From positions 330,001 through 362,000 of the forward strand of contig CAVRAI010000007.1 of the NCBI GenBank assembly GCA_963718915.1: a stretch of DNA of 32,000 nucleotides, written 5' to 3'. The position numbers and the translations under genes were made by a program. This document shows positions 1-32,000 of the stretch, one piece after another. The notes beneath the pieces are model-generated. The model saw only the letters and a list, made by a program, of their open reading frames with translations, was not told the origin of the DNA and searched no databases. The DNA is from an uncultured Chloroflexia bacterium. GTDB lineage: Bacteria; Chloroflexota; Ktedonobacteria; Ktedonobacterales; JADMIN01. Position 1 is the stretch's first letter, and every line of letters begins with the position of its first letter.

Positions 1-39
1 CGTGATGTCACAGTTCACAGGATAGCAGGCAATGGGCCT

Positions 40-678
40 GTGCTTTTCGACTGTGATGGACTGCTCCTCGATACAGAGACCTGCTGGACACGCGCGGAGA
101 CGGCGCTCTTCGCACGTTATGGCCGCTCCTACGGTCTCGCTGAGAAAGAGGCGCTTATTGGGTCAACCTTTGAGGCCACGGGGCGCATCATCGGGCGCCT
201 GCTCGATCAACCGGATCGTGCCGATGAACTCTGGGACGAACTTTACGCGCTCGCGACCGAGGAGCTATCGCGCGGGGTCGAGCCGATGCCTGGGGCAGTC
301 GCGCTGGTTGCGGCGTTGCGCGGGCGGAGGCCAATCGCTGTCGTCTCCAATTCGCCCAGGGAACTCGTGCTGGCAATGCTGGCACAGGCAAGGTTCGCGG
401 ATATCTTTGATCTGGTCATCTGCAGTGATGAGGTTGCCGCGCCAAAGCCCGCGCCTGATCTCTATCTGCGCGCCTGCGCCCTGCTCAGTGGCGACCCCGC
501 AAGCGCGATTGCGCTGGAGGACTCCTCGACCGGCGTAGCCTCCGCGCGGGCTGCGGGCGTCTATGTCATCGGGATCCCGTCGCTGCCAACGTCGCGGCTC
601 GCCGCCGATCTGCTGGCGCCCACGCTCGAACATCCCGACGTCTGGCAGGCGCTCAAGCTGACGCGGCCATTCGGATGA
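40..678 (+). CDS. HAD-superfamily hydrolase, subfamily IA (beta-phosphoglucomutase / sugar-phosphatase-like)
   Basis: 212-aa ORF with a GTG start at 40. Motif I is 'LFDCDGLLLDTE' (DxDG nucleophile), motif II is 'VVSNS', and the cap-proximal motifs are 'KPAPDLY' and 'LEDSSTGVASARAAG'. Confidence 0.85.
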   Translation: MLFDCDGLLLDTETCWTRAETALFARYGRSYGLAEKEALIGSTFEATGRIIGRLLDQPDRADELWDELYALATEELSRGVEPMPGAVALVAALRGRRPIAVVSNSPRELVLAMLAQARFADIFDLVICSDEVAAPKPAPDLYLRACALLSGDPASAIALEDSSTGVASARAAGVYVIGIPSLPTSRLAADLLAPTLEHPDVWQALKLTRPFG

Positions 679-707
679 CCTCACGGCTGCTCGTTGCGCG
701 TATATAA

Positions 708-1412
708 TCACCCTCTGTGCGCCCGGACGATGTTCGCTCCAGGGAAAGCGGAGAAGCGCGGAGGTCGCACCTCCTCCGTGACCATCTGGATGAAATCGGC
801 TTCCTGGAGGAGAGCCTCCAGATCTTGTATACGGCTCCCGCCAGCAGGAAAGCGCGCGGCGCGTCCTGACCGTTCCTGTTTGTGCGCGAAATCGGCGATG
901 ACCAGTCGCCCTCCAGGTTTGAGCACGCGGGCAATTTCGGCGAGTCCCTGCCGTTTGAGGGGGGCCGGCAGATGGTGCATCATCAGGGTGGAGAAGACCA
1001 CGTCAAATGTCTGATCGGGGAAGGGAAGTTGCTCGATTACCCCGATGTGGAACTCGATAGACACCTGAGACACATGCCGCCGTGCCGCTTTCGCGCGGGC
1101 GCGGGCGATTTGCTGACTGCCTGGATCAACGCCTGTGATGCTGCCGCCAGGGCCAATGGAACGGGCAACTTCCAGCGCCAGTGTCCCCGTGCCGCAACCG
1201 ACATCCAGCGCCTGCTCGCCGGGTTGCAACTGGGCGAGTCCGATAGTCCTCTGCCTGAGCGTGCGCAGCGTTCCACGTGACGAGAAAGTGTCGTGGAACC
1301 ATCCCAGCAGGTCATAGCGCCAGCCGTCGTTGAGGACTAGCCCTTTTGTGGCTTTCACACCTGCCTCGCCTGAAGAGTCGTGGCCGTGACGGTGACGTGT
1401 GGACGAATGCAT
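708..1412 (-). CDS. class I SAM-dependent methyltransferase
   Basis: 234-aa ORF. SAM-binding motif I is 'ALDVGCGTGTLALEVA', with post-I and motif III regions 'FDVVFSTLMMHHL' and 'LKPGGRLVIADF'. It has a His-rich N-terminus and is divergent from the TetR gene. Confidence 0.85.
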   Translation of the reverse strand: MHSSTRHRHGHDSSGEAGVKATKGLVLNDGWRYDLLGWFHDTFSSRGTLRTLRQRTIGLAQLQPGEQALDVGCGTGTLALEVARSIGPGGSITGVDPGSQQIARARAKAARRHVSQVSIEFHIGVIEQLPFPDQTFDVVFSTLMMHHLPAPLKRQGLAEIARVLKPGGRLVIADFAHKQERSGRAARFPAGGSRIQDLEALLQEADFIQMVTEEVRPPRFSAFPGANIVRAHRG

Positions 1413-1460
1413 GATTGTTGCTCCTTCTCAGCGAGTCGCTCTTGTTTGCCTGAGAGCACA

Positions 1461-1489
1461 TTGACAGATTGACTGAAATGAGACATAGT
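1461..1489 (+). promoter_or_regulatory. candidate sigma70-type promoter for the TetR gene (TTGACA-17 nt-CATAGT)
   Basis: Perfect -35 TTGACA at 1461-1466, a 17-nt spacer, and CATAGT at 1484-1489 (4/6 match to TATAAT). It lies in the divergent intergenic region. Confidence 0.4.
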
Positions 1490-1490
1490 G

Positions 1491-1502
1491 TCCCAAATGG
1501 GA
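1491..1502. promoter_or_regulatory. palindrome TCCCA-AA-TGGGA, candidate TetR operator overlapping the predicted transcription start
   Basis: Perfect 5-2-5 inverted repeat immediately downstream of the -10 box. A related half-site, 'GGATTTGTCCCA', recurs at about 1558-1572. Confidence 0.3.
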
Positions 1503-1593
1503 TTTACTGTCCAAACACACTGTAGCCTCATGTGGACACAGAAACAAGGATCAATTGGGAGGATTTGTCCCACATGAGACAGGGAGCGCGAAA

Positions 1594-2184
1594 ATGGCTC
1601 ATCCAACGGGCAACCTGCGCATACGACGGACGCAAAAACTGCTGCGGGACGCATTGATCGAGCTGATCGAGGAGCGGGGATTCGAGGCGCTTACTGTCAG
1701 TGAGATTACCGAGCGCGCGTTGGTGAGCCGGGCCGCCTTCTATCGCAACTATCAGGATAAATACGACCTGGTCGAGCAGATCTTTGCGGAAGCCATGGGC
1801 GAGCTGCTGAACGCGGTCGGAGACCTGGGGCAAGAGCACCCGGCGGAGATCTGGGTGACCTTCTTCGAGCATATCGCTAGCTATGAACGGCTCTATCGCG
1901 CGCTGCTGGGCAGCAAGGGAAGCCCCTGGTTCGTCTCGAAGATGCGCGCGGCGTTGCGCAACCTGGTCATGGAGCAGGGGCGGCGTCCCCATGGGCCGGG
2001 CGCAGGCGTACACTCCGTCCATTCCTTCGCGGATGGATTCGTACCAGATATCGTATCCACGCTCTTTGTCGAGGCGATCACCTGGTGGCTCGAGCATGGA
2101 CGACCTTACACGCCCAGAGAGATCGCTACGAGGACCGCCCTGCTCGCCGCCGCGCTCTTCAAAGAAGCGGCCACCTGGCAGTAG
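1594..2184 (+). CDS. TetR/AcrR-family transcriptional regulator
   Basis: The N-terminal HTH is 'RRTQKLLRDALIELIEERGFEALTVSEITERALVSRAAFYRNYQDKYDL'. The ORF track opens at TTG 1555. I prefer ATG 1594, which is preceded by AGGGAG at 1581-1586. Confidence 0.85.
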   Translation: MAHPTGNLRIRRTQKLLRDALIELIEERGFEALTVSEITERALVSRAAFYRNYQDKYDLVEQIFAEAMGELLNAVGDLGQEHPAEIWVTFFEHIASYERLYRALLGSKGSPWFVSKMRAALRNLVMEQGRRPHGPGAGVHSVHSFADGFVPDIVSTLFVEAITWWLEHGRPYTPREIATRTALLAAALFKEAATWQ

Positions 2185-2223
2185 CCGCTTGCGAGATGCT
2201 TGCACACGCGAAATTGGAGCCTG

Positions 2224-2254
2224 TTAGCGCGGGGCCATGCGAATCGCGCTATCC
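2224..2254 (-). repeat. 31-nt orphan copy of an SDR-gene 3' end (left boundary of the ars cluster)
   Basis: The sequence is 'ttagcgcggggccatgcgaatcgcgctatcc'. It matches 6193-6223 at 30/31 and the real 3' end of the SDR gene (11993-12023) at 26/31. On the minus strand it reads '..LDSAIRMAPR*'. An in-frame stop about 23 codons upstream shows it is not part of a live gene. Confidence 0.7.
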
Positions 2255-2320
2255 AACCATTGCTGATAGCCTCGTTTGCTCAGCGCATTTGATCGAGCGC
2301 CTCACCCAGCTTATGGTGAT

Positions 2321-2779
2321 TTACCCCTGGTGCGCGGGCTGATCGATAAATGTCGTGATCCGTGTTGCAATCCCATCCCGCACCGAACGAAAGGCCGCCA
2401 ACCGCTCAGCCTCAGTTCCCGTCGCGGCGCTGGGATCAGGGAAGCCCCAGTGTTCCTGCCGACGCGCCCCTGGGAAGAACGGACACTCTTCAGCGGCCTC
2501 GTCGCAGACTGTCACCACTAGGTCCATCGGTGGCTGACCGATAAACTCATCGAGCGACTTCGCCCGGTAGCCCGCTGCCTCACTGATATCGATGTCAAGC
2601 TCGCGCATCACCTGGATCGCTAACGGGTGTACGCTCCGCGGATGGGTTCCCGCGCTAAAGACAGCGTAGCGATCTCCGCCGCGCGCCCGTAGAATCCCCT
2701 CGGCCATCTGCGACCGTGACGAGTTGTGTGTGCAGAGGAACAGGACGTGCATTACCTCGGAATGATTTGCCTCGCTCAT
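2321..2779 (-). CDS. arsC: arsenate reductase, LMW-PTP / thioredoxin-coupled type
   Basis: The P-loop is 'VLFLCTHNSSRSQMAEG' (CX5R), followed by the Cys pair 'VCDEAAEEC' (C-x6-C). The ORF opens at 2803. ATG 2779 is preferred because AAGGAG lies 7 nt upstream. Confidence 0.85.
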   Translation of the reverse strand: MSEANHSEVMHVLFLCTHNSSRSQMAEGILRARGGDRYAVFSAGTHPRSVHPLAIQVMRELDIDISEAAGYRAKSLDEFIGQPPMDLVVTVCDEAAEECPFFPGARRQEHWGFPDPSAATGTEAERLAAFRSVRDGIATRITTFIDQPAHQG

Positions 2780-2822
2780 GTCAAACTCCTTTCGCGTATG
2801 CACGGTGCTGCCTCCTGGCAGG

Positions 2823-3509
2823 TCAGGAGGGCGAGCGGGAGCGCGATGGCGCCAGACTCGTCAGGCGCAGCCAACGATAGCAGAGCGCCGCCAGCACCGC
2901 GCCGATGGGTGGCGCGATGAGATAGACCCACAGCGCGGCCCAGGTTCCGCCGACGACGGCTGGCCCAAGCGAGCGCGCAGGATTCATTGAGGCGCCGCTA
3001 ATCGGCCCGGCAAAGAGCGCCTCCAGCCCCACGGTTGCCCCAATGGCCAGGGCAGCGGCCTGCCCTACCGCACGTGTATCAGTGGCGACCGCCATGATGA
3101 CGAACATCAGGAAGAACGTGAGCAGCGCTTCCAACCCAAAAGACTGCCAGACCGATCCTGACGGCATAGTTGCGCCGAGATGCGCGACGTTCCCGAGCAG
3201 CAGGCGCAAACAGAGTGCGGCCGCAAGGGCGCCAATGCACTGTGCCAGCCAGTAGGCAGCCATGCGTCGGATGGGGAAGTGACGGGCCAGGACGAAACCA
3301 AGCGTGACGGCGGGATTCAGGTGAGCGCCGCTGAGATGCCCGGTCGCGTAGATCATTGCCGCGATGACCAGTCCGAATACCAGGCCGACGCCAACATGGG
3401 TCACCTGCCCACCGGAGATGGCATCCACCATGATGGCGCCGCACCCCGCGAAGACTAACCCGAACGTGCCGATTCCCTCGGCCACGCATGCCGGAAGCAA
3501 CGGGGACAT
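2823..3509 (-). CDS. MIP-family aquaporin/aquaglyceroporin, probable arsenite channel (AqpS-like role)
   Basis: Two NPA boxes are present, 'HLNPAVTLG' and 'SMNPARSLG', plus the N-terminal 'AEGIGTFGLVFAG'. The ORF extends to 3677 but would then overlap the upstream gene. ATG 3509 (MSPLLPACVAEG...) gives a typical length of about 228 aa. Alternative starts at 3602 and 3623 are possible. Confidence 0.8.
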   Translation of the reverse strand: MSPLLPACVAEGIGTFGLVFAGCGAIMVDAISGGQVTHVGVGLVFGLVIAAMIYATGHLSGAHLNPAVTLGFVLARHFPIRRMAAYWLAQCIGALAAALCLRLLLGNVAHLGATMPSGSVWQSFGLEALLTFFLMFVIMAVATDTRAVGQAAALAIGATVGLEALFAGPISGASMNPARSLGPAVVGGTWAALWVYLIAPPIGAVLAALCYRWLRLTSLAPSRSRSPS

Positions 3510-3651
3510 CGCGGGAATGGTCTGCCCTGCGTGCGGTGCGCGCTCCTCTCGCTGTGGAGGTTTCCGCGGCTTCTCTGCCCTTCGCGAGGTCCAACCTATC
3601 ATGTATTGACTACTTCTCCTCATCTCTGTATCGGCATAGGGGCTGTCTGCA

Positions 3652-4494
3652 TCAACGGGTCGCATGAAAACGCTCACTGGTTCCGGGATGTGGAAGCAGG
3701 AGCAGGTAGCGGATACGTATCCGCAACTCGTTCAACACCTCGCGAAATGCCTTAGCACGCCGCTCGGGATCCTCGACCACCGCTGGGTCGGCGATGCTCC
3801 AATGCGCTTGCGCTGGGTCGCCAGGAAACGACGGGCAGATGTCGCGTACGCGGTCACAGACAGTGATGATGTAGTCTAATGGCTCGCCGAGGAACTGCTC
3901 CATCGATTTCGTGGAGAGTCCCGTCGTGTTGAACCCTGCCTCCCGCAGCGTCTCACGCGCCTCGGGATGCACCTCGGTGGGTAGGCTCCCCGCGCTGAAC
4001 GCCTCCACCTGGTCGCCTCCCATCTGGCGTAAGAGGGCCTCCGCCATTTGCGAGCGCGCGCTGTTATGGGTACAGAGAAAGAGGACACGCAAGGGTTGCG
4101 AGAGTCTATATGGTGTGTCCGGCTGCTGATGAGGCTGGGCCAGTTGAGTTGATGTCGGCATACCAGGATACAGCGCATCGCCAGCGGCAGAGTACAGGGC
4201 ATGCAGACGGCTAACATCCAGCTGATAATACACATCGCGCGCATCGGCGCTACTGCGTCGGTCATGCAGGAGACCGAGCGCTCTTAACTGCTTTAGATGG
4301 TATGAAACCGCGTTTGGAGGCAGGCGCACCACCGCCCCAATCTCACTCGCACGCTGGTCGGACTGGGCAAGGAGGCGCACAATCGCTTGCCGCGACTCAT
4401 CCGCCAGCAGACGCAGAAATCGCCTGCCGTCGTCCGAGGTTATGGAGTCAGTTTCACCTAGCGAGAAGGTATGCATAGCAACTTTTGCCTTCAT
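3652..4494 (-). CDS. ArsR-family wHTH domain fused to an LMW-PTP ArsC arsenate-reductase domain
   Basis: The N-terminal part, 'FLRLLADESRQAIVRLLAQSDQRASEIGAVVRLPPNAVSYHLKQLRALGLL', is an ArsR/SmtB HTH with no cysteine. The C-terminal part has 'VLFLCTHNSARSQMAEA' and 'VCDRVRDIC', so all three ArsC catalytic Cys are present. Confidence 0.8.
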   Translation of the reverse strand: MKAKVAMHTFSLGETDSITSDDGRRFLRLLADESRQAIVRLLAQSDQRASEIGAVVRLPPNAVSYHLKQLRALGLLHDRRSSADARDVYYQLDVSRLHALYSAAGDALYPGMPTSTQLAQPHQQPDTPYRLSQPLRVLFLCTHNSARSQMAEALLRQMGGDQVEAFSAGSLPTEVHPEARETLREAGFNTTGLSTKSMEQFLGEPLDYIITVCDRVRDICPSFPGDPAQAHWSIADPAVVEDPERRAKAFREVLNELRIRIRYLLLLPHPGTSERFHATR

Positions 4495-4511
4495 ATCAAT
4501 AGTTCAGTGGA

Positions 4512-4524
4512 AATTGAATCAATT
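4512..4524. promoter_or_regulatory. palindrome AATTGA-A-TCAATT, candidate ArsR-type operator
   Basis: Perfect 6-1-6 inverted repeat in an AT-rich stretch. It lies just downstream of the predicted -10 box and upstream of the ArsR-ArsC start codon. Confidence 0.4.
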
Positions 4525-4533
4525 CTGATTGAA

Positions 4534-4562
4534 ATAATAAGCATGAGAGAGGCGCTTGTCAA
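4534..4562 (-). promoter_or_regulatory. near-consensus sigma70-type promoter for the arsR-arsC / aquaporin / arsC unit
   Basis: On the minus strand: TTGACA (4562-4557), a 17-nt spacer, then TATTAT (4539-4534). Confidence 0.55.
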
Positions 4563-4573
4563 GACCCGAAGCG

Positions 4574-4616
4574 ATGCCCGGCGCAAGTGGCGAACTCGCG
4601 CCACCACACCGGGCAT
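4574..4616 (-). terminator. compound GC-rich hairpin downstream of arsM (candidate terminator without a U-tract)
   Basis: The outer stem is ATGCCCGG / CCGGGCAT (8 bp). It encloses an inner stem GTGGCG / CGCCAC (6 bp). The hairpin sits between the arsM stop (4668) and the next promoter. Confidence 0.35.
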
Positions 4617-4667
4617 GAAGCGATAGGAGAGAAATTGTAACCCGTGCCCTGGCTGTTCGCTTCCAGC

Positions 4668-5654
4668 CTAACAGCAGCCGCGAGGCGGTGTCGGCTTCGC
4701 GTCGGCGCGGCTGACCAGTGCGACAGGCGACGCAGAATGCGTCGCCTCGGCCACCGTAGCGGTCACTGGCTTCGTGGCGCGAACAAATGCGCTGGCTAAC
4801 TTGCCATCGCCCGATTCCCAGCCCTCAGGTAACGTCGTGGGATCCAGTCCAGCCTCGGCGACGGTGTAACGCCGCGTGATCTCGATGCTGATGTCTTCAA
4901 ATCCGGCTTCCGCGAGCAGCCGCTGGTACTCCTCGATATTGAGTGCGCCTGCGAGGCAGCCGACCCATGCCTCCATATTGCGGCGAAGTTCCTCGGGCAC
5001 CGGGCCATCGGCGATGACATCCGAGACCGCGAAGCGACCGCCGGGCCTGAGCACGCGGAAGGCGTCGCGCAGCACCAGCGACTTATCGGCGGCCAGATTG
5101 ATGACGCAATTGCTAATCACGACATCCACAGCGTTCGCTGGCAGCGGAATCGCTTCAATGCGCCCGCGCAGAAACGCGACGTTGGTGACTCCTGCCTTCG
5201 CTTTGTTCTCCTGGGCGAGCGCCAGCATCTCGTCGGTCATATCGACGCCATAGGCGAAGCCCGTTGGGCCAACGCGCCTGGCTGAGAGCAGCACATCGAT
5301 GCCCCCACCGGAGCCAAGATCAAGGACGGTCTCACCCTCGCGCAGATCGATGAGCGCGGTCGGATTGCCGCAGCCGAGGGACGCGATAACGGCCTCTTCG
5401 GGCAGCCCGGCCACCTGCTCGTCATCATACAGCCCGCTGGTCACGATGTCGCCACTCTGGTCGCCGCAGCCACAACCGCCACCGCCGCAGCCGCCACTGG
5501 CATCGCTACCGCTCTGCACCCGCTGGGCGGCTTGCGCGTAGCGCTCGCGCACACGCTCCGTGATCGCGTCTCCAACAGCGTCAGCAGAAGTAGCTGGTAC
5601 CTCAGCCACCGTGGAATGTGCCTGCGGCTCATTCGCCGTGTTCGCCATGCTCAC
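4668..5654 (-). CDS. arsM: arsenite S-adenosylmethionine methyltransferase
   Basis: SAM motif '[16 protein letters not shown]'. Conserved Cys contexts are 'SLGCGNP', 'ISNCVINL' and 'WVGCLAGAL'. The start is GTG 5654 or ATG 5648, with AAAGGA upstream. Confidence 0.85.
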
Positions 5655-5711
5655 TAGATCCTTTCATCGATACTCTTCGATATACAAACCACAAAAAAGG
5701 GACACGACATC

Positions 5712-6095
5712 TCATGCCAGGGACCTCACGCTTGCCAGCACCCGTTTCCCCTCATCGGTTGCCCAGTAATACGACCACGTGCCACGTTTCTCGCCAGCAA
5801 TCAGCCCTGCCTCACGCAAGAGGCGCAGGTGATGGCTAATCGTCGGCTGGTGGAGCGTAAACTGGTCGGTGATTTCGCAGACACAGAGCGCGGTAGGCTG
5901 CTGCACGAGCAACTCAAGCATCCGCAGCCGTGTCGGGTCAGCGATTGCCTTGAGACGCTCCGCAAGGGCAAGCAGACGCTGCGCATCGCCGACCGAGATC
6001 TCGGGCGCTGGCGCGCAGCACGCCGCCTCCATCTCGTTGATCGAGTCAGCCGAAGGAGCATTAGATGTGGTTGCGTGCGTCTCCAATATGTCCAT
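5712..6095 (-). CDS. arsR: ArsR/SmtB-family metalloregulator, As(III)-sensing type
   Basis: The metal-site motif 'ALCVCEITDQF' (CVC) lies next to the HTH 'TISHHLRLLREAGLI'. An extra 'ACC' pair sits near the N-terminus. Confidence 0.85.
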   Translation of the reverse strand: MDILETHATTSNAPSADSINEMEAACCAPAPEISVGDAQRLLALAERLKAIADPTRLRMLELLVQQPTALCVCEITDQFTLHQPTISHHLRLLREAGLIAGEKRGTWSYYWATDEGKRVLASVRSLA

Positions 6096-6101
6096 GTCAC
6101 G

Positions 6102-6131
6102 AGTCTACCAGAATACATCGAAGAATGTCAA
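6102..6131 (-). promoter_or_regulatory. candidate promoter giving a leaderless or very short-leader arsR mRNA
   Basis: On the minus strand: TTGACA (6131-6126), an 18-nt spacer, then TAGACT (6107-6102). Only 6 nt separate the -10 box from the arsR ATG at 6095. Confidence 0.3.
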
Positions 6132-6140
6132 TATAGTGGC

Positions 6141-6311
6141 TCAACTCGTGGTGGTGCCTTTGTCCTCGGGAGCCAGAACGGTGGGGTTCCGCTTAGCGCG
6201 GGGCCATGCGAATCGCGCCATCCCGTAGGCGCTTATGGCTTCACTGTAGAGGTTCGTGCGCTCGACACACTCACCAGGGATCTCGGTGCAGTGCTCGATG
6301 AACGCTCCCAT
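6141..6311 (-). CDS. hypothetical small ORF (56 aa) upstream of arsR
   Basis: ATG 6311 is preceded by GAGGG. The product is 'MGAFIEHCTEIPGECVERTNLYSEAISAYGMARFAWPRAKRNPTVLAPEDKGTTTS'. Third-position GC is high in the first half. The second half reads through the 31-nt repeat in another frame. It falls below the 60-aa ORF-track threshold. Confidence 0.2.
   Translation of the reverse strand: MGAFIEHCTEIPGECVERTNLYSEAISAYGMARFAWPRAKRNPTVLAPEDKGTTTS
6193..6223 (-). repeat. 31-nt orphan copy of an SDR-gene 3' end (right boundary of the ars cluster)
   Basis: The sequence is 'ttagcgcggggccatgcgaatcgcgccatcc'. On the minus strand it reads '..[10 protein letters not shown]', with a TAA stop 4 codons upstream. 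All five nucleotide differences from the live SDR 3' end are synonymous or stop-for-stop. Confidence 0.7.
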
Positions 6312-6449
6312 TTTTCAGCCCTCAGGCTGATCGCGTTCCGCCCTGGGACGGATGACAGATCTCCTGCTACCGGGCATACTCTGCATGACGAACCCGAACG
6401 GTTCACTCACGTCAGGTAGACCAGGGCCAAGCCCCGAAGGAGATCGCTC

Positions 6450-7214
6450 ATGGCACAGACGACCGCATCGAAGCAGCCCGCCACATTCCCGCAGGGCGGC
6501 CCGTTGATCCACGTGGAGCGTCTGACACGCGCCATCACCACTCGCGCGCAGCGGACTATCATCCTCGACGACGTAACCTTCACCATTCCCGTGCAGAGCT
6601 TGTTCGCCGTCAACGGCCCGTCGGGCAGCGGCAAATCGACGCTGCTCAATATGCTCACTGGCATCGACCAGCCCACCTCAGGACGAGTCATCTTCGCCGG
6701 ACAGGAGTTGCGCGCTCGGGGCGAGAATGCGCTGGCGCGCTGGCGAGGCCAGCACGTGGGGATCATCTTCCAGTTCTTCCAACTGGTACCGACGCTGACA
6801 GCACGCGAAAATGTGCTTCTGGCCCTGGAGTTGGGCGGTGGCATGCCGCGCTCCGCCTGGCGCCAGCGCGCGCAGGACTGCCTGGAGATCGTGGGCATGG
6901 GTGCGTTTGGCAACCGGCTGCCCAGCGAACTCTCCGGCGGACAGCAGCAGCGCATCGCCGTCTCCCGCGCCCTGGCGAACGATCCTCCTGTGCTCATCGC
7001 CGACGAGCCGACCGGCAACCTCGACTCACACACAGCGCACGCGGTCTTTGATATGCTCGCCAGCCTGACGCAACGGGGCAAAACCGTCGTGTATGTGACC
7101 CATGACCGCGAGTTAGCTGCCCGCGCCGGATCGCGCATCGAACTGCTCGACGGGCGCATCGTCGGCCAGCACAACGCCGATACCATCGTTACACACGCGG
7201 CGGAGGTGGAGTGA
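6450..7214 (+). CDS. ABC transporter ATP-binding protein (MacB/LolD-like)
   Basis: Walker A 'GPSGSGKST', signature 'LSGGQQQRIAVSRAL', Walker B 'LIADEPTGNLD'. GAAGGAG lies 7 nt upstream of the ATG. Confidence 0.9.
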   Translation: MAQTTASKQPATFPQGGPLIHVERLTRAITTRAQRTIILDDVTFTIPVQSLFAVNGPSGSGKSTLLNMLTGIDQPTSGRVIFAGQELRARGENALARWRGQHVGIIFQFFQLVPTLTARENVLLALELGGGMPRSAWRQRAQDCLEIVGMGAFGNRLPSELSGGQQQRIAVSRALANDPPVLIADEPTGNLDSHTAHAVFDMLASLTQRGKTVVYVTHDRELAARAGSRIELLDGRIVGQHNADTIVTHAAEVE

Positions 7215-9649
7215 TGAGCCGTCTTATCAGCGCGAGCCTGCGCAAATCGTTCGCCGACGTGACGCGGCGCAAGGGGCGCACGCTGCTGGTGGTACTGGGC
7301 ATTTTTATCGGCGTCTTTGGCCTGACCGCCATCAACACCGCCGAGGATGCCCTCTTCGCAGCCGTTACTTTCAGCATGAGCGGCCAGGCCACGCATCCAG
7401 ACATCGTGCTGGATGTCGATCACCTCGATCCGTCGCTAGTGCCCGCACTGCAATCCGTCGCTGGCGTCAAGACGGTGCAATATCAGACAGTGTTCGGCAC
7501 GCAGTGGCATGTCAACCAGGCGCCAGGGCACATGAACATGTTTATCACCAGCTATCACGATCTCCACCACGTGCCGCTGACACCGTTTCAATTGACGAGC
7601 GGGCGCTATCCCAATGTCGGCGAGGTCGTCATGGAATATGGCGATCTGGGGCTGCAATCCTTCTCCATCGGTGACACGGTGACGGTGGACACCGCCCAGG
7701 GCACGGCGCACTTGCGTGTCGTGGGGCTGGCACGCACGCCAGGGCATAACCCCGCCGCTGCCGGCAGTGGTGAGGGCTATATGTCCGACGCTGGCCTGCA
7801 GCAGATCACCGCTGGCATCTCTACTGACATAACGCCCAATAGTGGCATTGGCCTGACCCATGAAATTGCCGTCAAGGTGCAGAGCGATGCTGACACCGTC
7901 GCGACCGCCCTGCAGCAGGTCCTGCTTGCGCACGGAATCGCCGTGAACGGGGTGGCCGTCAGCACCGGCGGGCGTACATCCCCGCCAACGAACGCGATTG
8001 CTGGCGTCTTCTCGCTGCTGCGCATATTGGCCATCGTCGCGGTGGTCATGAGCAGCTTCCTGATCCTCAACACCGTGACGACCCTGGTGGCAGAGCAAAC
8101 GGCGATCATCGGCACGATGAAGGCTGTCGGCGGCACGCGTGGCGCGATCATGCGCGGTTATCTCGTCTCGGTGGGCATCTATAGCGTGCTGGCGACGCTT
8201 CCGGCCATCGCGCTCGGTTTGTTCGGCGGGTACCAGTTGGGTTCACAGCTTGCTACGACCGTACCAATCGACATCGGCCCCTTTGTATTGCAGTGGTGGA
8301 TCGTCATCGTCGGCCTTGCTGTCGGCTTTGGCGTTCCCATCCTCGCGGCGCTGCTGCCACTGTGGAATGGCACGCGCATCAGCGTGGGTGATGCCCTCGC
8401 GGCATACGGCGTGAGCGTCGGCATCGGCAACGGGGTGACGGCGCGTCTGGGCCAGCGCCTGACATGGATCTCGCAGACAGTATGGCTGGGGCTGCGCGGC
8501 GTCTTTCGCAAGCGCTGGCGTGCAGCTCTCACCCTGTTGACCCTGACGCTGGCAGGAATAAGCTTCCTGGTAGTACAGACCGCCAGCACGTCGGTCGCTT
8601 CTACTGTCCGCTCTGTCAACGCCAATATCGCCGCCGACGTCGAGATTGACACAGATCAGCCACTCTCGCTCGCGCAACTCCGTTCGCAACTGAGCACGGT
8701 TGGCAATATCCAGCGTATCGAGCGCTTCTGGCATGATCAATCTGTAGAGACGCATTGGGGGCAGATGCAAGTGATGGCATTCGATCCCGATACACAACTC
8801 TACCATTATCACCTGACAAGCGGGCACTGGCTAGCGACCGGCGAAACAGGCACGGTATTGCTCAGCGATGAGGCGCTCGCCAGGACCGGCTTGCGCATTG
8901 GTGATACGCTGACGATCAGCGCTCAGGGCAATCAGGCAACATTGCGCATCATCGGTACCATCAAACAACCTATCGACCACTTTGGTGGCATCGGGGCGAT
9001 CATCATGAGCCTCGCCGCCTATAATCAGTTCTCTGGCGTGTCTGCTGGGTCAAGTGGCGATGTCGGCCAGGCATTTCTGGTGCAGGCGCGGAATCGCTCG
9101 CCCGGTGCCGTCAATCAACTCACGGATGATCTGGATCGGCTGCTGAACCAGGGGCAAACGCAGAATTGTACGCAGGTATGTAGTGGAGGAAGGTCCGGCG
9201 TCATGCTCCTGAGTTTCGAGACGACACAGCAGCTACAAAACTGGATCATCCTCTATGCCCTGCTCTACGCGGTCGCGATCATCGTCGGCGTAGCGGGCGT
9301 GCTGGGACTGGCCAACGCACTCACCGCCTCCGTGCTGGAACGCCGCCGCGAGATCGGGTTGTTGCGGGTGATGGGGGCAACTGGATGGCGCATCGGCCAG
9401 GTCTTTTGGAGTGAGGGGCTGGCGCTTGGCGGCATCTCCTGGCTGGCGGGAGGAATAATCGGCCTGCCACTGGCCTATCTCTTCGTGCGGATCCTCAGCC
9501 AGTTGGTGATGCCGGTGGATTTCGTGATCGATCCCGCGGCATTTGTAGCGATGCTCGTCGCCATCGTCGTCATTGCCACGCTGGCGACCCTTACGCCCGC
9601 CTCGCACGCGGCGCAGATTCGCGTCGCCGATATGCTACGGTATGAATGA
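7211..9649 (+). CDS. ABC transporter permease with two FtsX-type domains (MacB-type)
   Basis: 812 aa. The FtsX-like segments are '..LVAEQTAIIGTMKAVGGTRGAIMRGYL..' and '..ERRREIGLLRVMGATGWRIGQVFWSEGLAL..', each followed by TM helices. The start overlaps the ATPase stop (GTGATGA). Confidence 0.85.
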   Translation: MMSRLISASLRKSFADVTRRKGRTLLVVLGIFIGVFGLTAINTAEDALFAAVTFSMSGQATHPDIVLDVDHLDPSLVPALQSVAGVKTVQYQTVFGTQWHVNQAPGHMNMFITSYHDLHHVPLTPFQLTSGRYPNVGEVVMEYGDLGLQSFSIGDTVTVDTAQGTAHLRVVGLARTPGHNPAAAGSGEGYMSDAGLQQITAGISTDITPNSGIGLTHEIAVKVQSDADTVATALQQVLLAHGIAVNGVAVSTGGRTSPPTNAIAGVFSLLRILAIVAVVMSSFLILNTVTTLVAEQTAIIGTMKAVGGTRGAIMRGYLVSVGIYSVLATLPAIALGLFGGYQLGSQLATTVPIDIGPFVLQWWIVIVGLAVGFGVPILAALLPLWNGTRISVGDALAAYGVSVGIGNGVTARLGQRLTWISQTVWLGLRGVFRKRWRAALTLLTLTLAGISFLVVQTASTSVASTVRSVNANIAADVEIDTDQPLSLAQLRSQLSTVGNIQRIERFWHDQSVETHWGQMQVMAFDPDTQLYHYHLTSGHWLATGETGTVLLSDEALARTGLRIGDTLTISAQGNQATLRIIGTIKQPIDHFGGIGAIIMSLAAYNQFSGVSAGSSGDVGQAFLVQARNRSPGAVNQLTDDLDRLLNQGQTQNCTQVCSGGRSGVMLLSFETTQQLQNWIILYALLYAVAIIVGVAGVLGLANALTASVLERRREIGLLRVMGATGWRIGQVFWSEGLALGGISWLAGGIIGLPLAYLFVRILSQLVMPVDFVIDPAAFVAMLVAIVVIATLATLTPASHAAQIRVADMLRYE

Positions 9650-9661
9650 GAAGGAAACTAC

Positions 9662-10021
9662 ATGCGCAGCCTAAGAACGCTCGTGCTTCTGCTGGCACTA
9701 GGAGGGTCGCTGACGCTCGTCGCCTGTGGAGGGCAATCAACCACCGCCATCTGCTTTGGCCCGCGTCCCGTGTCGTCCGTGCATCCCGACGGGAGCAATA
9801 TCAGCTTTGCAATGACTATAGTTCGCGACACCCATACGTACACCTATGCCTATTCCGTGCCGAAATCCGCTTTCGGCGGTGCTCCTGTGGCCATGAAGAA
9901 CGGGGACATTGTCGCCTTCTGTGCTGAGACGGTGGATTCAGGTGGGCAGAGTACCACCACGATCTCGCAGTTCAGCGACCAGGGCCAACCTGCCGCTACA
10001 GGCACACCGCCATCCAGCTAG
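9662..10021 (+). CDS. small lipoprotein, unknown function
   Basis: The signal peptide carries a lipobox, 'MRSLRTLVLLLALGGSLTLVAC'. AAGGA lies 6 nt upstream, and the gene starts 13 nt after the permease stop. Confidence 0.6.
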   Translation: MRSLRTLVLLLALGGSLTLVACGGQSTTAICFGPRPVSSVHPDGSNISFAMTIVRDTHTYTYAYSVPKSAFGGAPVAMKNGDIVAFCAETVDSGGQSTTTISQFSDQGQPAATGTPPSS

Positions 10022-10139
10022 ACAAGATATCACTAAAGGCAGCATGGCAGGCAAACGATGCGCGGGGAGATGCTCCTCTCTTGCTCGCCTGTTTGTATGC
10101 CGTCATCGGCGATAACGCGGAGCATGACATACTGCATAT

Positions 10140-10158
10140 GGCATATTGGGGCATATTG
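10140..10158. promoter_or_regulatory. direct repeat GGCATATTG x2 at a 10-bp period, preceded by palindromic GCATATGC; possible response-regulator site
   Basis: The sequence 'ctGCATATGGCATATTGgGGCATATTGag' lies about 50 nt upstream of the histidine-kinase start. Confidence 0.25.
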
Positions 10159-10203
10159 AGATCAGCAATGCTCGCCGATCTTGTGAGGGGAGGGTGATGT
10201 TAC

Positions 10204-11319
10204 ATGTACAGCCTACACACACGCTTTGGCGGACTCTATTGGCGGCTGGCCAGTTCCTACTTTGCGGTTACCTTGCTGGCAGCCGTCATTATCGAGATCG
10301 CCATCACCCTCCCTGCCAGCATGCAAGGGTATCAGCAAGTGAGCGCGACCCCATACGGGAAGACGGCGATCCCCACCTCGCCTGCGCGTTCTGGTATTTC
10401 CCAGGTTTCTCAATTTCTCGGCATCTTTTGGGGCCACCTGCAAGACAATGGTCTGTATTTCATCCTGCTCGCCGGTGTGATTGGCACACTGACTGGTCTA
10501 TTGATCACGCGCAATGTCACCCGCCGGCTGCGCCGCATCACCCAGGCGGCGGAAGCCTGGAGCAAAGGTGAGTTCGCGGTCGAGGTGCGCGATCCCACCC
10601 GCGATGAGATTGGCCAGCTTGGGCAGGATCTCAACAGCATGGCCGAACAGCTCCACACCCTGCTGGCGACCCGCGAGGAGCTTGCGGCGATTGAGGAGCG
10701 CAACCGGCTAGCGCGCGATCTACACGACTCGATCAAGCAGAACGTTTTCGCCACCGCCCTGCTGGTGGGCGCGGCGCGCACGCATCTGCCGCCGGATACC
10801 CTGCCAGCCCAGACCTATCTCGCCGAAGCCGAGGCGCTGGCCGAGCAGACGCGCCAGGAACTGACCACGCTCATCCGCGAGTTACGTCCGGCCCGCCTCG
10901 CAGATAAGGGGCTGGCCGCCGTCCTGCGCGACTATGCTGAGGACTGGTCGCGCCGCATGGGCATTGCCGTCGCTATCCACATTCAGGGCGAGCGCGCGAC
11001 CGGTATCGACATCGAAGAGGCGCTCTTTCGCATCACACAGGAAGCGCTCGCCAATATTGCTCACCACAGCGGAGCTACGCACGCCACTATCCATCTCATG
11101 TGGGACGGCGCGAAGGTGCGCCTGACCATCGCCGACGATGGCTCCGGCTTCGACCTAGCGCATGCCAACGGGCGCGGCGTGGGATTAGCCAGCATGCGTG
11201 AGCGTGTGGCAGCCTACAATGGCTCATTGGATATTACCAGTGCGCCGGGCGCGACGACGGTGGAGGCGATTATCCCACAGCACGATGCTGAGAAGCCGAT
11301 CCAGGAGGCAACACCGTGA
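10204..11319 (+). CDS. sensor histidine kinase, HisKA_3 / NarL-partner type, with HAMP domain
   Basis: Two N-terminal TM helices are followed by a HAMP domain. H-box 'LARDLHDSIKQNVFA', N-box 'EALANIAHHSGA', G-boxes 'DDGSGF' and 'GVGLASMRERV'. Confidence 0.85.
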   Translation: MYSLHTRFGGLYWRLASSYFAVTLLAAVIIEIAITLPASMQGYQQVSATPYGKTAIPTSPARSGISQVSQFLGIFWGHLQDNGLYFILLAGVIGTLTGLLITRNVTRRLRRITQAAEAWSKGEFAVEVRDPTRDEIGQLGQDLNSMAEQLHTLLATREELAAIEERNRLARDLHDSIKQNVFATALLVGAARTHLPPDTLPAQTYLAEAEALAEQTRQELTTLIRELRPARLADKGLAAVLRDYAEDWSRRMGIAVAIHIQGERATGIDIEEALFRITQEALANIAHHSGATHATIHLMWDGAKVRLTIADDGSGFDLAHANGRGVGLASMRERVAAYNGSLDITSAPGATTVEAIIPQHDAEKPIQEATP

Positions 11320-11963
11320 GCGATCCTATCACCATCCTGATCGTCGATGATCATGCTGTCGTGCGGCGCGGTGCGCGGGCGTTCCTCGAAGCGCAGCCAG
11401 ATTTCGCTGTTGTGGGCGATGTCGGGTCCGGCGGCGAAGCCGTATTGCTGGCGGCTGATCTGGCCCCCGACATCGTACTGATGGATCTGGTGATGCCCGG
11501 CATGGACGGCGTGCAGGCGACACGGCTGGTGAAACAGAAAAGTCCTTGCTCACAGGTCATCGTGCTGACCTCCTATCACGAGGACGAGCATATCTTTCCC
11601 GCCATTCGTGCCGGAGCGCTCTCCTATCTGCTCAAAGATATCAGTCTACCCGATCTGGCTGATGCCATCCGCAAGGCGGCGCACGGCGAGGTCGTGCTAC
11701 ATCACCGCATCGCCGCCCGTGTTGTACAAGAGCTGGATGTCGCGTCGCATCATGATATGGCGAGCTACGCCCACCTGAGTGAGCGTGAGCGCGAAGTGCT
11801 GCGCCTGATCGCCGAGGGGCTGAGCAACGCCGAGATCGCCGCGCGGCTCGTGCTCAGCGAGAAGACGGTGAAAAGCCACGTCCGCAATATCCTCGGCAAG
11901 CTGCACCTGGCTGACCGGACGCAGGCCGCCATCTTTGCCTGGCGCGAAGGTATTGTGTCGTAA
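11316..11963 (+). CDS. response regulator, NarL/LuxR family
   Basis: The receiver domain has 'ILIVDDHAVVRRG..DIVLMDLVMPGMDG'. The LuxR HTH is 'LSEREREVLRLIAEGLSNAEIAARLVLSEKTVKSHVRNILGKL'. Its GTG start overlaps the kinase stop (GTGA). Confidence 0.9.
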   Translation: MSDPITILIVDDHAVVRRGARAFLEAQPDFAVVGDVGSGGEAVLLAADLAPDIVLMDLVMPGMDGVQATRLVKQKSPCSQVIVLTSYHEDEHIFPAIRAGALSYLLKDISLPDLADAIRKAAHGEVVLHHRIAARVVQELDVASHHDMASYAHLSEREREVLRLIAEGLSNAEIAARLVLSEKTVKSHVRNILGKLHLADRTQAAIFAWREGIVS

Positions 11964-11992
11964 TTATCGGGCCACGTTGGACCATGAGGCGC

Positions 11993-12760
11993 CTAGCGCG
12001 GCGCCATTCTTATCGCGCCATCCAGCCGGATCGTCTCGCCGTTGAGCATCGTGTTCTCGACGATAGACTGCACCAGCGCGGCGTACTCCTCCGGGCGGCC
12101 CAGCCGGGGCGGGAACGGCACCTGCTGGCCGAGCGACTGACGCGCTGGCTCTGGCAGCCCGGCGAGCATCGGCGTGTCGAAGATACCCGGCGCGATGCTC
12201 ATCACGCGGATGCCATAGCGCGCCAGCTCGCGCGCAATCGGCAGTGTCATGCTGACGACGGCGCCCTTCGAGGCGGAGTAAGCCGCCTGACCAATCTGCC
12301 CATCGAAGGCCGCGACCGAGGCCGTGTTGACGATGACGCCGCGCTCGCCCTCGGCGTCTGGCTCGTTGCGCTGCATCGCGTCGGCTGCCAGGCGGATCGA
12401 GTTGAAGATGCCGACGACGTTGACCTGAAGCACTTTCGCAAAGCGGTTGAGGTCGTGCGTGGTATCTTTGCCCAGCACTCTCTCGGCAATGGCGATGCCC
12501 GCGCAATTCACTACAATACGCAGCCCGCTGCCTAGCGAGGTCGCCGCCTCCACCGCCGCGCGCATCGAATCGTCGCTGGTGACATCAGTCGCTACGAAAC
12601 GCGCCTTCTCGCCCAGTTCCGCTGCCAGCGCCTCGCCCGTCTGCGCGTTGAGGTCGGCAATGACCACCCGCGCGCCCGCGTCCGCCAGCCGCCGCACCGT
12701 CGCCGCGCCCAGTCCCGACGCGCCGCCCGTCACCAGCGCGCCTGTTCCCGCTATTTGCAT
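11993..12760 (-). CDS. short-chain dehydrogenase/reductase, 3-hydroxyacyl-CoA dehydrogenase-like
   Basis: Cofactor motif '[12 protein letters not shown]' (TGxxxGxG), catalytic 'YSASKGAV' (YxxxK), C-terminus '..[12 protein letters not shown]'. Confidence 0.9.
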
Positions 12761-12849
12761 GATCGGCTCTCCTTCGTCGTTGCATCACCGTGAACGTGAA
12801 AGCGGCGCCCGCGCCGCCATCCAACCATACACCGCGAGACATGGCAACA

Positions 12850-12879
12850 TCAACACGGCGTATACAGGGGCAATATAAT
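12850..12879 (+). promoter_or_regulatory. candidate promoter (TCAACA-18 nt-TATAAT) for the small membrane-protein gene
   Basis: Perfect TATAAT at 12874-12879 and a 4/6 -35 box at 12850-12855. Confidence 0.35.
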
Positions 12880-12924
12880 ATCGTTGGCGGCTCATCATGC
12901 GCTTTGCCATGGAAAGGTAAATTC

Positions 12925-13194
12925 ATGCGTTCGGGATTCTTCTCATCTTATGTGCCGTGGGTTGGCGCGTTCTTCCTCGCGATTGGCCTGCTCTCGTTCT
13001 TCACCCACGCGCCGTTGCTAGGGGGCGCGCTGCTCTGCATCGGCGTGGCGTTCCTGTTGCTGGGCAACTCGGCGCAGGCATGGCCGACGCTGCCGCTCTG
13101 GCGCAAGATCGGCTCGGCGGTTGGCATCATCGTGGGCCTGGTGTTTCTCGTCACCAGCCTGATCACAACGGCTTTTGAGGCAGCTGGCGACTGA
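12925..13194 (+). CDS. small (89 aa) three-TM membrane protein, unknown function
   Basis: ATG 12925 follows GGAAAGG. The product is 'MRSGFFSSYVPWVGAFFLAIGLLSFF..LLCIGVAFLLLGN..VGIIVGLVFLVTSLI'. The ORF-track start at 12790 is an upstream extension. Confidence 0.55.
   Translation: MRSGFFSSYVPWVGAFFLAIGLLSFFTHAPLLGGALLCIGVAFLLLGNSAQAWPTLPLWRKIGSAVGIIVGLVFLVTSLITTAFEAAGD
13058..13176 (+). repeat. 119-nt direct repeat, copy 1 (the functional 3' end of the small membrane-protein gene)
   Basis: Ungapped hand alignment to 14676-14794 gives 107/119 identical positions. Confidence 0.85.
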
Positions 13195-13343
13195 AGTCGC
13201 GCCTAGTTGGCCTGCGGCCACGAAGTCTGCCTGCGCGAACTCACAGATCCCATCCCCACCGAATACGCTGACATTGCACATTCTCTCGAACGCGCATAGG
13301 CGGGTTTTGTGGCGGAGCGGGGTGAGGCCATAAAGGCGCGGTT

Positions 13344-13832
13344 TTAACGGTCGGTTCCCTCGGATTGGGGAAGCGTGCTGTATTCAAGTTCCAAACCATC
13401 GTCAGCAATCTGCATAGGCTGCCGAGAACGTTCGATGACGTAACAGTAAGCCAGCGCAAGAACGGGAATTACAGCGGGAAGCGCAGTCATGAGGATGAAT
13501 GCTGCAAGGTTGTATCCTTGCGAGTTCTCAATAAAAGGCTCATTCAAGTCAGAATCCACAAAAAAGAGCCGCGGTCCAAAGTTGACCAGGATGAGCGGCA
13601 CGAGCATCGCGACGAACCAGCCCCACTGGCGGCGTGACCCAGAGACGATAAGCCCAATGATACCCACGGCAAAGCAAAGTCCAGACACAAGCATCGTGAC
13701 AACTATGAACATCAATGCAATAACGGCAGTTTCCTGTGGAGAGAATACGTCGAGTCCAATAAGAATCGCGGAGACCGCCGCAACGATAAGGCTGATTCCA
13801 GAGAGACGGCGCAAAAGGTGCATCATAGACAT
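13344..13832 (-). CDS. hypothetical multi-TM membrane protein (low-GC islet)
   Basis: 162 aa from ATG 13832, with AAGGA upstream. There are four to five hydrophobic helices, for example 'ISLIVAAVSAILIGL' and 'LCFAVGIIGLIV'. GC is visibly lower than in the flanks. Confidence 0.55.
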   Translation of the reverse strand: MSMMHLLRRLSGISLIVAAVSAILIGLDVFSPQETAVIALMFIVVTMLVSGLCFAVGIIGLIVSGSRRQWGWFVAMLVPLILVNFGPRLFFVDSDLNEPFIENSQGYNLAAFILMTALPAVIPVLALAYCYVIERSRQPMQIADDGLELEYSTLPQSEGTDR

Positions 13833-13932
13833 ATTCTTTCCTTGAAGAAACGCGATGGGGGAAATACCCAACAAGACTGCCTCGTTTCCCCCATCTGTCC
13901 GGTTGCTGACTACATAGAGCCTTCAGCAGGCG

Positions 13933-14409
13933 CTACACCCTTTGTACGATGCAACATACCCAGTAGACCGTAAGATTTACTGTTGGACTATTCACCCTAT
14001 TACCATTGTAGAGGTACTCGTATGCTACCATGTGGTACGTCGAGTTCTTCCCATATGGGGTTGTCACGTCATGGTAAAAGTCTGTGTCACCAACTCCACA
14101 TCTGAGGTGACAGGTATAATTCTGCGTGTCACCATCCCCCCAGCTTAGGTAGACAACGAGGCTTTCCGTAACTCCTTCTTCGCAATTCCAATGAACATGC
14201 GCATGGACATTCTGTCCAGTATCTGCCGGGTTCGGTGTAACATAGGTGATTTGGACCGAGGAGTTAGTAGGTTGACACCCAGCTCCAATGTCGGGGCTAG
14301 CACTTCCATGCGGAGCGCTGGTTTTCGCGGGCATAGCCAGAGCGGAAGGGGCAAACATTGCGGAACACAGCAGGACTACCAGACTGAGGATCGCAAATCT
14401 GGCCTTCAT
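13933..14409 (-). CDS. hypothetical secreted Cys-rich protein (low-GC islet)
   Basis: ATG 14409 has GGAGG 6 nt upstream. The signal peptide is 'MKARFAILSLVVLLCSAMFAPSALA'. The mature part contains 7 Cys and no motif I recognise. Confidence 0.6.
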   Translation of the reverse strand: MKARFAILSLVVLLCSAMFAPSALAMPAKTSAPHGSASPDIGAGCQPTNSSVQITYVTPNPADTGQNVHAHVHWNCEEGVTESLVVYLSWGDGDTQNYTCHLRCGVGDTDFYHDVTTPYGKNSTYHMVAYEYLYNGNRVNSPTVNLTVYWVCCIVQRV

Positions 14410-14474
14410 TCCAAACCTCCATGCACTTACGTGATACAAATTGCTGGCGAGCCATGATCATCGATGCATCACAA

Positions 14475-14502
14475 ACTTTATCGTTTTTTTGTGGCCTGTC
14501 AA
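14475..14502 (-). promoter_or_regulatory. candidate promoter (TTGACA-16 nt-TAAAGT) for the islet genes
   Basis: On the minus strand: TTGACA at 14502-14497 and TAAAGT at 14480-14475. Confidence 0.3.
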
Positions 14503-14674
14503 GAGTGCATCCTTGCTACTCATGACAATGACCCTCAATACTTCCAGTAATCGTGGAAAAATCGCCCTACTTCGGAATCGCGGCGACGACCTCTTCGCAT
14601 AAGCGCGCTATTGTCTCGAAGTCGCCGAAGCGAATCATGGCGTGCGAGTCGCCGAAGTCGATCAGCGACCGTAG

Positions 14675-14797
14675 CTGCTGGGCAACTCGGCGCAGGCGTG
14701 GCCGACGCTGCCACCCTGGCGCAAGATCGGCTCGGCGGTTGGCATTATCGTGGGCCTGGCGTTTCTCGTCGCCAGCCTCATCACCAGCGGTTTCTGA
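14675..14797 (+). pseudogene. orphan 3' fragment (40 codons plus stop) homologous to the small membrane-protein gene
   Basis: It reads 'LLGNSAQAWPTLPPWRKIGSAVGIIVGLAFLVASLITSGF*' and is immediately preceded by an in-frame TAG (14672-14674). Of the 11 codons that differ from copy 1, 6 are synonymous. Confidence 0.7.
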
Positions 14798-14855
14798 TCG
14801 CTCACACGGCGCCAGACATGATCCACGGTAGTCTCGCCTCTCGCGCCCTCAGACG

Positions 14856-14864
14856 TGATACAAT
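14856..14864 (+). promoter_or_regulatory. candidate extended -10 promoter element (TGaTACAAT) upstream of der
   Basis: TG at 14856-14857 and TACAAT at 14859-14864, about 40 nt upstream of the der ATG. No good -35 box is present. Confidence 0.3.
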
Positions 14865-14903
14865 CAGAGCTATTGTGTGTGCCAGGAGCGCTGGAGTATT
14901 GCG

Positions 14904-16394
14904 ATGAAACCGCTTGTTGCTATTGTTGGACGCCCGAATGTGGGCAAATCGACCCTGTTCAATCGGCTCGTGGGCGAGCGTCTCGCGATTGTCGAGGATC
15001 TGCCTGGCACGACGCGCGACCGGCTCTATGCCGACGCAGAGTGGAATGGGCGCGTCTTCTCGCTCGTGGATACCGGCGGGCTGGAATTAGGCGCAAGCGA
15101 GGACATCACCGCGAGGGTTGCGGCGCAGGCGCAGCTGGCCATCGAAGAGGCCGATGTGATCGTCCTGCTGGTGGATACTAAGTCGGGAATTACTGAGGCC
15201 GACGCCGAGGTGGCTGAGATATTGCGGCGCTCGGGCAAGCCGGTGGTGCTGGGCGCGAACAAAGCGGATAACCTCACCCGCCGTCAGGAGGCTGTCGAGT
15301 TCTATTCGCTTGGTTTGGGCGAGCCAATCACGCTGGCCGCCAACTCCGGCACCGGCACCGGCGACCTGCTCGATGCAATTACTGAGCATCTGCCGCCCGC
15401 CGAGGAAGAGGACGAGGCGGCGAGCAATGGTATCCCGCGGCTGGCGATTGTCGGCCGGCCCAACGTCGGCAAATCGTCGCTGCTCAACGCCATCGCCGGG
15501 GCGGATCGCGTCATTGTCAGCGATATCCCCGGCACGACACGCGATGCGATTGACACCGAGGTGGAGTACAAGGGCCGCCGCGTCACGCTGATCGATACGG
15601 CGGGCATCCGGCGGCGCGGGCATATCGGCCCCGGCGTCGAGAAATACAGTGTTTTGCGCGCCGACCGCGCCATCGATCGCTGTGATGTCGCGGTGCTGAT
15701 GATCGACGCGGTGGAGGGCATCACCGCGCAGGATACACACATCGCGGGCTACATCAACGAGGCGGCCAAGGGCATCGTCATCGTCATCAACAAGTGGGAC
15801 ATCATCAAAGAGCGCCGCCGCGAAGCCGAGATATGGGCCGACCCCGATGTGCCGATTCTGCCCAGCGAGAATGTGGACCTGGCCGCGCTAGAGGTACGCG
15901 ACGCCGAGGCGTATATGGACGAAATGCGCGAGAAGCTGAAGTTTGTGCCGTACGCGCCGCTGGTCTTTGCCGCGGCCAAGACGAAGTACCACGTCAACAA
16001 CATCCTCGACCACGCGCTACGCATCAACGATACGCGCTCGATTCGCGTGCCGACGGCGCAACTGAACGAGATTGTGCGCGACGCGGTGCAGCGCCATCAT
16101 CCGCCGAGCTCGCAGGGGCGGCCACTGCGCATCTTCTACGTGACGCAGGCCGAGACGAATCCGCCCACGTTCGTCTTCTTCGTCAACGACCCGGAGTTGC
16201 TGCATTTCTCCTATCGCCGCTATCTGGAGAACCAGTTGCGCAATGTCTTCAGCTTCGAGGGCACCGCGATCCGGCTCCAGTTCCGCGCCCGTACCACCGA
16301 CCGCGGCGAGGACGACGAGAAGAAAGGCAAAGCCAAGCCGCGTCCAGGATCGAAGTATACAGGCAAACGCCCCGCGACGAGATCGCGACGGTAG
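14904..16394 (+). CDS. der: ribosome-associated GTPase Der/EngA
   Basis: Two tandem GTPase domains, 'GRPNVGKSTLFN..DTGG..NKAD' and 'GRPNVGKSSLLN..DTAG..NKWD', are followed by a KH-like C-terminal domain and a Lys/Arg-rich tail. ATG 14904 is preferred over the ORF-track start at 14877. Confidence 0.95.
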   Translation: MKPLVAIVGRPNVGKSTLFNRLVGERLAIVEDLPGTTRDRLYADAEWNGRVFSLVDTGGLELGASEDITARVAAQAQLAIEEADVIVLLVDTKSGITEADAEVAEILRRSGKPVVLGANKADNLTRRQEAVEFYSLGLGEPITLAANSGTGTGDLLDAITEHLPPAEEEDEAASNGIPRLAIVGRPNVGKSSLLNAIAGADRVIVSDIPGTTRDAIDTEVEYKGRRVTLIDTAGIRRRGHIGPGVEKYSVLRADRAIDRCDVAVLMIDAVEGITAQDTHIAGYINEAAKGIVIVINKWDIIKERRREAEIWADPDVPILPSENVDLAALEVRDAEAYMDEMREKLKFVPYAPLVFAAAKTKYHVNNILDHALRINDTRSIRVPTAQLNEIVRDAVQRHHPPSSQGRPLRIFYVTQAETNPPTFVFFVNDPELLHFSYRRYLENQLRNVFSFEGTAIRLQFRARTTDRGEDDEKKGKAKPRPGSKYTGKRPATRSRR

Positions 16395-16479
16395 GGGCAG
16401 GAGCAGGTTCGCGGAATATACGGCTTCACCGATTGCCTGGAATACTTCGACGTGAGCGAAAGCAGAAATAATCGAGCTT

Positions 16480-16670
16480 CGCGGCATGATGTACTTTTAC
16501 CATGTACGACGGACACGGGCATTGCGGTGGGGTGAGCAAGCCGGAGCGTAAACGCTTCGGCGAATGGGATTGGGAGGCGGAAAATTCGCCGTAGCATTCA
16601 TGCTACAGTCTCCCTCGCCTACCACAACGTAGGGTGTTCCGAAGAAAAAGTAAAAGCACATCATGCCGCG
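16480..16670. repeat. hairpin-ended ~190-nt repeat element, copy A (candidate structured ncRNA or MITE-like element)
   Basis: The terminal arms 16480-16516 and 16634-16670 are inverted repeats; the outer 21 nt are complementary with one mismatch. The core shares identical 28-nt and 25-nt blocks with copy B, including the hairpin GTAGCA-TTCA-TGCTAC (16591-16606) and the stem CGGCGAAT / ATTCGCCG. Confidence 0.75.
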
Positions 16671-16770
16671 GCTAATCCCCTTTTGTGCGACACTCGCTCT
16701 TATAAAGAAGGGATACGCGCGAGTCTGGATTTTCCGTAGGTCTTCAGCCTGTGGCCTGGTAGCTACACGA

Positions 16771-16800
16771 AATCGGCTACCTCGCCGCGAGTAACCGATT
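16771..16800 (-). terminator. hairpin at the methyltransferase stop codon (candidate terminator)
   Basis: On the minus strand, AAUCGGUUAC-N10-GUAGCCGAUU forms a 10-bp stem with one G-U pair, followed by UUUCGUGU. Confidence 0.3.
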
Positions 16801-17620
16801 AGTTCGGCTGGCTCGCCGTGATGGCGAAGAGCATCGGCAGGGTGTTCGCTGGTGTGGGCCAGCGCCACCAGCCATCGTCGCCTTGCGCCAGGCAGGAAAA
16901 CCGCTGATAGTGCGCCAGCGGAAACTCATCGAGGCGCTCGATGCGCAGCCCCGCCTGAATCAGCGCGTTCACAACCTCGCCCAGGCTATAGCGCCAGATG
17001 TAGACGGACTGCGGCGCGTCCGTCGCGGCCTCCTCCGAATCCGGCAGTCCGCGCATCTCCTCAACCTGCGGCTCTGCGGAATGGAAGTACGAGCCGTGGA
17101 CGCGAAAGCTCATGCCATCCGAATCCACAGACTCCAGCATCATTGCGCATGGATGCATCTCAACCAGCAGGAACGTTCCGCCAGGGCGGACGTAGCGCGC
17201 GGCAATCGCGGCCCAGCGCGACAGATCGGGGAGCCAGCAGAGCGCGCCATACGAGGAAAAGACGATGTCGAACTGCTCATCCAGCACAGCGGGCAAGTCG
17301 TAGAGATCGCTGCGGAGGAATTGGGCGGGTACCCCCGTTTCGACGGCCAGTGCGCGCGCCTGAGCGATGGCAGCGTCCGAGATATCGACGCCAGTGACAC
17401 CTGCGCCGAGACGCGCCCAGGAGATTGTGTCGCTCCCCATGTTGCATTGCAGGTGCAGCAGGGTTCGCCCGCGCACGTCGCCGAGCGCATCCCGCTCGAT
17501 GGAGCGCAGTGTCAGCCCACCTGCGCGAACGGTCGCCACAGCGCGATGGTGATCCGACTCCAACTGAGTCAGCGTCATCGCGTTCCAGAGCGCCCGGTTT
17601 GATGCGAGATAGTCGGTCAT
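16799..17620 (-). CDS. class I SAM-dependent methyltransferase
   Basis: 273 aa. Motifs include 'LLHLQCNMGSDTISWARLGAGVTGVDISDAAIAQA', 'FDIVFSSYGALCWLPD' and 'VRPGGTFLLVEMHP'. Confidence 0.85.
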   Translation of the reverse strand: MTDYLASNRALWNAMTLTQLESDHHRAVATVRAGGLTLRSIERDALGDVRGRTLLHLQCNMGSDTISWARLGAGVTGVDISDAAIAQARALAVETGVPAQFLRSDLYDLPAVLDEQFDIVFSSYGALCWLPDLSRWAAIAARYVRPGGTFLLVEMHPCAMMLESVDSDGMSFRVHGSYFHSAEPQVEEMRGLPDSEEAATDAPQSVYIWRYSLGEVVNALIQAGLRIERLDEFPLAHYQRFSCLAQGDDGWWRWPTPANTLPMLFAITASQPN

Positions 17621-17637
17621 GTAGGGTCATCCTTCAG

Positions 17638-17667
17638 TATGCGGCGTTATGCGGCGTTATGCGGCGT
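17638..17667. repeat. perfect tandem repeat (TATGCGGCGT) x3
   Basis: Three 10-bp units lie 18 nt upstream of the methyltransferase start codon, which is on the minus strand. Confidence 0.9.
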
Positions 17668-17770
17668 TCAAAGACCATTGCCCCGCGCTCTCTCAGCGCT
17701 ATGCTCCATTCTCATCCGCACTGGCGCGCATGGCAGTTGTACGCCAGATAGGCCAGCTATTCTCCATGGA

Positions 17771-17813
17771 GTGACGCACGTCACTTGACACCTGTGCGCC
17801 AGCTTCTTATCAT
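17771..17813 (+). promoter_or_regulatory. palindrome GTGACG-CA-CGTCAC abutting a near-consensus promoter (TTGACA-17 nt-TATCAT)
   Basis: Palindrome at 17771-17784, -35 box at 17785-17790, -10 box at 17808-17813. The promoter is about 108 nt upstream of the 17922 start. Confidence 0.5.
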
Positions 17814-17921
17814 TGGCAGGCGCATCTGATTGCTATGGGTCGGTATGATGGTTGTATGACACAGGTGACACGCGCATCTGCTCATGGCATGGAAAACAGC
17901 ATTTGAAGAGGAGTTATCCTG

Positions 17922-18971
17922 GTGAGAACAGAGGGTGGCCCAGCGCCACATGTCTTTATTCTGGCTGGCTCGAAACGTCAGGGTTCATTACAGTATTTCG
18001 ACGCGGTGACGCTCCAGACGGCTGGCGCCACATTCCGCGGCGAGACCGAGGTTGGGCGGACATCCGATATGGTCGTCTACTCCGATGGCAGCGCCGAGGG
18101 TAATGCCTCAGCCCAGGCCGTGCTCCAGTCCGCCGAGGCTGACTTCAAGGCGGTGCAGGCGTGGTTTGGCGGCCTCACGCTCCCCGCGGGACAAGACGGC
18201 GACGACCAGAACACCCCACGCACAGCCACGCCATGCCAGGTACTGGTAGATGCCCAGGCGGGCGGCGCGTACCATTTTGGCTGCGACGCCACCGACATCT
18301 ACATCCAGCCCGACCCCTCGCTGGCCAACGGCTTCATGGTCGCGGAGTTGGTGGAGATTTTCGAGGCTGCGGCGAATAACGGCTGGGCCTGTGGCAACAC
18401 CAACGGCGAGGGTCTCTCGCGCGTGCTGGCGGGCGAGCGCAACGCCAATCTCGCGCCCGACTTCGCCCAGACGATCCAGGCATGGTGGAGCGCTGGCCAC
18501 GCCGACTACGTCAACAACAATAGCGCGACCGATCAGGATGAGAACAGCAACGGCTGCGCAACGATCTTCCTCTACTACCTGCATAGCCAGCTTGGCTTCG
18601 ACTGGACAAAGATCGTGAGCACCGGCGGCTCGACGCTTGGCGAGACGTATCAGCGGCTGACAGGCAAGTCTGGCGCGGACGGCTTCAACGACTTCGTCTC
18701 CCGCGTCGCGACGCTCGAACAGGGCGGCCAGCTGGCGTTACCCACCAATAGCAATCCGTTCCCGATTGGCGCGACCGGTGACCCAGGCCCCAGTGGCCAG
18801 CCCGGCGGCTCGACCGGGACATCCGATCCGGGCGGCGTGCAGGGCATCCCGCTGCCGACTGACGTGAACAGCGCTATTGGCATGGTCGGCATGGTCGTCA
18901 TCGTCCTGGCGATCATCGCGGTGATCGTGCTGATTCTCAACGCCACCGGAACGATTCACATCCTGGGGTGA
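17922..18971 (+). CDS. hypothetical protein with a C-terminal TM anchor, unknown function
   Basis: 349 aa, GTG start with GAGGAG upstream. There is no N-terminal signal peptide. A Gly/Pro-rich linker, 'GDPGPSGQPGGSTGTSDPGG', precedes a single C-terminal TM helix, 'IGMVGMVVIVLAIIAVIVLIL'. Confidence 0.6.
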   Translation: MRTEGGPAPHVFILAGSKRQGSLQYFDAVTLQTAGATFRGETEVGRTSDMVVYSDGSAEGNASAQAVLQSAEADFKAVQAWFGGLTLPAGQDGDDQNTPRTATPCQVLVDAQAGGAYHFGCDATDIYIQPDPSLANGFMVAELVEIFEAAANNGWACGNTNGEGLSRVLAGERNANLAPDFAQTIQAWWSAGHADYVNNNSATDQDENSNGCATIFLYYLHSQLGFDWTKIVSTGGSTLGETYQRLTGKSGADGFNDFVSRVATLEQGGQLALPTNSNPFPIGATGDPGPSGQPGGSTGTSDPGGVQGIPLPTDVNSAIGMVGMVVIVLAIIAVIVLILNATGTIHILG

Positions 18972-18975
18972 GCAG

Positions 18976-19155
18976 ACCTCTCCCGGCCTTCGGCCACCCG
19001 CCCTTCGGGCCGCTGCCGCTCCGCGCGGCTCGTCGCGCGCTTCTCGCCTCGTGCCTCGGCTCGCGCGTCAGCCCCCTACAAGGGGAGGGACTGGGCGGCC
19101 ATCACGGCGCGGGGCGAGCATCGGTCTGCTTTTAGGGAGGGGTCGGGGGAGAGGG
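18976..19155. repeat. GC-rich convergent intergenic element with C-tract/G-tract inverted ends
   Basis: CCTCTCCC at 18976-18983 is complementary to GGGAGAGG at 19148-19155. Internal mini-hairpins include GGCC-TTC-GGCC, CCC-TTC-GGG and CCCCT-ACA-AGGGG. Confidence 0.3.
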
Positions 19156-19164
19156 TGGTAGCCG

Positions 19165-20124
19165 CTAGTGGACGAAGACGACGCCCGCGGCGGGGTCAAC
19201 GTGGGCGTAGCGGTAATCCACCTTGCCAAAGCCGCCGCCGCGCCACTCGAAGTTCATTTCGGTGATGAGCAGCCAGTAGTGGTCTGGCGCGACGGCGACC
19301 ACCTGCGCCCAGTGGCCCGCCGAGCTGGCCCCCTGCTGATTTGGCGGAAACCACATCGCCGAGCCGACGACGGCTGTTGTCGTGCGCGCATACTCCGCGC
19401 CGTACAGGATGTCCTGCTGCTTGGGATGGAGCGCCTCAACCCACCAGTTGCAGTAGCCGAAGGTGCTTGGCGCGGTATATTGCGTCCGGTTGGGCGTGTA
19501 GATCGTGGCGTAGCAGCCCGGTGGGACGGTCCATTCCGAGATGTTGGGCACGAACATATAGCTGTCGTGGCAGGGCTGGCCATTGGTATTGGGCGTCTGG
19601 TTTGCCAGCGCCGTCTGCTGCGAGGTCTGGGCTGGCGCGGGCGTTGGCTGCATGGCGACACTGACCGCGCGGCTGATGCTGTTGGCCAGCAGATCATTCC
19701 CGCTGAAACAGGATGTGGCGCCAGTAGCAGATGTTTTCTGCCCGGCGCAAGATGCCTTCGTCGTGCTGGCGACGTTGGTATGTAACGTATTGGCGCCCGC
19801 ATTCATGGGGCGAAGCTGCGTGGCAATGCCAATTGCCGCCGCCAGCGCCACCACACCGCACGCCACCAGCACGCGCGCGCCACGCAGAGCAATCAATCTG
19901 CCGAAGAGGCTTGCTATCCACCACTGTCCCAGAAGTTTCCTCCTTCTGTGCTGCTTCCCCGCATGCCTCAGGTACGTCCTGTACCTGAACGACTTTACAA
20001 GCTGGCGTAGGTATCCGTCGAGGCCTGTGGGACTTTCTTCCGGGGCTGCGTCGCGCGATATACTGAATGCATCGGATATTCCAGCCATGCGCGTTCCATT
20101 CACGTCCGCGAGTGTGGTGACCAA
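19165..20124 (-). CDS. membrane-anchored CHAP-domain protein (putative peptidoglycan amidase/peptidase)
   Basis: An N-terminal cytoplasmic segment and the TM helix '[17 protein letters not shown]' are followed by a Ser/Thr/Ala/Gln linker. The C-terminal domain carries CHAP-like Cys and His contexts, '[10 protein letters not shown]' and '[11 protein letters not shown]'. Confidence 0.65.
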
Positions 20125-20177
20125 TCTGTCATCAAACCGCGCCCAGGCGTCTATCTATCAGACCGAGGAGTGCTTCT

Positions 20178-20816
20178 ATGGGATTCGCGGATCTCCGCAA
20201 AGAGTATATGCAGCGCGGACTTGAGGTGAGCGACGTGGACGCCGACCCGTTCCGCCAGTTCGCGGCGTGGTTCGACGAGGCGCGCGCGGCGGCGCCCATT
20301 GAGCCGAACGCCATGGCGCTGGCGACGGTCGGCGCGGATGGGCGGCCCTCGCTACGGATGGTGTTGCTCAAAGGGGCGGACGAGCACGGCTTCGTCTTCT
20401 ACACGAACTATGAGAGCCGCAAAGGCCGCGAGTTGGGGGATACGCCCTGGGCGGCTTTAACATTCTTCTGGCCTGAGATGGAGCGCCAGATTCGCATCGA
20501 GGGGCGCGTCGAGCCGGTCTCGGCGGAGGAGTCCGACGCCTACTTTCATAGCCGCCCCGTCGGCAGCCAGCTTAGCGCCAGCGCCTCGCGACAGAGCGCG
20601 GTGATCGCCGGACGCGAGGAGTTGGAGCAGCGGGTCGCCGCATTGAGCGCGCAGTATCAGAACCAGGAGATTCCGCGTCCGGAGAACTGGGGCGGCTTCC
20701 GCGTCATCCCCGACGCCATCGAGTTCTGGCAGGGTCGCGCAAACCGTCTGCACGACCGACTGCGCTACCGGCTGCTCGCCAGTGGTGGCTGGCAGATCGA
20801 GCGCCTCTCGCCGTGA
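20178..20816 (+). CDS. pdxH: pyridoxamine 5'-phosphate oxidase
   Basis: Matching segments include '[13 protein letters not shown]', '[21 protein letters not shown]', '[22 protein letters not shown]' and '[27 protein letters not shown]'. Confidence 0.95.
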
Positions 20817-20874
20817 TCGTGCAATGCGACCGATGCGGCAAAACTCATGGCAACAGGCTGGGGACGCTTCCTGC

Positions 20875-21123
20875 CTATTGCGTAGGCTCGGTAGGCTCGG
20901 TAGGCTCGGTAGGCGTCTCTGGCGTTGAGAGGGGAGCCGGGCGGTGAGTGATGCGCGTTTTGTCGGCGATGAACACCACATGCGTCTCGGCGATGCCAAA
21001 CGTCGCGGCTTTGCGGCGGGCACGTCGCCGATTCGCGGCGCGCAATGTCAGGATAATGAGGACAATGAGCAGGATGAGCAGCAGGACGGCGGCAGCCGAG
21101 GCCAGCTCGATCCAACTGGGCAT
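20875..21123 (-). CDS. small single-TM protein with a C-terminal (TEP)n repeat
   Basis: ATG 21123 has GGAGG 7 nt upstream. The TM helix is 'AAAVLLLILLIVLIILTL', followed by a basic stretch, and the protein ends 'TPETPTEPTEPTEPTQ'. Confidence 0.5.
   Translation of the reverse strand: MPSWIELASAAAVLLLILLIVLIILTLRAANRRRARRKAATFGIAETHVVFIADKTRITHRPAPLSTPETPTEPTEPTEPTQ
20882..20917. repeat. 9-bp tandem repeat (GTAGGCTCG) x3 plus one degenerate unit, in-frame within the CDS
   Basis: Units at 20882-20890, 20891-20899 and 20900-20908, followed by GTAGGCGTC. Confidence 0.9.
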
Positions 21124-21151
21124 AGAGATACCTCCGCCAGACATCAGAACA

Positions 21152-21168
21152 TATACGTAGCACGTATA
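21152..21168. promoter_or_regulatory. perfect palindrome TATACGT-AGC-ACGTATA upstream of the small TEP-repeat gene
   Basis: 7-3-7 inverted repeat, 29 nt upstream of ATG 21123. Confidence 0.3.
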
Positions 21169-21262
21169 GCCATCATATCAGGCATGGGAAGCGGGGGAGT
21201 CACCGGGCGCAAACATATGCAGACTGATTGCATTATTCCGTGAGCTGCCGAGTCTTCAGCAT

Positions 21263-21313
21263 ACAAGGGCTGGCAGCGCCCTTGTTGACATTGTTGTCTT
21301 TACAGGACATCAT
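21263..21313 (+). promoter_or_regulatory. hairpin ACAAGGGC-N7-GCCCTTGT abutting a candidate promoter (TTGACA-17 nt-CATCAT) for the GYD gene
   Basis: Stem at 21263-21270 and 21278-21285, -35 box at 21285-21290, -10-like box at 21308-21313. Confidence 0.4.
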
Positions 21314-21387
21314 TGTGAGAAGCATGGGGTCGGGCGGACAACGGAACGTGTGGTGTGCAAAGATGGATGCACAGACAGGGGCAAACC

Positions 21388-21678
21388 ATGCCAACCTACG
21401 TATCACTGATCAAGTGGACCGACCAGGGTGTGCATAACAGTAAAGATACAGTCCAGCGGGCGCAGGCCTTCCGTGGCGACCTGGAGCGTCGCGGCGGCAA
21501 GCTCCTGAGCATCTTCTGGACCCAGGGAAACTACGATATCGTCGCGACCATTGACGCCCCCGACGACCAGACGGCGATGGCCACATTGCTCGCCGTCAGT
21601 GGGCAGGGGAATGTGCGGACAGAGACCCTACGAGCGTTCAGCGAGGCCGAGATGGCGGCCATCCTTCAGAAAGTATGA
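21388..21678 (+). CDS. GYD-domain protein
   Basis: 96 aa: 'MPTYVSLIKWTDQGV..AQAFRGDLERRGGKLLSIFWTQGNYDIVATIDAPDD..A..LLAVSGQGNVRTETLRAF', the family-typical pattern. ATG 21388 is preferred over the ORF-track start at 21355. Confidence 0.8.
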   Translation: MPTYVSLIKWTDQGVHNSKDTVQRAQAFRGDLERRGGKLLSIFWTQGNYDIVATIDAPDDQTAMATLLAVSGQGNVRTETLRAFSEAEMAAILQKV

Positions 21679-21794
21679 TGTAGCAGCGCGTCGTCGGCCC
21701 AAATCCCATGCTTGCCCATGCTCGTCTCGTCCCAAGCCCGCCGCGCCACACGATGTTGCTTCACTGCACCCAGGCCTCCCGTGTGAGCAGCAGC

Positions 21795-21984
21795 GCCTTC
21801 TGATGCAGTTTTAGCATGTGCGACGGACACGGGCATTGCGGTGGGGTGCGCAGGCCGGAGCCTGAAGACCCCGGCGAATGGGCCAGAGAGGGCGGGAAAT
21901 TCGCCGTAGCATTCATGCTACGGCCCGCCTCGCCCACCACGACGTGCGGTGTTCGGCGTACATAGTAAAACCACATTATAAGGC
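21795..21984. repeat. hairpin-ended ~190-nt repeat element, copy B
   Basis: The arms 21795-21830 and 21949-21984 are 36 nt, ungapped, with 27 Watson-Crick-compatible plus 3 G:T-compatible positions. The core contains the extended hairpin GCCGTAGCA-TTCA-TGCTACGGC (21903-21924). Confidence 0.75.
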
Positions 21985-22234
21985 CATGTATAGGGCATCC
22001 TCCCGCCCGTGAACATACCTGGCAGCGCCATCGCGGGTTTTCTGAGTGTCGTCACCAGCCGTCCGCAACTTACCAGGCTGATGCGCCGCGATTTCTCTGG
22101 TACATGGGATATCTTAATCGCTATCGCATGCGCTACTGGCTTGCCAGACGTCTAATACATCAGAAAGAGCAATACGCGTACATTGCAATGCTGTCAGTGG
22201 CGGCGCCACAAGTCCGCGAGGAGCGTTTCACACG

Positions 22235-22741
22235 ATGCTGACTTCAGTGGTTCTCTTGGGCGTTCTGGCGACGCCGAGCTGGTCTCTTAGCCCGTTCACG
22301 GTGAGTAATGATGATCTGCATGCCATCGTTGGGTTGATCGCGGGCGTGGCAATCCTGTCGCTGTGGGTTGCGCTCGAACATTTCCGGCAGACGCGGCGGA
22401 GGAATCAGTCTGACACTATCCAGGTGTCTGAAGCGTCTGAGGTGAGAGAGCCTGATGCGCTGCTGGCAGCTATGCCTCCCGGCGCGGGTATTGCCGTGCC
22501 GGCACGTGCGGAGTGGCTGCTCGACGATAATACGCTGGTGCGGATGCACGCGGTACCTCGTGGCTCGCTGACTCCGCTGGCAACATCGCAGCCAGAGTCG
22601 CGGGCCATCGATACCGGCGAGCCACAGCCTGCCGCCGACGCGACAGGAACAGATCCGACCACAGCGCCGATGGGCGACAACAATGACACGGACGACACGG
22701 ACGACACGCAAGACGACACGCAAGACGACTACCCACTGTAA
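22235..22741 (+). CDS. hypothetical membrane protein with an acidic repeat tail
   Basis: The N-terminus is hydrophobic, and a TM helix 'AIVGLIAGVAILSLWVAL' follows. The C-terminus is 'DNNDTDDTDDTQDDTQDDYPL'. GAGGAG lies upstream. Confidence 0.55.
   Translation: MLTSVVLLGVLATPSWSLSPFTVSNDDLHAIVGLIAGVAILSLWVALEHFRQTRRRNQSDTIQVSEASEVREPDALLAAMPPGAGIAVPARAEWLLDDNTLVRMHAVPRGSLTPLATSQPESRAIDTGEPQPAADATGTDPTTAPMGDNNDTDDTDDTQDDTQDDYPL
22685..22729. repeat. in-frame micro-tandem repeats (GACACGGAC x2, GACACGCAAGAC x2)
   Basis: Units at 22685-22693, 22694-22702, 22703-22714 and 22715-22726. Confidence 0.85.
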
Positions 22742-22759
22742 CAGGGTTATTCGTTATGG

Positions 22760-23230
22760 TTAAGTGAGGATCCACACGCGGTCGGAGCCGCACAGGCGCG
22801 GTGGCCCCCATCGTGCCATTGAACGGGGTGGCATGAAGCGCGAGGTTGGGATAGGAGATGTGCGGAGCCAACAAACACCCCGAGCACCTGGAATCGTCAC
22901 ATTAGCCAGATAGGCCCGCACATTCTCAGCAGTAAAGGGCCTGTTGTACGATATGTCGGGCACAGGTACGCGTTTATGAGAGGACGCTTGCCACAGAGGA
23001 TGTGATTGCGCGGCGAACGTCGTATATGCTGCATCAAGGACCGAGACTGGCGCGATAGTCTGGAAGGGAAAGGCGCTCGCGAATGGATGGTAAGCGCGCA
23101 CAGCAGAGATCACGGCAACTGACACCGAGTCGGCCCAACGAAAATCGTCTGGCCGAGGATCGGGCAGGTCGTGGTACGCGCTCGTCATCCTCGGACGCCA
23201 GAGACAGGGACGGTCGCCGTCGTGGCACAT
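22760..23230 (-). CDS. hypothetical ORF, possibly a decayed gene
   Basis: This is the only ORF of at least 60 aa in the 690-nt gap. The first ~100 aa look protein-like ('..FTAENVRAYLANVTIPG'). The last ~45 aa are Arg/Pro/Trp-rich and look like out-of-frame sequence. Confidence 0.25.
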   Translation of the reverse strand: MCHDGDRPCLWRPRMTSAYHDLPDPRPDDFRWADSVSVAVISAVRAYHPFASAFPFQTIAPVSVLDAAYTTFAAQSHPLWQASSHKRVPVPDISYNRPFTAENVRAYLANVTIPGARGVCWLRTSPIPTSRFMPPRSMARWGPPRLCGSDRVWILT

Positions 23231-23428
23231 TTGGCGAGCGCATGCGCGACTTCACCGGGCGGATGCCGCTGGTGGGACGTGTCACGGGATACGGGCGTCG
23301 GCAACGCCATATTGACCGCGAGTGGGAAGAAGCCTCAATGGCGGGTAGCTGGGATGTGGCTGAGCCATTCCACGATGGGCCTCCCCCGGATAGGTATGAT
23401 GGCCCTCCTGGTGGCATGGGAGCCGACG

Positions 23429-25621
23429 ATGCGGTATGGCCGTCCTGCCCCTTCACGCAAGGGTGGTCGTGGCAAGGCGGGTCGGCGGCGCCTGCGCGAG
23501 CGCAACTTCCCCGTCAAAGTGGTTCTGGTGCTGGCGCTGATGAGCGTCATCGTCGGGTTCTGTTGCACACAGGGTACCTTGCAACTGGTGAATGTGGCCT
23601 CTGCCGCCTATGACGCGCGGGCGCAGGTCAATGCCATAGAGGCCCTGGCCAAGGGCGGCAATGTCACCGATACCGCCCATCTCACCGAGATGCAGACACG
23701 GCTTGTCGCGCTCAATGACGATCTGTTTCGTTTGCAGAGCGCGCTCCCAGGCCAGGTAGTATCGACGGCTAGCGGATCCAGTATTAACCATACGCTGACG
23801 ATGGCGCTCGATCTTGTGCAGGCGGGGCGCTATGGCGTGGATGCGGCGCTGATTCTCGTACCTCATCTCAAGGGAGTGCTCTCCGATGTGGGCAGCGGCG
23901 CCAGCGCGACCCCTGCCGCTACCGCCAGCGGCACGACGACCGCGAAACCATCCCCGACGGCCACAGCAACCGTCGGGCCGACGCCAACAGCGACCCCCAT
24001 ACCAGGCAACGTGGCCTCGGGTGGTCTGACGATGGACGATGTGACGCGCGTCCAGCAGGATATTACCTATGCCGGAGTGCTGGCTCAGCAAGCGCTGACG
24101 GAACGCCAGTATGTCAACGATGGACAGCTGCGCTCGATTGGCCTGAGCAGCGTCGTCACGATTCTGCAGAAGATGGATAGCTTCGCGCCGAAGCTGCCAA
24201 CCTATCTGAGCTATGCCAATAGCATCATGTCGGCGCTGCCGGATCTGCTCGGAGTCACCAAACCGGCGCATTACCTGTTCTTCGACATGGATAGCGACGA
24301 GATGCGCTCAACGGGTGGGTTTCTAGGCAATTACGCCCTCATCACCGTGCAAAATGGGAAGCTCATCGGCGGCGTCCACCTGCTAGACACCCTCCGGTTG
24401 GATTGTCCCAAGGGATTGAACTTCTGCCCTCCGCAGCAGATTCCCCAGCAATATGCCTGGATGAATGCATTTCCAACGTCATTCCTCATGCGCGACGCCA
24501 ACATCTCGCCTGACTTCCCCACCTCGGCAAAGCTGATCATGCAAAAGTATCAGCAAGAGAGCGGCCAGGCGGTCGATGGCGTCTTCATGATTACGCCAGA
24601 GATCATCCGGGACATTCTGAAGCTGACGGGGCCGTTGAAAGCGGATGGTTACGATAAGGAGGTGAATGCGCAGAACCTCCAGGATGTTATTCACTACTAC
24701 CACATCGTCGACCGCGGCGATACGACACCGGTGAACGGCAACACCGCCAGGAAGGCGTTCGATTCGCAGCTCGGCAGCCTGCTGCTGCACAAAGTCGCTA
24801 CGCTGAGCGCGTCGCAGCAGGCCGCGCTGATGAAAGAGGTCCTCGAAGGCTTCGGCACAAAAGATGTGCAGGTCTATCTCAATGATTCCAGGGTCGAATC
24901 AGTGCTCAGTACATTGCATATAGACTCCACGATCCCGATGCCAACTGGCATGGATGGGATATTGCTCTCGGATACCAATGTCGGGGCGACCTACTACAGC
25001 CGCGATATGGAGGAGACCGTCAAGGATACGATCACCTTCGACAGCAAGGGCAACGCCATCCACGACATGACCCTTACCTATACGCTGCCGTTCATCAACC
25101 ACCTCTATACGCCGGTCTATGGGGACAGTAATGGGAATAAGTACACCTGGTACAGTGGGGTTGCGCGCATGATCGTGCCTGACGGCTCCAAGCCAATCAA
25201 CGGCAACTACCTTCCCGATGGCACCTTGACCGCGATGCAGATCGTACAGTGCAATACGCCGTGGATTGTACCCTGTGGCCTACTTCCCGCGCCGGAGCCT
25301 GGCCATGTCGTCTGGGCCGCGCGCATCAACAATATGCAGGTAGGCGGTCAAACTCTCGTCTTCCACATGAAGTGGACAACACCCAATGTGCTCAAGACCG
25401 TGGACGGCAAGACACAATACAATCTGCACATCTACAAACAGGCGGGCACCCATATCGCCTACAACATCACCATTATTCCGCCCAGCAAGCAGCAGATCGC
25501 GTTGCCATTGGCCGATCCGCTCAGGACGCCTGACAAGGCGACACCCGGCATGAGCGTTCAGTTCACTAGCCCGTCACTCGTCAAAGATACGATGCTGACG
25601 GTCACGTTCGTCGGCAGCTGA
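23429..25621 (+). CDS. membrane-anchored envelope protein resembling the DUF4012 family
   Basis: ATG 23429 has GGGAG 6 nt upstream. A basic N-terminus and the TM helix 'VVLVLALMSVIVGFCC' are followed by a Thr/Pro/Ala linker. The segment 'MRSTGGFLGNYALITVQNGKL' matches DUF4012 as I recall it. The family assignment is from memory and was not searched. Confidence 0.7.
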   Translation: MRYGRPAPSRKGGRGKAGRRRLRERNFPVKVVLVLALMSVIVGFCCTQGTLQLVNVASAAYDARAQVNAIEALAKGGNVTDTAHLTEMQTRLVALNDDLFRLQSALPGQVVSTASGSSINHTLTMALDLVQAGRYGVDAALILVPHLKGVLSDVGSGASATPAATASGTTTAKPSPTATATVGPTPTATPIPGNVASGGLTMDDVTRVQQDITYAGVLAQQALTERQYVNDGQLRSIGLSSVVTILQKMDSFAPKLPTYLSYANSIMSALPDLLGVTKPAHYLFFDMDSDEMRSTGGFLGNYALITVQNGKLIGGVHLLDTLRLDCPKGLNFCPPQQIPQQYAWMNAFPTSFLMRDANISPDFPTSAKLIMQKYQQESGQAVDGVFMITPEIIRDILKLTGPLKADGYDKEVNAQNLQDVIHYYHIVDRGDTTPVNGNTARKAFDSQLGSLLLHKVATLSASQQAALMKEVLEGFGTKDVQVYLNDSRVESVLSTLHIDSTIPMPTGMDGILLSDTNVGATYYSRDMEETVKDTITFDSKGNAIHDMTLTYTLPFINHLYTPVYGDSNGNKYTWYSGVARMIVPDGSKPINGNYLPDGTLTAMQIVQCNTPWIVPCGLLPAPEPGHVVWAARINNMQVGGQTLVFHMKWTTPNVLKTVDGKTQYNLHIYKQAGTHIAYNITIIPPSKQQIALPLADPLRTPDKATPGMSVQFTSPSLVKDTMLTVTFVGS

Positions 25622-25657
25622 GTTAAGGATTCATCATCGTTATCCAGGTTGAACGTC

Positions 25658-26650
25658 TCACGCCTTCCGCAGATAAAACGCTGCCTGATCGCCACGTCCC
25701 TGCTGATTCAGTTCTTCCGCCTGGCGGTGGAATGCCGCGATCTGCTCAGGTGTGAAGATGGATTTCTGCGGATCTTGTTTATAGGATTGGGGCGCATACA
25801 GCGGGATATCGCGTTGATACTGCTCACTGCCCCAGAACTGAAACTCCGTCGAATCATAGATCACCTGGTCGAGCATAAGGCCCGCCTGTGACGCCAGCAT
25901 GCGCATGCTGTCCACTGTGTGCAGGAAATAATGGCGCGGCGCATCCAACTGCACCCAGTTCGTCCGATAATGTTCCCAGGCGTATGAGCCGCCGATAGGA
26001 ATCCTGATGAGGCAGATTCCTCCAGGCACGAGCAGTCGCGCTGTAGAGACGAGCGTCTCCAGAGGATCGGGAACGTGCTCAAAGGCATGGTGGAACATGA
26101 TAAGATCCCACTCGCCCCGCAGGTCGTGAATCGCCTGCTTGTGAATGGTTAGCCCATTCTTATACGTGATCGTCTCGCCAATATAGGGATCGATTCCCAT
26201 GACATGCGTGAAACCAGCGCTACGTAGCATGTAAAGAAATCGGCCAGAGCCACAGCCAACATCCAGAATCCGCGTATCGGTGGAGATGTCCGCCTCTGCC
26301 AGCAAATGCGCGCGTGGGTCAGGCTTCCTGCTGTCGACTATCCTGCCGACTATTCCCCGGTTGGTAGTCCCATACAGCGTGCGTAATCCTACGAGCCAGT
26401 TCTTGATGGGGTTGTGAAAGGTGGCTTCGGGGGATTCGGAAAGGCTGTAATACTCAGCAGGGTAGTATTTGCCCATGTCGGCAGGGGCATCCACCAACTG
26501 CACGCAGTGGCAATTGGAGCACTCTAGATAGGCGAACGGCTCACGCAGGCCAAACATCATTTCACGCGCGTGGTAGATGGTATTCCCCACGTCATTCTGG
26601 CAGACTTTACACGTCGTACTGTAGTGTGTCGCTTCCATATCCATGCTCAT
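25658..26650 (-). CDS. class I SAM-dependent methyltransferase with an N-terminal Cys4 zinc-ribbon-like motif
   Basis: ATG 26650 has AAGGA upstream. Motifs: 'CKVCQ..x..CSNCHC', SAM motif 'ILDVGCGSGRFL' and 'LVPGGICLIRIP'. The ORF-track start at 26824 is an extension. Confidence 0.8.
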   Translation of the reverse strand: MSMDMEATHYSTTCKVCQNDVGNTIYHAREMMFGLREPFAYLECSNCHCVQLVDAPADMGKYYPAEYYSLSESPEATFHNPIKNWLVGLRTLYGTTNRGIVGRIVDSRKPDPRAHLLAEADISTDTRILDVGCGSGRFLYMLRSAGFTHVMGIDPYIGETITYKNGLTIHKQAIHDLRGEWDLIMFHHAFEHVPDPLETLVSTARLLVPGGICLIRIPIGGSYAWEHYRTNWVQLDAPRHYFLHTVDSMRMLASQAGLMLDQVIYDSTEFQFWGSEQYQRDIPLYAPQSYKQDPQKSIFTPEQIAAFHRQAEELNQQGRGDQAAFYLRKA

Positions 26651-26852
26651 GCGTTCATCCTTTGCCTGATCGGCGGACGACACCTGGTCTTTGACAGGCT
26701 GCGTGACATCCGCGAAGGTATGAAGAGGTTGCAGTGCGGCGCCATTATAACATGGCTGCCAATGCGAAGCCATCCGAAGCCATCCGAACAGCCCACGTAG
26801 CAATAGGGGCCAATACCCGCTCATTTCCTATCATTAGTGAGGAACAGCGCAA

Positions 26853-27842
26853 TCAGTTGCTTGAGCTCAGGTATGCATAGGGTGATTGGCGCGGGAAGCG
26901 GTGGCGCGGCATGGCTACCAGCGCTTGTCGCAGGTACCGGGCTCTCTCGCGGAATGCGGCGCGCCGCCCCCGCTTTGGGGTGATCAGCGCAAGTATGGCG
27001 AAGATGGCCCACATTGGCAACCAGCACAACCACACCGTAATTGCCAGCAGTCGCGCCCGGTTGCGCCCCAAATGGGCGCGTGCGAAATAGCGGGCGCTCC
27101 AGGCCGCCTGGTTCAGCCAGCGCATGCCCTGACCGCCCGTCTTCGTTGATCCGCCACCCAGGTGGATAATCGTCGAGACGGGCGCATAACGTATCGTGTA
27201 ACCTGCGCGTTTGATGCGATAGCAGAGGTCGGTCTCCTCATAATACAGGAAGATGTTGGGATCGAATGCGCCAACGTGATTCAGCACCGAACGCGGTACC
27301 ATAATGTAGCAGCCGGACACGACCGTAACATCGCGCTCGGCGTTGTAGTCCCAATCCCGCAGTCCCTGTTTCTTTACAAACCCCGGTCGAATTCCCAGGA
27401 ATGTCAGCGTGAGCGCGGAGATCAGGACAGGTACGGTGAATGGCGTATTGCAGGTATACTGGATCGTTTTATTGGCGTTGAGCACACGCCCGCCAATCGC
27501 GCCGCAACGAGCGCCGAGGCGGTCTGCTACGGCGACCAGGCTGTCCAGCGGTTCGAGTACAAGCGTATCGTTGTTGAGGAAGAGCACATAACGCCCTCGA
27601 CAAATGGGCAAAGCGCTGTTGTTGCCCGCCCCAAAGCCGCGATTTTCGGTATTGAAGACGCATCGAATGTGCGAAGAGGCCCACTCAAGCTGGCGCAGCC
27701 ACTCCTGGCTTCCGTCGGTCGATACATTATCGACGATGATAATTTCGTAGCTACACCGAGTGCCCGAGCGCTCGATGGTTCGTATGCACTGTTCGGTGAG
27801 CGCGCGGCCATTGATATTCACCATCACGATTGAGAGATCCAT
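26853..27842 (-). CDS. family 2 glycosyltransferase
   Basis: Motifs 'LSIVMVNINGRALTEQCIRTI', 'EIIIVDNVSTDGS', 'NRGFGAGNN' and 'LFLNNDT' (the DxD region). One or two TM helices lie at the C-terminus. Confidence 0.85.
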   Translation of the reverse strand: MDLSIVMVNINGRALTEQCIRTIERSGTRCSYEIIIVDNVSTDGSQEWLRQLEWASSHIRCVFNTENRGFGAGNNSALPICRGRYVLFLNNDTLVLEPLDSLVAVADRLGARCGAIGGRVLNANKTIQYTCNTPFTVPVLISALTLTFLGIRPGFVKKQGLRDWDYNAERDVTVVSGCYIMVPRSVLNHVGAFDPNIFLYYEETDLCYRIKRAGYTIRYAPVSTIIHLGGGSTKTGGQGMRWLNQAAWSARYFARAHLGRNRARLLAITVWLCWLPMWAIFAILALITPKRGRRAAFRERARYLRQALVAMPRHRFPRQSPYAYLSSSN

Positions 27843-27926
27843 GCTATGCCTTCATTGCTCAGGATATGTCGGAGGGGTCTGTCGTCGTGCTCCATAGCGG
27901 CAATGCTCCGCGTGCTGGAGGAGTGA

Positions 27927-28583
27927 CTATTTGCCCGGCGCGAAGGAAAGCACCCAGAAATGATGGTATGGGTGCTCGGGCACTCGATAGTCCTTCGTAA
28001 TCCGTCCGTAGCGGCGCAGTACTTTACGCACCCTCCTGACTGGATAGCCCTTCGCGTCCACCTCCCAATAGTGCTGATCGTTCGGGGGCAACGTCCTGTT
28101 GAAAGGAAGAGAGACCCAGAATTGGCGATCGCGGCGCCGCACCGGCCCGAGGCGAATGGACCATGCGCGACTCAGCTGCGGGAGTGAGAGCACAATCCCC
28201 AGCCGGGCTACCCGAGACATCTCTTGAATCGCTGGCTCGAACTGGTCGAATGGTAGATGTTCCAACACCTGCGAGCAAAGCACCACATCCACCGACTTTG
28301 GCGGCAGCGGCATGTGTGTCACACTGCCAACGATGGTGGGATGAAGGTCGGGGTCAATGTCAATGGATTCGCATTGAGCTATCTCCCGGCGAAGCACATT
28401 GGTGACAATATCGTCGCCGACCCCAACCACCAGGCAAGTACGGGCTTGAAGTCCAAGCACCTCAACAATCTGATGCCAATAGCTCACCCACCGACCTTTT
28501 GGGGCATAATGGAGGAATCCATAGTGCTGGGGCGCAACCTGAACCGTGGCCCGGAACTCCTGTGGCGGGGCGTTATCATGCAT
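27927..28583 (-). CDS. class I SAM-dependent methyltransferase
   Basis: ATG 28583 has AGGAG 9 nt upstream. Motifs 'CLVVGVGDDIV' and 'VDVVLCSQVLEHLPFDQFEPAIQEMSRVARLGIVLSLP'. Confidence 0.7.
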   Translation of the reverse strand: MHDNAPPQEFRATVQVAPQHYGFLHYAPKGRWVSYWHQIVEVLGLQARTCLVVGVGDDIVTNVLRREIAQCESIDIDPDLHPTIVGSVTHMPLPPKSVDVVLCSQVLEHLPFDQFEPAIQEMSRVARLGIVLSLPQLSRAWSIRLGPVRRRDRQFWVSLPFNRTLPPNDQHYWEVDAKGYPVRRVRKVLRRYGRITKDYRVPEHPYHHFWVLSFAPGK

Positions 28584-28777
28584 CTCATTTGTCTCCTGGG
28601 TGGGGAAAACATGCTCTCCCAAAATAGCGACCGCACAACACTATGCGAGGTCAAGTCCACGACGCGACAGCATCATCAGTTCTAACGTGTCCACTGGAAG
28701 GTGGATAACTCCCTGTAGCTCGATCACGTCTTCTGGCTATCTTAACCCTATCCGCATAGCCATGTCTGTCACTTGAC

Positions 28778-31249
28778 TTATCGGTTGCTGAACGTTAGTG
28801 GCGTGTCGGCGCCAGCTAACAGCGATTTTCGCTGCGCCATGGCAAGCGTACTACGACATAGCAGTGCGTGCAATGATGCTGCCAGCTGATCTTCGGAATA
28901 TTCGTTGATGGCGCGCATCTGTCCGGCTGCGCCCAATCGGTGGGCGTGCTCGGGCGATTGTAGCACCCAGGCGAGCGCCTCCGCCACGGCTGACGCATTC
29001 CCCGGCGGCACTAACCGGCCCGTCTGCCCATCCACGACGGTATCGGCAAGCCCCCCTACATTACTCGCGACCACAGGGCGTCCGGCTGCCATGGCCTCGA
29101 CAGCGACAATCCCGAACGGCTCTGAGTGAGACGGCGCGACAACGACATCGGCGAGTAGATAGAAGAGTGCGACGTCACTCTGCGCCCCGGCGAAGACGAC
29201 ACTCTGGGCAATCTGAAGTTGCTGCGCCAATGCTTCAAGTGACGCGCGATCTGCACCTTCGCCAACGATGACCAGCTTCGCTTTGGGGTATCTGCTCAGC
29301 GCCTGCGCAAACGCATGCGCCAATACCGGCACGCCTTTCTCGGCCACCAGGCGACCGACAAAAACCACAATCGGGCCGTTCCCGCCGACGCCCAGTTTGT
29401 TCGCCAGAGCCTGACGTGTCTCGGCAAGCTGACTGGGATCGCTGGTCAATGTATGCAGGCGGGCCATGACGTCCTCTGAAACGCTGTTCGGCACTAGCAC
29501 GAATTTCTCTGGCAGAGAAGCCTTACGTGCGTGATACAGCTCAACATCAGCCTGTGACTTGCACCAAATCGCGGAAGCGCAGGAACACGCAATTTTCTCG
29601 ACGACCGCGTTACGCATCCGTCGGTAGAGGCCACGGTCCGAATAGTAGGAAGGATAGCCCGCGCTATACACTATGGTGTCGATGCCTGCGATGCGACCAG
29701 CCAGACCGGCAAGGCATCCAGCGATAGGTCCGTACACGAGCAGGGCGTCTGGCCGCGCTCGACTCAGCTGCCAGGCCAATCGAGGCACAGCACGCGCGAA
29801 CCGCACCTGACCAACAATGGGAAGCGCCTGTGCGGCGATGCCAGCCCTACGCGCGTTCTCAGCCAGTGGGCCGTCATTTCCGCAAATGAGTTCCGACTGC
29901 CAACCGTATGTCTTCAGGCCGCGCGCCGCCGAAAGAAGTACCCGTGGCCCACCGCCAATGGCGCCAGAGTCGATGATGTGGATCACTTCGCCGCTCGCTG
30001 AGCCGGAGGGCAATGCGCGCAACATCGCTTGCCGATGCCTCGACTGCTCATCAAGCGACTCCGCCAGCGTAGGCATCGCCACTGCGAGGCCCAGGAAGAC
30101 CCAGAGCAGCATGAGATACATCGAGGACGTTGCCTGCGCGCAGAACAACATGCACGTCATCGCTCCCAACAGCCCAATGGTGATCGCACGAGAAGCTGAT
30201 GGCGCTGGCCGACGTATCGCTCTGAGGACGGCGACGTACATAGCAGCCAGGAACCAAAGTATGAGTATGACCCCGATGATGCCCGAAAAGTGGAGGATAG
30301 ACAGCCCCATCGAGAAGATCCAGTAGTTATGCGGGCCGCCTTTCTCGAAGAGGTAGTACGTGGCGGTGCCCCGGCCCCAGATGGGGCTGCGTGTCCATTC
30401 GTCAACGACTAAATAGACGACTTTGACACGATTACCACCAGAGCCGCTCTGGAAATTCAGCAGCGAAGCCATGCGTGTAGAGATCGGACTGCCATCACGG
30501 ATCAAAAGCAGGAGCGCTGCAGCCAATATCGCGATACCTAACAGGGAGAAGCCAATCACAACCGGAAGGCGACGGGCATGGCGTGTGCTGTTCGCGGCGT
30601 CAAAGGCGCTGGGCACGCCTACTGATGCGTCTCGCTTGAGCTTGCCTCGTACCCATATTGTCACGCCAGTGACGATGATCGCGCCGAGGATGAACCCCAG
30701 CCAGGAAGCTCGGGTGAGGCTAAGAATGCCTCCCGCCGCACATAACGCGGCGACCAGCGCCAATGTCAGTGACAGGGGAGTAAACAGTCGTCCGCGGACC
30801 ATTTGGCTGAGTATGACTGCGACGATCAGAACCGTGACCGAGGCGAGATAATGGCCGAAAAAATTCTGCTCCGAGAACGTGCCATATGCGGATAGCAGAC
30901 CGCTCGACGCGTCGACTCGCGAACCAAACAGGTCAGTCTGGTGGAATACCCTGCTAATGCCATACAAGAGAATACCGAGCGTTGCCTCAATCGCCGCAAT
31001 AGGGAGCAATGCCCACAAAATGAAGGTCGGGTTGGTCAACTCGCTGACGATGAAGATGATGGCAGCGTAGCACATAAGACCAACGATCAATTCAGCGATG
31101 AGCGGAAGCCCAAGACTCAGTTCCTGGTGATTGACAAGAGCGGGAAACGAGCGATTCGACGACGAATAGGGCGGCGGGGAGGCGACCCGGCACCCGACGA
31201 AAGAGGCGCCTGGCCGTGCCGTTGTTGGCGTGGCGAATAAACGTGCCAA
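28778..31249 (-). CDS. fusion protein: O-antigen-ligase/polymerase-like (Wzy_C) membrane domain plus a C-terminal GT4 glycosyltransferase
   Basis: The membrane part carries 'SLTRASWLGFILGAII' and 'SPIWGRGTATYY', which are Wzy_C-like. The C-terminal part carries 'SEPFGIVAVEAMAAGRPVVASNVGGLADTVVDGQTGRLV', the GT4 EX7E region. The first ~35 codons after the TTG at 31249 look non-coding. See the frameshift finding. Confidence 0.75.
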   Translation of the reverse strand: MARLFATPTTARPGASFVGCRVASPPPYSSSNRSFPALVNHQELSLGLPLIAELIVGLMCYAAIIFIVSELTNPTFILWALLPIAAIEATLGILLYGISRVFHQTDLFGSRVDASSGLLSAYGTFSEQNFFGHYLASVTVLIVAVILSQMVRGRLFTPLSLTLALVAALCAAGGILSLTRASWLGFILGAIIVTGVTIWVRGKLKRDASVGVPSAFDAANSTRHARRLPVVIGFSLLGIAILAAALLLLIRDGSPISTRMASLLNFQSGSGGNRVKVVYLVVDEWTRSPIWGRGTATYYLFEKGGPHNYWIFSMGLSILHFSGIIGVILILWFLAAMYVAVLRAIRRPAPSASRAITIGLLGAMTCMLFCAQATSSMYLMLLWVFLGLAVAMPTLAESLDEQSRHRQAMLRALPSGSASGEVIHIIDSGAIGGGPRVLLSAARGLKTYGWQSELICGNDGPLAENARRAGIAAQALPIVGQVRFARAVPRLAWQLSRARPDALLVYGPIAGCLAGLAGRIAGIDTIVYSAGYPSYYSDRGLYRRMRNAVVEKIACSCASAIWCKSQADVELYHARKASLPEKFVLVPNSVSEDVMARLHTLTSDPSQLAETRQALANKLGVGGNGPIVVFVGRLVAEKGVPVLAHAFAQALSRYPKAKLVIVGEGADRASLEALAQQLQIAQSVVFAGAQSDVALFYLLADVVVAPSHSEPFGIVAVEAMAAGRPVVASNVGGLADTVVDGQTGRLVPPGNASAVAEALAWVLQSPEHAHRLGAAGQMRAINEYSEDQLAASLHALLCRSTLAMAQRKSLLAGADTPLTFSNR

Positions 31250-31577
31250 GGCTCACGGACGGACCAAGGATTTCATCAATGCGTACGTGAGCGCCTCCTG
31301 ATGTCAGAAGTGCGGGATAGAAGAACTCCAGCGTAATCATGAAGAACAGCACAATAAGGCTCAGCCGTGGGGTATTGAGACCCGCCAACAGGCCAAACGT
31401 GATGAGGAGGGGAATCAACAATACGAGCACATCAAGCTTATGAGATAGGATTCCGAGCGCGCCCAGCACTGTGGAGACTATCAGCAAGACCGCGATTGCA
31501 ATGAGCGCTACCCGCGACTGCGGCGTCCACTGGGTGCTGACAGCGTCCGAACGTTTTTGCGATAGGTCTTGCATCAT
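31092..31577 (-). CDS. N-terminal three-TM segment, probably the true 5' part of the Wzy-like::GT4 gene separated by a frameshift
   Basis: ATG 31577. TM helices are 'VALIAIAVLLIVSTVLGALGIL', 'LDVLVLLIPLLITFGLLAGL' and 'LSLIVLFFMITLEFFYPALL'. The tail after ~31236 becomes Arg-rich, and this ORF overlaps the downstream ORF by 158 nt. Confidence 0.5.
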   Translation of the reverse strand: MMQDLSQKRSDAVSTQWTPQSRVALIAIAVLLIVSTVLGALGILSHKLDVLVLLIPLLITFGLLAGLNTPRLSLIVLFFMITLEFFYPALLTSGGAHVRIDEILGPSVSLGTFIRHANNGTARRLFRRVPGRLPAALFVVESLVSRSCQSPGTESWASAHR

Positions 31578-31692
31578 TGTTCTCGCGATCCTTCTTTCTT
31601 CGGCGATCTCCACGCAACTCGGCGCATTACGCAGCGTCTGCCGCCTCCAGGCAGCCATCATCGACTGCCCGCGCACACCATGTCACCCGGTC

Positions 31693-32000
31693 CTAGGTTG
31701 GAATTGACATCGAAGGGTCTCTTAGTTGCTCCTGCGACGGCTTCTTTGCTCTTCGCCGCGGCGTAATCCGCTGGAGGGTGCGCTTTCCGTACCGCGCCAG
31801 CCGCCGGAGGTCATCTATGGTGACGACTCGCATCGCGAAGAGAATGACGCACAAAACGACCATCACGATAGACCCCTCAACCAGGGTGGGTTTGATGTTG
31901 AAGGTAAATATGCCGACCAGGCACACTGCTCCTAAGATGACCGCCAGCACCGTGGTGCCGATCAGGCTTATTCGCCGAAGGATAATACAGAGGATCAGCA
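31693..32000 (-). CDS. C-terminal fragment of a membrane protein running off the window (possibly a Wzx/MOP-type flippase)
   Basis: The frame is open from 32000 down to the stop at 31693. Two terminal TM helices, '..LIGTTVLAVILGAVCLVGIF' and 'GSIVMVVLCVILFAM', are followed by a basic tail. The functional guess rests only on context. Confidence 0.4.
   Translation of the reverse strand, partial: LILCIILRRISLIGTTVLAVILGAVCLVGIFTFNIKPTLVEGSIVMVVLCVILFAMRVVTIDDLRRLARYGKRTLQRITPRRRAKKPSQEQLRDPSMSIPT

Follow-up and report, generated by a model that had tools for sequence, protein, structure and literature searches.

The locus described here raises the question of how the 3′ end of a small membrane-protein gene came to be present twice, once in the gene itself and once as an orphan fragment upstream of der, with two genes of lower GC content between the copies. 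The DNA analyzed is a 32,000 nt stretch of a single contig (the window), and the features under discussion are collected in Table 1. A sequence-only reading of the window had proposed that an element integrated into the 3′ end of the gene and carried a surrogate 3′ end with it.

Table 1. Positions of the features of the locus, in window coordinates.
Feature	Position	Strand	Remarks
Second orphan SDR 3′ end	2228..2256	-	with the orphan at 6197, brackets an ars-type cluster (2321-5654)
Orphan SDR 3′ end with stop codon	6197..6225	-	with 11997-12025, brackets an ABC-FtsX-HK-RR block
SDR gene, divergent neighbor of the small gene	11993..12760	-	its 3′ end (11997-12025) is also repeated at this locus
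Small membrane-protein gene (target)	12925..13194	+	open reading frame and translation; 89 aa
S1, attL-like repeat copy	13057..13178	+	resident copy of the gene 3′ end, finishing at the ancestral TGA (13176-13178)
Non-coding spacer	13179..13343		between S1 and the stop codon of the membrane-protein gene
Cargo gene 2, membrane protein, 162 aa, four predicted helices	13344..13832	-	homologues and helix prediction
Cargo gene 1, secreted Cys-rich PKD-like protein, 158 aa	13933..14409	-	core WGDG...YTC...RCG
Promoter-like site TTGACA-16-TAAAGT	14475..14502	-	upstream of the cargo operon; consensus match
Higher-GC segment beside the orphan copy	14562..14674		end of a 37-codon open reading frame and two copies of GTCGCCGAAG
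S2, attR-like repeat copy	14675..14797	+	orphan 3′ end of the small gene; canonical ...SGF end, TGA
Conserved right block (start), der upstream region and der (14904-16394)	14802..16394	+	Der domains; homology to L023/L024

The repeat had been described as 119 nt in length with 107 identical positions and no gaps. This was reproduced, and a separate detection gave nearly the same limits (13058–13175 and 14676–14793, 91% identity). A gapped alignment extends the two copies, S1 and S2, to the limits shown in Table 1, with 111 of 122 positions identical and one gap, and both copies then finish exactly at the ancestral stop codon of the gene. Perfect blocks inside the repeat measure 30 nt (13098–13127, the longest) and 22 nt (13058–13079). 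A 33 nt core pattern, searched with up to three mismatches, is found at these two places only in the window; the chance expectation is 0.00. A dispersed multi-copy element, which had been named as a finding that would speak against integration, was looked for and rejected: the window has only the two copies, and every relative has a single one, within the gene. Simple tandem duplication was also rejected, as the DNA beyond S2 is unrelated to the DNA beyond S1.

The small gene was previously taken to end at position 13176. This needs correction, as the present reading frame stops at 13192–13194 with the C-terminal sequence ...EAAGD. The TGA at 13176–13178 is the ancestral stop codon and is shared with 10 of 10 aligned orthologues; a one nt deletion 12 nt upstream has put it out of frame in S1. 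S1 also displays a Pro to Leu change at a near-invariant position. The orthologues are mostly 84 aa in length and end in GF or GL. The family has 23 homologues, is confined to Ktedonobacterales-type genomes and metagenomes, and did not match any Pfam family. S2 is an orphan, as originally described: an in-frame TAG (14672–14674) lies directly upstream, and the copy has its own TGA at 14795–14797.

Differences between the copies are informative with respect to their history. The count of six synonymous changes among 11 differing codons, given in the sequence-only reading, holds for the 119 nt. When the TTG/CTG pair at 13057 is counted, 12 codons differ in the ungapped comparison, seven synonymously and five not. 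The derived changes of S2 are five synonymous and two non-synonymous (P of about 0.02–0.04 under neutrality), and all of its derived states also occur in functional orthologues. By these substitutions S2 is judged to have evolved as functional coding sequence; S1 appears relaxed and S2 appears selected, arguments that rest on small counts (12 differences). The pattern fits the surrogate 3′ end that had been proposed, i.e. mostly synonymous changes in S2, and the amino acid replacement together with the frameshift in S1. The repeat is in addition a mosaic. Identity is 80/85 over the first 85 nt and 31/38 thereafter (Fisher P = 0.046), and three derived states are shared by S1 and S2, all within the first 85 nt. 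Such mosaicism is compatible with exchange inside the repeat, and the shared derived states suggest that the lineage from which the imported copy derives was the same or very close.

A pair of imperfect repeats of about 120 nt, one of which lies at the 3′ end of a gene, is also what is found in a diversity-generating retroelement, where S1 and S2 would be the template and variable repeats acting on the small gene. This explanation has a negligible probability and was rejected on the mismatch spectrum and the missing reverse transcriptase. The mismatches involve all four bases and are not limited to the adenines of either copy, the differences are mostly synonymous, and no reverse transcriptase was found within the 32 kb.

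The DNA between the copies had been described as visibly low in GC. The contrast is real, with a GC content of 0.518 for the islet (13195–14674) and 0.604 for the window, but it is milder than an earlier hand count indicated (der has 0.631). No other stretch of the window has a GC content as low as that of the islet. GC3 values of the cargo genes are 0.56 (membrane protein) and 0.52 (Cys-rich protein), with z = −2.9 and −3.6, compared with a mean of 0.73 (sd 0.06, minimum 0.65) for the 23 other genes of the window. The cargo is compositionally foreign. A TTGACA-type promoter had also been reported; the site is present (minus strand, 14502–14475), but such sites are no commoner than in shuffled sequences. 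The spacer between S1 and the cargo has no homology to any relative, and its open reading frames are without a Pfam match. The single match obtained for it, a weak one of 29 nt between positions 13208–13236 and L005, was dropped (E = 0.006; intergenic DNA of a frameshifted MAG). At the other end of the islet, the two GTCGCCGAAG copies of the higher-GC segment begin at 14621 and 14648, and the minus-strand 37-codon open reading frame end (14562–14672) terminates in ...AAIPK. The latter gave no Pfam, plasmid or locus match.

The first cargo gene was said to encode a secreted protein with seven Cys residues and no recognizable motif. The protein is indeed predicted to be secreted and is Cys-rich, but one of the seven Cys residues sits in the signal peptide, and the protein is not without a motif, as it appears to be a member of a small family of secreted PKD-like proteins with WGDG as the conserved core. 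A word-indexed search with the sequence returned only the protein itself; a full HMMER scan gave 28 relatives, including the PKD repeats of giant surface proteins. Residues of about 45–115 align to PKD repeats of several giant proteins with E-values of 7e-17 to 8e-5. There is no direct Pfam match, and comparison with the PDB gives a weak match to a PKD-type chain (E = 0.06). The second cargo gene has three homologues with 61%–64% identity, located on short contigs. AlphaFold models of both proteins are of low confidence (pLDDT 43 and 50), the AF2 model of the membrane protein (pLDDT 50) being helical.

The pair of genes is kept in L107 at 43% and 41% identity (41% for the membrane-protein partner), beside an IS256-type transposase, and in L021 the membrane-protein gene adjoins an IS3-type open reading frame. 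Judging by these homologues, the cargo is a conserved, mobile two-gene module which is seen beside IS elements in other metagenome contigs. PADLOC gave no defence-system match for the cargo, no relative of the membrane protein was found in a viral collection, tblastn against plasmids gave no match for either protein, and viral contigs have no exact match to either repeat core. A phage or plasmid origin was rejected, as these searches of viral and plasmid sequences gave no carrier of the repeat or cargo.

Relatives that carry the same two genes with both repeats would, according to the sequence-only reading, have spoken for an ancient local duplication. There are none: neither the islet nor the orphan copy is present at any locus recovered, i.e. 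at about 20 related small-gene loci and 78 related der loci. An uninterrupted junction of the small gene with der, where the ends of the insert were to be defined, is likewise absent among the relatives recovered. Homology of the left-flank relatives stops at 13178–13182, and these continue into a 440 aa gene or a second SDR gene; at least five versions of the DNA past the small-gene stop codon are found among relatives. On the other side, homology to L023/L024 starts at 14802 (Der with 94% aa and 88% nt identity). In the der-side relatives, der is preceded by a pentapeptide-repeat gene or by other DNA, and this region differs among the three closest relatives of der. Since homology on the left ends at 13178 and begins again on the der side at 14802, the novel DNA is exactly the islet and one repeat copy. 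The two conserved flanking blocks are not adjacent in any relative, thus the islet is at a synteny breakpoint and not within an otherwise collinear site, and integration there would have to be accompanied by one or more additional rearrangements.

These breakpoints are pertinent to a different explanation, in which two chromosomal blocks were fused and S2 is the remnant of a second full small gene, a paralogue or the allele of a related strain, upstream of der. Its 5′ two-thirds would have been lost in an unrelated event, either an insertion or a deletion (e.g. an IS-mediated arrival of the Cys-rich and membrane-protein genes), and the repeat would not be an att scar. This agrees with synteny that is broken on both flanks exactly at the islet, with the variable DNA after the small gene and upstream of der among relatives, with the apparent evolution of S2 as functional coding sequence, with the IS elements beside the cargo pair elsewhere and with the absence of a recombinase. 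It is nevertheless considered rather unlikely. Two copies of the small gene are present in 0 of about 20 related loci, and the surviving piece has the orientation of the intact gene and is separated from it by the foreign module alone, which requires several coincident events. The orphan SDR ends and the L018 arrangement, described below, are also left unexplained.

No integrase, recombinase or transposase domain was found in the sizeable open reading frames of the 32 kb or in those at the junctions, which agrees with what had been stated for recombinases. Signs of an insertion sequence or transposon are similarly absent: there is no transposase, inverted repeats at the ends are only 7–9 nt, and the repeat that brackets the islet has a length of 122 nt and has diverged. 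A tRNA or ncRNA target was sought and not found; there is no tRNA within the 32 kb.

The whole structure has been seen in just one MAG contig and assembly, and an assembler may have joined two related populations or mis-resolved a repeat, in which case both the duplication of the gene end and the junction of the blocks would be artificial. Three proteins have one member on one contig each, and exact look-ups of the small protein, the Cys-rich protein and Der gave no second record. The related long-read MAGs L005 and L014 display obvious frameshift errors, and the one nt deletion in S1 could be such an error. A chimeric join would however collapse a shared repeat to one copy, and here copies that are 9% different surround 1.5 kb of unique, coherent DNA with two intact genes and a promoter-like site. 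The genes of the window are otherwise intact. An artefact of this type is deemed highly improbable.

The neighboring SDR gene provides a second example of a repeated gene end. The window has three copies of its 3′ end (0 expected), of which two are orphans that mark the limits of the accessory blocks listed in Table 1. The orphan at 6197 is kept in L006, L007, L008, L012 and L014. In L001, homology halts inside this orphan, at 6217, and restarts at the SDR stop codon, at 11995; a different block of 5.7 kb lies between the same two boundaries. The L007 orphan has a synonymous ATAAGA variant that is also present in its own real SDR end, whereas the near-identical L006 and L008 have ATTCGC, thus copies of the SDR end appear to recombine. 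Insertion of accessory DNA appears to be repeated at this locus, and the adjacent SDR 3′ end would have been used likewise at least twice. In L018, the same cargo as in the islet is found between two 3′ ends of the neighboring SDR gene, but the ends of the cargo are different (the Cys-protein gene is truncated), its orientation relative to the repeated gene end is opposite, and the target gene is another one; L018 is a contig of 948 nt whose ends are identical over 29 nt, and it could also reflect a circular path in the assembly. The islet and L018 are not both accounted for by one element having fixed ends and a single att specificity.

Integration of foreign DNA by a crossover at the 3′ end of the small gene, leaving attL/attR-like repeats, is the explanation preferred here and is held to be modestly probable. 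The absence of the islet and orphan in relatives, the foreign cargo, the substitutions in S1 and S2, the SDR ends and L018 speak for it; against it stand the lack of an empty site, of a recombinase and of a phage or plasmid carrier, and the differences between the islet and L018. About 1.6 kb of foreign DNA would have been inserted at the 3′ end of a conserved 84 aa membrane-protein gene. The insert would be a self-promoted two-gene operon for a secreted PKD-like Cys-rich protein and a four-helix membrane protein. A single reciprocal crossover would have taken place between the last ~120 nt of the gene and a homologous copy on the incoming, presumably circular DNA, with the result that S1 completes the gene and S2 is stranded beyond the insert. 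The small gene presumably was already beside der in the host lineage when insertion occurred. As the imported copy, S1 is the likelier of the two, since it looks relaxed and S2 selected; both this and the crossover mechanism are inferred. Since there is no recombinase in the islet or in the 32 kb window, the islet may be the remnant of a decayed element, lacking an integrase and similar to a cis-mobilizable element (CIME). Its movement would require a recombinase acting in trans, or RecA recombination between the repeats.

Under this explanation the locus has the scar commonly left by integration at a gene 3′ end, in a tidy and fairly ordinary case, and if the mechanism is ordinary it is a routine genomic islet. 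A broader idea is quite unlikely, i.e. that Ktedonobacterales have a form of cassette mobility which is aimed at gene ends and needs no element-encoded integrase. Circular modules carrying a host-gene 3′ end would insert by crossover, form integron-like arrays delimited by orphan gene ends, and switch between gene ends, as between that of the small gene here and that of the SDR gene in L018.

Of more general significance, the locus appears to be a hot spot where the divergent SDR and small-gene 3′ ends repeatedly took up accessory DNA (arsenic resistance, ABC/two-component and secreted-protein modules), and its repeat sequences could be used in seeking the responsible recombinase. It also defines a new gene pair, which appears conserved and mobile, consisting of a small disulfide-rich PKD-like secreted protein and a cognate four-helix membrane protein. 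To our knowledge, almost nothing is known of integrative elements in Ktedonobacteria or other soil Chloroflexota.

The closest known counterparts are CIMEs, which arise by decay of integrated elements and accrete in tandem at an att site containing a gene end (PMC5704250). Accretion at the 3′ end of a protein-coding gene has been reviewed for the ICESt1-related CIMEs at fda in Streptococcus thermophilus (PMC5704250). The anatomy of the islet corresponds to the definition given there: direct repeats flank the insert, one of them is the 3′ end of the intact target gene, integration or transfer genes are absent, and the cargo is compositionally foreign. More repeat-delimited blocks are in tandem at the end of the neighboring SDR gene. 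The islet differs from CIMEs in that no cognate ICE, IME or integrase of such specificity is known or was found; its repeats, at 122 nt, are long and have diverged by 9%; no empty site was found, and the flanks lack collinearity with relatives. Its host is an uncultured Ktedonobacterales (Chloroflexota) genome, and its mobility is putative.

Islands and prophages that integrate at tRNA or tmRNA 3′ ends by tyrosine integrases are similar in that the incoming copy of the gene end preserves the gene, and the far side of the element is left with an orphan 3′ fragment. They differ from the islet, whose target is protein-coding, with no tRNA in the window and no integrase. Integron cassette arrays share the property of small accessory blocks in series between short repeat copies. 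Unlike these, the present locus has no IntI, the repeats are 3′ ends of coding genes and not attC hairpins, and the blocks are multi-gene with their own promoters (a promoter-like site in the case of the islet). The last comparison is with Campbell-type insertion by a RecA-dependent single crossover. This is known mainly from laboratory suicide plasmids, and natural circles of a gene end and cargo are hypothetical here. However it predicts two hybrid copies of the segment around the insert, which is exactly the anatomy of the islet, it needs no dedicated recombinase, and it would let the same cargo use different gene ends.

The 3′ end of a conserved small membrane-protein gene is found twice in the window, as a resident (attL-like) copy and as an orphan (attR-like) copy in front of der. 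This repeat, described in the sequence-only reading, is confirmed by an independent repeat search (91% between 13058–13175 and 14676–14793), by an ungapped comparison of both copies (107/119 positions identical) and by a 33-nt core pattern which, with at most three mismatches, matches at these two sites only, where chance predicts none. The second copy is an orphan as claimed, with an in-frame TAG directly before it (14672–14674) and its own TGA at its end. The stop assigned to the resident gene at 13176–13178 is incorrect; alignment of both copies with orthologues shows that the resident copy is without one base 12 nt upstream of the ancestral stop, which puts this TGA out of frame. The gene reads through to a stop codon at 13192–13194 and has a translated sequence of 89 aa with the C-terminal end EAAGD. 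Most of the 23 homologues of the protein are 84 aa in length and terminate in GF or GL, like the orphan copy. In a gapped alignment 111 of 122 positions are identical and both copies finish precisely with the ancestral stop codon.

The 3′ end of the small gene is indel-prone in other genomes also. A related locus displays a frameshifted 100-aa version (L005:7446–7748) and the homologue P0004 has a 4-aa duplication (SLII/SLIM). Both L005 and L014 (L014:8465–11618) come from long-read MAGs in which many genes are broken, and some of these indels may therefore be sequencing errors. Just left of the orphan copy the 10-mer GTCGCCGAAG is present twice, 27 nt apart, with about 0.07 occurrences expected in the whole window; the pair could be a putative protein-binding direct repeat, or chance.

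No other stretch of the window has a GC content as low as that of the islet between the copies (0.52, compared with 0.60 for the window), and GC3 of its two minus-strand genes is 0.56 and 0.52, compared with 0.73 ± 0.06 for 23 other genes. The proposed low GC is borne out, in milder form than the hand count suggested, and a TTGACA-type promoter-like site, TTGACA-16-TAAAGT, is present upstream of the gene pair. The two proteins had been described as without recognisable motifs. This holds in that neither matches a Pfam family, but a full HMMER scan with the 158-aa Cys-rich protein gives about 20 small secreted proteins with a common WGDG...YTC...NCGSG core, and also PKD repeats of giant surface proteins. 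This protein has a signal peptide, and its mature part contains six Cys. A word-indexed search returned only the protein itself, the HMMER scan one 161-aa relative at 43% identity, and the family profile a single weak PDB match (E = 0.06). The 162-aa membrane protein has four predicted helices (structure prediction, low confidence) and three homologues of 61%–64% identity on contigs of less than 1.3 kb, one of which adjoins an IS3-type ORF. No match of the cargo was found with defence models, phages or plasmids. Contig L107 carries, in order, the 43% relative of the Cys-rich protein, a 152-aa homologue of the membrane protein (41% identity, E = 3e-38) and an IS256-family transposase. Both genes are kept side by side and are thus a conserved, co-transferred pair. 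Each end of L107 (1–90 and 3130–3211) consists of short tandem repeats, with CGTGTCC(G/T)n on one side and GCGGAGTTGACCCT n on the opposite side.

All homologues of the small protein come from MAGs of Ktedonobacterales type or from soil metagenomes. The left flank (ABC, FtsX, 119-aa protein, histidine kinase, response regulator, SDR, small gene) is collinear with at least seven relatives at 82%–92% nt identity, and homology breaks off at 13178–13182, i.e. at the stop codon. In most relatives a convergent gene for a 430–450-aa membrane protein abuts this stop. It is absent from the window, as it is after the small gene in L015, L016 and L101, and at least five different versions of the DNA following the stop are found among relatives. 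On the right, a scan of metagenomes for Der gave 78 loci, none of which has a sequence resembling the repeat. L023 and L024 are the closest of these (Der 94% identical in aa, 88% identity in nt), and their alignment with the window starts at 14802, 4 nt past the orphan's stop. In L024 this point is preceded by a divergent pentapeptide-repeat gene and by ECF-transporter genes, and in L084 by DNA of another kind. At the start of the pentapeptide-repeat gene (L023:1–80, L024:5725–5790) lies a perfect 9-nt tandem repeat, (GTTGATCTC)n, so that the protein has an N-terminal (EIN)n.

The window thus brings together two conserved blocks that no sampled relative has side by side, and the search for an uninterrupted junction of small gene and der gave no empty site among related loci. 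This counts against the proposed integration, and the main rival explanation is that the orphan is what remains of a second copy of the gene, at the joint of a rearrangement. Integration is favored by the repeats, by the foreign composition and by the window-specific DNA, which is exactly 13179–14801, i.e. the islet and one repeat copy.

The changes between the copies were polarized with eight orthologues. Those derived in the orphan are five synonymous and two non-synonymous, and both of the latter give residues found in functional orthologues. Under neutrality, five or more of the seven would be synonymous with a probability of about 0.02–0.04, with small numbers. Changes derived in the resident copy include the substitution of a nearly invariant Pro by Leu and the deletion that shifts the frame. 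This pattern indicates, on these few changes, that the orphan was part of a working gene for most of its history, and the resident copy looks relaxed. It fits the surrogate-end idea, where the resident copy would be the end brought by the insert and the orphan the native end. The deletion itself could be an assembly error, as frameshifts are abundant in related long-read MAGs; the genes of this window are otherwise intact, and an assembly error as the source of the arrangement is unlikely. The repeat is also a mosaic. The copies are identical at 80/85 positions in the first 85 nt, with three common derived states absent from 8/8 relatives, and at 31/38 in the last 38 nt (Fisher P = 0.046), where the orphan matches L012 at 35/38. 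The imported copy therefore stems from this lineage or one very close to it, and exchange of sequence between the two copies is probable.

The SDR gene, the divergent neighbor of the small gene, shows the same pattern. A motif of its last ~30 nt, stop codon included, matches three times in the window, with none expected.

SDR 3′ ends and other features of the window and of related loci
Feature	Position	Strand	Remarks
Resident copy, small-gene 3′ end	13057–13178	+	gapped alignment
Orphan copy, small-gene 3′ end	14675–14797		gapped alignment
Paired 10-mer	14621–14630, 14648–14657		
Real SDR 3′ end	11997–12025	-	motif match
Orphan SDR 3′ end with stop codon	6197–6225	-	intergenic, motif match
Orphan SDR 3′ end with stop codon	2228–2256	-	intergenic, motif match
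ars-type cluster	2321–5654		ArsC-like LMW phosphatase, MIP channel, ArsR-LMWPc fusion, ArsM-like methyltransferase
L018 contig	948 nt		in order: SDR 3′ end; 63-nt spacer; 5′-truncated Cys-rich homologue; membrane-protein gene; 17-nt spacer; second SDR 3′ end
Conserved intergenic element	16582–16654, 21834–21969, L005:10467–10607		~90–140 nt; perfect hairpin GTAGCAT-TC-ATGCTAC; no Rfam family matched
Inverted repeat	16480–16500, 16650–16670		95% complementary
Lower-GC region	24000–29000		GC 0.555–0.575; DUF4012, glycosyltransferases, methyltransferases

The 6197 orphan is conserved in five relatives (L006–8, L012, L014) and with the real SDR end brackets the ABC-FtsX-HK-RR block. In L001 these boundaries enclose another block, of 5.7 kb, with a PALP enzyme, an asparagine synthase and a decarboxylase. 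The 2228 and 6197 orphans bracket the ars-type cluster. The 3 kb past the SDR stop differ between relatives, with no fewer than four unrelated versions. The orphan of L007 (1175–1201) has ATAAGA, the same as its own real SDR end, and those of the otherwise near-identical L006 (451–477) and L008 (1175–1201) have the synonymous ATTCGC, which suggests gene conversion between real and orphan ends. In L018 the SDR ends flank the cargo pair. The ends of this contig are identical over 29 nt, which fits a repeat-cargo-repeat arrangement and also a cyclic assembly path. Elsewhere in the window, the lower-GC region looks like a surface-polysaccharide cluster, possibly also horizontally acquired.

The observation is confirmed, and its interpretation in the sequence-only reading is partly supported. 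Integration by crossover at the 3′ end of the small gene, which would leave the cargo module between attL/attR-like repeats, is the best-supported explanation. The module would have lost, or never had, its own recombinase, and the enzyme may have been a site-specific integrase supplied in trans, or RecA, with a circle that held a gene-end fragment as its substrate. The latter, less specific route is slightly favored because the same cargo is found at two gene ends with different boundaries and orientation. For this model to hold, the small gene must have adjoined der in this lineage before insertion, which is plausible since content is highly variable both after the stop of the small gene and upstream of der. 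DGR, integron, IS and tRNA-island readings fail their defining tests.

Only two features are above the ordinary: orphan gene ends recur across the locus, and the same cargo is used again at a second gene end. Decayed integrative islets at the 3′ end of a protein gene are already known, and this one lies in a poorly studied phylum. Tandem accretion at an att site containing a gene end is a described process (PMC5704250), and the anatomy of the islet is the same as that of a cis-mobilizable element.

Follow-up and report, generated by a model that had tools for sequence, protein, structure and literature searches.

Paired hairpin repeats of Ktedonobacterales are probably gene-less miniatures of an IS200/IS605-type transposon with a REP/REPIN-like arrangement

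REP-RAYT systems were reportedly described by Nunvar in 2010 and by Ton-Hoang in 2012, and IS1397, ISKpn1 and ISPpu10 are insertion sequences (ISs) that target REP palindromes. To our knowledge, IS1397, ISKpn1 and ISPpu9/10 do not belong to the IS200/IS605 family, and we know of no description of a hairpin-loop target rule for IS200/IS605 elements. In that family, the transposase TnpA binds sub-terminal hairpins on single-stranded DNA, cuts where guide tetranucleotides direct it and excises a single-stranded circle, and insertion proceeds without duplication and with a preference for the lagging-strand template (PMC6006769). In REPINs, two REPs form a doublet that folds into a hairpin, and mobility requires a Y1 transposase associated with flanking REPs (PMC3116915, Bertels & Rainey 2011). 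TIRtrons carry tyrosine transposase genes between long inverted repeats and are accompanied by dispersed TIR monomers and dimers (PMC3733652, Di Nocera et al. 2013), and the TIRYTs are RAYT-like, usually longer proteins with extra (HTH) domains and a Y..NP motif (PMC6006769). ISPpu9 inserts into REPs, according to one report (PMC8450116). Our full-text literature search found no paper describing repeats such as those presented below in Ktedonobacteria or Chloroflexota.

We analyzed a 32-kb stretch of DNA (hereafter the window), whose closest Der homologues (94% identity) belong to Ktedonobacterales (Chloroflexota). An earlier note on this DNA had pointed to a non-coding element shared by positions 16480-16670 and ~21795-21984, and this observation was borne out: the two copies, A and B, are 81% identical over ~179 nt (BLAST E=1.5e-43; MAFFT; repeat search of the window). 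They also contain the two identical blocks that had been reported, one of 28 nt (16507-16534 in A and 21821-21848 in B) and one of 25 nt (16582-16606 and 21897-21921). Copy A sits between the convergent genes der/engA (14877-16394) and class I methyltransferase (16799-17620), and copy B is found downstream of a gene with a GYD domain (Table 1). With only two copies in the window, 81% identical to each other, nothing points to a recent burst.

Table 1. Positions of the two copies, their hairpins and their flanks in the window
Feature	Position	Strand	Sequence or remark
Left half of target hairpin of copy A	16478..16489	+	TTCGCGGCATGA; continuous with the right half in L040
Copy A proper	16490..16662	.	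173 nt, TGTAC...CACATC; two ~80-nt inverted arms and an 18-nt apex
Variant sub-terminal hairpin, left arm of A	16540..16561	+	GCCGGAGCG-TAAA-CGCTTCGGC, then GAATGG tail
Apical loop of A	16566..16583	+	GGGATTGGGAGGCGGAAA; place held by the transposase gene in autonomous relatives
REP-like sub-terminal hairpin, right arm of A	16588..16609	+	GCCGTAGCA-TTCA-TGCTAC, preceded by ATTC; present in all arms
Right half of target hairpin of A and conserved tail	16663..16678	+	ATGCCGCGGCTAATCC
Left flank of copy B	21796..21803	+	CCTTCTGA
Copy B	21804..21977	.	174 nt, TGCAG...CACATT; non-autonomous element
REP-like sub-terminal hairpin of B	21903..21924	+	GCCGTAGCATTCATGCTACGGC
Right flank of copy B	21978..21985	+	ATAAGGCC

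The element has no coding capacity in either copy, and the ORFs that overlap it are most likely artefacts. A 1-nt indel separates the two blocks in the MAFFT alignment of A and B, in agreement with the earlier claim that indels break the reading frames, and a search of 5.8 billion protein clusters with the 71-aa ORF that spans copy B returned no relative. We also considered whether the plus-strand ORF that starts with M(Y/C)DGHGHCGGV in both copies could encode a small conserved peptide. This was rejected because the two copies have exactly the same nucleotides throughout the 28-nt block, show no synonymous bias in their differences outside that block, and are shifted in frame by the 1-nt indel. 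Another candidate, a 31-nt repeat (D4), was rejected as a REP family; it encodes the C-terminal ..AIRMAPR-stop common to three minus-strand ORFs.

All inner hairpins named in the earlier note are present in copy A, including GTAGCA-TTCA-TGCTAC at 16591-16606 and, at 16558-16591, the stem CGGCGAAT/ATTCGCCG, which encloses an 18-nt loop. Their overall arrangement had been described as a closing helix around a multi-hairpin core. This description did not hold, as the minus-strand minimum-energy structure of both copies is a single long imperfect hairpin, which makes the element a near-palindrome. With the sub-terminal hairpins of its two arms and the apex between them, the entire copy A forms one hairpin, that is, a doublet in the manner of REPINs.

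Relatives of the element were then sought in several collections, and all of those found are metagenomic contigs. Among the GTDB representative genomes, a 20-mer from the 28-nt block (GGACACGGGCATTGCGGTGG) gave seven matches, all of them unrelated, and thus no true copy; four of the seven share the run CCAGGACACGGGCATTGCGGTGGT, which we take to be a conserved fumarate-hydratase-like coding motif. A scan of viral contigs with the 25-nt block gave no match, nor did a BLAST search of copy A against plasmid and phage collections. In the JGI metagenomes, a 20-mer from the 25-nt block found two contigs, both with true copies. One of them (L012) carries a diverged copy (71-73% identity) that is cut by the contig end. 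It retains the variant left-arm hairpin, in which a G-C pair is replaced by C-G (GCCGGAGCG/CGCTTCGGC in the window and GCCGGGGCC/GGCTCCGGC in L012), as expected for a DNA hairpin that is recognized by a protein. In the other contig (L011), a single arm of the element lies immediately upstream of an ORF of 131 aa. A match of L011 (108-127) to the 28-nt block was set aside as chance; read from the sequence, it apparently lies in the His-rich C-terminal tail of the upstream gene, and in a locus homologous to L011 (L027) the upstream gene is annotated as cation-efflux (ZT_dimer).

The 131-aa protein beside the L011 arm is a Y1 transposase of the IS200 type. It matches Pfam Y1_Tnp (E=1e-25) and scores 81.7 bits against the NCBIfam IS200/IS605 equivalog (cutoff 55); with the NCBIfam RAYT model REP_Tyr_transpos it reaches 38.9 bits against a cutoff of 80, which places it outside the RAYT clade. 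In a search of the PDB, the nearest solved structures are those of ISDra2/Deinococcus TnpA, and IS608 TnpA was also matched, whereas the E. coli RAYT was not. The HUH motif NHVH and the tyrosine motif AYIRNQ are conserved in the homologues of this transposase, all of which are 131 aa long and, where the source is named, are for the most part assigned to Ktedonobacterales.

Contigs encoding one of these homologues (P0142; L030-L039) point to the origin of both halves of the element. Here, the transposase gene lies between two ~90-nt arms that are complementary at 86/87 positions, and segments 19-108 and 123-211 of copy A (counted within 16460-16690) match the sequence directly to the left and right of tnpA with 75-77% identity. 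The left half of A corresponds to the left arm and the right half to the right arm. Since each half matches one tnpA-flanking arm, the element of the window consists of two arms joined without the gene. Further solo or dimer arm copies without a gene were seen in L012 and in L030 (1933-2066). When 11 arms (from the window, L011, L012, L030, L031 and L036) were aligned, the arm consensus was TGATG, 3 nt, TTTCAC, ~9 nt, CCGAACACC, ~8 nt, GTGGNGGGCGAGCAGG, hairpin CCGTAGCATGAATGCTACGG and CGAATGG, and within the family conservation is highest in the REP-like hairpin of the right arm. An HMM built from the 11 arms matches with E-values of 1e-17 to 1e-24. Its matches in the window number exactly four, all of them arms of A and B; those to the two arms of B have E=2.5e-21 and 3.8e-17. 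The GGGGWSAS motif of many TIRYT repeats was also looked for, and it was seen in the left arm of A only, without being conserved across the arm family. It is worth noting that the arms of A and B are just 72-76% complementary, compared with 99% for the element that carries tnpA. The lower value suggests that inverted repeats are decaying and not that an RNA fold is being maintained, and A and B may be decaying relics that are no longer able to move.

No Y1 transposase is encoded in the 32-kb window according to tblastn, in line with the earlier statement that no relevant enzyme gene lies nearby. Its absence is expected for an element that is mobilized in trans, and a resident mobilizing enzyme is deduced from the relatives. 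When exact proteins were looked up among metagenomic contigs, each of five TnpA sequences was found in one genomic context, across 4-24 contigs. Such a single context resembles RAYT behaviour, although an exact-sequence look-up of metagenomes is not conclusive on this point.

Further evidence comes from the orthologous sites of close relatives. In L040 (Der 94% identical), nucleotide identity is 88% from within der up to window position 16489, and an intact 18-nt palindrome, AACTTCGCGGCATGA^ATGCCGCGGCT, occupies the orthologous site. The window has CGCGGCATGA at the same site, then 173 nt (16490-16662), then ATGCCGCGGCT, so that the insertion falls exactly at the ^ of CGCGGCATGA^ATGCCGCGGCT. 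The earlier note had asked for orthologous loci without the element, and L040 provides a clean empty site: at this one site compared, the junction has only one possible position and no target-site duplication is present. The L040 contig stops 11 nt past the junction, and the right flank is confirmed for those first 11 nt. Another relative, L041, contains neither the palindrome nor the element and has a 65-nt spacer, and L008/L009 have a TIR-TPR gene at the site of copy A. The extent of copy A is based on its absence from the orthologous site of L040 and L041 and on the match of its arms to the tnpA-flanking arms of L030-L039. The long inverted repeat reported at the ends of copy A is real, with one mismatch in its outer 21 nt. 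Its outermost part, CGCGGCATGA/ATGCCGCG, is not a closing helix of the element but a separate short target hairpin, because L040 has this hairpin without the element.

The target hairpin of A is itself connected with the transposase genes. The joined flanks of A (CGCGGCATGAATGCCGCGGCTAA) are identical at 23/23 positions to the inverted hairpin pair that flanks tnpA in L013-L015, and the GGCTAATCC tail is common to the hairpins beside tnpA in L013, L016, L030 and L042; the tnpA-flanking hairpins of L016 and L042 differ in their stems and have the same tail. L042 and L009 belong to the same MAG (GCA_036406495.1), and L009 is one of the two closest relatives with long contigs (Der 94%). The arms' sub-terminal hairpin and the tnpA-flanking hairpin CGCGGCATGAATGCCGCG share their loop and differ by two compensated changes in the stem, and hairpins with the arm-type tail CGAATGG flank tnpA in L046. 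In all, a Y1 gene is flanked in inverted orientation by arms in L030-L039 and by hairpins in L013-L015, L042 and L046. The tail motifs are not over-represented in the window.

As for copy B, joining its two flanks would rebuild a small hairpin, GCCTT-CTGAAT-AAGGC, with the putative insertion point in the loop CTGA^AT. Copy B is absent from the corresponding region of L008/L009, and no empty site was found for it. A comparable arrangement is seen in L033/L036, where a tnpA-bearing element abuts the arm of another copy exactly in its hairpin loop, at the junction of GTAGCATGA and TGCGG. The outer ends of the arms are preceded by TGA in 6/6 cases (ATGA three times, CTGA, TTGA and GTGA once each); the left and right ends are indistinguishable in most copies because the arms are inverted repeats. 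These few junctions suggest that the preferred target may be the N-TGA^AT loop of short palindromes.

On this basis, the element is probably a gene-less miniature of an IS200/IS605-type (Y1 HUH) transposon of Ktedonobacterales with REP/REPIN-like properties. Homology of the arms, an empty and a filled site, lack of a target duplication, and a target identical to the hairpins that flank tnpA are directly in hand. The autonomous form consists of a 131-aa tnpA between ~90-nt arms, each with a REP-like hairpin and ending in TGATG. In the window the arms are joined directly, so a single strand folds into one long hairpin, a REP doublet in the REPIN sense. A Y1 transposase made elsewhere in the genome would bind the sub-terminal hairpins on single-stranded DNA, for example on the lagging-strand template, and would cut both ends, freeing a single-stranded circle; such an enzyme would thus act in trans on an arms-only element. 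Excision of copy A would join CGCGGCATGA to ATGCCGCGG, and the circle would re-insert without target duplication. Its targets would include the REP-like hairpins that also flank transposase genes and, with the loop of short palindromes as the preferred target, elements would come to nest inside hairpins. In this scheme, the single-stranded chemistry, the exact cleavage positions, the mobilization in trans and any remaining mobility of A and B are inferred.

Of the alternatives, a role of the element in cis deserves consideration first. At the site of copy A, relatives manage without the element, with a 65-nt spacer in L041 and the short hairpin only in L040, and neither copy has a U-tract terminator consensus. 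Both points weigh against the reading that a transposon-derived relic now serves the host, for example by blocking transcription in both directions or by stabilizing mRNA with a hairpin at the 3' end. This reading, which is compatible with a transposon origin, seems rather improbable to us, even though the hairpins are very stable, A lies between convergent genes and B downstream of the GYD-domain gene, and REP sequences have been reported to stabilize mRNA and to terminate transcription (PMC6006769; PMC3733652).

A structured RNA calls for a closer look, as the earlier note had proposed either an ncRNA or a small mobile hairpin of the MITE/PATE type. The predicted RNA folds are very stable on both strands, with z-scores (against dinucleotide shuffles, two strands each) of -6.6 and -9.6 for A and -6.4 and -5.5 for B; the z-scores for DNA folding of the copies, -5.3 and -5.1, are also far better than those of shuffles. 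The strands do not agree, however: the minus strand gives the better fold for A, the plus strand for B. No match to Rfam was found for the entire window at the gathering score, and both copies gave only noise (E>0.1) even at a permissive E<=10; near either copy, neither strand has a sigma-70-like promoter or an intrinsic terminator pattern. A three-copy consensus fold keeps 39 pairs, three of them with double changes, but the covariation term of the three-sequence alifold is unfavourable (+0.78), and the differences between A and B comprise one internal compensated change against 22 one-sided ones, unpaired in at least one copy. The compensatory changes claimed earlier are weak: one of them, GGTGGG with CCTACC in A and with CCCACC in B, is in fact a one-sided change from G-T to G-C. 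The perfect conservation of the 28-nt and 25-nt blocks would also suit an RNA, but it is accounted for by homology to transposon arms, and close relatives lack the element at the same intergenic site. We therefore regard it as very improbable that the copies belong to an ncRNA gene family with a discrete ~190-nt transcript, for which the similarity to transposon arms would be secondary. Of the two earlier proposals, the mobile hairpin element is supported by the tnpA-flanking arms and the empty site, and the ncRNA finds no support in the Rfam, promoter, terminator and covariation results. The label "unassigned" still holds with regard to Rfam, plasmid and phage records, but a transposase family to which the element belongs can now be named. 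An ordinary MITE of a DDE-type IS, with TIRs recognized as double-stranded DNA and a direct target-site duplication, was among the options of the earlier note and would fit the long inverted ends and the small size, but it is almost certainly wrong, since there is no target-site duplication at the one empty/filled site compared, the sole gene found between homologous arms encodes a Y1 HUH transposase, and the sequences flanking each copy repeat each other in inverted, not in direct, orientation.

The assignment to a Y1 transposon has several implications. What had been a candidate new structured RNA is replaced by a testable assignment, a transposase-dependent hairpin repeat, and Chloroflexota would possess a REP/REPIN-like system driven by an enzyme of the IS200 type, not of the RAYT type. 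The site of copy A offers a clean filled/empty pair in which one element has inserted into the loop of a different palindrome. Should the loop-targeting rule prove true, it would explain the growth of nested palindromes and REP clusters, and the 131-aa enzyme with defined hairpins would provide a simple in vitro system for studying target choice by Y1 transposases. We also put forward, as a tentative idea, that in Ktedonobacterales a minimal class-1 (IS200-type) Y1 transposase independently took up the RAYT lifestyle, with single-copy, fixed genes between inverted REP-like hairpins and a hierarchy of dependent short hairpins and ~175-nt doublets that spread into each other's TGA^AT loops and so give rise to nested palindromes. 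If so, the REP/REPIN-RAYT relationship would have arisen a second time, by convergence. For annotation, ORF calls across such elements should be treated as artefacts, and assemblies of these genomes break at the arms.

Compared with REPIN/RAYT systems, the element shows a number of similarities: two inverted REP-like hairpins fold as one, and the same hairpins flank a Y1 gene in inverted orientation; the miniature elements are intergenic, with excision and insertion without duplication; and each exact transposase sequence is found at one genomic place across many samples. The differences are that the enzyme is a short, IS200-type transposase (131 aa, with YIRNQ instead of Y..NP), that the arms measure ~90 nt instead of ~25-40 nt, that there is no GTAG tag but conserved tags, GGCTAATCC and CGAATGG, on the 3' side of the hairpin, and that the host belongs to Ktedonobacterales (Chloroflexota). 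With TIRtrons, the element shares a Y1 gene between long inverted repeats (L030-L039) and gene-less copies, some of which are self-complementary dimers. Unlike TIRtron and TIRYT proteins, the transposase is minimal, with the core domain only (131 aa, YIRNQ), and it lacks the TIRYT signature.

Similarity to IS200/IS605 elements and PATEs lies in the transposase family, the sub-terminal hairpins, the lack of duplication and the occurrence of gene-less miniatures, and a conserved short sequence (TGA) abuts the outer end, which may be the left end as in IS200/IS605, in all six arm junctions seen. The family is nevertheless atypical for IS200/IS605, because canonical members lack long terminal inverted repeats: classical ends are unrelated to each other, whereas the arms here are complementary at 86/87 positions over ~90 nt. 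Moreover, the target is apparently a hairpin loop and not a bare tetra- or pentanucleotide, and the transposase genes, by exact-sequence look-up, seem to be single-copy and fixed in place instead of multi-copy. The REP-targeting ISs (IS1397, ISKpn1 and ISPpu9/10) likewise insert within a repetitive extragenic palindrome, but the inserted element is here a Y1-type miniature, and the target hairpin is linked to the same transposase family. Taken together, the enzyme is of the IS200 type and the arrangement is REPIN- or TIRtron-like, and the element represents a new family that acts like a REPIN or a PATE.

Close relatives differ in the spacer between der and the convergent methyltransferase gene, a variation hot spot in which copy A of the gene-less hairpin element lies. 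This spacer comprises 65 nt in L041, a short hairpin in L040, and the hairpin together with the element in the window, while in L008/L009 it holds a 330-aa TIR_2/TPR gene and several small palindromes. Genes with TIR domains also adjoin der in L010 and the transposase gene tnpA in L016. Coordinates are listed in the table.

The short ORFs of copies A and B share the start M(Y/C)DGHGHCGGV. Nevertheless, they were judged to be non-coding, because a 1-nt indel shifts the frames, which part ways after it, and no synonymous variation was found in the conserved block of these ORFs.

A second architecture was observed among the gene-less copies. It has only one arm, ahead of which stand the stub GGCGAA(G)TGG and, at the position of the would-be apex, a REP-like hairpin that is intact, CTTCGCGGC(A/C)TGAA(T/G)GCCGC.GGCTAA.

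In addition, samples of one study differed in the orientation of the tnpA segment between the two ~90-nt inverted arms: relative to the neighbouring AMP-ligase gene, it was found in opposite directions. The segment appears to be an invertible one, produced by arm-arm recombination, and many contigs of the tnpA/AMP-ligase locus terminate within an arm. In one transposase branch (the L011 copy and homologue P0121, the latter in L026-L029), the HUH motif has Asn in place of its first His (NNVH / NNAH), and P0121 also carries a 4-aa duplication (SYHFSYHF). These copies are probably catalytically dead.

Features of the window and of relative contigs
Feature	Contig	Positions
der-methyltransferase spacer	window	16395-16800
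	L008	11498-12840
	L040	3050-3168
	L041	7021-7086
Short ORFs of copies A, B (+ strand)	window	16502-16594, 21816-21965
Second-architecture gene-less copies	L011 (also L026-L028)	165-345
	L030 (= L031 3440-3600)	1900-2066
tnpA segments compared for orientation	L030	4868-5488
	L031	1-643
	L036	317-965
Transposase, altered HUH motif	L011	430-825
118-nt repeat, copies 1, 2	window	13058-13175, 14676-14793
Small membrane-protein ORF	window	12790-13194
31-nt repeat (repeat search; minus-strand frames)	window	2224-2254, 6193-6223, 11993-12023
18-nt tandem units	L046	300-400
Solo tnpB gene	L010	15669-16778

Two further repeats were detected in the window. Copy 1 of a 118-nt direct repeat (91% identity) forms the 3' end of an ORF for a small membrane protein. 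Copy 2, just upstream of der, appears to be a partial duplication or a fragment of a pseudogene. A 31-nt repeat was rejected as a REP element, since it is the 3' end (..AIRMAPR stop) common to three minus-strand reading frames, which are taken to be putative paralogous dehydrogenase-like genes; the ORF listing has a 255-aa entry for one frame and no entry of at least 80 aa for the remaining two.

Among the relatives, L046 has an 18-nt unit, GCGTGCTGGGAGGGCRRG, repeated in tandem to about five copies; this array lies upstream of a tnpA homologue and amid several hairpins with a GGCGAA tail. L010, a relative of 80% identity, carries more insertion sequences (DDE_Tnp_1, rve) upstream of der and, ~4 kb downstream of it, a solo tnpB gene of the OrfB_IS605 / Cas12f1-like TNB type.

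Follow-up and report, generated by a model that had tools for sequence, protein, structure and literature searches.

A small foldback repeat of uncultured Ktedonobacterales that probably occupies the loops of intergenic hairpins

Elements that insert into palindromes and the repeat described here

The foldback MITEs of bacteria, such as ERIC/IRU, Correia, RUP and YPAL, are non-coding intergenic elements of about 100–200 bp with terminal inverted repeats, which form a long RNA hairpin when they are co-transcribed with the upstream gene and which are present in some strains and absent from others. The classical MITEs are flanked by target-site duplications (TSDs), often of TA, and insertion into a hairpin loop is not one of their defining traits. 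Among the insertion sequences (IS), IS1397 and ISKpn1 insert into the loop of palindromic units, with duplications of 3–4 bp in the case of IS1397, and the PATEs derive from IS200/IS605. Insertion sequences that target REP sequences or palindromic units include ISPpu9, ISPpu10, ISPa11, ISPsy8 and ISRm19/22 (PMC1525189), and REP hairpins are documented as insertion targets (PMC1525189, PMC12288879). In Pseudomonas putida, ssr9 of ISPpu9 (IS110 family) is a structured small RNA that occurs as an orphan module at several REP sites, depends for movement in trans on a transposase from another locus and is called a selfish element by the authors of that work (PMC12288879). At an IS110-type junction the same core dinucleotide stands at both ends, one from the target and one from the element (PMC12288879). 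Moreover, REPINs are mobilised by RAYT (Y1/HUH) transposases (PMC3116915, PMC2817692), and a general description of the bacterial foldback MITEs is available (PMC3184786).

The window (the whole stretch of 32,000 nucleotides that was analysed) contains two copies of a hairpin-ended element, copy A (16480–16670) and copy B (21795–21984), and no others. Each copy spans about 190 nt with its flanking stems, the family element itself having about 175 bases and the termini TGATGYASTTTTA...TAAAASCACATYA. Terminal inverted repeats (TIRs) of 14 nt or longer are present, and the ends pair mutually over more than 30 nt. In its size, its non-coding nature, its TIRs, its dispersed copies and its presence/absence polymorphism the element is like the foldback MITEs. 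Unlike the classical MITEs, it shows no direct target-site duplication when copy A is compared with its empty site in a relative, which argues against a MITE of the usual DDE type. Like the REP-targeting IS, the element in its copy A lies at a defined position in a short intergenic palindrome, the halves of which become complementary flanks, and unoccupied palindromes are present elsewhere. However, the REP-targeting IS are autonomous, 1–2 kb long and transposase-encoding, whereas this element has 173 nt and is non-coding; the target hairpins here are not known to form a high-copy REP family; and neither the 3–4-bp duplication of IS1397 nor the repeated core dinucleotide of IS110 is found at the copy A site. 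With ssr9 it shares the state of a short non-coding module that stands alone at several sites, in the case of copy A inside a palindrome, but ssr9 is bounded by A'/B' boxes with an AG dinucleotide at both ends and has no long TIRs, while the present element has TIRs of at least 14 nt and no repeated core. Like the REPINs and PATEs, it is hairpin-forming non-coding mobile DNA without target duplication. A hairpin loop, being single-stranded when extruded, would lend itself to insertion in the IS200/IS605 style, 3' of a short motif, and TGA is found in all three left junctions available (A, B and C), although this TGA may be the element's own. REPINs, however, consist of two inverted REPs of about 20 nt and occur in tens to hundreds of copies; the present element folds back too, but has 173 nt, and it was met twice in 32 kb and as one real match in a metagenome scan. 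The ends of IS200/IS605 are subterminal hairpins, whereas the ends of this element pair with each other, so that the long inverted repeats argue against ends of the IS200/IS605 type. The sole local hairpin at the left end has 3–4 bp (consensus pairs 25–28/38–41). As the element appears to depart from each family tested in at least one defining feature, it was not filed under any of them, and the known families cover only partly the combination of a foldback structure, an apparent choice of hairpin loops and the absence of a TSD. To our knowledge, there is no partner IS with the same ends as the element.

Copies A and B and the empty site of copy A

The features of the two copies and of the genes upstream of them are as follows (window coordinates):

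14904–16394, plus strand: der (EngA GTPase), upstream of copy A; Der is 94% identical to Der of Ktedonobacterales MAGs
16480–16489, plus strand: left hairpin half of copy A, CGCGGCA and the loop bases TGA, identical in the core-less contig L068
16490–16662, plus strand: core insert of copy A, TGTACTTTTAC...AAAAGCACATC, the removal of which yields the L068 sequence, CTTCGCGGCATGA joined to ATGCCGCGGCT
16663–16670, plus strand: right hairpin half of copy A, the loop base A and TGCCGCG; the following GCT matches L068 too
21388–21678, plus strand: GYD-domain gene (Pfam PF08734, E 6.6e-29), upstream of copy B
21795–21800, plus strand: left flank of copy B, GCCTTC, putative 5' target stem, in which GCCTT pairs with AAGGC at 21980–21984
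21801–21803, plus strand: TGA at the left junction of copy B, putative 5' part of a TGAA target loop, or terminus of the element
21804–21977, plus strand: core insert of copy B, TGCAGTTTTAG...AAAACCACATT, its boundary taken, by analogy, from the empty site of copy A
21978–21984, plus strand: right junction of copy B, A followed by TAAGGC, putatively the last base of the TGAA loop and then the 3' target stem

In our own gene calls, the stem of copy A begins 85 nt past the der stop codon and that of copy B 116 nt past the stop codon of the GYD gene, which agrees with the 86–117 nt given for both copies in an earlier note made from the letters alone. The arms of copy B (21795–21830 and 21949–21984, 36 nt each), when aligned without gaps against the reverse complement, show 27 Watson-Crick, 3 G:T, 3 A:C and 3 other positions out of 36; thus the computed alignment returns the 27 Watson-Crick and 3 G:T positions that had been counted by hand, and the 3 G:T against 3 A:C positions bear out the remark that the wobble-type positions are split between the strands. 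In copy A, the end TGATGTACTTTTAC and the reverse complement of TGATGTGCTTTTAC, the right end, agree at 13 of 14 positions. The cores have 173 nt (A) and 174 nt (B) and are 80% identical, and the similarity is confined to TGATG...CAT(C/T)A with sharp edges on both sides, the 7 nt outside the shared sequence being unrelated between the copies. As the earlier note had claimed, these outermost bases differ between A and B and yet are complementary within each: the flanks of copy A, CGCGGCA and TGCCGCG, are paired at 7 of 7 positions, and those of copy B, GCCTTCT and ATAAGGC, at 6 of 7, five of them contiguous (GCCTT/AAGGC). At arbitrary positions of the window 177 nt apart, 7/7 pairing has a background frequency of 1.3e-4 and pairing at 6 or more of 7 one of about 2e-3, and therefore the complementarity of the flanks in both copies is not due to chance.

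The decisive comparison for copy A comes from L068, an ENA contig from the source sample ERZ27264292, with a der gene 90.8% identical in nucleotides to that of the window. At the site of copy A, L068 has a bare hairpin, CGCGGCA-TGAA-TGCCGCG, with a 7-bp stem, a TGAA loop and a folding energy of -9.5 kcal/mol as DNA, and no core. Its empty-site sequence is ...CTTCGCGGCATGAATGCCGCGGCT, as against ...CTTCGCGGCATGA(173 nt)ATGCCGCGGCTAAT at the filled site of the window; read on from der, L068 gives ...AATCCAACTTCGCGGCATGAATGCCGCGGCT and then the contig end, and the window gives ...AATCGAGCTTCGCGGCATGA(173 nt)ATGCCGCGGCTAATCC. The window without 16490–16662 equals L068 exactly over 24 nt, and the 173 nt sit between the TGA and the A of the loop with no base duplicated and no base deleted. 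When GGCATGA and ATGCC of the empty site are set against the filled site, all 7 + 5 = 12 nt are accounted for, and the flanks are inverted, not direct, repeats. The GCT after the stem in L068 matches the true right flank of the window and not a fold-back of the left flank, so the contig end is unlikely to be an assembly or palindrome artefact. This exact empty site is a single one, for copy A, in a genome about 9% diverged, with the junction resolved to within a few bases; it is accordingly for copy A only that the element was found inserted at a fixed point of an intergenic palindrome. In L069, a third relative, neither hairpin nor element is present at the der site. Because L068 has the hairpin without the core, the closing arms of copy A are the stems of a core-independent hairpin, just the short hairpin at the empty site for which the earlier note had advised looking in relatives. 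The core bounds proposed there, (A)TGATG...CAT(C/T)AT, come near; the empty site shifts them to TG(T/C)A...CACAT(C/T), with TGA and A lying in the target loop. These junction bases, TGA and A, could be bases of the target loop or an excision footprint.

Copy B, by analogy with copy A, may also have been inserted into a pre-existing hairpin, to be written GCCTTC-TGA-(174 nt)-A-TAAGGC. The predicted empty hairpin, GCCTTCTGAATAAGGC, would have 5 bp and -3.1 kcal/mol as DNA, no better than shuffles. No exact empty site of copy B was found among the five GYD orthologue loci, none of which is collinear with the window to the right of the gene. Since no collinear relative showed an empty site, the conclusion for copy B is drawn from copy A and from the flank statistics. 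At a similar distance from the GYD gene there is an unrelated hairpin of 13 bp in L045 and a classic terminator in L041, which is suggestive only.

Several known modes of insertion were compared with the copy A site. The empty site is inconsistent with the duplication of CATG, AT, TG or A, be it as a core or as a TSD, and no dinucleotide register of an IS110-type insertion reconciles the empty GGCATGAATGCC with the filled GGCATGATG...CATCATGCC.

Family members, relatives and putative target hairpins

The family found comprises four homologous copies (A–D) and one degenerate relic, which lie at unrelated loci in several Ktedonobacterales genomes. Two of the copies, A and B, are complete, as copy C has lost its right flank, and copy D its left flank, to a contig end. 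Copy C, on the contig L035, lies 20 nt past the stop codon of an SLT-domain gene and is truncated by the contig end, and copy D consists of the last 50 nt of L070, that is, the right arm only, with about 70% similarity to copy A. The core of copy B is homologous to copies A, C and D, while its flanks are not homologous to those of A or C. The relic (L047/L048, 2218–2312; nhmmer E 2e-5) is located downstream of a CDC48-like gene, antisense to both neighbours; one of its terminal arms is missing and its fold is not significant. The centre of this relic is CGCGGCATGAATGCCGCG, the same hairpin as at the empty site of copy A, which hints at nested insertions or at a shared origin of target and element. 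Two of the contigs, L035 and L070, break off within the element, and L068 does so 11 nt beyond the target hairpin; we attribute these contig breaks at the element to the effect that repeats have on assemblies.

Further searches gave little more, and the family is rare in the collections covered. The scan of the genome contigs with ACACGGGCATTGCGGTGGGG, a set that evidently lacks the source species, returned nothing but two chance matches in coding sequence (L001 and L002), and the metagenome scan with GGGCATTGCGGTGGGGTG returned 36 loci, 35 of them chance matches and L035 the only real one. There were no matches to the element in the scans of viral contigs or in the blastn 'distant' searches of plasmids and phages, and literature searches turned up no Ktedonobacter MITE.

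Relatives without the element were found at all three of the loci checked (der, GYD and SLT). L003 and L004 are two assemblies of one syntenic relative, with a der gene 91.6% identical in nucleotides and other shared segments 83–88% identical, and both copies A and B are absent from it. In this relative the copy A segment is replaced by a TIR-TPR gene. The gene in question, with TIR and TPR domains, occupies the intergenic region between der and the methyltransferase gene (11721–12713 of L003, also in L004), the region that holds copy A in the window; genes of this type are frequent in defence systems. At the site of copy B, positions 21154–22848 of the window (1.7 kb with the GYD gene, copy B and the ORF 22235–22741) correspond to 286 nt in L003 (17174–17460), and L003 has probably lost the GYD block, since other relatives (L043–L045) keep the PNPOx-GYD synteny. 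Moreover, the GYD orthologues in L041–L046 (five loci, 84–90% amino acid identity) have no element downstream, and the SLT orthologues in L047–L051 (five loci; 95% and 88% amino acid identity) have none at the position of copy C. The der phylogeny is star-like, and thus gain cannot be polarised against loss. In addition, a 15-nt string, CATCATGCCGCGAAG, occurs at about 11611–11625 of L003 and also in L004; it is the exact reverse complement of the left junction of the window, CTTCGCGGCATGATG (z about 5 against shuffles), and to judge from its letters an end of the element may once have lain at the der locus of this relative, which otherwise lacks it.

The junctions of the different copies are alike: the left junctions of A, B and C have the form stem-TGA/core, and the right junctions of A, B and D the form core/A-stem. 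A hairpin of the same kind is present in the window in an unoccupied state:

13187–13200 (within 13183–13203), plus strand: unoccupied hairpin GCGAC-TGAA-GTCGC, candidate target of the same kind

The hairpin and the bases upstream of it have GCTGGCGACTGA (12 nt) in common with copy C in L035, the left flank of which reads GCTGGCGAC-TGA and is identical over those 12 nt. The hairpin may belong to a small family of TGAA-loop target hairpins; its TGA is also the stop codon of the ORF 12790–13194. The hairpin of the copy A empty site, with the same TGAA loop and flanks, TTCGCGGCATGAATGCCGCGGCTAAT, recurs at the unrelated L047 locus, the central hairpin of the element has the same top, GCATGAATGC, on the minus strand, and L003 has GCGGC-TGAA-GCCGC directly after der. 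Among 159 tetraloop hairpins in about 120 kb of Ktedonobacterales DNA, three have TGAA loops, where 0.6 are expected per loop sequence, so that TGAA loops are only modestly enriched in general, too little for a firm conclusion.

Another mobile element was met in the contig of copy D. At about 2745–3985 of L070 there is an IS630-family element with an HTH_23/HTH_32 N-terminus, a frameshifted DDE part and a TA duplication. Its inverted repeats are CTACTCAGTCCAGACTG/TTACTCGGTCCAGATTG, and it lies just downstream of der, adjoining copy D, at the TA centre of a perfect palindrome, GCCGCGCC-TA-GGCGCGGC. This shows that palindromes in the clade are taken by at least one other mobile element. A derivation of the repeat from this IS630 element was rejected, as the inverted repeats CTACTCAGTCCAGACTG differ from its ends.

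Probable insertion into hairpin loops, alternative explanations and other repeats in the window

What is observed, then, is a repeat family with presence/absence polymorphism, one empty site in the form of a hairpin, no TSD and no coding capacity. We consider it probable that the element is a MITE-like foldback mobile repeat which resides in hairpin loops, and that its closing arms are a split target hairpin and not a conserved RNA helix. It would be a quasi-palindromic (foldback), non-coding mobile DNA of about 173–174 bp in a genus-level clade of uncultured soil Ktedonobacterales (Chloroflexota), which would integrate without target-site duplication at the apical loop, TGA^A, of short hairpins already present in intergenic DNA 3' of genes. 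The bases outside TGATG...CATYA would then be the two stems of the target hairpin and not part of the element; split target stems would explain why the flanks pair within each copy and yet have nothing in common from copy to copy, and the composite would be one long hairpin on the old stem because the insert folds back on itself. Such an insertion would probably be near-neutral for the former function of the hairpin. We infer that loops are the specific target of the element and that its movement depends on an enzyme from another locus, which may act on DNA in single-stranded or hairpin form. An autonomous partner was not found, and the element fits no known chemistry of transposition. The element is overlapped by no ORF that has a Pfam match, the roughly 30 main ORFs of the 32-kb window include no transposase, integrase or reverse transcriptase, and neither a Y1 transposase nor an IS110-type (DEDD) transposase was seen in the sequences examined.

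The earlier note had left the choice between a helix kept by covariation and a mobile core inserted into pre-existing, terminator-like hairpins. The second of these is directly supported for copy A by the empty site in L068, and fits the element-less relatives, and it extends to copy B by analogy only. The first is contradicted for copy A, because the helix of copy A exists without the core, and it is not needed to explain the outer 5–7 bp. Thus insertion rather than covariation is most likely the cause of arms that differ and are still complementary. The word 'terminator-like' finds no support in these hairpins, as there is no T-run behind either closing stem (the tails are GCTAATCC in A and CATGTATA in B) and the terminator scan, like the promoter search, gave no match in either copy. 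An intrinsic terminator was rejected on the same ground, a G+C-rich stem followed by a T-run being found at neither copy.

If the preferred reading is right, split target hairpins can mimic covariation, in that flanks which differ and yet are complementary resemble the result of selection on an RNA helix, and the mining of structured RNAs from repeat families would need empty sites to exclude false covariation. It would also add, for the Ktedonobacterales of the poorly studied phylum Chloroflexota, a small foldback element with an apparent preference for hairpin loops; should a partner be found, the element might lead to an enzyme specific for hairpins or single strands.

It is unlikely that the copies are paralogues of a structured non-coding RNA with a closing helix, P1, that reaches 5–7 bp past the conserved sequence and is held by compensatory substitutions. 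The folds are indeed very stable: against shuffles, copy B has z scores of -6.4 for the plus-strand RNA, -5.5 for the minus-strand RNA and -5.7 for the single-stranded DNA, and the plus strand of copy A has z = -6.6. On the plus strand the fold has two helices, one of them the long closing helix, and three local hairpins, and its centre is branched and not palindromic. RNAalifold gives five compensatory pairs among copies A, B and C, for example 78:91 (GU/GC/UA) and 82:87 (GC/CG), and by eye a further such pair can be read in the closing arms, C-G in A against G-C in B; however, three sequences are too few to establish covariation. A 27-nt block, GACGGACACGGGCATTGCGGTGGGGTG, is invariant in the three copies, while its partner arm in the second helix varies in a G:U-compatible manner, and positions 2–4 of the outer stem differ on both sides between A and B and are still paired. 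Furthermore, the plus strand of copies A, B and C is co-oriented with the gene just upstream, but copy D (at der) and the L047 relic (at the CDC48-like gene) are not co-oriented with the adjacent upstream gene. Against this reading, the minus strand folds about equally well with similar G:U counts: the consensus cells hold 18 G:U and 3 A:C on the plus strand and 16 G:U and 1 A:C on the minus strand, and the two folds are different and equally good. On the minus strand there is one long hairpin, which for copy A is more stable than the plus-strand fold, and this single long hairpin is favoured because the internal hairpins are near-copies of one another and able to cross-pair. Folding by itself does not decide between the explanations. 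Rfam 15 at gathering thresholds gave no match in the whole window, and in E-value mode both copies gave chance miRNA-hairpin matches only (E > 0.1), so that beyond these there are zero Rfam matches at any threshold. Finally, L068 has the outer helix of copy A without the core, and the same hairpin is also in L047, from which it follows that the outer helix is not part of the conserved unit; in addition, the orthologous loci in close relatives are without the element.

Particular RNA and DNA classes were tried as well. For a hammerhead ribozyme or a box C/D RNA, suggested by a CUGAUG motif, the remaining cores misfit and Rfam has no match, and there is likewise no Rfam match for 6S, Y or SRP RNA. 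An integron attC site was rejected as the ends are TGATG...CATCA and not RYYYAAC...GTTRRRY, and the neighbours are syntenic housekeeping genes in the relatives.

A role as RNA is compatible with mobility, and the element could be a mobile RNA gene. We give a low probability to the view that it is either a mobile structured-RNA gene in the manner of ssr9 or the product of a new chemistry which inserts a foldback at TGA^A loops of single-stranded DNA without duplication. The invariant 27-nt block GACGGACACGGGCATTGCGGTGGGGTG would then be the recognition or guide part.

Quite unlikely is the reverse course of events, in which element and closing stem form one unit and L068 has lost the 173-nt core through an internal deletion or an excision, such as slippage of replication across a long palindrome, its short hairpin being a remnant. 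Long palindromes are prone to deletion and the der phylogeny gives no polarity; the 15-nt CATCATGCCGCGAAG in L003 hints at a former element end at the der locus, and TGA and A are possibly terminal bases left after excision. However, slippage at the direct repeats CATG or ATG predicts GGCATGCC or GGCATGATGCC, and what is observed is GGCATGAATGCC; the same TGAA-loop hairpin with its flanks occurs at the unrelated L047 locus; and the closing stems of A and B are unrelated, which is hard to explain if they were transposed with the unit. Even after an excision the stems would remain at the site and would thus act as target DNA, as the reading of insertion into hairpin loops has it. That a decaying repeat should have complementary flanks in two copies by accident is very improbable, for although there are two complete copies only and the flank stem of copy B has 5 contiguous bp, the joint chance is about 3e-7 (1.3e-4 × about 2e-3), and for copy A, with flanks that form a real stand-alone hairpin in L068, coincidence is effectively refuted.

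Other repeats were also noticed in the window. A direct repeat of 118 nt (13058–13175 and 14676–14793), with copies that are 91% identical and separated by 1618 nt, lies on either side of two ORFs without a Pfam match. The duplicated stretch is the 3' part of an ORF which has no Pfam match either and which encodes a hydrophobic C-terminus, and the synteny with L003 breaks at about 14800, beside the second copy. A 31-nt repeat, TTAGCGCGGGGCCATGCGAATCGCGCYATCC, is found at 2224–2254, 6193–6223 and 11993–12023. The third of these is weaker and lies in the coding 3' end of an SDR gene. The first two are 97% identical and lie just upstream of the minus-strand genes that flank an arsenic-resistance-like cluster (ArsR, LMW phosphatase, MIP channel and methyltransferase), and judging from sequence and position the 31-nt repeat may be an ArsR operator.
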